A stretch of 60,163 bases of DNA, the filler included. It is 5 parts of 5 records of this genome, joined end to end, with 100 filler letters (N's around TTAATTAATTAA, not from the genome) between each part and the next. Parts side by side here need not be neighbours in the genome. Positions count along the whole stretch, not along the records: positions 40,836 to 52,089 come from DRR723986_14723; 4 more parts are not named here. One strand, written 5' to 3'. Of this stretch, positions 1-60,163 are shown in pieces; within the stretch, counting starts at the first letter, position 1; every line of letters starts with the position of its first letter. The translations under genes and the position numbers were made by a program. The notes beneath the pieces were generated by a model. The model was not told where the DNA came from and did not search any database. It saw only the letters and a list, made by a program, of their open reading frames with translations.

Positions 1-83
1 GTAGCAGGCACACTCCGTGTGCCGTCCGCGAGTTCCAAAATTCCAGTATTCAATCGTTGCCGCACAGGGAGTACGCCTGCTTC
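1..83. repeat. GTAG-type REP-like inverted pair (REPIN-like) at contig start
   Basis: 1-23 is GTAG-CA-GGCACAC-TCC-GTGTGCC, a GTAG tetranucleotide followed by a 7-bp hairpin. 61-83 matches the reverse complement of 1-23 at 18/23 positions. The contig starts exactly here. Confidence 0.65.
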
Positions 84-186
84 TTTGAAAAACCGGTCCT
101 GCCGAACGACTTACGAAAAAGTCCTTGGGTAGCGATCACTGACAAGTGTCGTTTTTGAGATGCGTTTTGATGATAGGGAGACGATC

Positions 187-591
187 ATGGGCACCAAACT
201 GGATGAGTTTCTGGCGTCGGCCAGTTTCGCTGTGGCTGGGGCGTCGACCAATCGAGCCAAGTACGGCAACAAAGTTTTTCGTGCGCTGCTGGACAGTGGA
301 CGAGAGGTCTACGCCCTCAATCCGAATGCCTCGGTCGTAGAAGGCAAGACAGCGTTTCCGTCCATCGAAGAGCTTCCGGTTACACCCGAAGCTCTTTCCG
401 TCGTCACCCCGCCAGTTGTCACTCGCGAAATCGTTCAACAGGCAATCGAGGCTGGGGTGAAACGGGTTTGGATGCAGCCCGGAGCGGAAGACTCAGCCGC
501 GAGTGAAGCTGCACGCGCGGCAGGACTGGAGGTCATCGATGATGGAAGCTGCATCCTGGTGCTGTTGGCGATTGAATCGAGAAAGACGTAG
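187..591 (+). CDS. CoA-binding protein (YccU-like)
   Basis: Motifs AVAGAS..R.KYG, YALNP and RVWMQPGAE. AGGGAG RBS at 175-180 favours the ATG at 187. Confidence 0.85.
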   Translation: MGTKLDEFLASASFAVAGASTNRAKYGNKVFRALLDSGREVYALNPNASVVEGKTAFPSIEELPVTPEALSVVTPPVVTREIVQQAIEAGVKRVWMQPGAEDSAASEAARAAGLEVIDDGSCILVLLAIESRKT

Positions 592-921
592 CCAAACGCC
601 TCGATTACTTGCCAGACCAAATTCGCGGCGCTCAAAGATTCGCGGGTTCACGGGCCGTCTTCTAGGGATGCCCTTGATTTGAATTGGAAAAGCTTGACTA
701 CAGAGGTGAAAAGGCTCCAATTCGTCCTGTTTCGAGCGGCTGTTTTCAGTAAACTGCTCACAGGTTTTTCTATGCAACCATGTCGACACGGATCCGTCAT
801 GTTTGGTCCGGTCCGCGCGTTGCTGCTGAATTGCTATGGCCGCCCGCTCAATCGATGCGGCCTCGATTCTGAATACGTTGCTTTTCCTAGATAACACGAT
901 AACAATTTGGTGAGGCCTTGA

Positions 922-2685
922 ATGAGTGGAACGCAGCCAGCGCTTGCCGAGATCGATGACAAGCGGTTTTTCGGCCACCCCATGGGATTGGCGGTGCTCT
1001 TTTTCGCGGAAATGTGGGAGCGATTTTCCTACTACGGAATGCGGGCACTCCTGACTCTGTATCTGACAAAGCACTGGTTGTTTTCTGACGATGGAGCCAG
1101 CGGGATCTACGGAGCCTATACGGCACTTGTTTATATTACGCCAGTCTTGGGCGGTTATTTGGCGGACCGTTACTTGGGGCAGAGGAAGGCGGTGGCCTTT
1201 GGGGCAATACTGCTCACGATAGGCCACGCCCTGATGGCCTTCGAGGGTGAAGGTGGCACGGACAATCCCCTGATCTATGTTTTCTGGCTAGCACTAGCTT
1301 TCATTATCGTTGGTACTGGCTTCTTGAAGGCGAACATTTCGGTGATCGTCGGCCAGTTGTACCAACGGACCGACGTCCGACGCGATTCGGCGTACACGAT
1401 TTTTTACATGGGGATCAACCTGGGAGCGGCGCTGGGAGCCATTATCTGTGGTTACTTAGGTGAGACCATCGGTTGGAAGTATGGATTCGGAGCCGCTGGA
1501 ATTGGAATGTTGCTCGGCCTGGTAGTATTCACTTGGGGCAGGCCGTTGTTTTTTGGGCGTGGTGAGTCGCCTGCGCCAGAGAAGCTCGTCGAGAAGGTTG
1601 GCGGTTTCCGGTTCGAGCATATGCTTTACGCTCTTGGTGTTGCGAGCGTCCTGGTCTGTTGGGTTCTCATCCAGTTTCAGTCGGTTGTCGGTTGGCTGCT
1701 CGGAATTGCGGGGCTGATCTTGGCCTTGTACGTCGTCTTGACGGCTGTGATCACGCTTTCACGAGAGGATCGGGACCGAATCTTCGCGGCCATGTTCCTG
1801 ATTTTTGGTTCAATCATGTTCTGGGCGTTGTTTGAACAAGCTGGTTCATCGCTCAACCTGTTAACAGACCGAATGGTCAATCGTAGCTTCTTCGGTATCA
1901 ACGTTCCCGCCTCGACGTTCCAGTCGATCAATGCGATTTATATCGTTCTGCTTGCACCTGTCCTCGCCGCTCTTTGGACGTGGCTCGGCAGACGAAAACT
2001 AGAACCTTCGGCTCCAGCAAAATTCGGATTGGCGATGATGCAACTAGGGGCAGGTTTCTTGGTGCTCGTCTGGGGTGCCAAACAAGCTGGTTTGGGTGAA
2101 GAGTTCACGCCGGTAATCTACATTTTCTTGATCTACTTGCTGCATACCACGGGTGAACTGTGTTTGTCTCCGGTTGGTCTAAGTGCAATGAACCGCCTCG
2201 CGCCTGCTAAGCTCGCCTCATTGATCATGGGCACGTGGTTCTTTGCGTCCGCGGCGGGTAATTTCGCTGCCGGCCAGATTGCTAGGGCGACTGGAGCGAC
2301 GGCGCTTGAAGAGAAGGACACGTCCGCGGAGGTGGAGAGCGGTGATGCGGCTACCAAGATCTTGGCAGACGCTGACGAAGTTAGCGACGACGCTACATCA
2401 GAAGTTGCCGCAGAAGTTGCGGGCGATGCGGCAATGGCTCCTGAGACGGAAGATTCTGATTCAGACGATGGCGAAGAAGAGGAGCCCAAGCAAATGGTTC
2501 CGGGCTCTGACGAGGCCAAAGCCTATATGGGAACGATTACAAGCGTTTATACGAAGTGTGGTTGGGCAGCAGTGTTCTTCGGCGTCTTCGTGCTTGCCGT
2601 CTCCCCATTGGTCAAGTGGCTGATGCACTTGGATACCCTCAAGGATGGCGACGAAGATGAGGAAGAGGGCGATTCAAACGCCTAG
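922..2685 (+). CDS. POT/PTR-family proton-dependent di/tripeptide transporter (MFS)
   Basis: EMWERFSYYG (ExxERFxYY) signature, GGYLADRYLG, FYMGINLGA and GELCLSPVGLS; many hydrophobic segments. Confidence 0.93.
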   Translation: MSGTQPALAEIDDKRFFGHPMGLAVLFFAEMWERFSYYGMRALLTLYLTKHWLFSDDGASGIYGAYTALVYITPVLGGYLADRYLGQRKAVAFGAILLTIGHALMAFEGEGGTDNPLIYVFWLALAFIIVGTGFLKANISVIVGQLYQRTDVRRDSAYTIFYMGINLGAALGAIICGYLGETIGWKYGFGAAGIGMLLGLVVFTWGRPLFFGRGESPAPEKLVEKVGGFRFEHMLYALGVASVLVCWVLIQFQSVVGWLLGIAGLILALYVVLTAVITLSREDRDRIFAAMFLIFGSIMFWALFEQAGSSLNLLTDRMVNRSFFGINVPASTFQSINAIYIVLLAPVLAALWTWLGRRKLEPSAPAKFGLAMMQLGAGFLVLVWGAKQAGLGEEFTPVIYIFLIYLLHTTGELCLSPVGLSAMNRLAPAKLASLIMGTWFFASAAGNFAAGQIARATGATALEEKDTSAEVESGDAATKILADADEVSDDATSEVAAEVAGDAAMAPETEDSDSDDGEEEEPKQMVPGSDEAKAYMGTITSVYTKCGWAAVFFGVFVLAVSPLVKWLMHLDTLKDGDEDEEEGDSNA

Positions 2686-2735
2686 GCTGAGTAACTGGTA
2701 GGCCGCACAGAGTTGCAACGTCCGCAAGTGAATAG

Positions 2736-2767
2736 AGCCGCGTGGGATTTCCTACGCGGCTTTGTTT
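2736..2767 (+). terminator. Rho-independent terminator
   Basis: AGCCGCGT...ACGCGGCT stem followed by a T-rich tract, 50 nt after the POT stop. Confidence 0.75.
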
Positions 2768-2853
2768 ATAATCAAAGGCACTTGAAGCACTTGACTGGAA
2801 CCGGTGACAAGTAGTCAGCATTGCCAAAACGCAAGAAACATTTGAGGCACGTT

Positions 2854-4242
2854 ATGGATCGACGAAGATGGTTGACGACATCGGCTGGATGTGGCTTTGG
2901 GGCGTTGGCGGCACGGTCGCTCGCAGCAGGGCCGGAAGCGTCGACTCAGTTGCACCACCCTGCTCGTGCAAAGCGTGTGATTTTCTTGTTCATGCAAGGC
3001 GGTGTGAGTCAGGTTGATTCGTTTGATTACAAACCCGAGCTTGCCAAACGAAACGGGCAAAGTCTCGCGTTTGATGATGCACGAACATTGGCCAAGACCG
3101 GCATGTTGGCATCCGAACACCGCTTAATGCAGTCTCCGTGGGATTTCAAACAATATGGCGAATCGGGGCGTTGGGTTTCCGATCTCTTTCCCGAATCTGC
3201 TCAGCATGTTGACGAAATGTGCATGCTACATGCTATGCATACCGAAGGCGTCGCTCATGGCCCAGCGACACTCTTCCTGCACTGTGGTGCAACAAATTTC
3301 ATTCGGCCCTCGATGGGATCCTGGATTCTCTATGGGCTCGGCAAGGAGAACGAAGACCTGCCGGGATTTATCTCAATCGCTCCTTCGATTGGAAACGGCG
3401 GGCCCAGAAATTATGGCAGTGCATTTCTGCCTCCTCAAAATCAAGGAACAAAGATCGGCAGCGCGGGCGCCAGCGAATTGAGGATTGATAATCTGACCCG
3501 AAACGACATTTCGTCCGAGCAAATCGAACAGGCTCATGAACTGCTTCAACAACTGAATACGGCCCAGCTTAAGCGAAGGGCTGTGTTGGATGGTGAGTTG
3601 GAAACCGCGGTTGATTCATACGACGTCGCCTTGCGTATGCAGCAGGTTGGCCCGGAGGTCTTGGACATTGGCCGCGAAACCGAAGCAACTCGCAAGATGT
3701 ACGGCATTGATGAAAAGCAGACGCGTGCGTACGGAGAAAAATGCTTGCTTGCAAGGCGTCTGTGCGAGGCAGGCGTTCGTTTCATTCAAGTGAACTACGG
3801 TGACAATTCGGCCAATCCCGCTTGGGATCAGCACTCGAATCTCCCCAAACATGAAACGCATGCTCGGGCGGTCGACAAGCCAATTGCCGGACTACTTCAG
3901 GATCTTAAGCAGCGAGGATTACTGGAAGATACGATTGTTTGGTGGGGCGGAGAGTTCGGCAGAACACCCTACGCCCAGGCAAACGGAACGGGCCGCGATC
4001 ACAACCCTGGTGGTTTCACCGTCTGGTTGGCTGGCGGAGGTTTTCAGCCCGGGATGTCCTACGGCGAGACGGATGAATTCGGTTTCCAGGGGATTCGTGG
4101 CAAGGTGCACATGCACGATCTGCATGCCACCATTCTTCACCAACTCGGCCTCGACCACGAGAAGCTAACCTATCGGCATGCAGGACGAGACTTCAGGCTA
4201 ACCGACGTTCACGGACGCGTGATCGAACCAGTGATTTCATAA
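2854..4242 (+). CDS. DUF1501 domain-containing protein, Tat signal
   Basis: RRRWL twin-arginine leader; AKRVIFLFMQGGVSQVDSFDYKP, WDQHSN, GEFGRTP, GRDHNP, HMHDLHATILH and RLTDV are typical planctomycete DUF1501 motifs. Confidence 0.9.
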   Translation: MDRRRWLTTSAGCGFGALAARSLAAGPEASTQLHHPARAKRVIFLFMQGGVSQVDSFDYKPELAKRNGQSLAFDDARTLAKTGMLASEHRLMQSPWDFKQYGESGRWVSDLFPESAQHVDEMCMLHAMHTEGVAHGPATLFLHCGATNFIRPSMGSWILYGLGKENEDLPGFISIAPSIGNGGPRNYGSAFLPPQNQGTKIGSAGASELRIDNLTRNDISSEQIEQAHELLQQLNTAQLKRRAVLDGELETAVDSYDVALRMQQVGPEVLDIGRETEATRKMYGIDEKQTRAYGEKCLLARRLCEAGVRFIQVNYGDNSANPAWDQHSNLPKHETHARAVDKPIAGLLQDLKQRGLLEDTIVWWGGEFGRTPYAQANGTGRDHNPGGFTVWLAGGGFQPGMSYGETDEFGFQGIRGKVHMHDLHATILHQLGLDHEKLTYRHAGRDFRLTDVHGRVIEPVIS

Positions 4243-4279
4243 AACCTGCTGCGTCAGCATCGTTGATTCTGTTTCGACG

Positions 4280-5329
4280 TTACTGATCAGTCGTCGTAGA
4301 GGACTTGCTCGGTGGTAGGAAATCAAGCGTGTAGACGCTATCCGCAGTGATGCCGTCGATCAGGTCAAGGGTGTTGAACTGATCAACCAGTTCCTGCCAA
4401 CGCTGATCTGACATAGTACCTGTGTCGCCGACGTCGTTGCCCTCAGGCCAGCAGAGCGATTTGAGTTCTTGAGCGCCGAAATTCAGGGCCTCAACAGTCA
4501 TTCCATGTTGGTTTTCAGATGCGATGACTTCATTGAAGGATTCCGGTTCAGCCAAGTAGGCGGCCCAGCCTTCGCAGCAGGCGAGAGTCATTTTACGAAC
4601 GATTTCGCGGTCGTCTTCAATCATCGAACCGGTCGTGATCAAGCAGCTTGCGTACGGATTGAAGCCAGCCGAGGCCAGCATCAGCTTGCGAGTCTCGACA
4701 CCCTGTTGCTTGGCCAGGTAGGGTTCACTGAACGAATACGCTTGGATCGCAGTGTTGTCTTCACTGATGAAGTTCGCGATGGTTCCTCCGTAGGGGACCA
4801 CTTCGACGCCATCGAGCAGCCCCTTGCTCTTCATGAAGTCAACAAATGGTCTGCCCGCGTTGGCTTGCAGTCTCATTCCAGATAGATCATTCAGACTTGC
4901 TGCAGCGGATGATGCCTTCACCAAGATGCATCGGGGTGTTTCTTGGATTGGAGCCATCAAGGCAACGACGTCAGCTTTTTCCTGTTTGAAGAGGAGGACA
5001 TCGTCAGCATTGCCAATCGCAAACTCCACGCGGCCAGTAACCAATTCCTGGACGACAGGAGCGTTCGGACCTCCGGAACGGATGGTTACATCTAAGCCGT
5101 AGTCTTCGAACAGACCAAGCTGCTTCGCGGCATAGAATCCACCATGCTCCGCTTCCGGGTACCAATTCAGCATCAGCGTTACCGGACGCAGTCCACCTGG
5201 TTCAGTGTCTGCCTTGTCGGATGGATTGCATCCAACGGCAACTAACCCAAGCAGAGTGATCGCACTGCAGAGCAAAACGCTCGATCGATACCAGAGTCTT
5301 GTCTGATTTGACATGTTTCCGTTTTTCAT
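4280..5329 (-). CDS. ABC transporter substrate-binding lipoprotein, NMT1/THI5 (NitT/TauT) family
   Basis: LNWYPEAEHGGFYAA motif and LVAVGC lipobox; follows permease and ATPase. Start at 5329 or 5314 rather than 5473. Confidence 0.85.
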   Translation of the reverse strand: MKNGNMSNQTRLWYRSSVLLCSAITLLGLVAVGCNPSDKADTEPGGLRPVTLMLNWYPEAEHGGFYAAKQLGLFEDYGLDVTIRSGGPNAPVVQELVTGRVEFAIGNADDVLLFKQEKADVVALMAPIQETPRCILVKASSAAASLNDLSGMRLQANAGRPFVDFMKSKGLLDGVEVVPYGGTIANFISEDNTAIQAYSFSEPYLAKQQGVETRKLMLASAGFNPYASCLITTGSMIEDDREIVRKMTLACCEGWAAYLAEPESFNEVIASENQHGMTVEALNFGAQELKSLCWPEGNDVGDTGTMSDQRWQELVDQFNTLDLIDGITADSVYTLDFLPPSKSSTTTDQ

Positions 5330-5420
5330 GAACAGGCCTAGTGTTACTTGTCGTGCTGCGGCCGGGTGCTGCAGTGACTTACACCCGTTTGAGCGCTTGC
5401 CAACGATGGTTAGTTGAACC

Positions 5421-6224
5421 CTACTTCGGGATTTCTCGCAGCCATCGGTGGAGCAGCCATCGGGAAAGTGCATTGGTTCCTACCAGAATGATAAGGCCTA
5501 GCATAGTGCTCGCTAGTACGGCCGCAATCAGGGCGTCTGTCCGGGCACGTGTTTGCCAAACGGTCATCAGGCTCCCAAGCCCTGGCTCACCACTCATTCC
5601 CGGACCTACGAAGAACTCACCGACGACAGCACCAATGACTGCCAGACCAGCGCTAATACGCAGGCCGTCAACCAGTCCCTGCATCGCGCTCGGGATCTGT
5701 AGTTTGAGAAGCTTTTGCAGCCTAGTTGCCCCTTGCAACTCAAAGAGGTCTTCAAGATTGCGATCAACGCTGATTAAGCCAGTCGTAACGTTCGAGATTA
5801 TTGGGAACAGGCTGATGATGCCAGCGACCAAAACAACGGTCATGAAAGTGTAGCCGCACCAGGTGATCAGCAGTGGTGCGATTGCGACAATAGGGACGGT
5901 CTGCAAGAACACCACGTAGGGGTAAAGCGTCTTTCGAATCAGGGAAGATTGTGAGAAAAGGATCGCAACCAAAAAACCAACGGCGGTGCTAATGCAAAGG
6001 CCAAGTACAGATGCGAGCGTCGTTCTTGAGAACCCCACAGCAAGCGGCTTAGCTTCTTCCCAGGCAGTTTGAGCGACCTGGATCGGCGATGGCAATAGAA
6101 TCTTGGGCAGTTCGAACCATGCAACGGCCGCCTGCCAAAGTAGTGCAACGCATCCCATAACGGCCAAACATGCTATTGCATCGAATGCAGCCTTGGGGAA
6201 CTTTTGGTTGTCGCTCGAGCTCAT
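5421..6224 (-). CDS. ABC transporter permease, NitT/TauT (SsuC/TauC-like)
   Basis: LPSPIQV, LQTVPIVAIAPLL, EAA-like loop (FELQGATRLQ) and AVIGAVVGEF. Confidence 0.9.
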   Translation of the reverse strand: MSSSDNQKFPKAAFDAIACLAVMGCVALLWQAAVAWFELPKILLPSPIQVAQTAWEEAKPLAVGFSRTTLASVLGLCISTAVGFLVAILFSQSSLIRKTLYPYVVFLQTVPIVAIAPLLITWCGYTFMTVVLVAGIISLFPIISNVTTGLISVDRNLEDLFELQGATRLQKLLKLQIPSAMQGLVDGLRISAGLAVIGAVVGEFFVGPGMSGEPGLGSLMTVWQTRARTDALIAAVLASTMLGLIILVGTNALSRWLLHRWLREIPK

Positions 6225-7039
6225 GAATTCACCTGCTCCAACAGCTCAGTGATTTCATTGTAGGCCGTGCTGTATTCACTCTGACTGCGGGACTGACTTG
6301 AACGCGGTTGCGGAAGCCGGTTTTCGTAGATCCTCAGTTGCGAGTGTCCGGAATCTGAAGATGGACTGGTTGGGCCGAGGACAAAGATTCGATCGCTCAA
6401 TAGCACCGCTTCATCGATGTTATGCGTTACGAAGAGAATCGTTCGCGGCCGCTTGGCATGAAGACTTAGCAGGAGTTTGTGTAGCTTTGATCGCAGTAGG
6501 TCGTTGAGTGCACCGAATGGTTCATCGAGTAGCAAGATGTCTGGATCACCTACAAGTGCTCGAGCTAGGCTGACGCGCATCCGCATGCCACCGCTCAGTT
6601 CGTGCGGCATTTGATCCGCAACGTGTGGCTGAAGTTCCACGTCCTGCAGCGCTTGTGGAACCAGGGCATCTGCGTTTCCTAAAAGCTCTGCCTTTCTGCC
6701 AAGCGATCCAAGCTCCAGAGGCAACGTGATGTTGCGACGGACGCTCCGCCATGGTACTAGCGTAGCGTCTTGAAAAACGAACCCGAGTTGAGCGTTCTTG
6801 GCACGCCCAAGGCCTACTGAGCCGAGAGTTGGCGGCGTGAGGCCAGCGATTGTGCGTAGTAAAGTGCTCTTCCCGCAGCCCGATGCGCCGATAAGTGCAA
6901 CAATTTCTCCGGATTCAACTCGTAGAGAGATATTCGATAGTACAGATTGGCTACCAAACTGCACGGAGAGATCTTCTATCTCAATTCCGCCGTCCGTCTG
7001 TGGGGAGGCGCCGTCGGTCTTCGGCGTTTGGGTAACCAT
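6221..7039 (-). CDS. ABC transporter ATP-binding protein, NitT/TauT family
   Basis: Walker A GASGCGKS, LSGGMRMR signature, Walker B LLLDEPF, H-loop VTHN; 4-nt overlap with the permease. Confidence 0.92.
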   Translation of the reverse strand: MVTQTPKTDGASPQTDGGIEIEDLSVQFGSQSVLSNISLRVESGEIVALIGASGCGKSTLLRTIAGLTPPTLGSVGLGRAKNAQLGFVFQDATLVPWRSVRRNITLPLELGSLGRKAELLGNADALVPQALQDVELQPHVADQMPHELSGGMRMRVSLARALVGDPDILLLDEPFGALNDLLRSKLHKLLLSLHAKRPRTILFVTHNIDEAVLLSDRIFVLGPTSPSSDSGHSQLRIYENRLPQPRSSQSRSQSEYSTAYNEITELLEQVNS

Positions 7040-7066
7040 TGGGCGTCACTTCGCAGCGGAACATGG

Positions 7067-8482
7067 CTAGAATTCAGCCGATCCTGGCGTCCGGGGAAAC
7101 GGAATGCAGTCGCGGATGTTTGTCATCCCTGTAGTCCATTGTACGACCCGTTCAAATCCAAGGCCGAATCCACTGTGGGGAACGCTGCCGAACTTTCGAA
7201 GATCGACATACCACCAGTATTCTTCCTCGCTCAGGCCCAATTCCTTCATGCGTTCTAGAAGTACATCCAAGCGTTCTTCGCGCTGGCTACCACCGACAAT
7301 CTCGCCGACCTGTGGAACCAGGACGTCCATCGCTGCGACCGTTTTGTCGTCGTCATTGCACCGCATGTAGAACGGTTTGATGCACTTCGGATAATCGTGC
7401 AAAATTAGCGGTCCGCCGACATGTTGTTCGGTCAGGAAGCGTTCGTGCTCGGCTTGAAGGTCTTTGCCCCATTCGACTGGGAATTCAAATTCCTGCCCCG
7501 ACTTTCGCAGGATTTCGACGGCTTCAGTGTACGGCATGTGCTCAAAGGACTTGTCCTTCACTTGCGTTAGTGAATCCAGCAAGCCGGGCTGAATGCGTTT
7601 GTCGAAGAACTCCATGTCTTCGCCGCATTCGTCGAGAACACTCGTCAGAAGCTTCTTGATGAATCGCTCCGCGAGCAACATATTGTCATGCAGGTCGAAG
7701 AACGCTGCCTCTGGTTCAATCATCCAGAATTCAGACAGGTGTCGAGTTGTGTTGCTGTTCTCGGCGCGAAAGGTTGGTCCGAAAGTGTAGCAGCGCCCCA
7801 GTGACGTTGCGTAGATTTCGGCTTCCAGTTGCCCCGATACGGTTAGGTACGCGGACTTGCCGAAAAAGTCCCTTGAGTAGTCAACTTTTCCGCTGCCCTC
7901 AGCCAGTTTCTCAAGTGGGATTGTGGTGACACGGAACATTTGCCCCGCACCCTCACAATCGCTGGCGGTGATAATCGGCGTGTTGACGTAGTAGAAACCT
8001 TCGTCTTGAAAAAATTGGTGAACCGCATAGGCAAGACAATTACGGACGCGCGACACAGCACCAAAAGAATTAGTCCGAGGCCGCAAATGCGCCCACTCAC
8101 GTAATTTTTCAAACGAGTGCCGTTTCTTTTGCAATGGGTAGTCACTGGGTGCATCTCCAATGACCCGAATAGACTTAGCAACTAGTTCCGTCGACTGGCC
8201 CTTGCCCTGCGATTCCTTCAGTTCGCCAGCAGCACAAATTGAACTACCGACACTTAGCGAAAGAATGTCCGACTGGTAATTCTCAAGCTCGCCATCGGCA
8301 ATAATCTGCACATTGCCGAAGCAACTGCCGTCATTGATTTCGATGAAGCTAAAGCCGCCCTTGCTATCGCGACGCGTTCGCACCCAACCGCGCAGTTCAA
8401 CCTGCTTGCCAACATGCTCAGCCTTTCGCGCCTCGGAAACGCTCAGCCAAGTGCAGTCGGGTTGCCCCAGTCCAGAATCCAT
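7067..8482 (-). CDS. asnS: Asparagine--tRNA ligase
   Basis: [13 protein letters not shown] fold, [46 protein letters not shown] and IPFPRTPG. Start uncertain (8482 or 8509). Confidence 0.96.
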
Positions 8483-8521
8483 GGTTTCGGTTCCTTCAAT
8501 CGCTATCAACGAATTCGTAAG

Positions 8522-9589
8522 CTAGTGGCCGTTCTCTGCCAAGAATCGTTCCGCGTCAAGAGCTGCCATGCATCCTGTGCCCGCGGAGGTGATCGCTTGC
8601 CGATAATAATCGTCGGCCACATCTCCGGCGGCATAGACTCCGGTCACACTCGTGTTTGTGCGGAATGCCTCCGTCCAGCGAATGTAGCCCTTGTCATTCA
8701 TGTCCAGCTTTCCGTTCAGGAAGCCAGTGTTCGGGGTATGACCAATCGCGACGAACATGCCTGACACATCAAGTTGACTAGTCGATTCGTCGGTAGTGTC
8801 CTTAAGTTTCAATCCGGTAACGCGATCGCCGTCACCGAGCACTTCTTCAACGACGCTGTTCCATAGGATCTTAATGTTTGGATGGTTCGCGGCTCGCTCC
8901 GCCATTACTTTCGAAGCCCGCAGTTCATCTCGCCGGTGCACCAAGTAGATCGTCTCGGCTCCGTCGAGATTGGCCAGATAACTAGCTTCTTCAACAGCCG
9001 TGTCACCACCGCCAATAACCGCTAACGGCTTACGGCGGTACATTGGCAACGCGCCATCGCAGACCGCACAGGCACTCACGCCCTTGTTCTTGTACTGTTC
9101 TTCTGAGTCCAGTCCCATGTAATTGGCCCGTGCACCGGTCGCAATGATGACCGTTCGAGCGAGAACAGGTTCACCAGAGGCTGGGATGACTTTGTGGACA
9201 TCGCCAGAAAAATCAACGTCAACAATATCGTCACCGACGACGCGCGTTCCAAAGTTGAGCGCCTGCTGCTTCATCAACTCCATCAGTTCAACGCCCTGAA
9301 CGGCGTAGTGAGGTTGGCCGTCCTTCTCATGGCCTTCCGGAGCGGGCGGCAAGTTGTAGTGCCGATCAGAATCTACAGCACTCTCAACAAACGCGCGGAT
9401 GTTGCCAGCGGGGAATCCTGCGTAGTTCTCGACTTCGGTCGTAAACGCTAGCTGGCCGAGGGGAATCATTTCGGGCTTTGCCGTTCCCTCGAATAGGAGT
9501 GGTTTCAGGTTTGCTCGAGCTGCGTAGATTGCCGCTGACCAGCCTGCTGGTCCACTTCCGATGATGACGGTTCTTTCAATTTCGCTCAT
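8522..9589 (-). CDS. trxB: Thioredoxin-disulfide reductase
   Basis: [22 protein letters not shown] redox motif, [18 protein letters not shown] and [19 protein letters not shown]. Confidence 0.95.
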
Positions 9590-10139
9590 AACATTCCATC
9601 CGTAAATCTATTGAATTAACACAACTGCAAACCGGCTCGCCAAAGAGCACTGGTTTACCTGCGGCCGAAGGCTTCAGAGTGACCGATACCGCCGCTGATC
9701 GACTAGCTTGTACTGGGACTCACTGCTTTAATCGACGCTGGAAGGAACGAGATACTTACACCGGCCTTCCCCTGCCAATTCGACTCTGCGGCGATTCAGC
9801 GGCAACGCCGATCTGGCCCGGCCCATTCGCAGACGCCGGATTATAAGTTGCAATCAAATCGCTTCACAGGTGCCTAGTCGCCAGCGGAAACCATCGAGGC
9901 AGGCGACGGTTCGGCCGGCCTTCGCCATGAATGTCTAAACCAATGGATGTCTAGACCTGTGTGCTGAGCCCTTCAGGGGCCAGCGGCTCCGGCAATTGTG
10001 CGGCGGCTCACGGGCGATTTTCGGTGAATGGCCCGTCGCTGGTTGCCAACGTCTCGCTTGCACTGACAATGGCAATCTGTTTCGCGGACGAATTGAATGC
10101 CGCGTGATCGCTTTCACCCGAGTTCAGATAGGCTGGCAA

Positions 10140-10913
10140 ATGCGCATCGTGTCATGGAACGTCAATGGAATTCGAGCAGCCATGGACAAGGGATTCAAGG
10201 ACTTTGTGGTTGAGGAGCAACCGGACGTTCTCTGTTTGCAGGAGACGAAGGCGGAGAGTTCGCAAGTCGATACGCAGTGGGCTGAGGACTTGGGATATGA
10301 GCAGCATTGGAACAGTGCGGTTAAGCGCGGGTACAGTGGCACAAGTATTTGGTCCAAAGTTCCGCTCACGAAAGTGACAGCCGGTATCGGCGTTGAAGAG
10401 CATGACCAAGAAGGACGCGTGCTAACCGCCAAGATTGGTGGTTTTCATTTGGTGACCGTCTACACTCCCAATTCACAGCGTGAACTTGCTCGCCTGGATT
10501 ATCGAATGCGTTGGGACGAAGAATTCTTGGCGTACTTGAAAAAGCTCAAGCGACGCGGCGGTGTGATATTCTGTGGTGATCTCAATTGCGCGCATCATGA
10601 AATTGACTTGGCCAATCCGAAATCGAATCGTCGCAATGCAGGTTTCACGGAAGAAGAACGCGGTGGGCTTGATCAAGTAGAAGCATCCGGGTTTGTGGAC
10701 ACTTTTCGTGCGTTCTCTGATGCACCGGAGCAGTACAGTTGGTGGACTTACCGCAGCAACGCGCGAGCCAGGAACATTGGTTGGCGATTAGACTACTTTT
10801 GGGCATCCAAGAAGATCATGCCCCAAATAAAGGCCGCCCGCATTTGTAGCGACATCATGGGCTCGGACCACTGTCCAGTAGAAATCGAAATCGCCACCAC
10901 TGACCCTGCATGA
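10140..10913 (+). CDS. xth: Exodeoxyribonuclease III / AP endonuclease (ExoA type)
   Basis: MRIVSWNVNGIRA, LCLQETK, YTPNS, GDLNCAH, GWRLDYF and SDHCP. Confidence 0.95.
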   Translation: MRIVSWNVNGIRAAMDKGFKDFVVEEQPDVLCLQETKAESSQVDTQWAEDLGYEQHWNSAVKRGYSGTSIWSKVPLTKVTAGIGVEEHDQEGRVLTAKIGGFHLVTVYTPNSQRELARLDYRMRWDEEFLAYLKKLKRRGGVIFCGDLNCAHHEIDLANPKSNRRNAGFTEEERGGLDQVEASGFVDTFRAFSDAPEQYSWWTYRSNARARNIGWRLDYFWASKKIMPQIKAARICSDIMGSDHCPVEIEIATTDPA

Positions 10914-11060
10914 ATTCATTGCCAGATTGAATCGCTGGTTTTCCTTCTGCAAAACTGCAGGACACCGATGGGGAAGTTTGATATGCTGGTGGTTTCGGAG
11001 CGTCGCGGGGCTGAAGTCCGCGGCTGCTGTTGTGGCAAGTAGTGTTAAGTGAGAGGGTGA

Positions 11061-11363
11061 ATGCCACCGGTATTATTGATCTTGATCGGTTGCTTTGCGG
11101 CTTACGTGCTTTTCAAAGCAATGCAGCCACCATGGATGCTGACCATCACCGCGTCGCCAGGACAGCAGCCAAAGTTTCGTGGCGGGCCAGCGTCTAAATT
11201 TGCGCTACTGAGTGAGTTCTTTAGTCAAGATGTGGAGCTGACTGAGCCAGTGACCGTGCGAGTCGGTCGAACAGCGCAGGGACGTTTGATCATTCGTGTC
11301 TCGGGCAACCTGCATCGCGGAACTCAGCAGAGAATTCGCAATTTTCTCCTAGAGCACCTTTGA
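11061..11363 (+). CDS. Small membrane-anchored protein, DUF3634-like
   Basis: N-terminal TM helix and C-terminal QQRIRN motif recalled for this family; GAGAGGG RBS. Confidence 0.6.
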   Translation: MPPVLLILIGCFAAYVLFKAMQPPWMLTITASPGQQPKFRGGPASKFALLSEFFSQDVELTEPVTVRVGRTAQGRLIIRVSGNLHRGTQQRIRNFLLEHL

Positions 11364-11690
11364 CTTGAGAGGCTTCGACCTGAAAGAGTCTTTGAATCCG
11401 TCTAGTGGAAAATCGTATGGAAAAAAGGTCCAGGACACGCGAAATCCCGCCGCTCATCGAGCGGAGATCTATGCGGTCCGAGATCAAGTGTTGCGTCAGC
11501 GAGCTGAGCTCAAGCAGGCTAAATAGCAGTTGCTAGCCTTGTGGTGAGCTGATCTCGATTCTTGAACCAGGTTTTGGTAGTCGATAGTGTGGCGTCGTCC
11601 GCTGACCGCTCAGGGCCGACGCTGCACGTTGCCAGAGCTCCCTCAGCGGAGCACCGTTCACAGAATCGAACACCGTCTCTGGAGATACAG

Positions 11691-12254
11691 ATGAACCGAC
11701 TCCGCACCTCACTTTTTGCGTCGATTGCAATATGCCTGGTATCCGCAACCGCCTTCGCTGACTTGCCTGGTGAAATTAAGATCAGCGGGAACACGCTCAA
11801 GCTAAACGGTGCTGGAAAGCGGACGAAGACTTTCGTGCAGATCTACGAAAGCGGCCTGTACTTGCAAAAGCCGAGTCGCGATGCAAATGCGATCTTGGAA
11901 GCGGACGAATTGATGGCAATCCGCGTTCGGATCACGTCGGGGTTCGTTAGTCGCTCTTCGTTGGTCTCATCGCTTCAAGACAGCCTGAAGAAATCGACTG
12001 GCGGTAAGACTCAGGAGATCGCCAAAGAAACGCAGCAGTTCGTCGCCGCTTTGAAAGAAGAAGTCAAGAAGAACGACATCTATGACTTTGTTCATGTGCC
12101 GAAAAAAGGGCTGTACATCGTCAAGAACGGTAAGGTCAAAGGTGCCATTGCTGGTACCAAGTTTAAGAAAGCGCTCTTTGGTATTTGGCTCTCCGATGCG
12201 CCCGTTGATAAAGGGCTTCGTCAAGCAATGCTATCCGGCGGTACGGTTCGCTAA
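11691..12254 (+). CDS. Secreted chalcone-isomerase-like protein
   Basis: Signal peptide (ATAFA); LKLNGAGKRTK, IYESGLYL, FKKALFGIWL and PVDKGL; GGAGA RBS. Confidence 0.85.
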   Translation: MNRLRTSLFASIAICLVSATAFADLPGEIKISGNTLKLNGAGKRTKTFVQIYESGLYLQKPSRDANAILEADELMAIRVRITSGFVSRSSLVSSLQDSLKKSTGGKTQEIAKETQQFVAALKEEVKKNDIYDFVHVPKKGLYIVKNGKVKGAIAGTKFKKALFGIWLSDAPVDKGLRQAMLSGGTVR

Positions 12255-12341
12255 AGCGATCATTCAACCTCGAAGAGACCAGCGCCGCCAGACTCGGCCG
12301 TCTTTGGCGACCAGCCTTGAGCCAGGTTGTGCGGCGGTAGC

Positions 12342-13748
<1,407 letters not shown>

Positions 13749-13836
13749 GCTTCGCCTACTCCAGGATTGGGTTTCGCCAAAGAATTGATATCTCTGGCGA
13801 CAGTATCATGCCAGTCGGGCATATGGCTGCCCTGTG

Positions 13837-13870
13837 GATCTAACGCACAGTATGATCTAACACACAGTAT
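13837..13870. repeat. Tandem 17-bp direct repeat in divergent intergenic region (candidate operator)
   Basis: GATCTAACGCACAGTAT (13837-13853) followed by GATCTAACACACAGTAT (13854-13870), 16/17 identical. Confidence 0.7.
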
Positions 13871-13962
13871 ATTGCCTGCTGCGGGCGGCAACAGGCTTCG
13901 GCCAGTCGCAATGGTACAGACTCACGTTATTCTCTGCCCCTAACACCATAGACCGACAATCC

Positions 13963-15168
13963 ATGAGCAGTTCTAACACGATCTGGCGTTTTTCAATGGC
14001 CGCTGAAATTCGGTTTGGTCGCGGTTCCAGTTCGGAAATCGCGGCGATACTGTCTCAGCTCGGGCGAAGCAGACCGCTGATTGTTACCGATCCGGTATTG
14101 TTGGAACAATCGGCAATCAAGGACGTAATCGGCAGCTTGCGGGCGTTTGACGTAACGGTTTTCGATGGCGGTCAACCAGAACCCGAAATTGCAGTTGCCG
14201 AACGAGCCGTTGATCGCGGTAGAGCGGCCGGAGTTGATTGTGTAGTTGGAATCGGTGGCGGCAGCAACTTGGATGTCGCCAAGGTAGCTGCGGCTGTGTT
14301 GTCGCATGGCGGCGCGCCTCGAGATTACTTTGGATTCGACGCGATACCGGGTGCGGTGCTGCCCGTCGTTGCGGTACCAACTACGGCGGGAACTGGCAGC
14401 GAAGTTTCTCATTCTGCGGTGTTAACTGACACCGACAATGGCGTGAAGGTGTCCTCGTTATCGCGTTTCTTGCGTCCAGCGTCCGCCGTCGTTGATCCGA
14501 GCCTGACAGATTCTTGTCCAGCATCGGTAACAGGGCAAAGCGGCATTGATGCGCTTGTTCATGCGATCGAGGCCTACACCAATCGAGACTACACCGAGAT
14601 GGTTGACGTCGATCCGCAAGCTCGGGCGTATCAAGGTGCTTTCCCGCTCACTGGGGCATTGGCCGAGCAAGCCATTAGGTTGATCGGCGAGAATTTGGTC
14701 ACGGCGACCATTGAGCCTACGGAGGCTGCACGTGACGCGATGGCTGAAGCGGCAATGTTGGCGGGACTGGCGTTTTCCAATAGCGGTGTAGGGATCATCC
14801 ATGCACTGGAGTATCCGATTGGCGCACTCACGCACTGCGGACACGGGGAAGGCAACGGCCTCTTGCTCCCACACGTGATGCGATACAACCTGAAGCATCG
14901 TGAAGAGCGATTCGCCAGCATTGCAAGATTGCTCGGCCTGCAGGGAGATGGCAGCAGTCAATCGGAACTTGCCAAGTTGTCAATTGAGCGTGTTGAAAGC
15001 TTGCAACGCGAAATAGGCTTGAAGACCAAGCTTCGCCAATTTGGACTCGTGCGAAGCAGCATCCCGTCCGTCGCCGCCAAAGCGTTTGAAATCAAACGCC
15101 TCATGCAACTCAACGCACGCAGCCCAACACAATCCGATCTCGAATCAATCCTCGAATCGGCGTACTAG
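13963..15168 (+). CDS. Iron-containing alcohol dehydrogenase family (HOT/4HbD/FucO-like)
   Basis: GIGGGSNLDVAK, PTTAGTGSE, GIDALVHAIE, HALEYP and HGEGN metal ligands. Confidence 0.9.
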   Translation: MSSSNTIWRFSMAAEIRFGRGSSSEIAAILSQLGRSRPLIVTDPVLLEQSAIKDVIGSLRAFDVTVFDGGQPEPEIAVAERAVDRGRAAGVDCVVGIGGGSNLDVAKVAAAVLSHGGAPRDYFGFDAIPGAVLPVVAVPTTAGTGSEVSHSAVLTDTDNGVKVSSLSRFLRPASAVVDPSLTDSCPASVTGQSGIDALVHAIEAYTNRDYTEMVDVDPQARAYQGAFPLTGALAEQAIRLIGENLVTATIEPTEAARDAMAEAAMLAGLAFSNSGVGIIHALEYPIGALTHCGHGEGNGLLLPHVMRYNLKHREERFASIARLLGLQGDGSSQSELAKLSIERVESLQREIGLKTKLRQFGLVRSSIPSVAAKAFEIKRLMQLNARSPTQSDLESILESAY

Positions 15169-15170
15169 AT

Positions 15171-16733
15171 TTAGACCGCGCTGGCGAGGGCGGGGAACGC
15201 GGTGGGGTCGGCAGACTGGGAACCGTGATCCATGAATGCGGTGTCCAGTCCGAGGGTTGGGATGAGTTGGCGACAAGTAATGCGTGACGATTCATAAATC
15301 ACGGGCAGGCCACTGCCCGGATGTGTGCCTCCGCCAACCAAGTAAACGCCGTCCAGATCCTCAAAGCGATTGTGAGGTCGCATGTGCAACATCTGAGTCA
15401 AATTGTGCGCTAGATTGAATGTCGCCCCTCGATATAAACCGAAATCTTGCTCCCAAAGACGCGGTGTAATGATGCGTTCACAAACGATGCGGTCTTCTAG
15501 ATCGTGCAGGCCCTCTTCGGCTAAACGATCAAGGGTCAAACGCCTGTAATTGGCAACTTGCTGCTCCGTCCAATCAACGTTCGGGTGAGCATGCGGCACA
15601 GGTACGAGAACGTACAATGCTGAGTGGCCTTCAGGTGCTAGCGTCGGATCAGTGATGCTGGCGTTCTGAACGTAGAAACTCGGGTGGTCGGGCAGCACGA
15701 AGTCGTCTTCGATTTGCTGCAAGTTTCGAGTGTAGTCCTTTGCAATGTGGATCGTATGATGCGCCCAGTCGGGACACTGCCCCTTAACGCCGAGGTACAT
15801 CATAAACGTCGAGCAAGAGAATTTCTTCTTGCTGATTCGCTCATTCGTCCATTTACGTCGTAGCTCGTTTGGAACAAGGCGTTCCATCGCCTGAGCAAAG
15901 TCGGCATTGATGATTACGGCGTCGGCATCAAAATCTTGGGATTCAGTCCGCACCGCCGTCGGACGCTTCCCGTCGAACTTGAAACCGGTCACCGCGCAGT
16001 CGGTCAGAATCTCTACTCCCATCGACCGAGCGAGTTCGGCCATCTTCTGACTAACCGCCCCACAACCGCCGATGGGATGGAAGACGCCGTGCTCATATTC
16101 AAGATAGGAGAGTATCGAGAAAAGGCTTGGGCACTTGAACGGAGACATTCCGAGATACTTCGACTGAAACGAAAATGCAATCGACAGTCGAGGATCCTTG
16201 AAGTAGCTCGACAGTTCATCGCCAAGTGACTTCCAAGGTTTTACTTTCGAAGCTGCAGCCAGTAACGATGGATTCAGAAGGTCCCGCCAACTGTTGAAGG
16301 GTGATTCGAGGATTGGACGGAACCGGGCAAGTTTGTCGCGATTGTCGTTGATATAGCGGCGTATTGAACCGGAGTCGGCTGGGCTGAGCGCGGAAATCTG
16401 TTCTTCCATTTTCGCCATGTCGCTGGTGGCGTCGATTTGCCCGCCCGCTCCGAAAGTGATTCGGTACTGCGGATCAAGACGCTTCATCGGAACTTCGTCT
16501 CGTAGGTTCAAGCCTACTGATGCGAAGATCTCGTTCAGGACTCTTGGATACAGAAAGAACGTTGGCCCAATATCAAACTTAAATCCCTCAAGTTCAAAGG
16601 TCGCGGTGCGTCCTCCGACCCACGATTGTTTCTCGAGGACCGTGACATCCGCTCCGGCCTCAGCCATCTGCATCGCCGAAGCAAGTCCACCAGGGCCAGC
16701 ACCAACGATTACGACCTTTGGTTTGTTCGGCAT
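15171..16733 (-). CDS. Phytoene/diapophytoene desaturase (CrtI/CrtN family)
   Basis: IVGAGPGGL FAD motif, FDIGPT, YLGMSP, SFYVQNASITDPTLAP and GGGTHPGSGLP. Confidence 0.88.
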   Translation of the reverse strand: MPNKPKVVIVGAGPGGLASAMQMAEAGADVTVLEKQSWVGGRTATFELEGFKFDIGPTFFLYPRVLNEIFASVGLNLRDEVPMKRLDPQYRITFGAGGQIDATSDMAKMEEQISALSPADSGSIRRYINDNRDKLARFRPILESPFNSWRDLLNPSLLAAASKVKPWKSLGDELSSYFKDPRLSIAFSFQSKYLGMSPFKCPSLFSILSYLEYEHGVFHPIGGCGAVSQKMAELARSMGVEILTDCAVTGFKFDGKRPTAVRTESQDFDADAVIINADFAQAMERLVPNELRRKWTNERISKKKFSCSTFMMYLGVKGQCPDWAHHTIHIAKDYTRNLQQIEDDFVLPDHPSFYVQNASITDPTLAPEGHSALYVLVPVPHAHPNVDWTEQQVANYRRLTLDRLAEEGLHDLEDRIVCERIITPRLWEQDFGLYRGATFNLAHNLTQMLHMRPHNRFEDLDGVYLVGGGTHPGSGLPVIYESSRITCRQLIPTLGLDTAFMDHGSQSADPTAFPALASAV

Positions 16734-16943
16734 TTTGCTCACGTCGTGGATCTTGAGCAGCCTTGAGGGAACAAGCTGCAAAGTAGTTTGAAGTGCGAAT
16801 CCAGGGCGTCTGGACCGAAAATTTCAGTGATCCGATTACGAGACGCTCCGACGCAGTTTATCACGCGGTCAAGCGAACGCTAAGGTGCCAGCAAGGCGGA
16901 TGAGCAATGAATCAGCAGCTCGGACTGTGGCTCTTCTCCGGGA

Positions 16944-18002
16944 CTAGCATCTGGCGGCGTGGGAGGGTGATTCCCTGGTCGCAATTTGACGTCCCACGCG
17001 ATAAAGGGCGTAAAATACGGCGAGTAATCCGATGATCGCGGCCAGCGACAGAAAGACGATGCCAATTGGCAAACGCTGATCGACGAGCATCCAGATGTAC
17101 TGGCCGATGCAAAGAAGCGAAACAAAAATCAGAGTGAAGCGGCGCGGCAGCAGGCTCACGGCAAGAGATCCGAGTGGCGCACCGAATAGCACGACAGGAG
17201 AAGCCGCCAACCAGCAAAGCGCAATTTCTGGATTGATCGCGTAATGCGATGCCAACCCGGCAGCGAACGATAAATACAAAATCGTTCCAACAACACTGGT
17301 GGCAGCCATCAAGATGACCGAGGTAGGGATCGAGATCTTGAGGTCGGCTCGGAACAGTAGAACGAGAGCCACATAGGCCAGCATGTCAATTCCCACTCCG
17401 GTTAAAGCCGATGTCATGCCGCCAAGGAATCCTATGGTCAGAGCGATACGCTTCGAATGCCCCTGAATCTCGCTGTTGACGCCGCGGTAGCTGAGAAACT
17501 CACCTGTCTTGACAAGGTGCAGAATTCCGAAGCTTGCCCAGAGGACGGAAAAGAGAACTTTCACGAAAAGATCGCTGATGAACGGTTCGACGACGATCGC
17601 TGCTAGCGGCAAGCCAATGACCATTCCTACCAGGGCGAACTTCAGGAAAGACCAATCGACTCGCGTACCCCGGGACAGCAAGAAGATTGTCGCCGACGTC
17701 ATGCCGATGGACTGAATCGACAGACCAAAGAGTTTGCCGTCGGAACCAGGGAAATCGAACAATAGCACCAAGACCGGAAAGCCAACTGTTCCTCCACCCA
17801 TCGGCGTACTACCGGCAACGTAGGAGCCGAATGCCATCGACAGAGCAACCGGCCAGCGCTCGGCGACTTGAATCCACGCATCGAACGCAGTCATGGTGCC
17901 CAACCAGACGGTCAAGAAACCGAAAATCCAAACGAGGAACGGTTGCAGCCGGTAACGTGATCGCTGGTTTGACGTGTGCTCGGTCGCTATTCGCTTCGGC
18001 AT
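16944..18002 (-). CDS. Sulfite exporter TauE/SafE family membrane protein
   Basis: GSYVAGSTPMGGGTVGFP, QSIGMTSA, GVGID and PTSVILMA; about 10 hydrophobic segments. Start uncertain. Confidence 0.75.
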   Translation of the reverse strand: MPKRIATEHTSNQRSRYRLQPFLVWIFGFLTVWLGTMTAFDAWIQVAERWPVALSMAFGSYVAGSTPMGGGTVGFPVLVLLFDFPGSDGKLFGLSIQSIGMTSATIFLLSRGTRVDWSFLKFALVGMVIGLPLAAIVVEPFISDLFVKVLFSVLWASFGILHLVKTGEFLSYRGVNSEIQGHSKRIALTIGFLGGMTSALTGVGIDMLAYVALVLLFRADLKISIPTSVILMAATSVVGTILYLSFAAGLASHYAINPEIALCWLAASPVVLFGAPLGSLAVSLLPRRFTLIFVSLLCIGQYIWMLVDQRLPIGIVFLSLAAIIGLLAVFYALYRVGRQIATRESPSHAARC

Positions 18003-18220
18003 ATTTGTAAGCAAACCGGAAATCTAGGCGATGTGGGCACGGGAGTTAGCCTGGTTTTTGAATGCTGAATTGTCATTGGCGGTCAAGAAGCACAGTGCCT
18101 TTGGGTGGATAGTAATTTCCGTTGCTTTGCATCCTCAACTTCCCTACCCTTCGAGACTAGCAATGAAATCCGTGCATTGGTGCCGAATCGCAGCAAACGG
18201 AGAAGTGCAGGAAAATCGAG

Positions 18221-19390
18221 ATGCGCCCAACTCAATCAATCAGGTCCGTAATCCACACCGCCGCTCTGGTCTTGATCGGAAGCGTCATCGCCGAAGGTCA
18301 GGTGGTTGAGGACGCGTCGGCAGTTCCCGGCACTTCGGGCGAACCCCAGGAAACGCAAGGTTCCGAATTAGTCCGGGCCACAGTTGATCATGGCACCCAG
18401 CGGCGCGAGAACAACGAGATCACGCAAGCCGAAGCGGAGTTGCTTGTTCCTACTGCCCTGCAGTTGTCGCCATCAGACATTGGTTCGACGAACGGCGGCG
18501 GAAGTACTCCCGTCAGCGACGAAGTTGAAGGCTTGAGCCTGAGCAATGATGGCGATGCACTCTTATTAGACGATTCCAATACAGTTGTCATCGATCCTGG
18601 CGAGCTAGAGGCTGCGGCGGAGGAGGCACGTGAGAGTATTTGGTTCGGTGATTGGGTGGGGTACAACCCGACCGAGAGTGATATGACGTGGTTGCCCGGC
18701 AGTGGCGATGACTTTGGCATTTTCAGTATGGAGTCCTATCCCAATCTACCGCTCTCAAAGCTAAAAAACGTCTCAACTGGAATGGGATTTCATTTCCTGA
18801 ATGGGCCGGCGGCAACAGACATGCCGCCCCGTTTATTTGATTTTCAGATAGCCTACCATTCTCGCGCCCGACGAACCAAATCGTTCGTGCTCGACTACCG
18901 CATTGGCGTCGGCGCGTTCAGCGATTTTGAAGGCAGTGCACGAAAAGGGATTCGCTTTCCTGGCCATGTGGTCGGATACTATCAGTGGAATCAGCGATGG
19001 ATGAGCGTCCTTGGCATTGAGTTTCTTGACCGCGACGACGTAAGTGTTTTGCCAGTCGTTGGATGGGTCTGCCGGCCACGCGATGATCTGGTTATCCAGG
19101 CGGTTTTTCCGAAGCCACAGATGCAAGTTAGAGTCAGTGACGACAGCTTTCTTTATCTCGCGGCCGAGCTGGGCGGTGGAACCTGGGCTGTGGAACGCGT
19201 GACGGAGCTTGATGACGTCGTGACCTACAGCGATTATCGACTACTATTTGGCATGGCAGACTTGGAAGCGGATAGTGCGTCCAGTGTGGAAGTCGGCTGG
19301 GCGTTTTCTAGATCGCTTGAGTATCGGAGCGGGTTGGGCAACTACCGACCGGATGACGCGTTCATCCTGCGGTTCAGGACGTTGTACTAG
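18221..19390 (+). CDS. Putative outer-membrane beta-barrel protein (DUF6268-like, planctomycete)
   Basis: Signal peptide, acidic disordered N-terminus, alternating aromatic beta-strands, DMPPRLFD, FSDFE, GGGTWAV and a terminal aromatic residue. Confidence 0.65.
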   Translation: MRPTQSIRSVIHTAALVLIGSVIAEGQVVEDASAVPGTSGEPQETQGSELVRATVDHGTQRRENNEITQAEAELLVPTALQLSPSDIGSTNGGGSTPVSDEVEGLSLSNDGDALLLDDSNTVVIDPGELEAAAEEARESIWFGDWVGYNPTESDMTWLPGSGDDFGIFSMESYPNLPLSKLKNVSTGMGFHFLNGPAATDMPPRLFDFQIAYHSRARRTKSFVLDYRIGVGAFSDFEGSARKGIRFPGHVVGYYQWNQRWMSVLGIEFLDRDDVSVLPVVGWVCRPRDDLVIQAVFPKPQMQVRVSDDSFLYLAAELGGGTWAVERVTELDDVVTYSDYRLLFGMADLEADSASSVEVGWAFSRSLEYRSGLGNYRPDDAFILRFRTLY

Positions 19391-19415
19391 AGCGGTTCAA
19401 GGCACGGTGTAGCGT

Positions 19416-19515
19416 NNNNNNNNNNNNNNNNNNNNNNNNNNNNNNNNNNNNNNNNNNNNTTAATTAATTAANNNNNNNNNNNNNNNNNNNNNNNNNNNNN
19501 NNNNNNNNNNNNNNN
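19416..19515. other. Artificial contig spacer
   Basis: N44-TTAATTAATTAA-N44 (stop codons in all six frames). Confidence 0.99.
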
Positions 19516-19523
19516 CGACCTCA

Positions 19524-19546
19524 TAAAAGGGCTCTGACCCCTTTTA
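19524..19546. repeat. Short palindromic REP-like element at contig start
   Basis: TAAAAGGG-CTCTGAC-CCCTTTTA, a perfect 8-bp inverted repeat 8 nt from the contig edge. Confidence 0.5.
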
Positions 19547-19652
19547 CCGCGATTCAGGTGCACTGGCCTCCACGCTGGCTTACGCAATCATGCCCTTGTG
19601 CAGCCTGAAACGAGTTACTCGTGCACAATTGCATAGTCGATACCTCTCGCTG

Positions 19653-20405
19653 TTAGAGGGATTCTGGCAGTTGCCAATCGAATGCTTTCGCCAGCGCTTC
19701 AAAGTCGGCACCGGGCGAGGTCTTGCAGCGCAGTTGTTCACCCGAAACTGGATGCCTGAAGGCCAAGCCCGTGCAGGCAAGCAGCAGGCGGCCACAGCCG
19801 TAGTTGGCGGCGAAAAATCGATTGTGCACGCCCTTACCATGCCTCGCGTCGCCGATGATCGGGTGACCGATATGCTTCATATGCCGCCGCAACTGGTGCT
19901 TGCGCCCGGTTAGAGGTCGCAACTGCACCAGCGAATAACGGCTGCTGGGATAACGGTCGACCGCGTAGGGAATCTCGACCGTATCCAGGCGCTGGAAGTC
20001 AGTGGTCGCCGCGCGCACTGAACGCTCCGTGCTGCGCTCACGGTCATCCGGTTTATCTCGCAAGGGATGCTCTATCCTGCCACTCTCCGGGCAGTAGCCG
20101 CGCACCACGGCGAGATACTCCTTGGCCACCTGCTGTTGCTCGAACTGTCCGGCAAGTGATCTGGCAGCTGTTGAATCAAGCGCAAAAAGCAGCAGGCCCG
20201 AGGTGGGTTTATCCAGGCGATGCACAGGATAGACCCGCTGCCCCAACTGGTCCCGAAGCAACTGCAGCGCGAAGCGGGTTTCATGTCGGTCGATCGCGGT
20301 ACGGTGAACCAGTAAACCTGAAGGCTTGTTGATCACTACAACAGCGTCATCCCGGTAAACGATCGTCAAATCCGGTTCAGGAATCACCGTTACAGCGCCG
20401 GGCAT
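19653..20405 (-). CDS. truC: tRNA pseudouridine(65) synthase (RluA family)
   Basis: INKPSGLLVHR, ETRFALQLLRDQLGQ, catalytic HRLD, SRYSLV and TGRKHQLRRHMKHIGHPIIGD. Confidence 0.9.
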   Translation of the reverse strand: MPGAVTVIPEPDLTIVYRDDAVVVINKPSGLLVHRTAIDRHETRFALQLLRDQLGQRVYPVHRLDKPTSGLLLFALDSTAARSLAGQFEQQQVAKEYLAVVRGYCPESGRIEHPLRDKPDDRERSTERSVRAATTDFQRLDTVEIPYAVDRYPSSRYSLVQLRPLTGRKHQLRRHMKHIGHPIIGDARHGKGVHNRFFAANYGCGRLLLACTGLAFRHPVSGEQLRCKTSPGADFEALAKAFDWQLPESL

Positions 20406-20408
20406 CAA

Positions 20409-21437
20409 TCAGGGCATCTCTACGGGTGACCAGGCCATACCATCGGGTTCCAGACCTACCGGCACGATAACCTGACGTTCGAGTGTTTCAGCATCGTACA
20501 CGCTGATCACATGCGAGTTGGTGTGAGCCACGAACAGCTGTCGCCCGTCGCCGGACAGCAGCACGCCGACCGGGATGGAGCTGTCAGGCAGAGCACTGCC
20601 AAGCATGGTCTCGCGCTCCCGGTCGGGTGCAATATCAAAGTCTATCCGTGCGACTTCCTCGCGGGTTGCAGTACCGAGCACAATCAGTGCATCGCTCCGC
20701 GGTGCCGTCACATAAACGCGGTCACGTGGATCATCCGCCTCGGCACGGATTGGAAATCCCGCCACGGGAATCGTCGCCAGCTTCTCCAGCGACCCGGTAG
20801 CAAAAACGCTGACCGTGTCATCGCCCCGATTGGTCAACCAGAGTTCTTGCGCATTGCCAACGAGCGCGATCCCTTCAGTGCCGGTACCAGAGGCCATATC
20901 GCTGAGTTTCCGCGCTGAATCCAGGTCCAGGGCAGACGCTGTGCCAGAACCAATATTCGCGACAAAGGCCCGGCCTTGTGCTGGCGCAACCGCCAGCATG
21001 TGCGCCACCGCCTGATCAACGGCTATGGTGGCGGTGACCGTGCCTGAATCAACATCTACCAGTAACAGGCTGCTGATCCCCTCGGCGGTGACAGCTGCAC
21101 TGTCGTTATCCAGCCATTCCACGCCGTGGGGCCGCGAATTTTCTGGCAGTTCTATCGTGCTTAGCACCCGGCGTTGGGCAATATCCACCAGGGTGAGCGA
21201 ACGGCCCGGCGCCGCGGAGTTGCCATAGTTTGTAACCAGGGCCCGCGTGCCATCCGGCGACACGGCTACCTCGTGGGGCCCCTCCCCCGTGGGCAATGTG
21301 GCAACGATGTCAAAATCGGGCAACTGCAACAGGCTCAGTGATGCTTCACTCTTGTTAGCCACCAATAACACTGCCGCACTTGCCTGTGCAGCGACCAACG
21401 TCAGCGCCAAGGCCAGCGCAGTCCCCAGTTGCCTCAT
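20409..21437 (-). CDS. Secreted YVTN/YncE-like beta-propeller protein
   Basis: Signal peptide; repeats GEGPHEVAVSPDG..ALVTNY, FVANIG, LWLTNR and PDGMAWS. Confidence 0.8.
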   Translation of the reverse strand: MRQLGTALALALTLVAAQASAAVLLVANKSEASLSLLQLPDFDIVATLPTGEGPHEVAVSPDGTRALVTNYGNSAAPGRSLTLVDIAQRRVLSTIELPENSRPHGVEWLDNDSAAVTAEGISSLLLVDVDSGTVTATIAVDQAVAHMLAVAPAQGRAFVANIGSGTASALDLDSARKLSDMASGTGTEGIALVGNAQELWLTNRGDDTVSVFATGSLEKLATIPVAGFPIRAEADDPRDRVYVTAPRSDALIVLGTATREEVARIDFDIAPDRERETMLGSALPDSSIPVGVLLSGDGRQLFVAHTNSHVISVYDAETLERQVIVPVGLEPDGMAWSPVEMP

Positions 21438-21514
21438 GATCCTGTTCCCATTTGCGAATTGACGGCAATCATACGCTGCCGCCGGCAGCGTAGGTAGGCG
21501 GCCCCGCGCGGATA

Positions 21515-22279
21515 TCAGGGTATGGTAAACCCGCCGTCGAGGGTAATGATTTGCCCGGTCATGATATCCGTGCCCGTTATTACCGAGACAATGCTTCGGG
21601 CAACATCCTCCGGTGAGGCCACCACACTCAGCGGGGCCTGGGCCTCCACCATGGCCTTAACATCGTCCCAGGCATCGCCCCAGCCCTCCTGCGCCCAGCG
21701 ACCGTCTATGAGGCCGGGACAAATGGCGTTCACGCGGATCTTGTGCTCACCCAGGGCCTTGGCGAGGTTACGGGTCATGCTGTTGAGCGCCGCCTTGGAA
21801 CAGCAGTAAGCCATGGAACTGCCATAACTGGTGAGCCCCGCCACGCTGGATGTCATTACCACCTCTCCCCCACCCTGACGGGCGAGTTCCGGCACCGCAG
21901 CCCGGGTCATATAGAACGGCCCCATGAGGTTGGTACCGAGGGTGTCTTCCCATATGGCATCGCTCAGCAGATCCAGCGCCTTGTGCTCTACATACGTCGT
22001 GGTGCCGGCGTTGTTAACCAGGATGTCGAGCCGCCCGAACTCGGCCACTGCCCTGGCGACCAACGCCCGACACTGACTGTCATCACTGACATCCGCCTGC
22101 TGGATCACCGCGTCGCCACCGACAGCCGCCACCCGCCGCGCAGTTTCCTCGGCGCCAGCCAGGGAGTTGGCGTAGTTGATCACCACCTTCGTGCCCAACT
22201 CCGCCAGCTGCACGGCCACCTCCGCACCCACGCCGGAGCTCGATCCGGTAACGATCGCGACTTTTTCACTCGGGTTCAT
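21515..22279 (-). CDS. Short-chain dehydrogenase/reductase
   Basis: TGSSSGVG, NNAG, YCCSK and IRVNAICPG. Confidence 0.92.
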   Translation of the reverse strand: MNPSEKVAIVTGSSSGVGAEVAVQLAELGTKVVINYANSLAGAEETARRVAAVGGDAVIQQADVSDDSQCRALVARAVAEFGRLDILVNNAGTTTYVEHKALDLLSDAIWEDTLGTNLMGPFYMTRAAVPELARQGGGEVVMTSSVAGLTSYGSSMAYCCSKAALNSMTRNLAKALGEHKIRVNAICPGLIDGRWAQEGWGDAWDDVKAMVEAQAPLSVVASPEDVARSIVSVITGTDIMTGQIITLDGGFTIP

Positions 22280-22288
22280 TCAGGGTCC

Positions 22289-23350
22289 TTAGCCGGGCGA
22301 GGTAGCCGCGGGTTCGTAATAGTTGGCGTTGAAGAAGGTCGAGAGGTCGTTAAAGCGCACCCCGTTTTCGCGCATCGCCTGGTGTGCCGCCTTTGCCCCC
22401 ATCTGGCGCAGGTAAAAGGGCTGGCCAACAACAAAGTGGTGAATCCCGTGGGTCGAGCCGAAGTTGAAACAGAACAGCTGCATCGGTGCCATCCACCAGG
22501 GTGTCAGTACCTGGGTTTGCTGCATCAGGCTGCTTACGCCGCCATAGTAGTGCATGTAGGAAGTGACGAAGTTCAGACAAAAGGATCGCAACAGGTTGGG
22601 AGCGATCAGCACCACCACCAACAGGTTAACCAGTTGCATGCCCTGTACTGCCCAGGCGGGCAGGGTCAGCGTCAGGTCGAGCAGTCCGGCTGCCCACAGC
22701 GCCCCGTGGTAGGCGAGAAACAGGTACCAGGCAGCGTAGAAGATCGGGCCTACCGGGAAGGATGCCCCGAGCACTCCAAAAAAACTGAATCGCCGATTCT
22801 CCCTGCCCAGCACCCGCGCACGGACCAGCAGCCCAAGCAGGCCGTCAAACATGACAATGAAGCGGATCAGGCGATTGGCGATGCCGTTGCCTACCAGTCT
22901 TTCTTCGAGGTCCTGCGGCGTCCCGGAGACCTTATGGTGCAGCAGGTGAATGTCGCGCCGGTACCAGGGGTTTACCGTTCCCGGCCGCATCAGCCAAACC
23001 ACCAGCATCATCAGGTTCTGCACCAGCGGATTCTTACGGAAATACAGGCGGTGGATCAGATCGTGCTCCACCTCATGGGCTATCGAGGCAAAAAACGCGG
23101 CGAGGGGGATTGTGAGCCAGGCTGACAACAAGCCCTGGTAGTAGAGCGCTCCAGTCAACACCATGCCGGCGAGTGAGACGAGAAAGCAGGTGAAACCAAG
23201 GGCGTCCTGATGGGCAAGCAAGGGGTAGCGATCACGCAGACGCCGATCCTCGGCCCTGATCGCCGAGACGATACGCTTGATCCGCTCCTGGTCTGACGAA
23301 TCGCTGCTTGGCGACGGTCGGGTAACCGCCTCCTGCAGAGCCTCATTCAC
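22289..23350 (-). CDS. Membrane fatty-acid desaturase family protein
   Basis: Three His boxes (HEVEH, HLLHH, HGIHH) and TM helices. Confidence 0.85.
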   Translation of the reverse strand: MNEALQEAVTRPSPSSDSSDQERIKRIVSAIRAEDRRLRDRYPLLAHQDALGFTCFLVSLAGMVLTGALYYQGLLSAWLTIPLAAFFASIAHEVEHDLIHRLYFRKNPLVQNLMMLVVWLMRPGTVNPWYRRDIHLLHHKVSGTPQDLEERLVGNGIANRLIRFIVMFDGLLGLLVRARVLGRENRRFSFFGVLGASFPVGPIFYAAWYLFLAYHGALWAAGLLDLTLTLPAWAVQGMQLVNLLVVVLIAPNLLRSFCLNFVTSYMHYYGGVSSLMQQTQVLTPWWMAPMQLFCFNFGSTHGIHHFVVGQPFYLRQMGAKAAHQAMRENGVRFNDLSTFFNANYYEPAATSPG

Positions 23351-23570
23351 GCGTCTGCTCCGGGTCTAGGCTTGCTATGCACAGTATAGGTGCACAGAGT
23401 GGCCTGTCCAGCGAGCTGGTACCAAGTACGCGCTATTCCAGGCTCCCGGGCGGCAACACCTCCCACGCGTGAAACTCACCGATAAAGCGAATCGCCACGT
23501 GGGGCGTCTGCTCGGCGCTATAGTCGGAACCGAGATGAACCTCGAAAATATAGTGCGTTGTCACTGCTCC

Positions 23571-24806
23571 TCAGGTTACCCGCGCACGCACCTGGTAACG
23601 GGGCGCCTGATAAAGCCGCTTGCCGACGATCTCACTGAGTGCGGACGCCGCAGCGTTCACCTCAGCAAAACGGTTGTAGAGCGGCGCAAATCCAAAGCGC
23701 AGAATATCCGGTGCTCGAAAATCGACGACAATGCCCTGCTCGATCAGGGCCTGGGCAATGGCATAGGCCTGGGGGTGGGTCAGCGACACCTGCGAGCCCC
23801 GCTGCTCAGCAACGGCGGGGCTCAGGCAGGCGAGCTCGACAAGCGCTGGATCAGCGGCGACAGCAGCCATGAACAGGCTGGTCATCGCCAGCGATTTGTC
23901 GCGCAGCTGAGCGAGATCAACCGCGGCGAACACATCCAGCGCCGCATCCAGCGCCACCATACCCAGAATACCCGGCGTCCCGCTCAGGAACCGGGCAATG
24001 CCATCGGCCGGCTCGTAGGCGGGGTCAAAATCAAATGCCCGCTGGTGGCCCATCCAGCCGCTGATGGGCTGTTGTGCCTGTGCCTGGTGCCGCTCGGCCA
24101 GGTACAGGAACGCCGGCGCGCCGGGACCGCCATTCAGGTACTTATAACCACACCCCACCGCCATATCCACCCCGCAGCTGTCCAGCGCCACCGGCATGGC
24201 CCCCGCGCTGTGGGCGAGATCCCAGAGCACCAGCGCACCAACGCGATGAGCGGCCTCGGTGATCTGGCGCATTGCATGCCGGCGCCCGGTACGGAAATTC
24301 ACCTCAGTGAGCATCAGTACCGCCACTGACTCATCAAGCGCGTCCAGCAGCTGCGCCTCAGGCACCGCCCGCGCCTGGCATCGCCTGTCACCGAGCAACT
24401 GCGCCAGGCCATCGGCCACGTACAGGTCGGTGGGAAAGTTATCCTGCTGGGACAGGATTATCTGTCGCCCCCGGCGCAGCTGCAGGGCCACGGCCAGCAG
24501 CTTGAACAGGTTGACCGAGATACTGTCAGTGCAGATCACCTGCCCGGGCGCTGCGCCGATCAGCGGCGCGATCCGCTCACCGACGATAAGCGGCAGGTCG
24601 ATCCAGTGATGACGATTCCAGCTGGCAATGAGGTCCTGCCCCCATTGCCCGGCAACCGCATCCGCCACCCGCGTTTTGACCGCGCGCGGCAGGGCCCCAA
24701 GGGAATTACCGTCCAGGTAGATCTTGCCCTCGGGGAGCTCAAATAAATCGCGACAGGCCGCCAGTGGGTCATCGCGATCGAGTTGTGCATAGTCAGGCCC
24801 CGTCAT
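23571..24806 (-). CDS. kynU: Kynureninase
   Basis: IYLDGNSLG, DSISVNLFK, NFPTDLY, WDLAHSAGA, PLP lysine in GCGYKYLNGGPG, and RFGFAPLY. Confidence 0.95.
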   Translation of the reverse strand: MTGPDYAQLDRDDPLAACRDLFELPEGKIYLDGNSLGALPRAVKTRVADAVAGQWGQDLIASWNRHHWIDLPLIVGERIAPLIGAAPGQVICTDSISVNLFKLLAVALQLRRGRQIILSQQDNFPTDLYVADGLAQLLGDRRCQARAVPEAQLLDALDESVAVLMLTEVNFRTGRRHAMRQITEAAHRVGALVLWDLAHSAGAMPVALDSCGVDMAVGCGYKYLNGGPGAPAFLYLAERHQAQAQQPISGWMGHQRAFDFDPAYEPADGIARFLSGTPGILGMVALDAALDVFAAVDLAQLRDKSLAMTSLFMAAVAADPALVELACLSPAVAEQRGSQVSLTHPQAYAIAQALIEQGIVVDFRAPDILRFGFAPLYNRFAEVNAAASALSEIVGKRLYQAPRYQVRARVT

Positions 24807-25687
24807 GGCGTCAGCATCCCTGACAACGCGTCGACCAGCACTGAAAAAGCCGGAGTCCCGGGGTGGATCAGGTCGAAATGCCCGGCATCCGGAACCTCGC
24901 GCAAGCCTGCCCCGGCAATCGCCAGCGCCTGGGACCGCGGCACGATAGCGTCCGCAGCACCCTGCAGGAGCATTACCGGCACCGTGATGGCCAGGCTGTG
25001 CGGCGACGCCTGGTGATAACGCTCGGGAACATCCTCCGGCCTACCGCCCATCAGCCGCGGCGTCACTTGCTGGCAGCTGTTGCCGCCTCGGGCGTAGGAT
25101 GGCAAGTCAGTAATTGCCGCCAAGCCGATAACGCCGCGAGGGGCGAAGGGATCGGCGTGGTAATGGGGATGTTCATCGCTAAAGTTTTCCCGCGCCGCGG
25201 CCCAGAGGGCAAGATGGCCACCGGCGGAATGACCGACGAGCGCCACCCGGGTCAGGTCGAGCCTGCCCGGCGCGAGCGCAGGTAAGCGGTCAATACCCAG
25301 GGCTACGTCGGCAAACGTGCCCGGCCAGCCTCCCCCGCTTTCACCGACCCGCCGATATTCAAGGGCCCAGACGGCATAGCCCGCGTCACTCAGCGCTGCC
25401 GCCAGCGGCCGAATATGACCGATATCGTACTCACGAAGCCAGCAGCCGCCGTGGAGCAATACCACCACCGGGTGCCCGTCCGCGGAAACGGGTGCCATAG
25501 CAGGCAACCACAGCTCCCCGAACTGGCTATCCTGTTCGCCGTAGGCTTGCCGCTCCGGGATCTCCGCCACGGCGAGCGCCTGCACATCGGCAAAGCTCAC
25601 TGGCATGGGGGTTTCGGCCCTGGCAGCCAGGCAACCAGACAGCATACCGGCTGCAAGCAGCAGCCGCGTAAAGACATGAAATCGCAC
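24803..25687 (-). CDS. Alpha/beta hydrolase (HGG-type esterase/amidase) with N-terminal export signal
   Basis: HGGCW oxyanion motif, GHSAGG nucleophile, D..VP and GHF; 4-nt overlap with kynU. Confidence 0.85.
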   Translation of the reverse strand: MRFHVFTRLLLAAGMLSGCLAARAETPMPVSFADVQALAVAEIPERQAYGEQDSQFGELWLPAMAPVSADGHPVVVLLHGGCWLREYDIGHIRPLAAALSDAGYAVWALEYRRVGESGGGWPGTFADVALGIDRLPALAPGRLDLTRVALVGHSAGGHLALWAAARENFSDEHPHYHADPFAPRGVIGLAAITDLPSYARGGNSCQQVTPRLMGGRPEDVPERYHQASPHSLAITVPVMLLQGAADAIVPRSQALAIAGAGLREVPDAGHFDLIHPGTPAFSVLVDALSGMLTP

Positions 25688-25882
25688 ACCGGGCGCCCTC
25701 TACTGTGAGGAGCCAGCTTAGCCACGCCAGGGTGGGAAATCTACCGGTGGAGGGCCTGGCACACCGGGATGATAGCGAAAGTTCAGGCCAGGCAGAGAGA
25801 TGGTGAGATTGGTTGCCCGGCAACCGTCGCCCGGCTAAACTAATACCTATTAGTCTGTAGTCCAGCTGGACGAGGTACCCGC

Positions 25883-27241
25883 ATGAACGCTGTCGCTCCC
25901 GATTACATCCACCACAAGGACAACCGTGAACTTGGCCATATTCCCGGCCACTACGGCATGCCCTTGCTGGGCAGTACCTTCAGTTTCGTGGTCGATCCCT
26001 TCAAGACCCTGGATGACAAATACCGCCGCTACGGGCCAGTGTTCAAGGCCTGCCTGACTTTCCAGCGCATGGTGGTTGCCCTGGGTCCCGAATACATCCA
26101 GCAGCTGATGCTGGATACGGACCAGCAGTTCTCGGCGCGGATGGGTTATGACGCCCCGCTGGGCGACTTTTTTGCCGGCGGCCTGCTGATGCGCGATTTT
26201 GCCGAGCACAAATTCCATCGCCGGATCATGCAAACCGCATTCAAGATCGACGCCATGCGTACCTATGTCGACCTGATGAATCCCATTCTCGAAGACCAGA
26301 TAAGCAGCTGGCGCGACCAGCGCGACTTCCACTTCTACCCCAACATCAAAACCCTGCTGCTGGATGTGGGCGCGAAGGTCTTCCTCGGCATGGACCTCGG
26401 CGGGCCGGAAACGGTAGCCCTGAACCAGTCGTTTCTCGACATGAACGAGGGCACCCTCGCGCTGATCCGGCGTGACTGGCCCGGGCTTCGCTATCACAAG
26501 GGGATGAACGGCCGCCGCGAGCTGGAGGATTTCTTCATCAACCTGGTGCCCAAGCGTCGCGGCGTCGAAGGCAGCGACATGGCGACTTTCTTTGCCAATG
26601 AAACCACCGAGGACGGTGATTATTTCTCCGAGAAGGTGGTCGGGGAACACCTGATTTTCCTGCTGCTGGCGGCGCATGATACGACGACCAGCGCCCTGAC
26701 CATGGCGGCCTACTATCTCGCCCACGACCAGCAGTGGCAGGACCGGCTGCGCGAGGAACTGCGTGCCCTGGGCCACGGCGCACTGGAGTACGATGATCTG
26801 GGCAGCAAGGTGCCCGACCTTGATCACTGCTTTAAGGAAACCCTGCGCCTCAACCCCCCGGTACCGATGCTGATGCGGCGCACGGTCAAGGAAGTGGAAC
26901 TGGGCGGATTCACCCTGGCGCCCCATACCATGGTCCAGGTCTCGCCCCTGTACACCCACCGTATGGAGAAATGGTGGAACCGGCCCAACGACTTCGACCC
27001 GGACCGCTTTGCCCGGGAAGAACACAAGCAGCACCCCTTCCTGTGGGCACCGTTCGGTGGCGGCGCGCACAAGTGCATCGGCCTGCACTTTGCCGACATG
27101 CTGTTCAAGTGCGCCCTGTCACAGCTGTTACTGAACTACCGCTTCCGCTTCAAGGACGAGGGCCAGTACCCGAGCAACATCCAGCATTTCCCATTTGCCA
27201 AGCCGACTGACGATCTGCCACTGATTCTGGAGAAACTCTGA
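25883..27241 (+). CDS. Cytochrome P450
   Basis: AAHDTT I-helix, ETLR, FDPDRF and the FGGGAHKCIG heme cysteine. Confidence 0.95.
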   Translation: MNAVAPDYIHHKDNRELGHIPGHYGMPLLGSTFSFVVDPFKTLDDKYRRYGPVFKACLTFQRMVVALGPEYIQQLMLDTDQQFSARMGYDAPLGDFFAGGLLMRDFAEHKFHRRIMQTAFKIDAMRTYVDLMNPILEDQISSWRDQRDFHFYPNIKTLLLDVGAKVFLGMDLGGPETVALNQSFLDMNEGTLALIRRDWPGLRYHKGMNGRRELEDFFINLVPKRRGVEGSDMATFFANETTEDGDYFSEKVVGEHLIFLLLAAHDTTTSALTMAAYYLAHDQQWQDRLREELRALGHGALEYDDLGSKVPDLDHCFKETLRLNPPVPMLMRRTVKEVELGGFTLAPHTMVQVSPLYTHRMEKWWNRPNDFDPDRFAREEHKQHPFLWAPFGGGAHKCIGLHFADMLFKCALSQLLLNYRFRFKDEGQYPSNIQHFPFAKPTDDLPLILEKL

Positions 27242-27330
27242 GCCTCAGCGTAAGGGATAGTCAGGGCCGGCTTGGTATTCGTTCCGGATAGGCCGATAAT
27301 CGGCCTGTCCTGTGTCGAAGGAGCCGAACC

Positions 27331-28335
27331 ATGAGCGAGCAGCACAGACTTCCCGATCTGATTGGCAATACGCCGCTGGTTTACCTGCGCGCGGTGTCGG
27401 AACTCACCGGCTGTAACATCTACGGCAAAGCCGAGTACCTCAACCCGGGCGGTTCGGTGAAGGATCGCACCGCGCTGGGCATTGTCCGAGCCGCTGAGGC
27501 TTCCGGTGAGCTACAACCAGGCGGGGTTATCGTCGAGGGTACCGCAGGCAATACCGGCATCGGCCTTACCCTGGTTGCGAATGCGCTGGGCTACCAGTCG
27601 GTAATCGTAATGCCCCAGGCCGCCAGCCAGGAAAAAATCGACCAGCTGGAAATGCTCGGGGCTGACCTGGTACTGGTGCCCTCCGCTCCCTACAGCAATC
27701 CGCAACACTACATCCACACCGCAGAGCGAATCGCAGCCGGGCGCGCCCGAGAAGAGGCGAACGGCGCCATCTGGGCCCGCCAGTTCGACAACCCCGCCAA
27801 CCGCCAGATCCACTACGACACGACCGGAGCCGAGATCTGGGCACAGACAGCGGGCAAGGTGGACGGGTTCATCTGCGCAGTAGGTACCGGCGGTACCCTG
27901 TCAGGGGTCGCGGCAGCCCTGCGCGAACGCAAACCCGAGGTAAAGATCGGCCTGGTCGACCCGATGGGTTCATCGCTCTATCACTACTACCACGATGGCG
28001 AACTGCGCGCCGAGGGCGAGTCGATTACCGAGGGTATCGGCGTATCCTTCATGCCCGGCAACCTCGACGGCCTGGACGTTGACTTCAGCTGCCAGGTAGA
28101 CGACGAACAGGCCCTGCCCTATGTGTTCGACCTGCTGAAGCACGAGGGCATTTCGGTCGGCGGCTCGGCCGGGATCAATATCGGCGGCGCTGTGGCCCTG
28201 GCCAGAGAGCTGGGGCCCGGGCACACCATTGTCACCATCCTGTGCGACAGCGGGGAACGCTATCGCAGCAAACTATTCAACGCCGAGTTCCTGTGGAAGA
28301 AGAAACTACCCTACCCGGAATGGATAGCGAGCTAG
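27331..28335 (+). CDS. cysK: Cysteine synthase A family PLP enzyme
   Basis: IGNTPLV, KAEYLNPGGSVKDR, EGTAGNTG, QFDNPAN, GTGGT and CDSGERY. Confidence 0.85.
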   Translation: MSEQHRLPDLIGNTPLVYLRAVSELTGCNIYGKAEYLNPGGSVKDRTALGIVRAAEASGELQPGGVIVEGTAGNTGIGLTLVANALGYQSVIVMPQAASQEKIDQLEMLGADLVLVPSAPYSNPQHYIHTAERIAAGRAREEANGAIWARQFDNPANRQIHYDTTGAEIWAQTAGKVDGFICAVGTGGTLSGVAAALRERKPEVKIGLVDPMGSSLYHYYHDGELRAEGESITEGIGVSFMPGNLDGLDVDFSCQVDDEQALPYVFDLLKHEGISVGGSAGINIGGAVALARELGPGHTIVTILCDSGERYRSKLFNAEFLWKKKLPYPEWIAS

Positions 28336-28418
28336 GGCGCAGCTGCGGCGAACCGTCAACAGCAGGCAAAAAATGGCAGCAGGCTTGTCCAGATAAAAAG
28401 CGGCGGCTGGCGACTTGC

Positions 28419-28862
28419 CTATATTGAAAAGGCTATTTTCCTCAGCATCACGGTGATGGCATAGCAAATAATCAAAGAGGCTATATTTACCGCTGCCCTG
28501 CTGAAGAAACTGAGCTCGCTATATTCAATCTTCAGTAATCGGGAAAGCACCAGAAAAGCGCCCATCACCATAAACCAGCTACTAAAAAAACTTTGCCAGG
28601 CAATACCCAGAAGGCCGACGGCCAGGTCGTGCAGGGCCCCGCTCACAGTGAACGCGGCAAGGGTAGCAAACCATTGGGGAAGGTAATTTTTCAGTGGAAG
28701 ATAGATAAAGCGCGCAAGATAAAAACCCCATACAGGATTCCAGTGGCGCCAGAAGTCAGCATTAGAGCCAGCCCCCAGGGAGCGTTCAAGGTTATTTGCA
28801 AGAGAACCCCTGGCACCCAGCGGCACGCCGTTGCGCTTCAGAACATACTCGGAAAGCGTCAT
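28419..28862 (-). CDS. Small MBOAT-like acyltransferase protein
   Basis: FWRHWN and FTVSGALHD match the MBOAT catalytic Asn/His region; visibly more AT-rich than its flanks. Confidence 0.6.
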   Translation of the reverse strand: MTLSEYVLKRNGVPLGARGSLANNLERSLGAGSNADFWRHWNPVWGFYLARFIYLPLKNYLPQWFATLAAFTVSGALHDLAVGLLGIAWQSFFSSWFMVMGAFLVLSRLLKIEYSELSFFSRAAVNIASLIICYAITVMLRKIAFSI

Positions 28863-28876
28863 AGCATCCTCACAAA

Positions 28877-30982
28877 TCAGTCAGGCAATGCGAACACGTA
28901 CAAGGCCTGCCCATTGGCGGGCTGATAGACCTCAGGGGTAATGGTCGCGGTCAGGGCGCGGAAAACACCGATGCCAGTCGGTACCGCAATATACTGTTTC
29001 CCACCCACGCTATAAGCAATCGGATAGCCGTGCAGTGGCGCTGCCAATCGGGTGCGCCAGAGTTGCTTGCCGCTGGTGACATCAAAAGCCTGGAAGTAGC
29101 GCCCGAGATCACCGACAAACGCCAGCCCACCCCCGGTACTCAATACGCCGGTAAGGAACAACTCCCGCTGCTCCACGCTCCACTTTTGCTCCAGGGTTTT
29201 GACATCCCAGGCGGCGAGTCGTCCGAGCTTGCCGTCCACACCCGGCATTTCAAACGTTCTGGAGTCGCCGCCGTAGCCGCCACCACCCGCTGCCTGTTCG
29301 ACCTTGCGACCGACCAGTTCGGAACACAGCTGGTGCAGCGGGATGATCAACGAACGCGCCTCAGGACTGTAGGCGCTGGCCTGCCAGTTGTGGCCGCCAT
29401 AGATACCGGGACAGGCGCTGATGGTGTCACCAATGCCGGCCGCCACGATATCGTCCCTGTACACCAGCTTGCCGCGGACCCTGTCTACCTCCTGGTAGAT
29501 CGTCTGGGCCTGGGTTTCAGCCAGCCCGATAAACGCGCCGCTTGCCGCGTCCAGCTGCCAGAGAATCCCATCTTTGCCAATGGTATAGACGCGCTTCTTG
29601 CCGTCGACGTCGATGATCACCCGCTCGAAGCCGACTTCCATATCAATGGTCTCGCCACCGACGTGCTGGAAATGCCAGGCAATTTCACCCGTCCCGGGTC
29701 GGATCGCCAGGGTCGAATTGGTGTACAGGGCCGCATCACGAGCGCTCATACCGCGACTGGCCGCCACCCAGGGCTTGGCCTGCGAGGTGCCGATGAAGAA
29801 CAGGTCAAGCTCCGGGTCGTAGCTGCCCGCTATCCAGGCATCGCCCCCAGCGCGCAGTTCCGGTGGCAGCCCGGCCCAGGTTGCATCCCCTGGCGTACCC
29901 GGCTGGGCAATCGTCGAGGTGCGCCACAGCTCCTTTCCGGTATCCGGGTCATGACCGGTAATGAAGCAGCCATCCGGGGTATAGAGTTCACAGCCATTGA
30001 TCCCGCTGAGTACAACCCCACCGCCGATAATAGGGCCTGCCGTGTGGGTGTAAGCCTCGCGGTAGTCTGCCTTCGGTGTACGCCACACCTGCTCGCCGGT
30101 GCGCGCATCGATAGCGACAATTGCGGCATCGTAGGTAGCCAGGAACAGCTTGTCGCCGTAGATGGCGATATTGCGAACCGGCCCACCGAGCGTGCGGGCG
30201 GCCTCGGGGAATTCATAGCGGTATTCCCAGATGACGTCACCATTAGCCGCATCGATCGCCTGGATGATATTGCCCGGGTGCGTGAGATACATCACCCCGT
30301 CATGCACCAGCGGCGTCACCTGGTTACTGCCATCCTGCATTGCCAGCGACCACACCAGGCGCAATTCGCCGACATTGTCCCGGTTAACCTGATCAAGTGG
30401 GCTGTAGCCCGCACCGTCACGGGTGCGACGCCAGCTCAGCCAGTCTGCAGCTGGCGGGTCCGACAACATGGCCTCGCTGACCGGGCGAAAGTTCTCCACC
30501 GGGCTGTTGGTAAAGCCCGACTTACTGCGCGCCGCCTCATCAATGGTATCCGCCGAGGCCCAGCTTTCCATCGCCTGGCCGGGAGCCAGCTCAATCAGCT
30601 CACCCGTGCCGATAGCGAGGGGGGCATTCGCTGCCAACGCGCTGGTCAGCGCCAGACCATTCTCCTGCAGCAGGTAAGCGACCACTGCCAGGTGCTGGGA
30701 TTCACTGAACAACTCGCTGTCGCCCGGCGGCATATTCGCCTGGTTGTAACGCAACAACGCGGTGGAATCTCGATCACCCCACTTGTCCAGGAAGGCCGAG
30801 CCGCGCAGGGCCGAACCGTGGGCCGACCCCCGCAGGCTCATGGCATGACAGGTCACGCAGTTCTCGCGATACAGGGACTCACCCTCCCGCAACTGCTCAG
30901 CCAGGCCTCCCGACTCTGCACTGATCGCCAGACTCGAAACCAACAGGGCGGCTAACATCAAACACCGGCGCAGCGCACGCAT
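28877..30982 (-). CDS. PQQ-dependent dehydrogenase with N-terminal cytochrome c domain
   Basis: Signal peptide, CVTCH heme motif, [12 protein letters not shown], Trp-docking propeller repeats, GGHNW and [14 protein letters not shown]. Confidence 0.88.
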
Positions 30983-31050
30983 AGGGGATCCCTTCTTGTT
31001 ACTTGTTATGGTCAAGGAAGTTGCATCATAGCAGACTTCGCCACAAGCGC

Positions 31051-31302
31051 TCAGGGCAGCACAAGGGACAGGGCAATCGCCAGCATCACCACACCGATCA
31101 CGAAATCGAGTATTTGCCAGGCGGCCGGCTTGTGGAAAATCGGCGTCAGCAGGCGAGCGCCGAAACCCAGACTGAAGAAAAAAGTAAACGACGCCGTTAT
31201 CGCACCAGCACCGAAATACAGGCGGGCATCACCCTCGTATTGCGCGGCAATAGAACCCAGCAAGACCACAGTATCGAGGTAGACATGCGGGTTCAGCCAG
31301 GT
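31051..31302 (-). CDS. argO: LysE/ArgO amino-acid exporter, 3' part (5' truncated by contig end)
   Basis: Frame open to the contig edge; translates [17 protein letters not shown]...AWQILD. Confidence 0.85.
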
Positions 31303-31303
31303 A

Positions 31304-31403
31304 NNNNNNNNNNNNNNNNNNNNNNNNNNNNNNNNNNNNNNNNNNNNTTAATTAATTAANNNNNNNNNNNNNNNNNNNNNNNNNNNNNNNNNNNNNNNNN
31401 NNN
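31304..31403. other. Artificial contig spacer
   Basis: N44-TTAATTAATTAA-N44. Confidence 0.99.
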
Positions 31404-31404
31404 C

Positions 31405-31854
31405 AACGCCACCATCGAAGCGGCACGCGCCGGGGAAGCCGGCAAGGGCTTCGCTGTCGTCGCAGCGGAAGTGAAGGAACTGGCCACCCAGACCTCCAAG
31501 GCAACCGAGGAGATCAGCGCCCAGATCACTGCCATTCAGGATGCGACCAAGGACTCGGTCGGTGCGATCGCGGAAATCACCAAGATCATGGAAGAGGTGA
31601 ATTCCTACACCAGCACCATCGCGGCAGCCGTGAGCCAGCAGGGCTCGGCCACCGGCGAGATTTCGCAGAACGCCCAGAATGCCGCCGAAGGCACCACCTT
31701 CGTGTCGTCCTGCATGTCCGACCTTTCCAGTGCGGTCAATCAGACGTCACAGGCTTCCCAGTCGGTTCTGGACGCATCGGAAATGCTGTCTTCGCGCACG
31801 GAAGAGCTGAAACAGGAAGTGGAAACATTCCTGAACGGTGTGGCAGCCGCCTGA
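31405..31854 (+). CDS. Methyl-accepting chemotaxis protein, C-terminal fragment (5' truncated)
   Basis: Reads [27 protein letters not shown] from the contig edge. Confidence 0.93.
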
Positions 31855-31887
31855 AGCAACCAACCATCGACAATTCATCTTGTCAGG

Positions 31888-31920
31888 AAGGCGCGGACAT
31901 CGTCCGCGCCTTTTCGTTTT
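31888..31920 (+). terminator. Rho-independent terminator
   Basis: AAGGCGCGGAC-ATC-GTCCGCGCCTT followed by TTCGTTTT. Confidence 0.8.
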
Positions 31921-32322
31921 CGGCATCCTGTTTTCGCTCAGAACTCTCCCGACATCAGAGCTCTGCTTTGCGGCAATCAGCCTCCAACCACGTTTATCCA
32001 GAGACTGCACAGGCCAGCCCGCCCGGCACGTTGTTGAGCGCAGGAAACGTCGAGCACCTGAAAAGGCGAGACTTTCAGCCCTGCAACCGTCACGCAGCAC
32101 TTTTCGCGCAGCCAAAACTTTGCTGCACTGCACACGATTATTCACCAAGTGCCTTTAACGTTTACAGGCTGGCCAATTCACACAGGCGGTTAAAGGGAAG
32201 TGTCCGAAGCAAAAATTACGCAGCATCCTGCGTATTTTTACTTGGCAGATTTACTAAACCTTTTTTAGGTTTTTTCTACAATCCTTGATTTCAACCAAAA
32301 TTGTTTCAGATGCCAATTAATC

Positions 32323-33417
32323 ATGGTTCAAATTTTAGTTGCGGCAGTGGATTTCGGAAATTTTCCATCGCGTTTCGCCAGAATCGCGACCCTCTACCCG
32401 ACAAAACGAATTGCCTTCTCCCGCGCCAACCTGAGGGACATCAAGCCCCGCTCGCTGCTTCTTGTCGACTTTCTGGGCCTTGGCACTGACCAAATCGAAA
32501 TACTTCGAGATTTTTCGAGAAGCGGCCAATCCGTGCCGGTGCTCGGCATCGTTGACACAAAAAGCAGACAGAGCGTGCTGCAGGCGCGCGAGCTCGGCTT
32601 CTACAATCTGATAGATCGCGAGGAAAAATTCGCGACACTGTTCGAAAAAATACGCGAAGTGGTGGGCGACTATTCCAAACCGACGCTGCCCAGCCGGTAT
32701 TCGGAGAAAATCGTCAAGTCGGTTGAAACCACCAGCATGGGCTTGAACCTGATGTCGGCCGCCGCCCTTTCCGGCGCTCCCCTGCCTATGCAGCTTCTGG
32801 CAACCAACGCCCAGGACATCACCTCGGTCATCATGACGGACGGTCTCGACAGTTGGTTGAGTGCGGTTCAATGCCACCACAGCCACACCTTCTGCCACAC
32901 GATGATGGTCGCCGGACACACGGTTTCGTTTTCGCGTGCACTCGGCCATTCCGAAGCGGAGCAGACAATTCTCGGACTGGGTGCACTGGTGCACGACCTG
33001 GGCAAGGTCAAGATCCCGCTTTCCATCCTGGACAAGCCTGGCAGGCTGACCCTGGAAGAACGTGAGCTTGTCAACAAACATCCGCTCTTTAGCCGGGAGA
33101 TGCTGGCAACGCGCCAGGAAGTTCCAAAGCAGGTTGTCGAGATGGCGCTGTATCACCATGAGTTTCTGGACGGAACCGGGTATCCGGATGGCCTCAGGGG
33201 CAATCAGATCTCGCAAAGGGTCAGGCTTCTGACGATCAGCGACATCTATTCCGCCCTCACCGAAAAACGAGCCTACAAGGACAGCCTCAGTCCGCGCCAG
33301 GCCTTTGCGATCATGTTCGAGATGAAGGGCAAGCTCGACATGGACCTGTTGCGAAAATTTAGAACCCAGGTGCTGAGCTCGGAATTCGGCCGTGTCCGGC
33401 GGCAGGCCAGGGCATGA
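32323..33417 (+). CDS. HD-GYP domain c-di-GMP phosphodiesterase
   Basis: HDLGK, HHEFLDGTGYP and DIYSALTEKRAYK. Confidence 0.9.
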   Translation: MVQILVAAVDFGNFPSRFARIATLYPTKRIAFSRANLRDIKPRSLLLVDFLGLGTDQIEILRDFSRSGQSVPVLGIVDTKSRQSVLQARELGFYNLIDREEKFATLFEKIREVVGDYSKPTLPSRYSEKIVKSVETTSMGLNLMSAAALSGAPLPMQLLATNAQDITSVIMTDGLDSWLSAVQCHHSHTFCHTMMVAGHTVSFSRALGHSEAEQTILGLGALVHDLGKVKIPLSILDKPGRLTLEERELVNKHPLFSREMLATRQEVPKQVVEMALYHHEFLDGTGYPDGLRGNQISQRVRLLTISDIYSALTEKRAYKDSLSPRQAFAIMFEMKGKLDMDLLRKFRTQVLSSEFGRVRRQARA

Positions 33418-33602
33418 GACCTGGGAAAACACCCCAAGGCTGCAGCGCTAAATTCAACACCGCTCCAGGATTGCGCGATCACCTATTTGTGTTGTCAAAA
33501 ATAGCTATATCGTCCGACTAGAAAGGGTCATTGAAACTCTTTCTTCAGTTTCCCCTACGACAATATCTCCCCCTACAGAGGCAAAAACCGGGAGTAAACA
33601 AG

Positions 33603-35081
33603 GTGCTGTTTTCAGGGTCGAACATGTGGAAAGCCGCCTTTGATGCGCTAAACCGCTCGCAGGCCATCATCGAGTTTACACCCGAAGGCACGATCCTGAC
33701 TGCCAATCCCAATTTCCTGAAAGCGATGGGCTACGCCCTCAATGAAGTTCAGGGAAAACCTCACAGCATGTTTGTCGACCCTGCCCACGCGGCATCGGCA
33801 GAATACAAGGCCTTCTGGAAAAAGCTGGCCCAAGGCGAATTTCAGACCGCCGAATATCTGCGCTACGGCAAGGGTGGCCGGGAAGTCTGGATCCAGGCCT
33901 CGTACAACCCGATCCTCAACACCGCCGGCAAGGTGGTCAAGGTAGTCAAGATCGCCTCGGACATCACCGAGCGCAAGCAGAAGAGCGCCGATTTTGAAGG
34001 TCAGGTTGAAGCGATGAACCGGTCGCAGGCCGTGATCCATTTCGACCTCGACGGCACGATCCTCGACGCGAACGAAAATTTCCTGTCCGCGATGGGTTAC
34101 TCCCTCGATGAAATCAAGGGCCGCAAACACGGCATGTTCGTCGAAAAGGACCATGCGGCGAGCACGGAGTACCGGCAGTTCTGGAAGAATCTCGCCGAAG
34201 GCAAATTTCAGGCGGGTGAGTTCAAGCGCATCGGCAAGGGCGGGCGCGAAGTCTGGATCCAGGCAACCTACAATCCGATATTCGATTCCGCCGGTCGTCC
34301 CTTCAAGGTCGTGAAATTCGCGACTGACCGCACACCGCAAGTCGTCGAAAGACGTCGCCGCGCCACCGTTCAACAGGGCATCGACCAGGATCTGTCCGAA
34401 ATCGCCACGGCCATTTCCAACACGACGGAACAGGCCACCACATCGGCCTCGGCGTCCGAACAGACCTATTCCAGCGTGCAGACCGTCGCGGCGGCGGCAG
34501 AAGAACTCGTTGCTTCGATTCAGGAAATCAGCCGCCAGGTCCAGACCGCGCTTGAAGTTTCGCAAAGCGCTGCGACCGAGGCCGAGCGGTCCAGTGACAT
34601 CATGAGCGGGCTGTCTGAGGATGCAAAGACGATCGGTTCGGTAATCGAACTGATCGACGGCATTGCCGACCAGACAAATCTGCTGGCCCTGAACGCGACC
34701 ATCGAGGCAGCAAGAGCAGGGGAAGCCGGCAAGGGCTTTGCCGTTGTTGCCTCCGAAGTGAAGAGCCTCGCCGCGCAGACAAGCAAGGCAACCGAAGAGA
34801 TCTCCAATCAGATCGGCTCCATGCAGGAGACGACCGGTCAGGCAGTCGCCGCAATCGAGTCGATCCTGGCAGTCATCAAGAATGTCGGAGACATCGCCGC
34901 CAGCATCGCATCCTCGGTCGAGGAGCAATCGGCGGTTACGAACGACATATCCTCCAACATGCATTCGGCCGCACAGGGCGTGGAACGGATCACCTCCAAC
35001 ATGCAGTCGATCTCCTCGGCAACTGCCCAGATAGACGCCGCGACGAAGAACGTTAAGCAGGCCTCGCAATCCCTGATGTGA
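33603..35081 (+). CDS. Soluble PAS-PAS methyl-accepting chemotaxis protein (BdlA-like)
   Basis: Two PAS-PAC repeats (SQAIIEF...WIQASYNP), no TM helices, [34 protein letters not shown] before GTG 33603. Confidence 0.92.
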
Positions 35082-35125
35082 ACACGGGACGCGCGATCTG
35101 ACATCACGCCCCGTCCTTGCCAGAC

Positions 35126-35161
35126 AAAAAAACCCGGTGCCAAGGCACCGGGTTTTCTTTT
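35126..35161. terminator. Bidirectional terminator between convergent genes
   Basis: A7-CCCGGTGCC-AA-GGCACCGGG-TTTTCTTTT. Confidence 0.85.
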
Positions 35162-35182
35162 GACAGGTTTTTGAACCTGGCC

Positions 35183-36223
35183 TTAGCGCGCCGGAAGCGG
35201 GATCCACTCGGCAACAGAAACATCGGCATGCTGGAACTGCGGCATCTTCTGGCCCAGGTCTTCCATGTTCTTGACGTCCTGCTCGTTCAGGAAATCCTGG
35301 GTGATCAGGGTCGGTGGCACGACAACCTGCTTGCCCGGGTCTTCACCTGCCAGCATCAGCGCCAGCGTGCGCACGCTGACTTCACCGACAACCGCCGGGT
35401 TGGTCGCGACCGTTGCCGCCCAGGCGGAATCCGGCTCGCGCATGGCAGAGATATCGGCCGTGGAAACATCCGCGGAATAAATGGCGATGTCCTGGTTGAG
35501 ACCGGCTTCATCGACCGCGATCTTCACGCCTTTGGCAAATTCATCGTAAGGGGCAAAGACGACGTTGATGTTCGGGTTGGCCTGCAGCACCGAACGGGCC
35601 TGGTTGGCAACGGAGTTGGCAATCGGGTTATCAAGCGTGCCGAACATGGCCGCTTCCGTGATCCCCGGATTGGCTTCCTTGATTTCCTTCCAGGCAACGT
35701 CGCGGCGGTCCAGCGGCGCAATGCCCGGCACATAGACATAGCCGGCGGTGAAGCTGTCGCCATTGTCCTTGATCGCCTGTTCCAGGGCCAGCTTGCCGAG
35801 CAGATAATCGGACTGTTCGATCTGCGGGATCGCATCGTTTTCAACGTTGACGTCGAAGGCGACAACCTTGATGCCCGCATCGACGGCGCGCTGCGCAGCG
35901 GCCTTCATGGATTCGGTCAGGCCGTGCTGGATGATGATGCCGTCGACACCAAGCGCGATGGCCTGGTCGACCATGTCGGCCTGAAGGGCGGCATCCTGAC
36001 GGCTGTCGAGAACACGCAGATCAACGCCAAGGGCAGCTGACTGCTTTTCAACACCCGACAGATAGGACTGGAAGAAGTCACCGGTGGACAGATAACGCAC
36101 CAGCGCGATCTTGACCTCTTCCGGCTTGTCGAACGGCGCCGGCATGTCGGCTGCAAAAGCCGCTCCGCCGGAAAGCCCGATCCCGGCGGCAACCGCCAGC
36201 TTCATGAATTCACGTCTCAGCAT
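35183..36223 (-). CDS. Sugar-type (RbsB-like) ABC substrate-binding protein, Tat signal
   Basis: MLRREFMKL twin-arginine leader; periplasmic binding protein type I motifs (DQAIALGVDGIII, GIKVVAFD); GGGAGG RBS. Confidence 0.88.
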   Translation of the reverse strand: MLRREFMKLAVAAGIGLSGGAAFAADMPAPFDKPEEVKIALVRYLSTGDFFQSYLSGVEKQSAALGVDLRVLDSRQDAALQADMVDQAIALGVDGIIIQHGLTESMKAAAQRAVDAGIKVVAFDVNVENDAIPQIEQSDYLLGKLALEQAIKDNGDSFTAGYVYVPGIAPLDRRDVAWKEIKEANPGITEAAMFGTLDNPIANSVANQARSVLQANPNINVVFAPYDEFAKGVKIAVDEAGLNQDIAIYSADVSTADISAMREPDSAWAATVATNPAVVGEVSVRTLALMLAGEDPGKQVVVPPTLITQDFLNEQDVKNMEDLGQKMPQFQHADVSVAEWIPLPAR

Positions 36224-36261
36224 TTGTTTTCCTCCCAATGGAAACGGCGCCATTCAGGGCG

Positions 36262-37290
36262 TCACGCTGTTCTCCTGCCTCCACGTCGCGAGGACAGGTA
36301 GAATGTGAAGACAAGGGCGGCGACCAACACGGCGCCCTTGACGAAATCCTGCATGTAGTAAGGGGCGTTCATCATCGTCAGCCCCTGAAGAAGAATACCG
36401 ACGAACAGTGCCCCTGCTGCCGTGCCGAAGGCGTTCGGGCGGGCAGCGCCCAGTACCGCGAAGCCGATGAGGGCCGCGGCCACGCTGTCGAGCAGAAGGT
36501 TGTTGCCTGAGGCAATGTCACCGCGGCCAAGGCGGGCAGCCAGCAGAATGCCGCCAACCGATGCCAGCATGCCGGAAATCATGTAGGCCACGATCTTGTA
36601 GCGCTGCACGTTGGTGCCGACCAGTTCGGCAGCCCGTTCGTTGGAGCCGATGGCATACATGAGGCGGCCATGCCGGGTGTAGCCCAGGAACAGCCAGATC
36701 AGCAGCGCGATCAAAAGGAACACCACCACCGGCACCGGCAGCAACCGGTCCAGGAACAGGTCGAAGCGATGCCGGCCGAGCCACAGGAAGGCCGCAGAGA
36801 ACGTGCCTTCCGCCACGACGCCCTCGCCCAGGCTCATCCCGGTCGCGATCGAATTGCCCTGGGTCGGAATGCGCTGCAAACCGATCAGAAGAAACATCAT
36901 TCCGAGCGTTGCCAAAAGGTCTGGCACCCGCATCTTCACGATCAGGAACCCGTTGATCAGCCCGACGACCGCACCCATCACCAGGCAGAGTGCAACCGCG
37001 ACAAAGGCGGATTGCTCCAGCACCACCATGGAATAGGCGGACAGCATCAGCGCCGAGGTTGCGACGGAACCGATGGACAGGTCGAACCCGCCCACCACCA
37101 GCGTACAGGTAACGCCGAGCGCCAGAATGCCGGTAATGGCCACCGACTGCAGGATGAAGACTGCCGAACGCGGGCTGGCAAAGCCGCTGGCATAGAGGCT
37201 GAAGAAAAGGGCCAGTCCGCCGAGTAGGACGAGGAAGCCGTAGCGGATGGCAAGTTCGAGCGGGTTCTTGTTCATTGTTCCGGTATTCAT
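36262..37290 (-). CDS. Sugar-type ABC permease (RbsC-like)
   Basis: GGFDLSIGS, LATLGM, GRLMYAIGSNERAA and DSVAAALIG. Confidence 0.92.
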   Translation of the reverse strand: MNTGTMNKNPLELAIRYGFLVLLGGLALFFSLYASGFASPRSAVFILQSVAITGILALGVTCTLVVGGFDLSIGSVATSALMLSAYSMVVLEQSAFVAVALCLVMGAVVGLINGFLIVKMRVPDLLATLGMMFLLIGLQRIPTQGNSIATGMSLGEGVVAEGTFSAAFLWLGRHRFDLFLDRLLPVPVVVFLLIALLIWLFLGYTRHGRLMYAIGSNERAAELVGTNVQRYKIVAYMISGMLASVGGILLAARLGRGDIASGNNLLLDSVAAALIGFAVLGAARPNAFGTAAGALFVGILLQGLTMMNAPYYMQDFVKGAVLVAALVFTFYLSSRRGGRRTA

Positions 37291-38825
37291 CCTGCCATTG
37301 CCTGCGTTGCTGGCTCGCTCTGCCCCTGCCCGCCTGCGGGCCCGGAGACATCCGCGACCAGACGGTTCAGGTCGACGTTCTTGTTGATGTATTCACCGAC
37401 GATGGCGGCCTCGTGCATGACGACGATGCGGTCGGCGATTTCCAGGGCCTCGTCGATTTCCGCCACGAAGACGAGCGTCGTGCGCCCTTTTGCGGTCTGC
37501 CGGATGTAGTGACCGATGTCCCGCCGGGCGCCGATGTCGACACCCTGGAAAGGTTCGTCCAGCAACAGCACGCGGCTTGCCTGCAACAGCCAGCGGCCGA
37601 TCATGACCTTCTGCTGGTTGCCACCCGACAGGGTGTTGATGCCGTCGCCGTTGCCCTGACAGACGATCCCGATCTTGCCGATCATGTCGTCAGCAGCCCG
37701 GCGCTGTCCGCGTTCGCTCAGGAAAGAGAACCGGCTGAATGCCCCCAGGAAAGGCAGTGTCATGTTGTTGGCGATGTCGAAGTCCGGCACCACGGCGTTC
37801 ACGCTGCGGTCCTTGGGCGACATGAACACACCCTTGGCGACGGCGTCTTCCGCACTCTTCGGAGTGTAGGCCTTGCCGTCCAGGCGCAAGGTGCCGCCGG
37901 CCGGTTTCGCAAGGCCAAACAGCACTTCCGCCAGTTCCGTGGTGCCGCTGCCGAGCAGACCCGTCAAGGCAACCACTTCGCCTTCGCGAGCAGTCAGATC
38001 GATCTGCGGGCCATTTTCGTGTAGGCGCACACCATCGACTTCCAGGATCGGATCACCGCCGGCAACCGGATCGATATCGACCTCGGTCATCTGGTGGCCA
38101 AGCATGGCGTTGACCGCGCCGACATAGTCCAGAGGCTCTGTCTCGAACAGGCCGGAAATCGCCCCGTCTCGCATGGAAACGATCCGGTCGGCCACGCGGC
38201 GGATGTCCGACATGCGGTGGGAAATATAAAGAATGGCGACACCTTCCGCACGCAGCCGGTCAATCAGCGCGAACAGGCGGTCGGCTTCGGAAGCGGACAG
38301 TGATGAGGTCGGCTCGTCCAGAATGAGCAACTTCGGCGCGCGGGCCATGGCACGTGCGATCGCGATCATCTGGCGGTCGGCAACCTCCAGATCCGCAACA
38401 CGGGTGCGCACGTCCATCGTCAGACCCATGCTTTCGGCAACCTTGCGGGCCTGCCGGCGAAGTTTCCTGTCGTTGACGAAGAAATCGGCACCCGGTTCGG
38501 TCAGGAGGTCCAGCGTCAGGTTGGTGGCAACATCGAGATCCGGAATGACACCGTCATCAATGGACTGGTGAACGGTCACGACACCCTTTGAGATGGCATC
38601 GGCCGCATCAAGCGGCTTGAAGGGTGCACCGGCCAGCTCGATCTCGCCGGCATCGGCAAAATGATAGCCGCACAGGACCTTCACCAGCGTCGACTTGCCG
38701 GCACCGTTGGCTCCCATCAGCGCCGTGACTTCGCCGGCGCGCAGCTCCAGATCGATCCCCCGAAGCACGTGGTTGCGCCCGAAGGACTTTTCCAAGCCGC
38801 TCAATTTACAGGTGACGTCTGGCAC
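37287..38825 (-). CDS. Sugar-type ABC ATP-binding protein (RbsA-like, two NBDs)
   Basis: GANGAGKST, LILDEPTSSL, YISHR, LSGGNQQKV and LLDEPFQGVDIGA. Confidence 0.93.
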   Translation of the reverse strand: MPDVTCKLSGLEKSFGRNHVLRGIDLELRAGEVTALMGANGAGKSTLVKVLCGYHFADAGEIELAGAPFKPLDAADAISKGVVTVHQSIDDGVIPDLDVATNLTLDLLTEPGADFFVNDRKLRRQARKVAESMGLTMDVRTRVADLEVADRQMIAIARAMARAPKLLILDEPTSSLSASEADRLFALIDRLRAEGVAILYISHRMSDIRRVADRIVSMRDGAISGLFETEPLDYVGAVNAMLGHQMTEVDIDPVAGGDPILEVDGVRLHENGPQIDLTAREGEVVALTGLLGSGTTELAEVLFGLAKPAGGTLRLDGKAYTPKSAEDAVAKGVFMSPKDRSVNAVVPDFDIANNMTLPFLGAFSRFSFLSERGQRRAADDMIGKIGIVCQGNGDGINTLSGGNQQKVMIGRWLLQASRVLLLDEPFQGVDIGARRDIGHYIRQTAKGRTTLVFVAEIDEALEIADRIVVMHEAAIVGEYINKNVDLNRLVADVSGPAGGQGQSEPATQAMAG

Positions 38826-38893
38826 CTTTCCTCCCGATATTTTTGCGAGTTCCTCCCCCGCTTCTCATCGTTACAACACGCTAAATAGGCATT

Positions 38894-38910
38894 TGTCAAC
38901 TGTGTTGACT
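38894..38910. promoter_or_regulatory. Back-to-back -35 hexamers / palindrome in divergent ABC-mtnK promoter
   Basis: GTCAAC-TGT-GTTGAC (38895-38909) gives TTGACA on the minus strand and TTGACT on the plus strand. Confidence 0.5.
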
Positions 38911-38963
38911 TTTGAATAATCTTGACCATTATCGGGGCAAAATAGGGAGGAACAAGACCCAAG

Positions 38964-40226
38964 ATGGACACGCCAGACCTCTATCGGCCCCTCACGCCGG
39001 AAACGCTCGGCGAAAGACTTTCCGGCATTTCCGCCGTTGCGGACAGGATCGGAGCAGACCCGTCTGACTGGACCGTTCGCGAAGTTGGCGACGGCAACCT
39101 GAACCTCGTCTTCATTGTCGAGGGCCCCAAAGGCACGATCATCGTCAAGCAGGCGCTGCCCTATGTGCGCCTGGTGGGCGACAGCTGGCCGCTGCCGCTT
39201 TATCGTGCGCTTTACGAGAACCATGCGCTTGTGCGACAGGTCGCCCGTGATCCGGGCGCGGTACCGGAGGTCTACCACTTCGATGAGGACCAGGCGCTGA
39301 TCGTCATGGAATTCCTCTCGCCGCACAAGATCCTGCGGCGCAAGCTGATCGATGGTGAAAAGGTTGCAGGGCTCGGTGCTTTCCTTGGCACCTTCTGCGC
39401 CCGCACCGCGTTTCGCGGCTCGGAACTGTCCATGAAGAGCGCGGACAAGAAGGCCGATGTCAGCCTGTTCGCCGGCAACGTGGAAATCCCCGCAATCACC
39501 GAAGCGCTGGTTTTCACCGATCCTTATTATGCTGCTGAAATGAACCACCACACGGAAGGTCTCGACCCCGTTGTGGCAGACCTGCGCGCCAATGCCGAAC
39601 TGAAGGCAAAGGTGCAGCGGTTCCTGATGAAATTTGCCTCCAACACCGAAACCATGGTGCACGGCGACCTGCACAGCGGCTCCATCATGTCCACGGACAG
39701 CGACAGCCGCGTCATCGATCCCGAATTCGTGCAATACGGCCCGCTCGGCTTCGACATCGGCATGCTGACGGCCAACTTCCTGATGGCCTATTTCAGCCAG
39801 CCGGCCCATCGCAGCGCGGAAACACTCGACGATTTCCAGGAATGGGTTCTATCGGTCATCGCCGAAACCTTCTCATCCTTCGAGGCCGAGTTCACCCGCC
39901 TCTGGAACACCGAGCGCACCGGCATGCTTTACCCGGCTTCCCTGTTCGAGGATCAGGGGCAGGCATCGGACTTCGCATGTGCGGGCCTCCTGCAGGAAAT
40001 CCGCAACGAAGCCATGGGCTATTGCGGTATCGAGATGCACCGCCGTACCCTGTCGCTCGCCCACAATGCCGACTTCGAGGAAATCGAGGACAAGCAGCTG
40101 AAGCGCCGTCTGGAAACGCGCAACCTGCTGATGGGGGCCGACCTCATCCTGTCGCCAGAAAGTTACGGCTCGACCGATGCGCTCGTGAAGCTTGCGCGCC
40201 AATTCAACAAGAAGGACATCCCATGA
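38964..40226 (+). CDS. mtnK: S-methyl-5-thioribose kinase
   Basis: EVGDGNLNLVF, KQALPYVRLVGDSWPL, HGDLHSGS and VIDPEF. Confidence 0.95.
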   Translation: MDTPDLYRPLTPETLGERLSGISAVADRIGADPSDWTVREVGDGNLNLVFIVEGPKGTIIVKQALPYVRLVGDSWPLPLYRALYENHALVRQVARDPGAVPEVYHFDEDQALIVMEFLSPHKILRRKLIDGEKVAGLGAFLGTFCARTAFRGSELSMKSADKKADVSLFAGNVEIPAITEALVFTDPYYAAEMNHHTEGLDPVVADLRANAELKAKVQRFLMKFASNTETMVHGDLHSGSIMSTDSDSRVIDPEFVQYGPLGFDIGMLTANFLMAYFSQPAHRSAETLDDFQEWVLSVIAETFSSFEAEFTRLWNTERTGMLYPASLFEDQGQASDFACAGLLQEIRNEAMGYCGIEMHRRTLSLAHNADFEEIEDKQLKRRLETRNLLMGADLILSPESYGSTDALVKLARQFNKKDIP

Positions 40227-40735
40227 AGGTCAACGGCACTCATTACCGCTCGCTCTGGTGGGATGACGACAAGGCTGCCCTGCAGATCATCGATCAGCGC
40301 TGGCTGCCGCACGAATTCCGCATCCAGCAGGTCGACACACTTCAGGACTTCGCCGACGCGATCGTTGAGATGCGCGTGCGCGGCGCGCCGCTCATTGGTG
40401 CTACCGCTGCCTACGGCATGGCACTGGCCGCAAAGATCGACCCGTCCAATGCGCATCTGGACACGGCCTGGGAGTTTCTTGACAAGACCCGGCCGACGGC
40501 CATCAACCTGCGTTGGGCGCTCAACCGCTGCCGTGCGCACCTGCTCCCGCTGCCGGAAGCCGACCGTCCCGCCGCAGCGCTGAAGCTCGCGCACGAGATT
40601 TCCGACGAAGATGTCGGCATCAACCACAGCATCGGCCAGAATGGTCTTGAGATCATCCGCAAGATCGCAGCGGGCAAGAAGGACGGAGAGCCTGTCCGCA
40701 TCCTGACCCATTGCAACGCCGGCTGGATTGCGACC
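40223..40735 (+). CDS. mtnA: S-methyl-5-thioribose-1-phosphate isomerase (3' truncated)
   Basis: ATGA overlap with mtnK; IIDQRWLP, MRVRGAPLIG, TRPTAINL and LTHCNAGWIAT. Confidence 0.93.
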
Positions 40736-40835
40736 NNNNNNNNNNNNNNNNNNNNNNNNNNNNNNNNNNNNNNNNNNNNTTAATTAATTAANNNNNNNNN
40801 NNNNNNNNNNNNNNNNNNNNNNNNNNNNNNNNNNN
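40736..40835. other. Artificial contig spacer
   Basis: N44-TTAATTAATTAA-N44. Confidence 0.99.
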
Positions 40836-40892
40836 AGACACAATGCCGCACCCCCTTGGGGGTATCTCCGCCGGGTGGGCCACCGGGCTTAG

Positions 40893-42353
<1,461 letters not shown>

Positions 42354-42360
42354 TCACGCC

Positions 42361-44949
42361 ATGACGCACCAGCAGCCTCAGCAGACCACAGACCGGGTGT
42401 CCACCGGACTGCCCGGTCTGGATGAGGTGCTGGATGGCCTGCGAATCGGCGACAATGTTGTCTGGCGGGTCTCCGATCTGGACGATTACCGCCGATTCGT
42501 TCTTCCCTTTCTGGATGCTGCCGCCGACGCCGGCCGGCAGATCATCTATCTCCGCTTCGGCGAGCATCCGCCGATCATTGACCAGCACCCTGCGGTGCGC
42601 ACCATCACTATTGATGCCCTCGGCGGTTTCGAGAGTTTTACCAGCCGGGTCTGGCACCTGATCGAACAACATGGCCGCGGCGCCTTCTACGTTTGCGACA
42701 GCCTGAGTGAGCTACTCAATGCCTGGGCCACCGACGCCATGGTGGGCAATTTTTTCCGGGTAGTGTGTCCCTTCCTGTTCGAACTGGATACCGTCGCCTG
42801 GTTCACCCTGCACCCGGACCGACACTCCCGGATGACCCTGGACCGGATTCGCCAGACCACCCAGGTGCTGATTGATGTACACCGCCACGGCGACGATGTG
42901 CAGATTCATCCCATCAAGGCCTGGCGCCGGCAATCACCGACCATGTTCCTGCCCCATCGGGAACAGGCTGGCCAGTTCTGGCCGATTACCGACAGCAGCG
43001 ATGCCACCCGCTTGCAGGCCTCGCTGGAATCCGGGCACCTGCATCGCCAGCCACTGCTGGATTACTGGGACAGACTGTTCCAGGAAGTCAGCCGGGCCGT
43101 TTTTGAACAGGACCAGACCTGCATGCCTGATCTGCAGGAGCAGGTTCTGCAAGTGATGATCAGCCGCGACCCCAAGATTCTGGAACTGGCCCGGCGCTAC
43201 CTGACTCTGGAGGATCTGCTCACCATTCGCAGCCGTCTGGTTGGCAGCGGTTATATTGGCGGCAAGGCCACAGGCATGCTGATTGCCCGGAACATTCTGC
43301 TGAAAGATGCGCCTGAACTCTGGCAGCCGAATCTGGAACCCCACGATTCCAGCTACCTGGGCACCGACGCCTACTACGCATTTCTGGTCCACAACGGCCT
43401 GTGGCCGGCAATCATGCGACAACGCTCACCAGAAGGTTATCTCAGTGAAGCACCCGCCCTGCGCAAGGCCATCCTGACCGGGCAATTCCCGGCGGAAGTC
43501 CGTTCGGAGCTGGAACGCCTGCTTGACCATTACGGCCAGTATCCCATCCTGGTGCGCTCATCCAGCCTGCAGGAGGATGGTTTCGGCAACGCCTTTGCCG
43601 GCAAATACGACAGTGTCTTCCTGATCAACCAGGGGGCACCGGAACAGCGACTGGCGGAACTGGAAGATGCCATCCGCCAGGTCTACGCCTCGTCCATGAG
43701 CGACGACGCTCTGGTGTACCGTAAACAACGAGGCCTGGATCAGCGCGAGGAACCCATGGCCCTGCTGATCCAGCGGGTAAATGGCCGTTTCCATGGCCGC
43801 TACTACCTGCCCGATGCCGCGGGCGTTGGCGTGTCCAGAAACACCTTTGCCTGGGACAGCACCATGGACCCGAAAGCGGGCATGGTCCGCCTGGTTATGG
43901 GGCTGGGCACCCGGGCCGTAGACCGGATTGAAGGCGACCACGCCTGCGTGATGGCGCTGGATCATCCCGGCCGGCAACCTTTCCGCAACCCGGACGAACA
44001 CTATCGATTCTCCCAACATCTGGTGGACCTGCTCGACCTGCAGGAGGGCCATCTGGAAACCCGGCCCCTGAGCCAGTTACTGGACACCGTTCAAGATCTG
44101 CCCATGGCCCAGATGGGCGAAATCGACCGTGCCGCCAGTACCCGGGCGGAACAGATTGGGCTGCCAGGGCCTGTCTGGCGACTGACCTTCCGGCCGCTGG
44201 TTCAGTTCAGCTCATTCATTCAGCGGCTGTCATCTCTGTTATCTACCCTGGAGGCCGGCTATCAGCATCCCGTGGATGTCGAGTTCACCCTGCATATTGA
44301 TGAACAGGGCGAACCCTCCTTCAATCTGGTTCAGTGCCGGCCACTGGCCACGATTGGTGAAACCGGTCCGGTCACACTGCCGGAACATCTGCCCGCGGAG
44401 CGAGAGATTTTCCGCACCCAGGGCCACTTCATGGGCGGCAACATCAATCTGGCGATTACGCGGATTATCCGTATAGATGCGGCGATCTACGCCAACCTGA
44501 ATATCAATCAGCGTTACGATGTGGCCCGACGTGTCGGCGAGGTGGTTCGGGAATCCAGCGCCAGCACCCTGCTGATTGGTCCCGGACGTTGGGGCACCAG
44601 CAGCCCGGAGCTGGGCGTTCCGGTCAGGTTTGCCGATATTGCCGGCGTCAGCGCCTTGGTGGAGGTATCGGAGAATGCCGGCGACATGGTGCCGGATCTG
44701 TCCTACGGTTCCCATTTCTTCCAGGATCTGGTGGAAACCGGTATTGCCTATGTGGCGCTGTTTCCTGAATCAGACCAGTGCCGCTACCGACCTGACCTTC
44801 TGCCCGGCGAAATCTCCCAGCCTGACAACGCCAGTGACATTGAGCGCGCCGTCCGGGTATATGTCACCGACCAGACACCCCTGCAACTGACCGGTGATGT
44901 GGTTCGGCAGGAACTGGTGTGCTATCGGCCGGTTGACCCGAAGCAATAG
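42361..44949 (+). CDS. PPDK/PEP-synthase-like ATP-grasp protein with N-terminal degenerate KaiC/RecA-like domain
   Basis: N-terminal RVSTGLPGLDEVL; IGGKA, VRSSSLQEDG...AFAGKYDS, MALLIQ, GLGTRAV, DVEF and LVQCRP; no PEP/pyruvate TIM barrel. Confidence 0.85.
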   Translation: MTHQQPQQTTDRVSTGLPGLDEVLDGLRIGDNVVWRVSDLDDYRRFVLPFLDAAADAGRQIIYLRFGEHPPIIDQHPAVRTITIDALGGFESFTSRVWHLIEQHGRGAFYVCDSLSELLNAWATDAMVGNFFRVVCPFLFELDTVAWFTLHPDRHSRMTLDRIRQTTQVLIDVHRHGDDVQIHPIKAWRRQSPTMFLPHREQAGQFWPITDSSDATRLQASLESGHLHRQPLLDYWDRLFQEVSRAVFEQDQTCMPDLQEQVLQVMISRDPKILELARRYLTLEDLLTIRSRLVGSGYIGGKATGMLIARNILLKDAPELWQPNLEPHDSSYLGTDAYYAFLVHNGLWPAIMRQRSPEGYLSEAPALRKAILTGQFPAEVRSELERLLDHYGQYPILVRSSSLQEDGFGNAFAGKYDSVFLINQGAPEQRLAELEDAIRQVYASSMSDDALVYRKQRGLDQREEPMALLIQRVNGRFHGRYYLPDAAGVGVSRNTFAWDSTMDPKAGMVRLVMGLGTRAVDRIEGDHACVMALDHPGRQPFRNPDEHYRFSQHLVDLLDLQEGHLETRPLSQLLDTVQDLPMAQMGEIDRAASTRAEQIGLPGPVWRLTFRPLVQFSSFIQRLSSLLSTLEAGYQHPVDVEFTLHIDEQGEPSFNLVQCRPLATIGETGPVTLPEHLPAEREIFRTQGHFMGGNINLAITRIIRIDAAIYANLNINQRYDVARRVGEVVRESSASTLLIGPGRWGTSSPELGVPVRFADIAGVSALVEVSENAGDMVPDLSYGSHFFQDLVETGIAYVALFPESDQCRYRPDLLPGEISQPDNASDIERAVRVYVTDQTPLQLTGDVVRQELVCYRPVDPKQ

Positions 44950-44998
44950 CCAGAGGTTTTTCGCCCCGGCACCGATAACACGCTGCTAGAATGCACTC

Positions 44999-46270
44999 AT
45001 GGAATGGCTGACACACTCACAGACCGGTTTTCGGCAGGCCGCCCGCTACCTTCTGGGCATGCGCCTGGCCATTATTGTCACCTTGCTGGTGGCGGTCGCG
45101 GTTGCCGAAACCACCATCACCCTTGCTCATCGGGCCGAGGCGCTGCTGCTGTGCCTGCTGTACGGTGTACTGGCCACGCTCGGATGGTTATGGTTCAGCC
45201 GGCGCCCGCCCGCCTCGGCGGTTTTTGTCAGCCTTACCCTAGCAGCCGATCTGGTACTGATCGGGCTCTGGCTTTACCTTACCGGAGGCTACACCAACCC
45301 TCTGGTCTCGCTCCTGCTGCTGCCGATTGCTGTCGCCATCATCCTGGTGCCTGGGCGCCACAGTATCGTCCTGACAGTATCCGGTGTTCTGGTGTATACC
45401 GCCCTGGTGCTCTGGCATACGCCTGCCATTGAACATCAGCATCACGGCGGCGACCTGGCCCAGCTACATCTGGTGGGTATGTGGGTGACCTTTGCCCTGA
45501 CTGCCACCATCCTGCTCCTGGTAGTGGGCACTCTGGCCCGCCAGCTCAGAGCACAGCAATCCCAGCTTGGACAGTTCCGGGAAAACCGGCTTCGCGACGA
45601 ACAGATTATTTCTCTGGGCCTGTCCGCCGCGGCCGTCGCCCATCGTCTCGGAACGCCCCTGAACACCATGACGTTACTGCTGGATGAAATTCGCTCTGCC
45701 ACCTCTGATCAGGGCGAAAAGCATCTGGAGGATGATCTGAGCATGATGCAACAGCAGCTGGCACTGTGCAGTGGCCATCTCCAGCAGCTGACCCAGGCGG
45801 CCGTCGAAGCCCGCAACGCAAAACTGGAAAACCTGCCGGTGTCCGCCTGGCTCACACGGCTTCGGGAGTCTGCAACCTTGCTCTGGCCCGCCGGGCCGAT
45901 ACGCTGGGCAGACGATTGTCCCGAGGCCATGGTTGCGGTAGATGCCACCCTCGATCAGGCGGTACTGAACCTGCTCGCCAACGCCCTGACCGCCAGCCCG
46001 CAATGGGTCGCCGTCAGTTGCCAGAGGGCCGACAATGCACGGGTCGAGATCATCGTCGAAGACCACGGCGATGGTCTGGAAAGTGCCTTTGCCGGTGCGC
46101 CGGGCGAAGACGTGGTGGATTCCCGCAACGGCCTGGGTGTGGGGCTGTTTCTGTCCAACGCCACCATACAGCGACTGGGCGGCCACCTTCGTGCCCGGGT
46201 GAGCGATCAGGGCACCACCATGGTGATCGACCTTCCGATGTCTGACGCACCTTCTACGGGAGTTATCTGA
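44999..46270 (+). CDS. regB: RegB/PrrB/RoxS-like membrane sensor histidine kinase
   Basis: About 6 TM segments with TGGYTNP (RegB GGxxNP motif), HLVGMW, AHRLGTPL, NLLANA, D.G.G and GLGVGLFL. Confidence 0.8.
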   Translation: MEWLTHSQTGFRQAARYLLGMRLAIIVTLLVAVAVAETTITLAHRAEALLLCLLYGVLATLGWLWFSRRPPASAVFVSLTLAADLVLIGLWLYLTGGYTNPLVSLLLLPIAVAIILVPGRHSIVLTVSGVLVYTALVLWHTPAIEHQHHGGDLAQLHLVGMWVTFALTATILLLVVGTLARQLRAQQSQLGQFRENRLRDEQIISLGLSAAAVAHRLGTPLNTMTLLLDEIRSATSDQGEKHLEDDLSMMQQQLALCSGHLQQLTQAAVEARNAKLENLPVSAWLTRLRESATLLWPAGPIRWADDCPEAMVAVDATLDQAVLNLLANALTASPQWVAVSCQRADNARVEIIVEDHGDGLESAFAGAPGEDVVDSRNGLGVGLFLSNATIQRLGGHLRARVSDQGTTMVIDLPMSDAPSTGVI

Positions 46271-46272
46271 AC

Positions 46273-46806
46273 ATGACAGACGGCGAATGCTGGTTGCTGA
46301 TTGATGACGATGAGAGCTTTCTGCAGGTACTGAGCCGCTCTCTCACGCGCCAGGGTGTGGAGAGCGCGACAGCCAGTAACCGGAACGATGCGCTTCAGGC
46401 CCTTGGCGAGAACCACTTTAACCGCTGCGTGCTTGACCTCAACCTGGCGGGCGAAAGTGGCCTGCAATTACTACCCGAGCTGCTGCAATGCGATGACAAT
46501 CTGGAGGTACTGGTACTGACCGGCTACGGCAGTATCGCCACGGCGGTGGAGGCCATACGCCGTGGCGCGGTGAATTATCTGTGCAAACCGGTGACCGTCA
46601 GCCAGCTGATTCAGGGCTTTGAACCCATTGAGGGTGACCCCGCACTCCGCCAGGAACCGCCTTCCGTAGAGGAAATGGAGTGGGAACATATCCAGCGGGT
46701 GCTGAATGAGCACGAGGGCAACATATCGGCAACGGCCCGGGCTCTGAACATGCACCGCCGAACCCTGCAACGAAAACTCCAGAAGCATTCCCGCTGGCGA
46801 CAGTGA
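46273..46806 (+). CDS. regA: RegA/PrrA/RoxR-like response regulator
   Basis: Receiver domain (DDD, LDL, LTGYGSIATAVEA, KP) and C-terminal WEHIQRVL..NISATARALNMHRRTLQRKL. Confidence 0.9.
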   Translation: MTDGECWLLIDDDESFLQVLSRSLTRQGVESATASNRNDALQALGENHFNRCVLDLNLAGESGLQLLPELLQCDDNLEVLVLTGYGSIATAVEAIRRGAVNYLCKPVTVSQLIQGFEPIEGDPALRQEPPSVEEMEWEHIQRVLNEHEGNISATARALNMHRRTLQRKLQKHSRWRQ

Positions 46807-46838
46807 CCCCGCCCGTCAATGACACAAAACCGCTCCTG

Positions 46839-46856
46839 AATTGACGACCGTCAATT
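46839..46856. promoter_or_regulatory. FNR/Anr-like box
   Basis: AATTGACG-AC-CGTCAATT, a perfect 8-bp inverted repeat containing TTGAC-N4-GTCAA. Confidence 0.55.
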
Positions 46857-47049
46857 TCATGAAACCAAGGTCGAATGCCTTCACACGCCGGATGCGGTAG
46901 CATCCCCCGCGACCTCCCATTGCAATAAACGGATAACAGAGACACGGCAAATACGGAGGTTGCGGGTAGCCATCATTGCTATACTCGCAGACAGTTCTCA
47001 CATGGAGAGGAGGAAGCCGAAAGCCACCAATAGCCGGAACACCTGATTT

Positions 47050-49179
47050 ATGCCCAACACCCCGGACGCTCCCCAGCCTCCTTCGGACATTGATCCGAAA
47101 CGACTGGCGCTGGTCGCCACCGCCACCCGTAACATGGCACTGATTCTGGACGCCGGCGGCTGCATCGAGTGGGTCAACCAGGCGTTTGAAAAGCACACTG
47201 GCTACTCGCTGGATTCGGTGCGTGGGAAACTGCCCAGCCAGGCTCTGGCCGGCCCGGATACCGATCCGGAGACCGTCGGCCGGATATATCACCACTTGTT
47301 CCGGGGTGAGGCATTCGAAGAAGACATCCTGCACTACACTGCCAACGGCGAACCTTACTGGGTCCACACCTACTGCACACCGGTGGATGACGAGGACGGC
47401 GTTGAACCCGGCTTCGTGGTGATCCAGACCAACATTTCAGACCGGAAAAACAGCGAGCGCGGCCTGCGCATCGCCGCCAGCGTCTTTGATCGCAGCCACG
47501 AGGCGATCATTATTTCTGATCACCTGAACCGCATTATCGATGTGAATCCCGCTTTTTCCAGGATTACCGGTTACAGCCGCCATGAAGTGCTGGGGCTCAA
47601 CCCTTCCATACTGAGTTCCGGGCGCCATTCCCGTGAATATTATCGCTCCATGTGGAAGTCCATCGAAAAGACCGATCACTGGCGCGGAGAAGTGTGGAAT
47701 CGCCGGAAAAACGGTGAGGAATATGTGGAATTGCTGTCCATCAGCCGGGTGCATCTGGAAGAACCCGGCAAACATTATTATGTGGCGGCGTTCTCCGATA
47801 TCACTGCCCTGAAAAATCACGCCAGGGAGCTGGACCGGGCCGCAAACTATGACGACCTCACCGGCCTGCCCAACCGACAGCTGCTGGAAGAGCGGCTGCG
47901 CTCCGCCAAGGCCCATGCTGACCGGCAGAAACGCTCACTCGCCATCTGCTATCTGGACCTGGATGGCTTCAAGGGCATCAACGATGAACTCGGCCACGAC
48001 TTCGGCGACCAGGCCCTCCGCATGGTGGCAGAGCGGCTGACCCGAAGCCTCCGCAGCGGAGATACCGTCGCCCGTATCGGAGGCGATGAATTTGTTCTGC
48101 TGATTCAGGGTGATCATTCCGAGCCCCTGTACCAGCGCATTCTGACGTCGGTCAGTGAACCTTTCGAAATGGCGGGTAAAGAGGTAAACCTGACCGCCAG
48201 CCTCGGCGTAACCCTGTACCCGGAAGATGATACCGACGCCGAAGGCCTGATCCGCCACGCTGACCAGGCCATGTATGCTGCCAAAGAGAAAGGCCGCAAC
48301 CAGTTCCACATTCTGGATCCCGGCCAATATGCCTTCCGTAAGGAGCGCCGGAACCAGCTGATGGAGATTTCCCGGGCCCTGGAAAACGAGGAATTCGAAC
48401 TCTACTTCCAGCCCCAGCTGCGCATGGCCGACTGCCAGGTGATCGCCTTTGAGGCCCTGATCCGCTGGAACCATCCGGACAAGGGACTGATTGCCCCCGG
48501 CGCATTTCTGCCGGCGGTGGCAAACAGTCATCTGGAGATCCCCCTGGGCCAATGGGTGTTGAAAGAAGCGATCCACCAGATGAACCGGTGGCGGGAAGCC
48601 GGCGAAGCCCTGGCAGTCAGCATCAACATCAGTGCACCCCACCTGATGGATCGGAAGTTTGTCGACTACCTGGAAGGCTATCTGCAAAGCCACCCGGAAG
48701 TGAGCCCCGGGCAAATCACCCTGGAAGTGCTGGAGTCTACGGCGCTGGAAGACACCAAACGTGCCAGTAACGTGCTGGCCCGTTGCCAGTCTCTGGGCCT
48801 GCAGGTGGCGCTGGACGACTTCGGCACCGGGTTTTCATCGCTGACCTACCTGCGCACCCTGCCGGTGGATGTCATCAAGATTGACAAGAGTTTTGTCCGC
48901 AACATGCTGACCGACGCCAATGACCGCGCCATCGTCGAAAGCGTTATCTTCCTGGCCCAGCGGTTTGATCATCCTGTGCTGGCGGAGGGCGTGGAAACCA
49001 TGGAACACGCCACCGCACTTCGGGATATGGGCTGCAACCTGGTTCAGGGCTACGGCATCGCCCGCCCGATGCCATCCGGAGCGGTACTGGGGTGGCTACA
49101 AAACTGGCGCCGCCAGATCGAATCCAGAAAGGAAATCCAGCAGCTTCAGGTGGTTTCCGAGCAGGGCGAAGGCATCTGA
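47050..49179 (+). CDS. PAS-PAS-GGDEF-EAL diguanylate cyclase/phosphodiesterase
   Basis: Two PAS-PAC domains, DDLTGLPNR, RSGD I-site, GGDEF, EALIRW, DDFGTGFSSL and AEGVE. Confidence 0.95.
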   Translation: MPNTPDAPQPPSDIDPKRLALVATATRNMALILDAGGCIEWVNQAFEKHTGYSLDSVRGKLPSQALAGPDTDPETVGRIYHHLFRGEAFEEDILHYTANGEPYWVHTYCTPVDDEDGVEPGFVVIQTNISDRKNSERGLRIAASVFDRSHEAIIISDHLNRIIDVNPAFSRITGYSRHEVLGLNPSILSSGRHSREYYRSMWKSIEKTDHWRGEVWNRRKNGEEYVELLSISRVHLEEPGKHYYVAAFSDITALKNHARELDRAANYDDLTGLPNRQLLEERLRSAKAHADRQKRSLAICYLDLDGFKGINDELGHDFGDQALRMVAERLTRSLRSGDTVARIGGDEFVLLIQGDHSEPLYQRILTSVSEPFEMAGKEVNLTASLGVTLYPEDDTDAEGLIRHADQAMYAAKEKGRNQFHILDPGQYAFRKERRNQLMEISRALENEEFELYFQPQLRMADCQVIAFEALIRWNHPDKGLIAPGAFLPAVANSHLEIPLGQWVLKEAIHQMNRWREAGEALAVSINISAPHLMDRKFVDYLEGYLQSHPEVSPGQITLEVLESTALEDTKRASNVLARCQSLGLQVALDDFGTGFSSLTYLRTLPVDVIKIDKSFVRNMLTDANDRAIVESVIFLAQRFDHPVLAEGVETMEHATALRDMGCNLVQGYGIARPMPSGAVLGWLQNWRRQIESRKEIQQLQVVSEQGEGI

Positions 49180-49188
49180 GCCGCAAGC

Positions 49189-49848
49189 TTACCGGTAGCG
49201 GCTCTGATCCAGAGTACTGAGCCGGTCCGGGTGGAATACCATCAGGCCGGTGACAAAGGTGCCATTGATGAAACCCTCCGGAATCATGAACAGCGGCAGA
49301 TACCTCAGATACTCATGCACCAGTTCATCAAAACTGTAGGTGCCGCTGCTCCATAGCATCAGGCACATCACAATGCCCGCTGCGGCCACCGAAAGGCCGG
49401 CTCCGAAAAATCCGCAGAAGAAGATGTAGGCGAAGAAGTTACGGAAATTGCGCCGTCGTTCCCACAACATGATGCCGTGGCTGACCAGTGCCGGGACCAT
49501 CACCGTAATCAGACCGTTGGCGGCAAACATCAGTAATGGCTCGCGCCCGGTGATGACGGTGATCACCAGAGCCAGCAGGCCCGCCAGCACGGCCAGAGCC
49601 CAACCCAGCATCAGAGTAATCACCGTGATGCCAAAGATGTGAATCGCCAATCCTGGTGAAATACCTGCCCGCAACTGCCAGACAAAACCCAGAATCACCG
49701 CAGCACCGAAAAACGAATGCTGAAGAGCGTTATCCTTGCGCAAGGCGGACCAGTCGACAGAACGCACCGCGTTCAACAGAATCACCGCAAACAACACGGC
49801 GGTGATCAGCCATTGACTGGTGGAGAGCAGGTTGTCGGTCATTCCCAT
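49189..49848 (-). CDS. Solitary CbiM-like / ECF S-component-like membrane protein
   Basis: About 7 TM segments; GLAIHIFG..TLMLGW, NFFAYIF and PEGFING. Confidence 0.7.
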   Translation of the reverse strand: MGMTDNLLSTSQWLITAVLFAVILLNAVRSVDWSALRKDNALQHSFFGAAVILGFVWQLRAGISPGLAIHIFGITVITLMLGWALAVLAGLLALVITVITGREPLLMFAANGLITVMVPALVSHGIMLWERRRNFRNFFAYIFFCGFFGAGLSVAAAGIVMCLMLWSSGTYSFDELVHEYLRYLPLFMIPEGFINGTFVTGLMVFHPDRLSTLDQSRYR

Positions 49849-49936
49849 GGCGATTTACCGGTGCGGGTGCGATTGGAAATACGGGGCAGTGTCTACACAT
49901 ACCCCATACACCGTCAATGGGATCACACCGTTCAGG

Positions 49937-51661
49937 TCAAGCCGCCAACGCCGCCCGGTTCGTGAGCGCCTGCCAGGCTTCATAAGTGCTCAGGAAGATG
50001 CGTCCGCCCAGGTGTTCCAGCAACTCCGTGCCTTTGAGCCGGTCCATGACCGGGCCCTTGATTTCCGAGAAATGCAGACGCACCCCGGCGTCGCGCAGCC
50101 GTTCGTTAATCGCTTCCAGGCTTTCCAGGGCTGAGGCGTCAATAAGGTTCACCGCCGGACACACCAGCACCAGATCGGTCAGCTCCGGCTCCCGGGTAAC
50201 CAGATCCATCACGGTTTCTTCAAGGAAACGGGCATTGGCGAAATACAGGCTTTCATCCACCCGCAGGAAGGTAACTTTGGGACAGAGTTCCACCTCATGG
50301 CGCAGCACGTTGCGGAAATGCTCGGTGCCCGGCACCCGGCCCACCACGGCGCTGTGGGGGCGACTGGTTCGGTACAGGAACAGGCCAATCGATAACGCCA
50401 CCCCGGCAATGATACCGGCTTCGACACTGTGACCAAGGGTAAGCAGGATGGTCGCCAGCATGGCCCCGAAATCGGTACGGGAATATCGGAAAGTGCGGCC
50501 CAGTGCCGGCAGATCAATCAGGGTGATCACCGCCACAATAATGGTCGCCGCCAGCGTCGCCTGGGGCAACCAGGCTATGGCCGGCGTGAGGAACAGGGTC
50601 GCCAGGGCGATGCCCACCGCCGTATAGGCACCGGCCGCCGGTGTTTCAGCGCCGGCATCAAAGTTCACCACCGAACGGGAAAAGCCACCGGTAACCGGCA
50701 TACCGCCCGACAGGCCGGACCCCAGGTTGGCGGTACCCAGACCAATCAGCTCCTGGTCCGGGTCAATGCGCTGGCGCCTTTTGGCCGCCAGGGTCTGACC
50801 CACCGAAACCGATTCCACGAAACCTACCACACTGATCAGCAAGGCGCTGACCGCCAGTTGGGACCACAGGCCAAGATCCAGACTGGGCATGGTGAAGGAA
50901 GGCAATCCTGACGGTACCTCACCGACCAATCGCACCCCCTGCTCATCCAGCCGAAATACCCAGGCCAGCAGCATGGTGATCAGCACCGCCAGAATGGGGG
51001 CGGTCTTGGTCAGGATATCAGCCGCCCGGGGCGCCAGGCCGAGTCGATGCAGTACCGGTTTCAGGTACCGGCGCGACCACAACAGGAACATCAAGGCCCC
51101 GCCCCCGATCAACAGCGTGGGCACGTTGGTATTGCCCAGGGAAACCAGTAACGAGTGACCAATATCCAGCAAGTTGTGGCCATTGGCCTGGATACCGAAC
51201 AGGTGCTTGAGCTGGCTGGCGGCAATGACAATGCCCGAGGCGGTAATAAACCCGGATATCACCGGATGGCTCAGGAAGTTGGCCAGGAATCCCAGCCGCA
51301 GAACCCCCATCAGGGTCAGCATCAGGCCAGACATCACCGCCAGCAAGATAGCTCCAGCCAGATACTCAGCAGTGCCCGCCTCGGCCAGTGGCGCCAGAGC
51401 AGCCGCCGTCATCAGCGAGGCCACCGCCACCGGGCCAACAGAGAGGGTGCGACTGGTTCCGAACACCGCATAGATCACCAGTGGCAGAATGCTGGCGTAC
51501 AACCCGACCTGCGCCGGGAGGCCTGCCAGCAGAGCGTAGGCCAGAGACTGGGGAATCAGCATAACGGTGACAATCACCGCAGCCACCAGATCACTGGTGG
51601 CCTGGTCGCGACGATAAAATGGCACCCATTGCAGAATGGGCAGAAAGCGTTTCAGATTCAT
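49937..51661 (-). CDS. sulP: SulP-family inorganic anion transporter with STAS domain
   Basis: LIPQSLAYA.LAG, GTSRTLSVGP, QELIGLG, TGGFSRS and STAS RVDESLYFANA. Confidence 0.93.
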   Translation of the reverse strand: MNLKRFLPILQWVPFYRRDQATSDLVAAVIVTVMLIPQSLAYALLAGLPAQVGLYASILPLVIYAVFGTSRTLSVGPVAVASLMTAAALAPLAEAGTAEYLAGAILLAVMSGLMLTLMGVLRLGFLANFLSHPVISGFITASGIVIAASQLKHLFGIQANGHNLLDIGHSLLVSLGNTNVPTLLIGGGALMFLLWSRRYLKPVLHRLGLAPRAADILTKTAPILAVLITMLLAWVFRLDEQGVRLVGEVPSGLPSFTMPSLDLGLWSQLAVSALLISVVGFVESVSVGQTLAAKRRQRIDPDQELIGLGTANLGSGLSGGMPVTGGFSRSVVNFDAGAETPAAGAYTAVGIALATLFLTPAIAWLPQATLAATIIVAVITLIDLPALGRTFRYSRTDFGAMLATILLTLGHSVEAGIIAGVALSIGLFLYRTSRPHSAVVGRVPGTEHFRNVLRHEVELCPKVTFLRVDESLYFANARFLEETVMDLVTREPELTDLVLVCPAVNLIDASALESLEAINERLRDAGVRLHFSEIKGPVMDRLKGTELLEHLGGRIFLSTYEAWQALTNRAALAA

Positions 51662-51668
51662 GCGCGGC

Positions 51669-52089
51669 TCAGAACAGGTTGACCGGTACCTTCAGGTACA
51701 CCTGGCCGTTGTCTTCTGCAGACGGCATATGGCCCGCCCGCATATTCACCTGCACCGACGGCAGGATCAGCCGCGGCATATCCAGCGTTGCATCCCGCTC
51801 GGTGCGCATCTTCACAAACTCCTCTTCCGACACACCATCGTGCACGTGCACATTAGCCTGGCGCTGCTCGGCCACGGTGGTCATGTGCTGGTATTCATCA
51901 CGGTCGGGAGCCTTGTAATCATGGCACAGGAAGATGCGAGTCTCCGGCGGCAACGCCAGAACTTTCTGGATGGACTGGTAGAGAACCCGGGCATCACCGC
52001 CCGGGAAATCACAGCGGGCCGTACCGTAATCCGGCATAAACAGGGTATCGCCCACAAATGCGGCGTCGCCAATCACATAGGTCAGGCAG
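51669..52089 (-). CDS. MBL-fold persulfide dioxygenase / Blh-like protein (5' truncated)
   Basis: FVGDTLFMPDYGTARCDFPGG, FLCHDY, RTERDATL.MP.LILPS.QVNMRAG and YLKVPVN. Confidence 0.88.
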
Positions 52090-52189
52090 NNNNNNNNNNN
52101 NNNNNNNNNNNNNNNNNNNNNNNNNNNNNNNNNTTAATTAATTAANNNNNNNNNNNNNNNNNNNNNNNNNNNNNNNNNNNNNNNNNNNN
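52090..52189. other. Artificial contig spacer
   Basis: N44-TTAATTAATTAA-N44. Confidence 0.99.
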
Positions 52190-52191
52190 TC

Positions 52192-52773
52192 ATGCAGATG
52201 GGGCGCTCGCACCGCTTACTAAATTCCGATACACCCACCAGCATAGATGTGATTGCGCGGAGCGCGAATATCGCCCCGAGTACCGTAAATCGTCATTTTG
52301 CGACTCGTAAGGATATTCACCAATCTGCTTTGGCGTATCTTCTTCACCAGTTTCGAGCACAGCTGACAGAACGTTTGTTTGAAGCTCCCCTTCAGCCAAA
52401 TGAGGCTGGCGAATTGGCAACGGAAATCCTGCGCCTGCTCACCTCGGCGCAACCTGGTATACACAGGCTCGTCTGCTTGCTCACGGAAACCCAGATGGAA
52501 CTGGTATTGAGGCGTTTTCAAGCGCATGTGATCGATGATCTCCGTATGAATGGACATCGCTCATTGCCAATCGATTTTTCACCAGCTGAACGCGAACGCC
52601 TGGACGTCATATACAGAAGCATCGAAGGGTTGCTGGTCGACTTTATTCGTCGTGACCCCAGCCCTCACCAAAGAGACGCCTATCACAGTATTCTGACATC
52701 AAATCTGCGTCTACTCTTGAGCAGCGCAAACGTTTTCTCGGACAGAGCCATCGTGAATCTGAAGCCCTTATAA
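52192..52773 (+). CDS. TetR/AcrR-like transcriptional regulator (probably 5' truncated)
   Basis: SIDVIARSANIAPSTVNRHFATRKDI helix-turn-helix; begins 2 nt from the contig edge. Confidence 0.7.
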   Translation: MQMGRSHRLLNSDTPTSIDVIARSANIAPSTVNRHFATRKDIHQSALAYLLHQFRAQLTERLFEAPLQPNEAGELATEILRLLTSAQPGIHRLVCLLTETQMELVLRRFQAHVIDDLRMNGHRSLPIDFSPAERERLDVIYRSIEGLLVDFIRRDPSPHQRDAYHSILTSNLRLLLSSANVFSDRAIVNLKPL

Positions 52774-52776
52774 TGT

Positions 52777-52806
52777 ATCAGGCTGCTTTTTTATCTACAG
52801 CCTGAT
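52777..52806. terminator. Hairpin after TetR gene (possible terminator)
   Basis: ATCAGGCTG-N12-CAGCCTGAT; no U-tract. Confidence 0.35.
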
Positions 52807-52931
52807 CGGCCCCCTGCTCATCAGAGCACCACACCCGAATGGGTTAGTTGACTACCCGAAGCGCAGTCTGCCTACCGTGAAAACAATTCAGGGTCACTCC
52901 TGATTGCAAGGACAAGAGGAGCTTGAAAACA

Positions 52932-53309
52932 ATGCCTACACGCCGATCCGTTTCATCCAGAGCTCCCACGGAAATTGACAAGATGGTCGGGGACAGAATT
53001 CGGAACCTGAGATACGATCACGACATGACCCTCTCCGAGCTGGGAGCCGAACTCGGGATCAGCCATCAGCAACTTCAAAAGTATGAAACAGGAGTGAACC
53101 GCTTAAGCGCAGGAATGCTCTACAATGTAGCAAATGTATTCCGAGTGCCGATCGGAGAGCTCTTCGAGCTCATGTTAGATGAGGGTGCAGACCAATCAGA
53201 TCCACTACAAAAGACACGAGCGGAATGCATATTGGTAATTGAACGCACAAAGTCTGCTGACACACTCCGCGCAATGACTCGCGTTCTTAAGGCAATGCAG
53301 GCAAACTGA
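52932..53309 (+). CDS. XRE-family HTH transcriptional regulator (alphaproteobacterial type)
   Basis: IDKMVGDRIR..R, LGISHQQLQKYETGVNRLSA; GAGGAG RBS. Confidence 0.9.
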   Translation: MPTRRSVSSRAPTEIDKMVGDRIRNLRYDHDMTLSELGAELGISHQQLQKYETGVNRLSAGMLYNVANVFRVPIGELFELMLDEGADQSDPLQKTRAECILVIERTKSADTLRAMTRVLKAMQAN

Positions 53310-53564
53310 GTGTTTTCTGGGTGGACGATAAGTCTGTCCGGCCCCGCCAGGCGCCCTTCCCTCTTTTATCGGCAAAGCTTGACCAGAAATTGATCGGTAA
53401 AAAGAATATTCTATAAGGCGAGGCGGCACTCTTATCTCACAACGACGCCCACTGGCAAATGCCCAAACCAGACGAGCCACCACATTACCTTTCCGATCGA
53501 GCAGTCAAACTGGAAAGGCGCTGAATCCAGGAGAACAGCGTCAGTTGCTTATGAAGCACTGTAT

Positions 53565-54383
53565 TCATTCCACCGCAAGCATTGACCCAAGCTGGTGGAT
53601 TGCGAGATCAAAGTCGATTATATCTACAGTGACAGATGAAACTCTACCCGGATACTGTTCGGCCTGACTGATCCAAGCCTCAACGAATGTGTGGCACACG
53701 CTATAGCGCGGCCGAAAGTATTCCAGAGTTCGCGCATGATCTGAAAAGCCGAAGAAAAGATCAAGGCTGGTTGGGCAGACCTCCACACATTGTTCGTCAG
53801 CCGAAACAGGACATTTCGAATTCTGTGGCCGCCCATCAACGTCGAAGCTCCATTTCAAGATGACATCGTCAGGTTCTTGCGACGGGCTGGGAGACCCGAA
53901 CATACTGAACAGCTCTGCCTGAACTTGCTCAAGCTGCGGATATTCCGATGTGAACTCAATCGCGGCACGAATACCATGTATCGGCGCAGTTCCAGAATCT
54001 CCAAATGAAAACAGCTCAACCCTCCTGCTCGGATCAGGCTCTGCCTCGGAAAGGATAACCCATCCCTCCTCAAGCTGAACCGCTCTTTGGTCAACCAGCT
54101 TTAAAGTCGCGTCTGATGTGCTGAGGCTACAGTTTTCACAGCCGTGCGAGCGAACGCTTTCCACGGCTTCGTGCCGGACCTGCCCGATAAAGGCGCCAAA
54201 CAACGATGCACACTCTGGAAAAAAACCTGGCTCACACCCCTGAGGCGGGACTTCTTTAGGGAAGTCCGGTGCTCCAAACAATCGCGGAGCCTCTACTTTT
54301 CTTGCGAACCCGCCAAGACCGGACCAAACGACAAGATTTAATCCAAACAGAATACTGAAGATCGTGATACCGGAATATCTCAA
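53565..54383 (-). CDS. Hypothetical Cys-rich protein with N-terminal membrane anchor
   Basis: 272-aa ORF filling the gap, hydrophobic N-terminus, 8 Cys; no family recognised; TTG start. Confidence 0.5.
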   Translation of the reverse strand: MRYSGITIFSILFGLNLVVWSGLGGFARKVEAPRLFGAPDFPKEVPPQGCEPGFFPECASLFGAFIGQVRHEAVESVRSHGCENCSLSTSDATLKLVDQRAVQLEEGWVILSEAEPDPSRRVELFSFGDSGTAPIHGIRAAIEFTSEYPQLEQVQAELFSMFGSPSPSQEPDDVILKWSFDVDGRPQNSKCPVSADEQCVEVCPTSLDLFFGFSDHARTLEYFRPRYSVCHTFVEAWISQAEQYPGRVSSVTVDIIDFDLAIHQLGSMLAVE

Positions 54384-54543
54384 GCTCTACACCTATCAGA
54401 TAGGCAATCATCAGGGTGTGTTGGGAAATTTATTCCGCCCAGAGATCTATACTTTTAATCTGACGACCGCTCAAATCTCAATTTCTATCAGGCCATCTGA
54501 TTGTCGTTCTGTAAATTAACCCTTTTGGAGGTGATTCAGACAC

Positions 54544-54637
54544 CGGTCGCCCTGCCCCCCCTTTTTTGCTCCGAGAACCAACCTTGGGCTGCCCTCCCCC
54601 AGCCTTTCACAAGGTGTTGTTCGGGGGCAGGTGACCG
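54544..54637. ncRNA. Candidate structured RNA (nested hairpin with C-rich loop)
   Basis: Nested complementary segments CGGTC/GACCG, CCTGCCCCC/GGGGGCAGG, GAAC/GTTC, ACCTTG/CAAGGT and GGCTG/CAGCC around the loop CCCTCCCC. Confidence 0.4.
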
Positions 54638-54675
54638 CTGATAGCCATAATCTGATGGAATTCAGGCATCTATTT

Positions 54676-55293
54676 TCAGGATACCAGGTAGCTATCTACA
54701 AAGGCACAAGTGCTCGACCGGAAAAGACTACGATAAGCCTGAAACCGGATTGGACAATATTCTGACCGAACAAGATCCAGAAACAAGTTCCGAAGGGAAC
54801 TGTAGAGGACTTCAACCTTAACCCGTCTTGCGTGAAACTCCTCCGCACCGAACACGCGATCATAATGTTCGAGCGTTTCGTCCATCAAAAGAGCCTTGTG
54901 ACTGACAAATATTTCGTTGATAGCTTCTGCTGTTAGGGCAGAAAGCATGTTCTGCATAGTAGAACGATTCTTGAGGACATCATCAAACAGTCTGTCTACA
55001 AAACGGTCGATTGAGGCTTTTTCCACGCACTCAGTCGAAATGAAGACAACGACCCGATCTCGAAACCGGGACAATACGTACTGCAGGGTAGCCTCATAGA
55101 TGCGTTGTTTCGTGCTAAAGTGTCTGTACAAAGCGCTGGTCGACACCTCCGATTCAAACGATATGAGTTCGACGCTGGGACTCTTGTTATTTTCAAAAAG
55201 ATGAAGCGTTGCCTGGAGTATGCGTTCGACCGCATTGCGCGTATCCGACCGACGCAAGCTTCCCTTAACGTATTCACAAATCAACCTGTCCAT
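54676..55293 (-). CDS. TetR/AcrR-like transcriptional regulator
   Basis: ERILQATLHLF...SVELISFESEVSTSALYRHFSTKQRI. Confidence 0.8.
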   Translation of the reverse strand: MDRLICEYVKGSLRRSDTRNAVERILQATLHLFENNKSPSVELISFESEVSTSALYRHFSTKQRIYEATLQYVLSRFRDRVVVFISTECVEKASIDRFVDRLFDDVLKNRSTMQNMLSALTAEAINEIFVSHKALLMDETLEHYDRVFGAEEFHARRVKVEVLYSSLRNLFLDLVRSEYCPIRFQAYRSLFRSSTCAFVDSYLVS

Positions 55294-55669
55294 CTCGTCT
55301 CGCCCGTCTGAACGGGGGACTTATATAACTGAGCGCGGTAGGAACTTATAACCCATCCGGGTTACTTCCTTCTGCGCCCTCACGTAAAAGGTACAGATTG
55401 ATCCCTTCCAAAGTGGGCTCCTCCTCTTTGAGAGATCTCGAAATTCTCCTTAAATCAATATTTTTCAAGAATTTAGGCTTCTCTGAAACTGGGTTGAATC
55501 ATTTCTTCATGTGGAATTGCACCTCCACTCCAAGCGGGCTTGAATGACCTTTGGCATCCTCGATACCCCTGAACAAGTTTCCAGCTTAGGGCGAGTGAGC
55601 AAGCTGCTCAGAGCCCCATCAGGCAAGCCTGGAAAACGATTAATTAGCTTTGAAAGTACTGACTGATCC

Positions 55670-57154
55670 ATGACATACAAATTGCCCGTCATTTCCGTTC
55701 TGTCCCTAACGATCTCCTGCATCGTTACTTTTCCCGCATGGTCGCAAGAACTGGATACCGCAGATATCCTTTCACGGATCGAAAAGCTCGAAGCTGAAAA
55801 CAACCGTCTCAAGACTGTAATTGAAGCACTTCTGGAGGATACGGAGATTCAGCGCATTGAACCTTCCAATCCACCGGAAGCCATCGACATGGCCGCTGCG
55901 CCACGAAGCGAATATGTCGGAATTTCCACAGACTATGGCTACCAGATCCTGGATCACGCCGAAAAGGTAAATCAGAAGAGAGTTTTGCAACTGAAGGCCC
56001 GTCAGAGCGGGCGGCTGAATAATGTCCTGACCTTATCCGGGCAAACTACAGTTCTGGCCGACTATCAAAGAAGCAATCGGGACGACAAGTTCGGCTACCT
56101 CATGCGGCATCCAACCTTTAACAATCAGATAGGTGATACGTCTTCCGAAGCTGTGGTCCATTCCGCTTCGCTGGCGACGACGGCCACGCTATCAGACTCC
56201 CTGACCGCCTATGTCGAATTTCTCTACAACCCCGAGCAAAGTTTTGGCTCCGGCACGATTACATCCCTCACTCGTAACCAGGTTCAAGTCAGGAAAGCCT
56301 ACCTTCTGTGGGGCGACCTGAATAAAAACCCCGTCTATGCTGCGATTGGCAAAATGGATACACCTTTCGGGTTGAACGACACAGTGAGCCCTTTTACGAA
56401 TTCGACAGTCTGGCATTCCTTTGCCGGCCTCGCCTATGGCGCGGAAGTCGGGTACATGCATGATGGATTAAGTCTCAGAGCAATGGCAATCCAGGGTGGG
56501 TCACAGTTCCGCGCCGCCAACACACCTGTCGATGGTACCAATGTACCTTCAAGGCTCAATAACTTCGCGCTCGATGCCAATTATACCAAAGGTATTGGGC
56601 CACGGAACACTGTCATGGTCGGGGCGAGTTATCTGCATGGCAGCCCATACTGCCAGGACTATCCGGTCTTTCACTTCAACCCTTGCGAAGAGAACAACCC
56701 AGCCTGGTCCGCTTACGGGACGCTGCACAGCGGTCCTTTGACCCTGCTCGCCGAATATGCTCAGACTACTGAAGTCTGGCCAGGGTCCGCGGTCCCGGAC
56801 CCCTCAAATCCGCTGAGCGAATATGCCGCTCAGAAAACCAAATCCTTTGTCATCGGCGGGCGGTTCGGCTTCGGTTCCAAACTGGAAGATACGTATCGGT
56901 CATCGTTCTCGCTGGAATTCAGCTCATTCATTGCCGGAGATACCGGAGCGCCATGGGAAAACCAGGACCAATGGGTCGTCGGCTATTCGAAATTCCTTGC
57001 TCCCAACATCAATTTGTTCTCCGAGCTGATCCATGTCGAGGGCTATGCGCCGCTCAACTTCGTGAGTGGTGGAAATTTCCCGGATGGAAGCACCTGGTCG
57101 GACCGGGATGCTCAAACAGACGTCATACTCGTCGGCGCACAGGCGGCTTTTTAA
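55670..57154 (+). CDS. Putative outer-membrane porin/beta-barrel with N-terminal coiled coil
   Basis: Signal peptide, RIEKLEAENNRLK coiled coil, amphipathic strands, IGKMDTPFG and terminal GAQAAF. Confidence 0.7.
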   Translation: MTYKLPVISVLSLTISCIVTFPAWSQELDTADILSRIEKLEAENNRLKTVIEALLEDTEIQRIEPSNPPEAIDMAAAPRSEYVGISTDYGYQILDHAEKVNQKRVLQLKARQSGRLNNVLTLSGQTTVLADYQRSNRDDKFGYLMRHPTFNNQIGDTSSEAVVHSASLATTATLSDSLTAYVEFLYNPEQSFGSGTITSLTRNQVQVRKAYLLWGDLNKNPVYAAIGKMDTPFGLNDTVSPFTNSTVWHSFAGLAYGAEVGYMHDGLSLRAMAIQGGSQFRAANTPVDGTNVPSRLNNFALDANYTKGIGPRNTVMVGASYLHGSPYCQDYPVFHFNPCEENNPAWSAYGTLHSGPLTLLAEYAQTTEVWPGSAVPDPSNPLSEYAAQKTKSFVIGGRFGFGSKLEDTYRSSFSLEFSSFIAGDTGAPWENQDQWVVGYSKFLAPNINLFSELIHVEGYAPLNFVSGGNFPDGSTWSDRDAQTDVILVGAQAAF

Positions 57155-57213
57155 AGCTCTGGCAGATCCATCTCGATGAACGTGCCATAAGACAGCTCCG
57201 TCATCCCCCGTCG

Positions 57214-57801
57214 CTATTCTTCAAACCCTGGCGGTATGAGGATATCGATGATGATTTCTTCGGAGAAGGCGGTGTTTCCATCGGCCCCGGGAGGGAGGTT
57301 GGCGGAGGGGTCTGCGAGGCCGGACGGGAGGCCGGTCTCTGCTGACATTGGATCGGCCAGCCGGGTTGTGACCAGCTGCTCATATCCGAGCGCGCTGTCG
57401 CGGCGGCGATCTTCCCTCCGGTCATGCCAGCCCTCCTTCAGGAGGACGGCGACGAGGTCGCAGCCATCCTCTGCGCCCTCCCAGACCCCCTCGAGGACCC
57501 GCTGCAGTGCGGCGCGGTCCTGCTGATCCAGGCAGCCATGGGCCTGGCCTGTCTCGCCTGGCGCGGCATCGGCCAGACCTTCTGCCTCCGCTCCGGCAAG
57601 CCCGCCGGGGGCCGCCCCTGCCAGCCGGCCTGCTGCATCCCGGTCAGCCGGCCACATGACGGAGATCTGCGTGATCTCTCCGATCCCTGTCATGTGGCGC
57701 GCTTCCGGCCGCGCCAGCACCTCTTCCTCCTTTTCCACAAGTTCGCAGGCGCCCAGCATCATGCTGGCAAGGGCCACGGAGTAAACAAATCTGCGCTGCA
57801 T
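57214..57801 (-). CDS. Hypothetical lipoprotein, last gene of curlin operon
   Basis: MQRR + hydrophobic stretch + LGAC lipobox; 12 nt after the curlin gene with AAGGA RBS. Confidence 0.6.
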   Translation of the reverse strand: MQRRFVYSVALASMMLGACELVEKEEEVLARPEARHMTGIGEITQISVMWPADRDAAGRLAGAAPGGLAGAEAEGLADAAPGETGQAHGCLDQQDRAALQRVLEGVWEGAEDGCDLVAVLLKEGWHDRREDRRRDSALGYEQLVTTRLADPMSAETGLPSGLADPSANLPPGADGNTAFSEEIIIDILIPPGFEE

Positions 57802-57813
57802 CAGGCCGTTTCC

Positions 57814-58323
57814 TTAAAAGGGAGATTGAACAATCATGGCGGAGGCTCCGCCAAACTGGGTCACGGCCAGGACCAGCCCCTCGCCCATCTGCTGGTGGAC
57901 AAGCATGTTGTCGTTCCCGATCTGCTGGACAAGCGACCGGTTGGCGGTCCCGAATTGCTCGATATCAGCGATGTTTGAATCGCCGGACTGGACGGCGAAG
58001 GAAAGGTTCTCGCTCCCGCCCTGCTGAACGTCGAGTTGGTTGGCCGCGTTCATGCCGACCTGGCTGGCGGCGGCGTAATTCTCATGGCCCTCCTGGGCCA
58101 GCTGGATCGTGCCCGGCAAGAGCCCTGCCTGGCCGACCATCATCAGATTGTCGCGTCCCTCCTGGCGCAGGAGGACCCCGCGGCGGGTGCCCGGGTCAAG
58201 CGCCTCAAGGAACCCATTGTCATCCATCAGCCGCGCTTCGGCGGTCTGTGCGCTGGCAGGCAGGCCCACCACCGCAGCAAGGGTGAGGGCAGCCATGCCG
58301 ACATGTCTGAACATCTTCATCAT
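57814..58323 (-). CDS. Curlin subunit, CsgB-like (short)
   Basis: Signal peptide; N-x5-Q-x-G-x2-N curlin repeats (QEGHENYAAASQVG, QSGDSNIADIEQFGTAN); last repeat lacks Asn; GGAGG RBS. Confidence 0.8.
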   Translation of the reverse strand: MMKMFRHVGMAALTLAAVVGLPASAQTAEARLMDDNGFLEALDPGTRRGVLLRQEGRDNLMMVGQAGLLPGTIQLAQEGHENYAAASQVGMNAANQLDVQQGGSENLSFAVQSGDSNIADIEQFGTANRSLVQQIGNDNMLVHQQMGEGLVLAVTQFGGASAMIVQSPF

Positions 58324-58339
58324 GACTGCCCTCCTCCGG

Positions 58340-59416
58340 TTACTGGCGAACGATCGCCGTCATGTCCATGCCGGACTGGACAATGTCCGACTGGGCATAG
58401 TCAGCGTCCTGACGGACGAGCGCCGCATTGGCACCCCCGTCCTGGACGATCGACGAGTAGAGGTCAGAGCTCATCCAGCCCATGCCCGTCTGGAGCACTT
58501 CGGCGCGGTTGTCCCCGCCAAGGCCGAGCTCGTCCTTCTGGACGATCTCCACCGTGCCCGACCAGCCTTCCTGGCGCACAAGCGCCCGGCTGCCGACATC
58601 GGACGCGGCCTGGAGGATCGTGGCAGAATTGTCGAAGCTGCCCTCGGTGGACACCGCCTCGATCAGACCATTCGTGTTCAGCTGGGTCACGTCAACACTG
58701 TTGAAGTCGCCGCCCATCCGGACCGTGATCTGGCCATCGACACCGGCTTCCAGGACATCAGCCTGGAGGTCCCAGCCGAACTGCTCGACATAGATGTCCG
58801 GGCGGACCCCGTCGGAGTCGATGCGAACACGCGAGAAGTTCGTGTCCGGGCTGTCACCGTCCTCGCCGTTGAAACGGCCCTGAAACACCTTGATCCGGCC
58901 CTCTTCGCTGCCCTGGTTGACAATGGCACGGTTCGACAGGCCATTCTGCTCGACCCGCGCAAAGGGCATGTACGAACTGCCACGCTGGCGGATCGTTGCC
59001 GTGTTGTCGTCCCCGCGCTGGCGGATCCGGGCCACGGCATCATCCGCACGCTGGAGGATGGTTGCCGTGTTGGATGCGGCCGCACCATAGTCGTGGACCT
59101 GGCGGATGAGCGCATCGCCGCGGTCGCCAAGCTGGCGGATCCGGGCGGTGTTGTCGAAGTCGCCGCCGACCGGGTTGGTCACCGAGCTCTGGCGAACGAT
59201 GGCGTTGTTTTCGTCACCCTTCTGTTCGACTTCCGCCAGGGCCTGCCCATTCAGGAGACCGGTATGGCGCTGGTTGATGACTGCCCGGTTGTCACTGCCG
59301 GTCTGGGTGATCAGAGCCGAATTGTCCTTGCTTGCGGACGCTTCGAAATCTGTCTCGGCCCAGGCCGGAGCCGCAATCATGGCGAGCAGGATAGCTGTGT
59401 GTGCTACTTTTCTCAT
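58340..59416 (-). CDS. Long curlin-repeat protein (CsgA-like)
   Basis: Signal peptide (APAWA); many N-x-A-x-I-x-Q-x-G repeats; GAGGA RBS. Confidence 0.85.
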   Translation of the reverse strand: MRKVAHTAILLAMIAAPAWAETDFEASASKDNSALITQTGSDNRAVINQRHTGLLNGQALAEVEQKGDENNAIVRQSSVTNPVGGDFDNTARIRQLGDRGDALIRQVHDYGAAASNTATILQRADDAVARIRQRGDDNTATIRQRGSSYMPFARVEQNGLSNRAIVNQGSEEGRIKVFQGRFNGEDGDSPDTNFSRVRIDSDGVRPDIYVEQFGWDLQADVLEAGVDGQITVRMGGDFNSVDVTQLNTNGLIEAVSTEGSFDNSATILQAASDVGSRALVRQEGWSGTVEIVQKDELGLGGDNRAEVLQTGMGWMSSDLYSSIVQDGGANAALVRQDADYAQSDIVQSGMDMTAIVRQ

Positions 59417-59445
59417 GGTTTACTTCCTCTTGTCTGAAACACTCC

Positions 59446-60162
59446 TTACTGCGTCACGGTCGCAATATTGCCCGAACCGGTCTGGTAGACATGCGCCACC
59501 GCATCGGTCGACATTTGCGAGATCATGACTTCATTGTCAGAGCCGCCGCCCTGGACGACTTTCACGAAGCCGCCAGCGCTCAGCTGGTCGACATCGATGA
59601 TGCTGGCCGAACCGGACTGGTCGATCTCGGCCGCGTTCTCAAAGCCTTCCTGGAGAAGGTCGATGAGATTGTCCTGACCGGACTGGCGAACCATCGCCAT
59701 ATTGTCCGCCCCCACCTGCAGCACAGACATGGCACCGACGTCCGCGGCGTCCTGGATCAGATCGGAGGTGTTGTATTCTCCGTCCTGGGTCAGGTCGATC
59801 CGGCTGTCATAGCTGGTCTGGGTCACATAGGCGCTGTTGAAATAGCCGATCTGCGTGACGTTCAGATCACTGGCCACACCGTCCTGGAAGCCGTCGAAGA
59901 AATTGTCTTCGCCGGACTGGGCGATATTGGTCGTGTCGCCATAGCCCATCTGGGTCAGGGTCGAGGTGTTGAAGCTGCCTTCCTGGAAGACATTGGCCAC
60001 ATTGTCCTCACCTGACTGATAGACCGTCGAGACAGAGCCATAGGAGCCAAGACCAGACGGACGCCAGGCGGCCGGCTTGCCTCCTTCATCGGCTTCCTCG
60101 TCAGCACCTTCCTCGTCAGCATGGCCCTCATCAGCGCCTTCTTCGTCGGCGTGGGCTGCATC
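59446..60162 (-). CDS. Curlin-repeat protein (CsgA-like), 5' truncated, with acidic His-containing repeat
   Basis: Frame stays open upstream of 60000 to the contig edge: DAAHADEEGADEGHADEEGADEEADEGGKPAAWRPSGLGSYGSVSTVYQSGEDNVANVFQEGSFN..., followed by regular curlin repeats. Confidence 0.85.
   Translation of the reverse strand, partial: DAAHADEEGADEGHADEEGADEEADEGGKPAAWRPSGLGSYGSVSTVYQSGEDNVANVFQEGSFNTSTLTQMGYGDTTNIAQSGEDNFFDGFQDGVASDLNVTQIGYFNSAYVTQTSYDSRIDLTQDGEYNTSDLIQDAADVGAMSVLQVGADNMAMVRQSGQDNLIDLLQEGFENAAEIDQSGSASIIDVDQLSAGGFVKVVQGGGSDNEVMISQMSTDAVAHVYQTGSGNIATVTQ
60094..60153. repeat. Four 15-bp tandem units (coding)
   Basis: TTCCTCGTCAGCACC / TTCCTCGTCAGCATG / GCCCTCATCAGCGCC / TTCTTCGTCGGCGTG. 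Confidence 0.75.
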
Positions 60163-60163
60163 A

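What the first reader, a model, noticed from the sequence alone, without database searches (positions are those of the whole stretch)
42361..44949. Dikinase-like protein with dead KaiC/RecA domain, ATP-grasp and cryptic phospho-His swivel, but no substrate barrel
Seen: the N-terminal ~200 aa open like a KaiC/RadA ATPase (RVSTGLPGLDEVL) but have no Walker A. The middle has intact PPDK/PEP-synthase nucleotide-binding motifs (GGK, VRSS..ED..FAG, QCRP). The C-terminus carries SYG-SH-FFQDLV-E-T-GI (His785, codon 44713-44715). Established: PEP synthase/PPDK swivel domains have the pattern SH-AAIVAR-E-x-GI around the phospho-His, and rifampin phosphotransferase uses ATP-grasp plus swivel on a non-pyruvate acceptor. 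Inference: this is not a PEP synthase, since it lacks the PEP/pyruvate TIM barrel. It may be an ATP-to-His-to-X phosphotransferase whose acceptor or effector binds the degenerate RecA-fold domain, possibly a new class of signalling kinase.
Basis: partly seen in the sequence, partly recalled or inferred. Interest (0 to 1): 0.82.

Follow-up and report, generated by a model that had tools for sequence, protein, structure and literature searches.

The report
Unstudied nitrogen-linked ATP-grasp histidine enzyme
This Marinobacter gene, sitting directly behind glutamate dehydrogenase, encodes a member of a very large, well conserved but unstudied enzyme family that joins a dead KaiC-like domain, a working-looking PEP-synthase-type ATP-binding domain and a tail domain with one invariant histidine, and it is probably an overlooked ATP-driven player in ammonium assimilation.

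Summary
ORF 42361-44949 encodes 862 aa with all the quoted motifs. It has three parts:
- A KaiC/RecA-fold N-domain with no Walker A in any relative checked.
- An intact PPDK_N ATP-grasp (Pfam E 1e-45).
- A C-terminal domain with His785 invariant in 77 of 77 diverse relatives.

There is no PEP/pyruvate barrel, so it is not a PEP synthase.

The "cryptic swivel" is only partly supported. The C-domain model (pLDDT 93) resembles swivelling beta/beta/alpha domains, including the His domains of PPDK, rifampin phosphotransferase and Enzyme I. But Z is only 5-7 and these hits do not stand out. Sequence and profile tests against PF00391 fail.

The gene follows NADP-GDH by 7 nt here. In 42 of 74 related loci from about 11 phyla its neighbours are ammonium-assimilation genes, GDH most often.

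The most likely mechanism is ATP to His785 to an unknown acceptor, controlling or driving nitrogen assimilation. VadK of M. tuberculosis (PMC13400623) is a published precedent for a barrel-less PPDK-derived histidine autokinase. My searches found no paper on this family. This scan has already met the family on at least 11 other genomes.

The parts
42361..44949 (+). Whole gene, 862 aa (P0001), of the unstudied KaiC-like / PPDK_N / His-domain family
42361..42990 (+). aa 1-210: KaiC/RecA-fold domain without Walker A. It keeps a Walker-B-like Asp113 and family-specific conserved residues (G16, D21, G30-D31-N32, W122, D125, N130, F131, F132, C136, P137, K186, R190).
   Evidence: Foldseek KaiC E 1.6e-9, RecA, FlaH; Atlas nearest clusters are KaiC-type PF06745; no Walker A in 0 of 49 and 0 of 69; conservation
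42991..43251 (+). aa 211-297: five-helix linker region between the RecA-like domain and the ATP-grasp
   Evidence: DSSP of the model: helices 212-227, 235-249, 255-267, 271-280, 283-291
43252..44364 (+). aa 298-668: PPDK_N-type ATP-grasp nucleotide-binding domain. Invariant residues are G300 G301 (K302 in 98%), R399 S401 S402 E405 D406 G414, E641, C659 R660.
   Evidence: Pfam E 1e-45; Foldseek RPH 5hv3/5hv1 E 6e-15, PEP synthase 2ols; invariants
44365..44403 (+). aa 669-681: end of a coil linker (coil from about aa 662) with a dip in model confidence (pLDDT 75 for aa 661-670). Possible tether of a mobile domain.
   Evidence: DSSP and pLDDT; the mobility is inference
44404..44946 (+). aa 682-862: C-terminal domain covered by no Pfam model. 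Swivelling beta/beta/alpha-like fold. Motifs GPGRWGT (740-746) and SYGSHFFQDLVE (781-792). Invariant residues are R743, G752, E768, G783, H785.
44713..44715 (+). Codon of His785. The residue is invariant, lies at the N-terminus of helix 785-792 and follows the least confident internal loop (pLDDT 59-69 for aa 771-790). Candidate phospho-acceptor.
   Evidence: phosphorylation is inferred, not shown
41004..42353 (+). gdhA, NADP-specific glutamate dehydrogenase (449 aa). Its stop lies 7 nt before the start of the gene under study.
   Evidence: NCBIfam NF006929, 775.8 bits against a cut-off of 536; Pfam; RNA-library contigs bridge the junction in 4 of 4 runs laid
40917..40931 (.). Palindrome GCACC-N5-GGTGC, 73 nt upstream of gdhA. 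It matches the NtrC-type site as I recall it.
   Evidence: Only match in the 60-kb window; 16 of 100 shuffles give at least one match somewhere. The consensus is recalled and binding is not tested.
44999..46806 (+). Downstream RegB/RegA (ActS/ActR)-like histidine kinase (44999-46270) and response regulator (46273-46806). They start 49 nt after the gene on the same strand. Whether they belong functionally is open.
   Evidence: best NCBIfam hits, below cut-offs. Histidine kinases form a neighbour cluster in only 6 of 74 related loci. RNA-library contigs bridge the junction in 2 runs.

Best explanation
The gene encodes an ATP-using phospho-histidine enzyme of the PEP-synthase/PPDK superfamily that lacks the pyruvate barrel and works in ammonium assimilation.

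Proposed mechanism:
1. ATP binds the intact ATP-grasp (aa 298-668).
2. The invariant His785 is phosphorylated or pyrophosphorylated. It sits at a helix N-terminus behind a flexible loop, in a C-terminal swivel-like domain tethered by a coil linker.
3. The phosphoryl group is passed to an acceptor.
4. The P-loop-less KaiC-like N-domain supplies the acceptor or effector docking site.

Given the operon with NADP-GDH here, and with GDH, GOGAT, GS, Amt/PII and NrpR elsewhere, the acceptor is most likely an enzyme or regulator of nitrogen assimilation. That would make it a VadK-like metabolic regulator.

Shown: the domain folds, motif conservation and gene context.
Inferred: autophosphorylation, the transfer step, the acceptor and the role of the N-domain.
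For: - The ATP-grasp is intact. Pfam E 1e-45. It aligns with the VRSS..ED..FAG core of RPH. There are 26 invariant columns in 77 sequences, most of them in this domain.
- His785 is invariant in 77 of 77. It is kept in all 13 alignments covering it across tandem, short and NTP_transf_2-fused forms.
- The C-domain model is confident (pLDDT 93.2). Its structural neighbours are swivelling beta/beta/alpha domains, including 7 phospho-His domains among the top 24 (2fm4, 2e28, 5hv1, 1vbg, 2wqd, 5woy, 5t12; Z 5.0-6.0).
- The local pattern strand-loop-[ST]-H-helix-x-I-strand matches the canonical TSH-helix-GIP-strand.
- The two least confident internal segments are the linker (pLDDT 75) and the His loop (59-69).
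- The domain order, ATP-grasp then C-terminal His domain, is that of RPH (chain range 756-867).
- Context: 42 of 74 related loci have N-assimilation genes within two genes. GDH is the top neighbour cluster, in 22 of 74 loci. GDH linkage is scattered over the tree, with 16 changes among 70 rows.
- Here gdhA ends 7 nt upstream.
- RNA-library contigs cover the gene in 4 of 4 runs laid.
- Precedent: VadK autophosphorylates His422 with ATP and Mg and binds metabolic enzymes (PMC13400623; abstract, sections 8 and 17 and passages read).
Against: - There is no sequence or profile similarity of the C-domain to PF00391. None of 72 C-domains hits it at E <= 1. hhalign probability is 0.1-0.2. One non-significant hhalign alignment puts the canonical His opposite R743 of GPGRWGT, not His785.
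- Structural Z is only 5-7. The top hit is a DRTGG domain (Z 7.1), and phospho-His domains do not stand above other swivel-fold domains. The tool warns that Z under 8 may be a common arrangement. Foldseek gives no hit at E <= 1e-3.
- The extra invariant residues R743, E768 and E792 are more than a mere carrier domain needs.
- No acceptor is identified, and no conserved unknown partner gene exists.
- 40-49% identity across phyla over 860 aa would also fit a core metabolic enzyme.
- Contigs from RNA libraries do not prove transcription.
Confidence: 0.5

Rival explanations
1. It is a small-molecule dikinase or ligase like rifampin phosphotransferase or PigC/RedH. His785 carries phosphate to a metabolite of ammonium assimilation (for example 2-oxoglutarate, glutamate or a related carbonyl or carboxyl compound) held by the RecA-like domain. 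This gives an ATP-driven step that feeds or pulls the GDH/GOGAT reactions.
For: - The same superfamily and the same domain order as RPH.
- NCBIfam's weak hits include PigC, RedH and RPH.
- Conservation is high for 860 aa across about 11 phyla, as in core enzymes.
- The tightest and commonest neighbour is an enzyme, GDH. It lies at position -1 on the same strand in 10 loci, with gaps of 43-217 nt, and 7 nt away here.
Against: - No substrate-binding domain of a known kind is present. A P-loop-less RecA fold is not a known small-molecule substrate site.
- Neighbours also include regulators (NrpR, PII, sigma-54/GAF activators) and varied enzymes (GS, CPSase, Amt) rather than one pathway.
- Relatives are fused to REC or, by an earlier unchecked note, to GAF. 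Others are fused to nucleotidyltransferase domains (6 of 23 scanned). These fusions look like signalling.
Confidence: 0.2
2. There is no phospho-His relay. The C-terminal domain is a family-specific catalytic or regulatory module, and His785, R743 and E768 act as a general base, substrate or metal ligands. The ATP-grasp acts directly as a kinase or ligase.
For: - No homology to PF00391 is detectable.
- Structural similarity is only at fold-class level, with a DRTGG domain on top.
- Several invariant charged residues lie beside the His.
- The full model is compact (pTM 0.92), which does not by itself show a swivelling domain.
Against: - PPDK_N-type ATP-grasp domains in all characterised relatives that I know of (PpsA, PPDK, RPH, PigC, glucan water dikinase, VadK; recalled, except VadK, read) work through a phospho-His domain.
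- The invariant His lies in the same strand-loop-His-helix-strand setting.
- A coil linker and a low-confidence His loop are present.
Confidence: 0.2
3. It is an ordinary PEP synthase or pyruvate phosphate dikinase, as many database names say.
For: Sources name relatives 'phosphoenolpyruvate synthase' or 'PEP/pyruvate-binding domain-containing protein'. The PPDK_N domain is present.
Against: - No PF02896 barrel and no PF00391.
- Scores are 18-72 bits against cut-offs of 456-1700 for every PEP synthase, PPDK, RPH and PigC model.
- All 862 residues are taken up by other domains.
Confidence: 0.01
4. It is a non-catalytic scaffold or sensor (a pseudoenzyme) that binds ATP or AMP as a signal and regulates nitrogen enzymes by binding alone.
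For: The N-domain is already a dead ATPase. VadK acts partly through protein binding (abstract).
Against: The catalytic-type residues of the ATP-grasp and the His are invariant over about 11 phyla. That argues for chemistry, not only binding.
Confidence: 0.04

Closest known systems
Rifampin phosphotransferase (RPH-Lm; PDB 5hv1, 5hv3, 5fbs)
   Same: Best structural match of the ATP-grasp (Foldseek E 6e-15). Same order, ATP-grasp first and a His-bearing swivel-type domain at the C-terminus (C-domain against 5hv1 residues 756-867: Z 5.7, rmsd 3.7, 112 aligned). No pyruvate barrel.
   Different: RPH has a rifampin-binding domain and a canonical PF00391 His domain. This protein has a KaiC-like N-domain instead, and its C-domain has no detectable sequence similarity to PF00391. 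It scores 46.8 bits on NF041857 against a cut-off of 999. It sits in a nitrogen-assimilation context, not a resistance one.
VadK (Rv1127c) of Mycobacterium tuberculosis, PMC13400623
   Same: A PPDK-derived protein with an ATP-binding domain plus a His domain and no PEP/pyruvate domain. It autophosphorylates on His and regulates metabolic enzymes by interaction (abstract and sections 8 and 17 read). This is the working model proposed here.
   Different: VadK is a plain truncation of PPDK, about 490 aa, with the canonical central His domain. It acts on the methylcitrate cycle and is confined to actinomycetes. This family is 860 aa with an added KaiC-like domain and a divergent C-domain, spans about 11 phyla and is linked to nitrogen genes. 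The truncated-PPDK model NF004531 scores 18.4 bits against a cut-off of 456.
PEP synthase (PpsA) / pyruvate phosphate dikinase (PF01326 + PF00391 + PF02896)
   Same: PPDK_N domain with the GGK, VRSS..ED..FAG and Q.RP motifs. A His behind [ST] at a helix start, with Glu at +7 and Ile at +10, as in PpsA-type 'SH-AAIVAR-E-x-GI'.
   Different: No barrel and no recognisable PF00391. Different domain order and a different gene context.
PigC / RedH prodigiosin ligases
   Same: Weak hits on the ATP-grasp (42.7 and 41.4 bits). They are examples of the superfamily using ATP and a phospho-His to activate a carbonyl for condensation (chemistry recalled, not checked here). This inspires the small-molecule rival.
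   Different: Scores lie far below the cut-offs (1300, 1350). There is no similarity outside the ATP-grasp.
Single-domain KaiC-like / RAD55-type ATPases (PF06745), KaiC, RecA, FlaH
   Same: The fold of aa 1-210 (Foldseek E 1.6e-9 to 6e-8; FlaH 4yds TM-score 0.69 normalised by target length). The nearest language-model clusters are archaeal KaiC-domain proteins (score 0.90). It opens with the ..STG..GLD.. motif.
   Different: No Walker A in any member. No Pfam hit to PF06745 at E <= 1. It is fused to an ATP-grasp.

Membership tests
PEP-utilising dikinases (PpsA/PPDK) | PPDK_N ATP-grasp nucleotide-binding domain (PF01326) | tested here: met
   E 1e-45, 156.9 bits against a cut-off of 27, aa 298-668; Foldseek to 2ols, 5hv1
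PEP-utilising dikinases (PpsA/PPDK) | PEP-utilizers mobile phospho-His domain (PF00391), by sequence | tested here: not met
   No hit at E <= 1 for the protein or for any of 72 C-domains. hhalign of the family C-domain profile against 12 true PF00391 domains gives probability 0.1-0.2.
PEP-utilising dikinases (PpsA/PPDK) | Swivelling phospho-His domain, by fold | tested here: inconclusive
   2fm4 Z 6.0 (rmsd 3.7, 116 aligned), 5hv1 Z 5.7, 1vbg Z 5.6, 2wqd Z 5.5. These are tied with other swivel-fold domains. No Z reaches 8. Foldseek gives no hit at E <= 1e-3.
PEP-utilising dikinases (PpsA/PPDK) | PEP/pyruvate-binding TIM barrel (PF02896) | tested here: not met
   No Pfam hit. None is found in the neighbouring genes. 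The model leaves no unassigned region.
PEP-utilising dikinases (PpsA/PPDK) | Autophosphorylation of the His from ATP; AMP + Pi products | not testable with these tools
   Needs biochemistry
Rifampin phosphotransferase family (NF041857) | Whole-protein score over the curated cut-off, with a rifampin-binding domain | tested here: not met
   46.8 bits against 999; the match is confined to aa 366-473
VadK-type truncated PPDK | ATP-binding domain plus canonical PPDK His domain only | tested here: not met
   NF004531 (534-aa PPDK model) scores 18.4 bits against 456. This protein has an extra KaiC-like domain and a non-canonical C-domain. The functional analogy stands and membership does not. That NF004531 is the VadK-type model is my assumption.
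KaiC/RecA-like ATPases | RecA-type fold | tested here: met
   Foldseek KaiC, RecA and FlaH at E 1.6e-9 to 6e-8
KaiC/RecA-like ATPases | Walker A P-loop [AG]x4GK[ST] | tested here: not met
   0 of 49 aligned relatives with the N-domain and 0 of 69 full-length locus proteins. The window has RVSDLDDY at that place.
Nitrogen-assimilation gene clusters (guilt by association) | Recurrent adjacency to GDH, GOGAT, GS, Amt/PII, CPSase, NrpR | tested here: met
   42 of 74 loci within two genes. The GDH cluster is found in 22 of 74 loci within four genes and is scattered on the tree. The window has gdhA 7 nt upstream.

The most novel reading that the evidence does not exclude
The family is a missing ATP-driven component of ammonium assimilation found in about 11 phyla. 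One possibility is a phospho-His relay that switches GDH, GOGAT or GS according to nitrogen status in organisms that lack the classical GlnD/GlnE controls. The other is a PigC-like activation of the 2-oxoglutarate carbonyl that lets the low-affinity GDH route work at low ammonium at the cost of ATP. In both, the dead KaiC-like domain would be the docking or sensing module.
Probability: 0.12. Interest if true: 0.9.

Novelty: new variant of a known kind. Interest (0 to 1): 0.7.

Why it matters
Ammonium assimilation (GDH, GS-GOGAT, PII, Amt) is among the best studied parts of microbial metabolism. Yet an 860-residue, ATP-using protein lies in these operons in Proteobacteria, Desulfobacterota, Planctomycetota, Bacillota, Actinomycetota, Spirochaetota, Omnitrophota, Acidobacteriota and a methanogen, and it keeps 40-49% identity between phyla. 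Databases label it only 'PEP/pyruvate-binding domain-containing protein' or, wrongly, 'phosphoenolpyruvate synthase'.

Finding its acceptor would add a regulator or an energy-coupled step to the textbook nitrogen scheme. It would also correct a widespread misannotation and give a second example, much more widespread than VadK, of PPDK machinery re-used without the pyruvate barrel. Marinobacter is culturable and genetically tractable, so this copy is a practical entry point.

Tried and rejected
- **GDH complex prediction, never run.** The job was the KaiC-like domain aa 1-210 (A1) with GDH (A4). Direct binding to GDH remains untested.
- **One search is void.** This tblastn of neighbours used a gdhA query that was one base out of frame (41005 instead of 41004). 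I rely on Pfam and clustering instead.
- **Sequence routes to the swivel domain gave nothing.** These were Pfam at E <= 1, the PDB profile search with A2 (best E 1.4), hhalign in local, low-mact and global modes, and the Atlas (no named family).
- **The whole-protein profile against PDB found only ATP-grasp chains.** A KaiC-like protein, 2dr3, appeared at E 0.64.
- **No whole genome is held for the window.** I could not check paralogues, a true ppsA, or GlnD/GlnE in this organism.
- **Literature.** Five searches found no paper on the family: PPDK_N/KaiC/phosphohistidine; NrpR/PEP synthase/GDH/regulon; PPDK_N + GDH; 'pyruvate-binding domain-containing protein' with ammonium and GDH; gdhA/PEP synthase/nitrogen limitation/operon/Geobacter. 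I saw only the search listings for these. Subscription journals are not covered.
- **RegB/RegA-like pair as a functional partner: rejected for now.** Histidine kinases cluster in only 6 of 74 related loci.
- **RNA-library contigs.** They show presence and bridging only, not a transcript, its level or its strand.
Full report
**What is there.** The window is not one piece of DNA. Four spacers of N-runs around TTAATTAATTAA (19416-19515, 31304-31403, 40736-40835, 52090-52189) join five contigs. The gene's own contig is only 40836-52089. His785 is codon 44713-44715.

**Family hits.** Pfam recognises one domain, PPDK_N (aa 298-668, E 1e-45). It finds neither the PEP-utilizers mobile domain nor the PEP/pyruvate barrel at E <= 1. 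Every NCBIfam model for PEP synthase, PPDK, RPH or PigC/RedH scores 18-72 bits against cut-offs of 456-1700, and only over aa 331-485.

**Structure.**
- A model built on 77 relatives is very confident (pLDDT 91.9, pTM 0.92).
- Foldseek assigns the middle to rifampin phosphotransferase and PEP synthase ATP-grasp domains (E 6e-15 to 1e-10). It assigns the N-terminus to KaiC, RecA and FlaH (E 1.6e-9 to 6e-8).
- The language-model Atlas also places aa 1-210 next to archaeal KaiC-domain proteins.
- The P-loop is missing throughout the family: 0 of 49 and 0 of 69 proteins have [AG]x4GK[ST].
- The two least confident internal stretches of the model are the coil before the C-domain (aa 661-670, pLDDT 75) and the loop carrying the His (aa 771-790, pLDDT 59-69).

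**The C-terminal domain.**
- I modelled aa 670-862 alone on 72 sequences (A2; pLDDT 93.2).
- Foldseek finds nothing at E <= 1e-3.
- An all-against-representatives structural search gives no Z of 8 or more. The best hit is a DRTGG domain (2ioj, Z 7.1).
- Next come the PPDK phosphoryl-carrier domain (2fm4, Z 6.0, 116 of 128 residues aligned), the extra C-domain of B. stearothermophilus pyruvate kinase (Z 5.8), the His domain of RPH (5hv1 756-867, Z 5.7), maize PPDK 383-511 (Z 5.6) and Enzyme I (Z 5.5, 5.2, 5.0).
- These are mixed with RraA-like, putative-cyclase, chaperonin-apical, LD-carboxypeptidase and LeuD domains.
- By my recollection of SCOP these all belong to the 'swivelling beta/beta/alpha domain' fold. 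So the fold class is supported, but a specific tie to the phospho-His superfamily is not.
- Sequence methods see nothing. None of 72 C-domains hits any Pfam family consistently.
- A profile of 12 true PF00391 domains was compared with the family profile. I took 12 of the 17 matches found in five relatives' genomes; five were dropped because my extended frame was not open. The comparison gives probability 0.1-0.2.
- One such non-significant alignment even pairs the canonical His with R743 of the GPGRWGT motif. The secondary structure fits His785 better: strand 765-769, loop, His at the start of helix 785-792, then strand 796-800.

**Conservation.**
- His785, G783, E768, R743 and G752 are invariant in 77 sequences of 27-85% identity.
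- The S-x-G-[ST]-H-F-F motif survives in both halves of tandem 1,470-aa forms, in 600-aa and 780-aa forms, and in 1,060-aa forms.
- In six of 23 relatives scanned, a nucleotidyltransferase domain follows the core. One paralogue carries a receiver domain.

**How large the family is.**
- 7,784 of 8,000 scored candidates match at E <= 1e-3. The closest named hits are Marinobacter proteins (86% to M. daepoensis), called 'PEP/pyruvate-binding domain-containing protein' or 'phosphoenolpyruvate synthase'.
- Among 50%-identity representatives, 3,973 match at E <= 1e-3 and 745 at E <= 1e-30.

**Gene context, the main new clue.**
- In the window the gene starts 7 nt after NADP-specific gdhA (41004-42353; NF006929 775.8 bits against a cut-off of 536).
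- I called ORFs in the 80 fetched loci and found the family gene in 74 of them. Six were lost to my simple ORF caller.
- Pfam scans of 77 upstream and 72 downstream neighbours show ammonium-assimilation genes within two genes in 42 of 74 loci:
  - GDH in 20 loci.
  - Glutamate synthase subunits in 8.
  - Amt/PII in 5.
  - Glutamine synthetase in 3.
  - Carbamoyl-phosphate synthase in 3.
  - NrpR in 4.
  - GAF/sigma-54 activators in 4.
  - Some loci have more than one of these.
- The other 32 loci show unrelated genes or have too little flank.
- An unbiased clustering of 419 neighbour ORFs within four genes ranks GDH first (22 of 74 loci, ten directly upstream on the same strand with gaps of 43-217 nt). 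Regulators, GOGAT, PII/Amt, GltD and NrpR follow. It finds no conserved unknown partner.
- On a FastTree of 70 full-length proteins, GDH linkage (21 rows) needs 16 changes. It is therefore not one inherited arrangement. The rows come from 11 NCBI phylum-level groups, including a methanogen.

**Expression.** Contigs assembled from four RNA libraries of three studies cover the gene. In all four, a contig bridges the gdhA/gene junction. In two, a contig bridges the junction to the downstream kinase. These are contigs, so they show presence in RNA libraries, not a defined transcript.

**Comparison with the known.** The working model is that of PPDK-type enzymes (Herzberg 1996, seen only in VadK's reference list; the chemistry is recalled). 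The domain order is that of RPH. VadK supplies the precedent: a barrel-less PPDK derivative that autophosphorylates His422 with ATP and Mg and binds methylcitrate-cycle enzymes (PMC13400623; abstract, sections 8 and 17 and passages read). This protein is a member of none of these families by their curated models.

**Earlier scan notes.** At least 11 notes on other genomes describe the same family and the same nitrogen link. I had reached the context result before reading them. One of them gave me the VadK lead.

**Verdict.** The swivel is plausible but unproven. The function is most likely an ATP-to-His-to-acceptor transfer in nitrogen assimilation, with confidence about 0.5. The live rivals are a small-molecule dikinase and a relay-free catalytic C-domain.

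Noticed in passing
window 19416-19515, 31304-31403, 40736-40835, 52090-52189: The window is five contigs joined by spacers (44 N, TTAATTAATTAA, 44 N). Genes on either side of a spacer are not neighbours. GC content also differs between pieces: 0.54 for 1-19415, up to 0.64 around 24-26 kb, and 0.485 at 52-56 kb.
   Followed up: yes
window 40917-40931: Perfect palindrome GCACC-N5-GGTGC, 73 nt upstream of gdhA, and the only one in the window. It fits the NtrC-binding consensus as I recall it, which would put the gdhA-X operon under nitrogen control.
   Followed up: partly
window 44999-46806: A histidine kinase with a PilS-like 6TM domain and a REC + Fis-HTH response regulator, best matching the ActS/PrrB/RegB and ActR/PrrA/RegA redox systems but below their cut-offs. 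They directly follow the gene.
   Followed up: partly
window 47050-49179: A PAS-PAS-GGDEF-EAL protein of 709 aa (c-di-GMP turnover) on the same contig and strand.
   Followed up: no
window 38964-40735: An APH-family kinase ORF followed by an IF-2B-family ORF that runs into the contig end. By recall this pairing is the methylthioribose kinase and methylthioribose-1-phosphate isomerase pair of methionine salvage.
   Followed up: no
L054:1548-8589: In a Bryobacterales genome, GDH is followed by a 1,004-aa paralogue with a receiver (REC) domain before its PPDK_N domain, and then by the 870-aa KaiC-like form. That makes two family members in tandem behind gdhA.
   Followed up: partly
proteins P0214, P0232, P0233, P0244, P0254, P0183: Relatives of about 1,060 aa (and one of 1,654 aa) carry an NTP_transf_2/Pol-beta nucleotidyltransferase domain after the His-bearing domain. 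By recall, this is the same superfamily as the protein-modifying enzymes GlnD and GlnE.
   Followed up: no
proteins P0087, P0074, P0092 (1,460-1,490 aa): Tandem forms: core (ATP-grasp + His domain), then KaiC-like domain, then a second core. Both copies keep the motif PELSFGSHFFQDLVE.
   Followed up: partly
L014, L016, L017, L072: Bacterial loci (Syntrophus, Syntrophorhabdus and others) have NrpR, the 2-oxoglutarate-sensing nitrogen repressor known from methanogens (recalled), next to the family gene.
   Followed up: no
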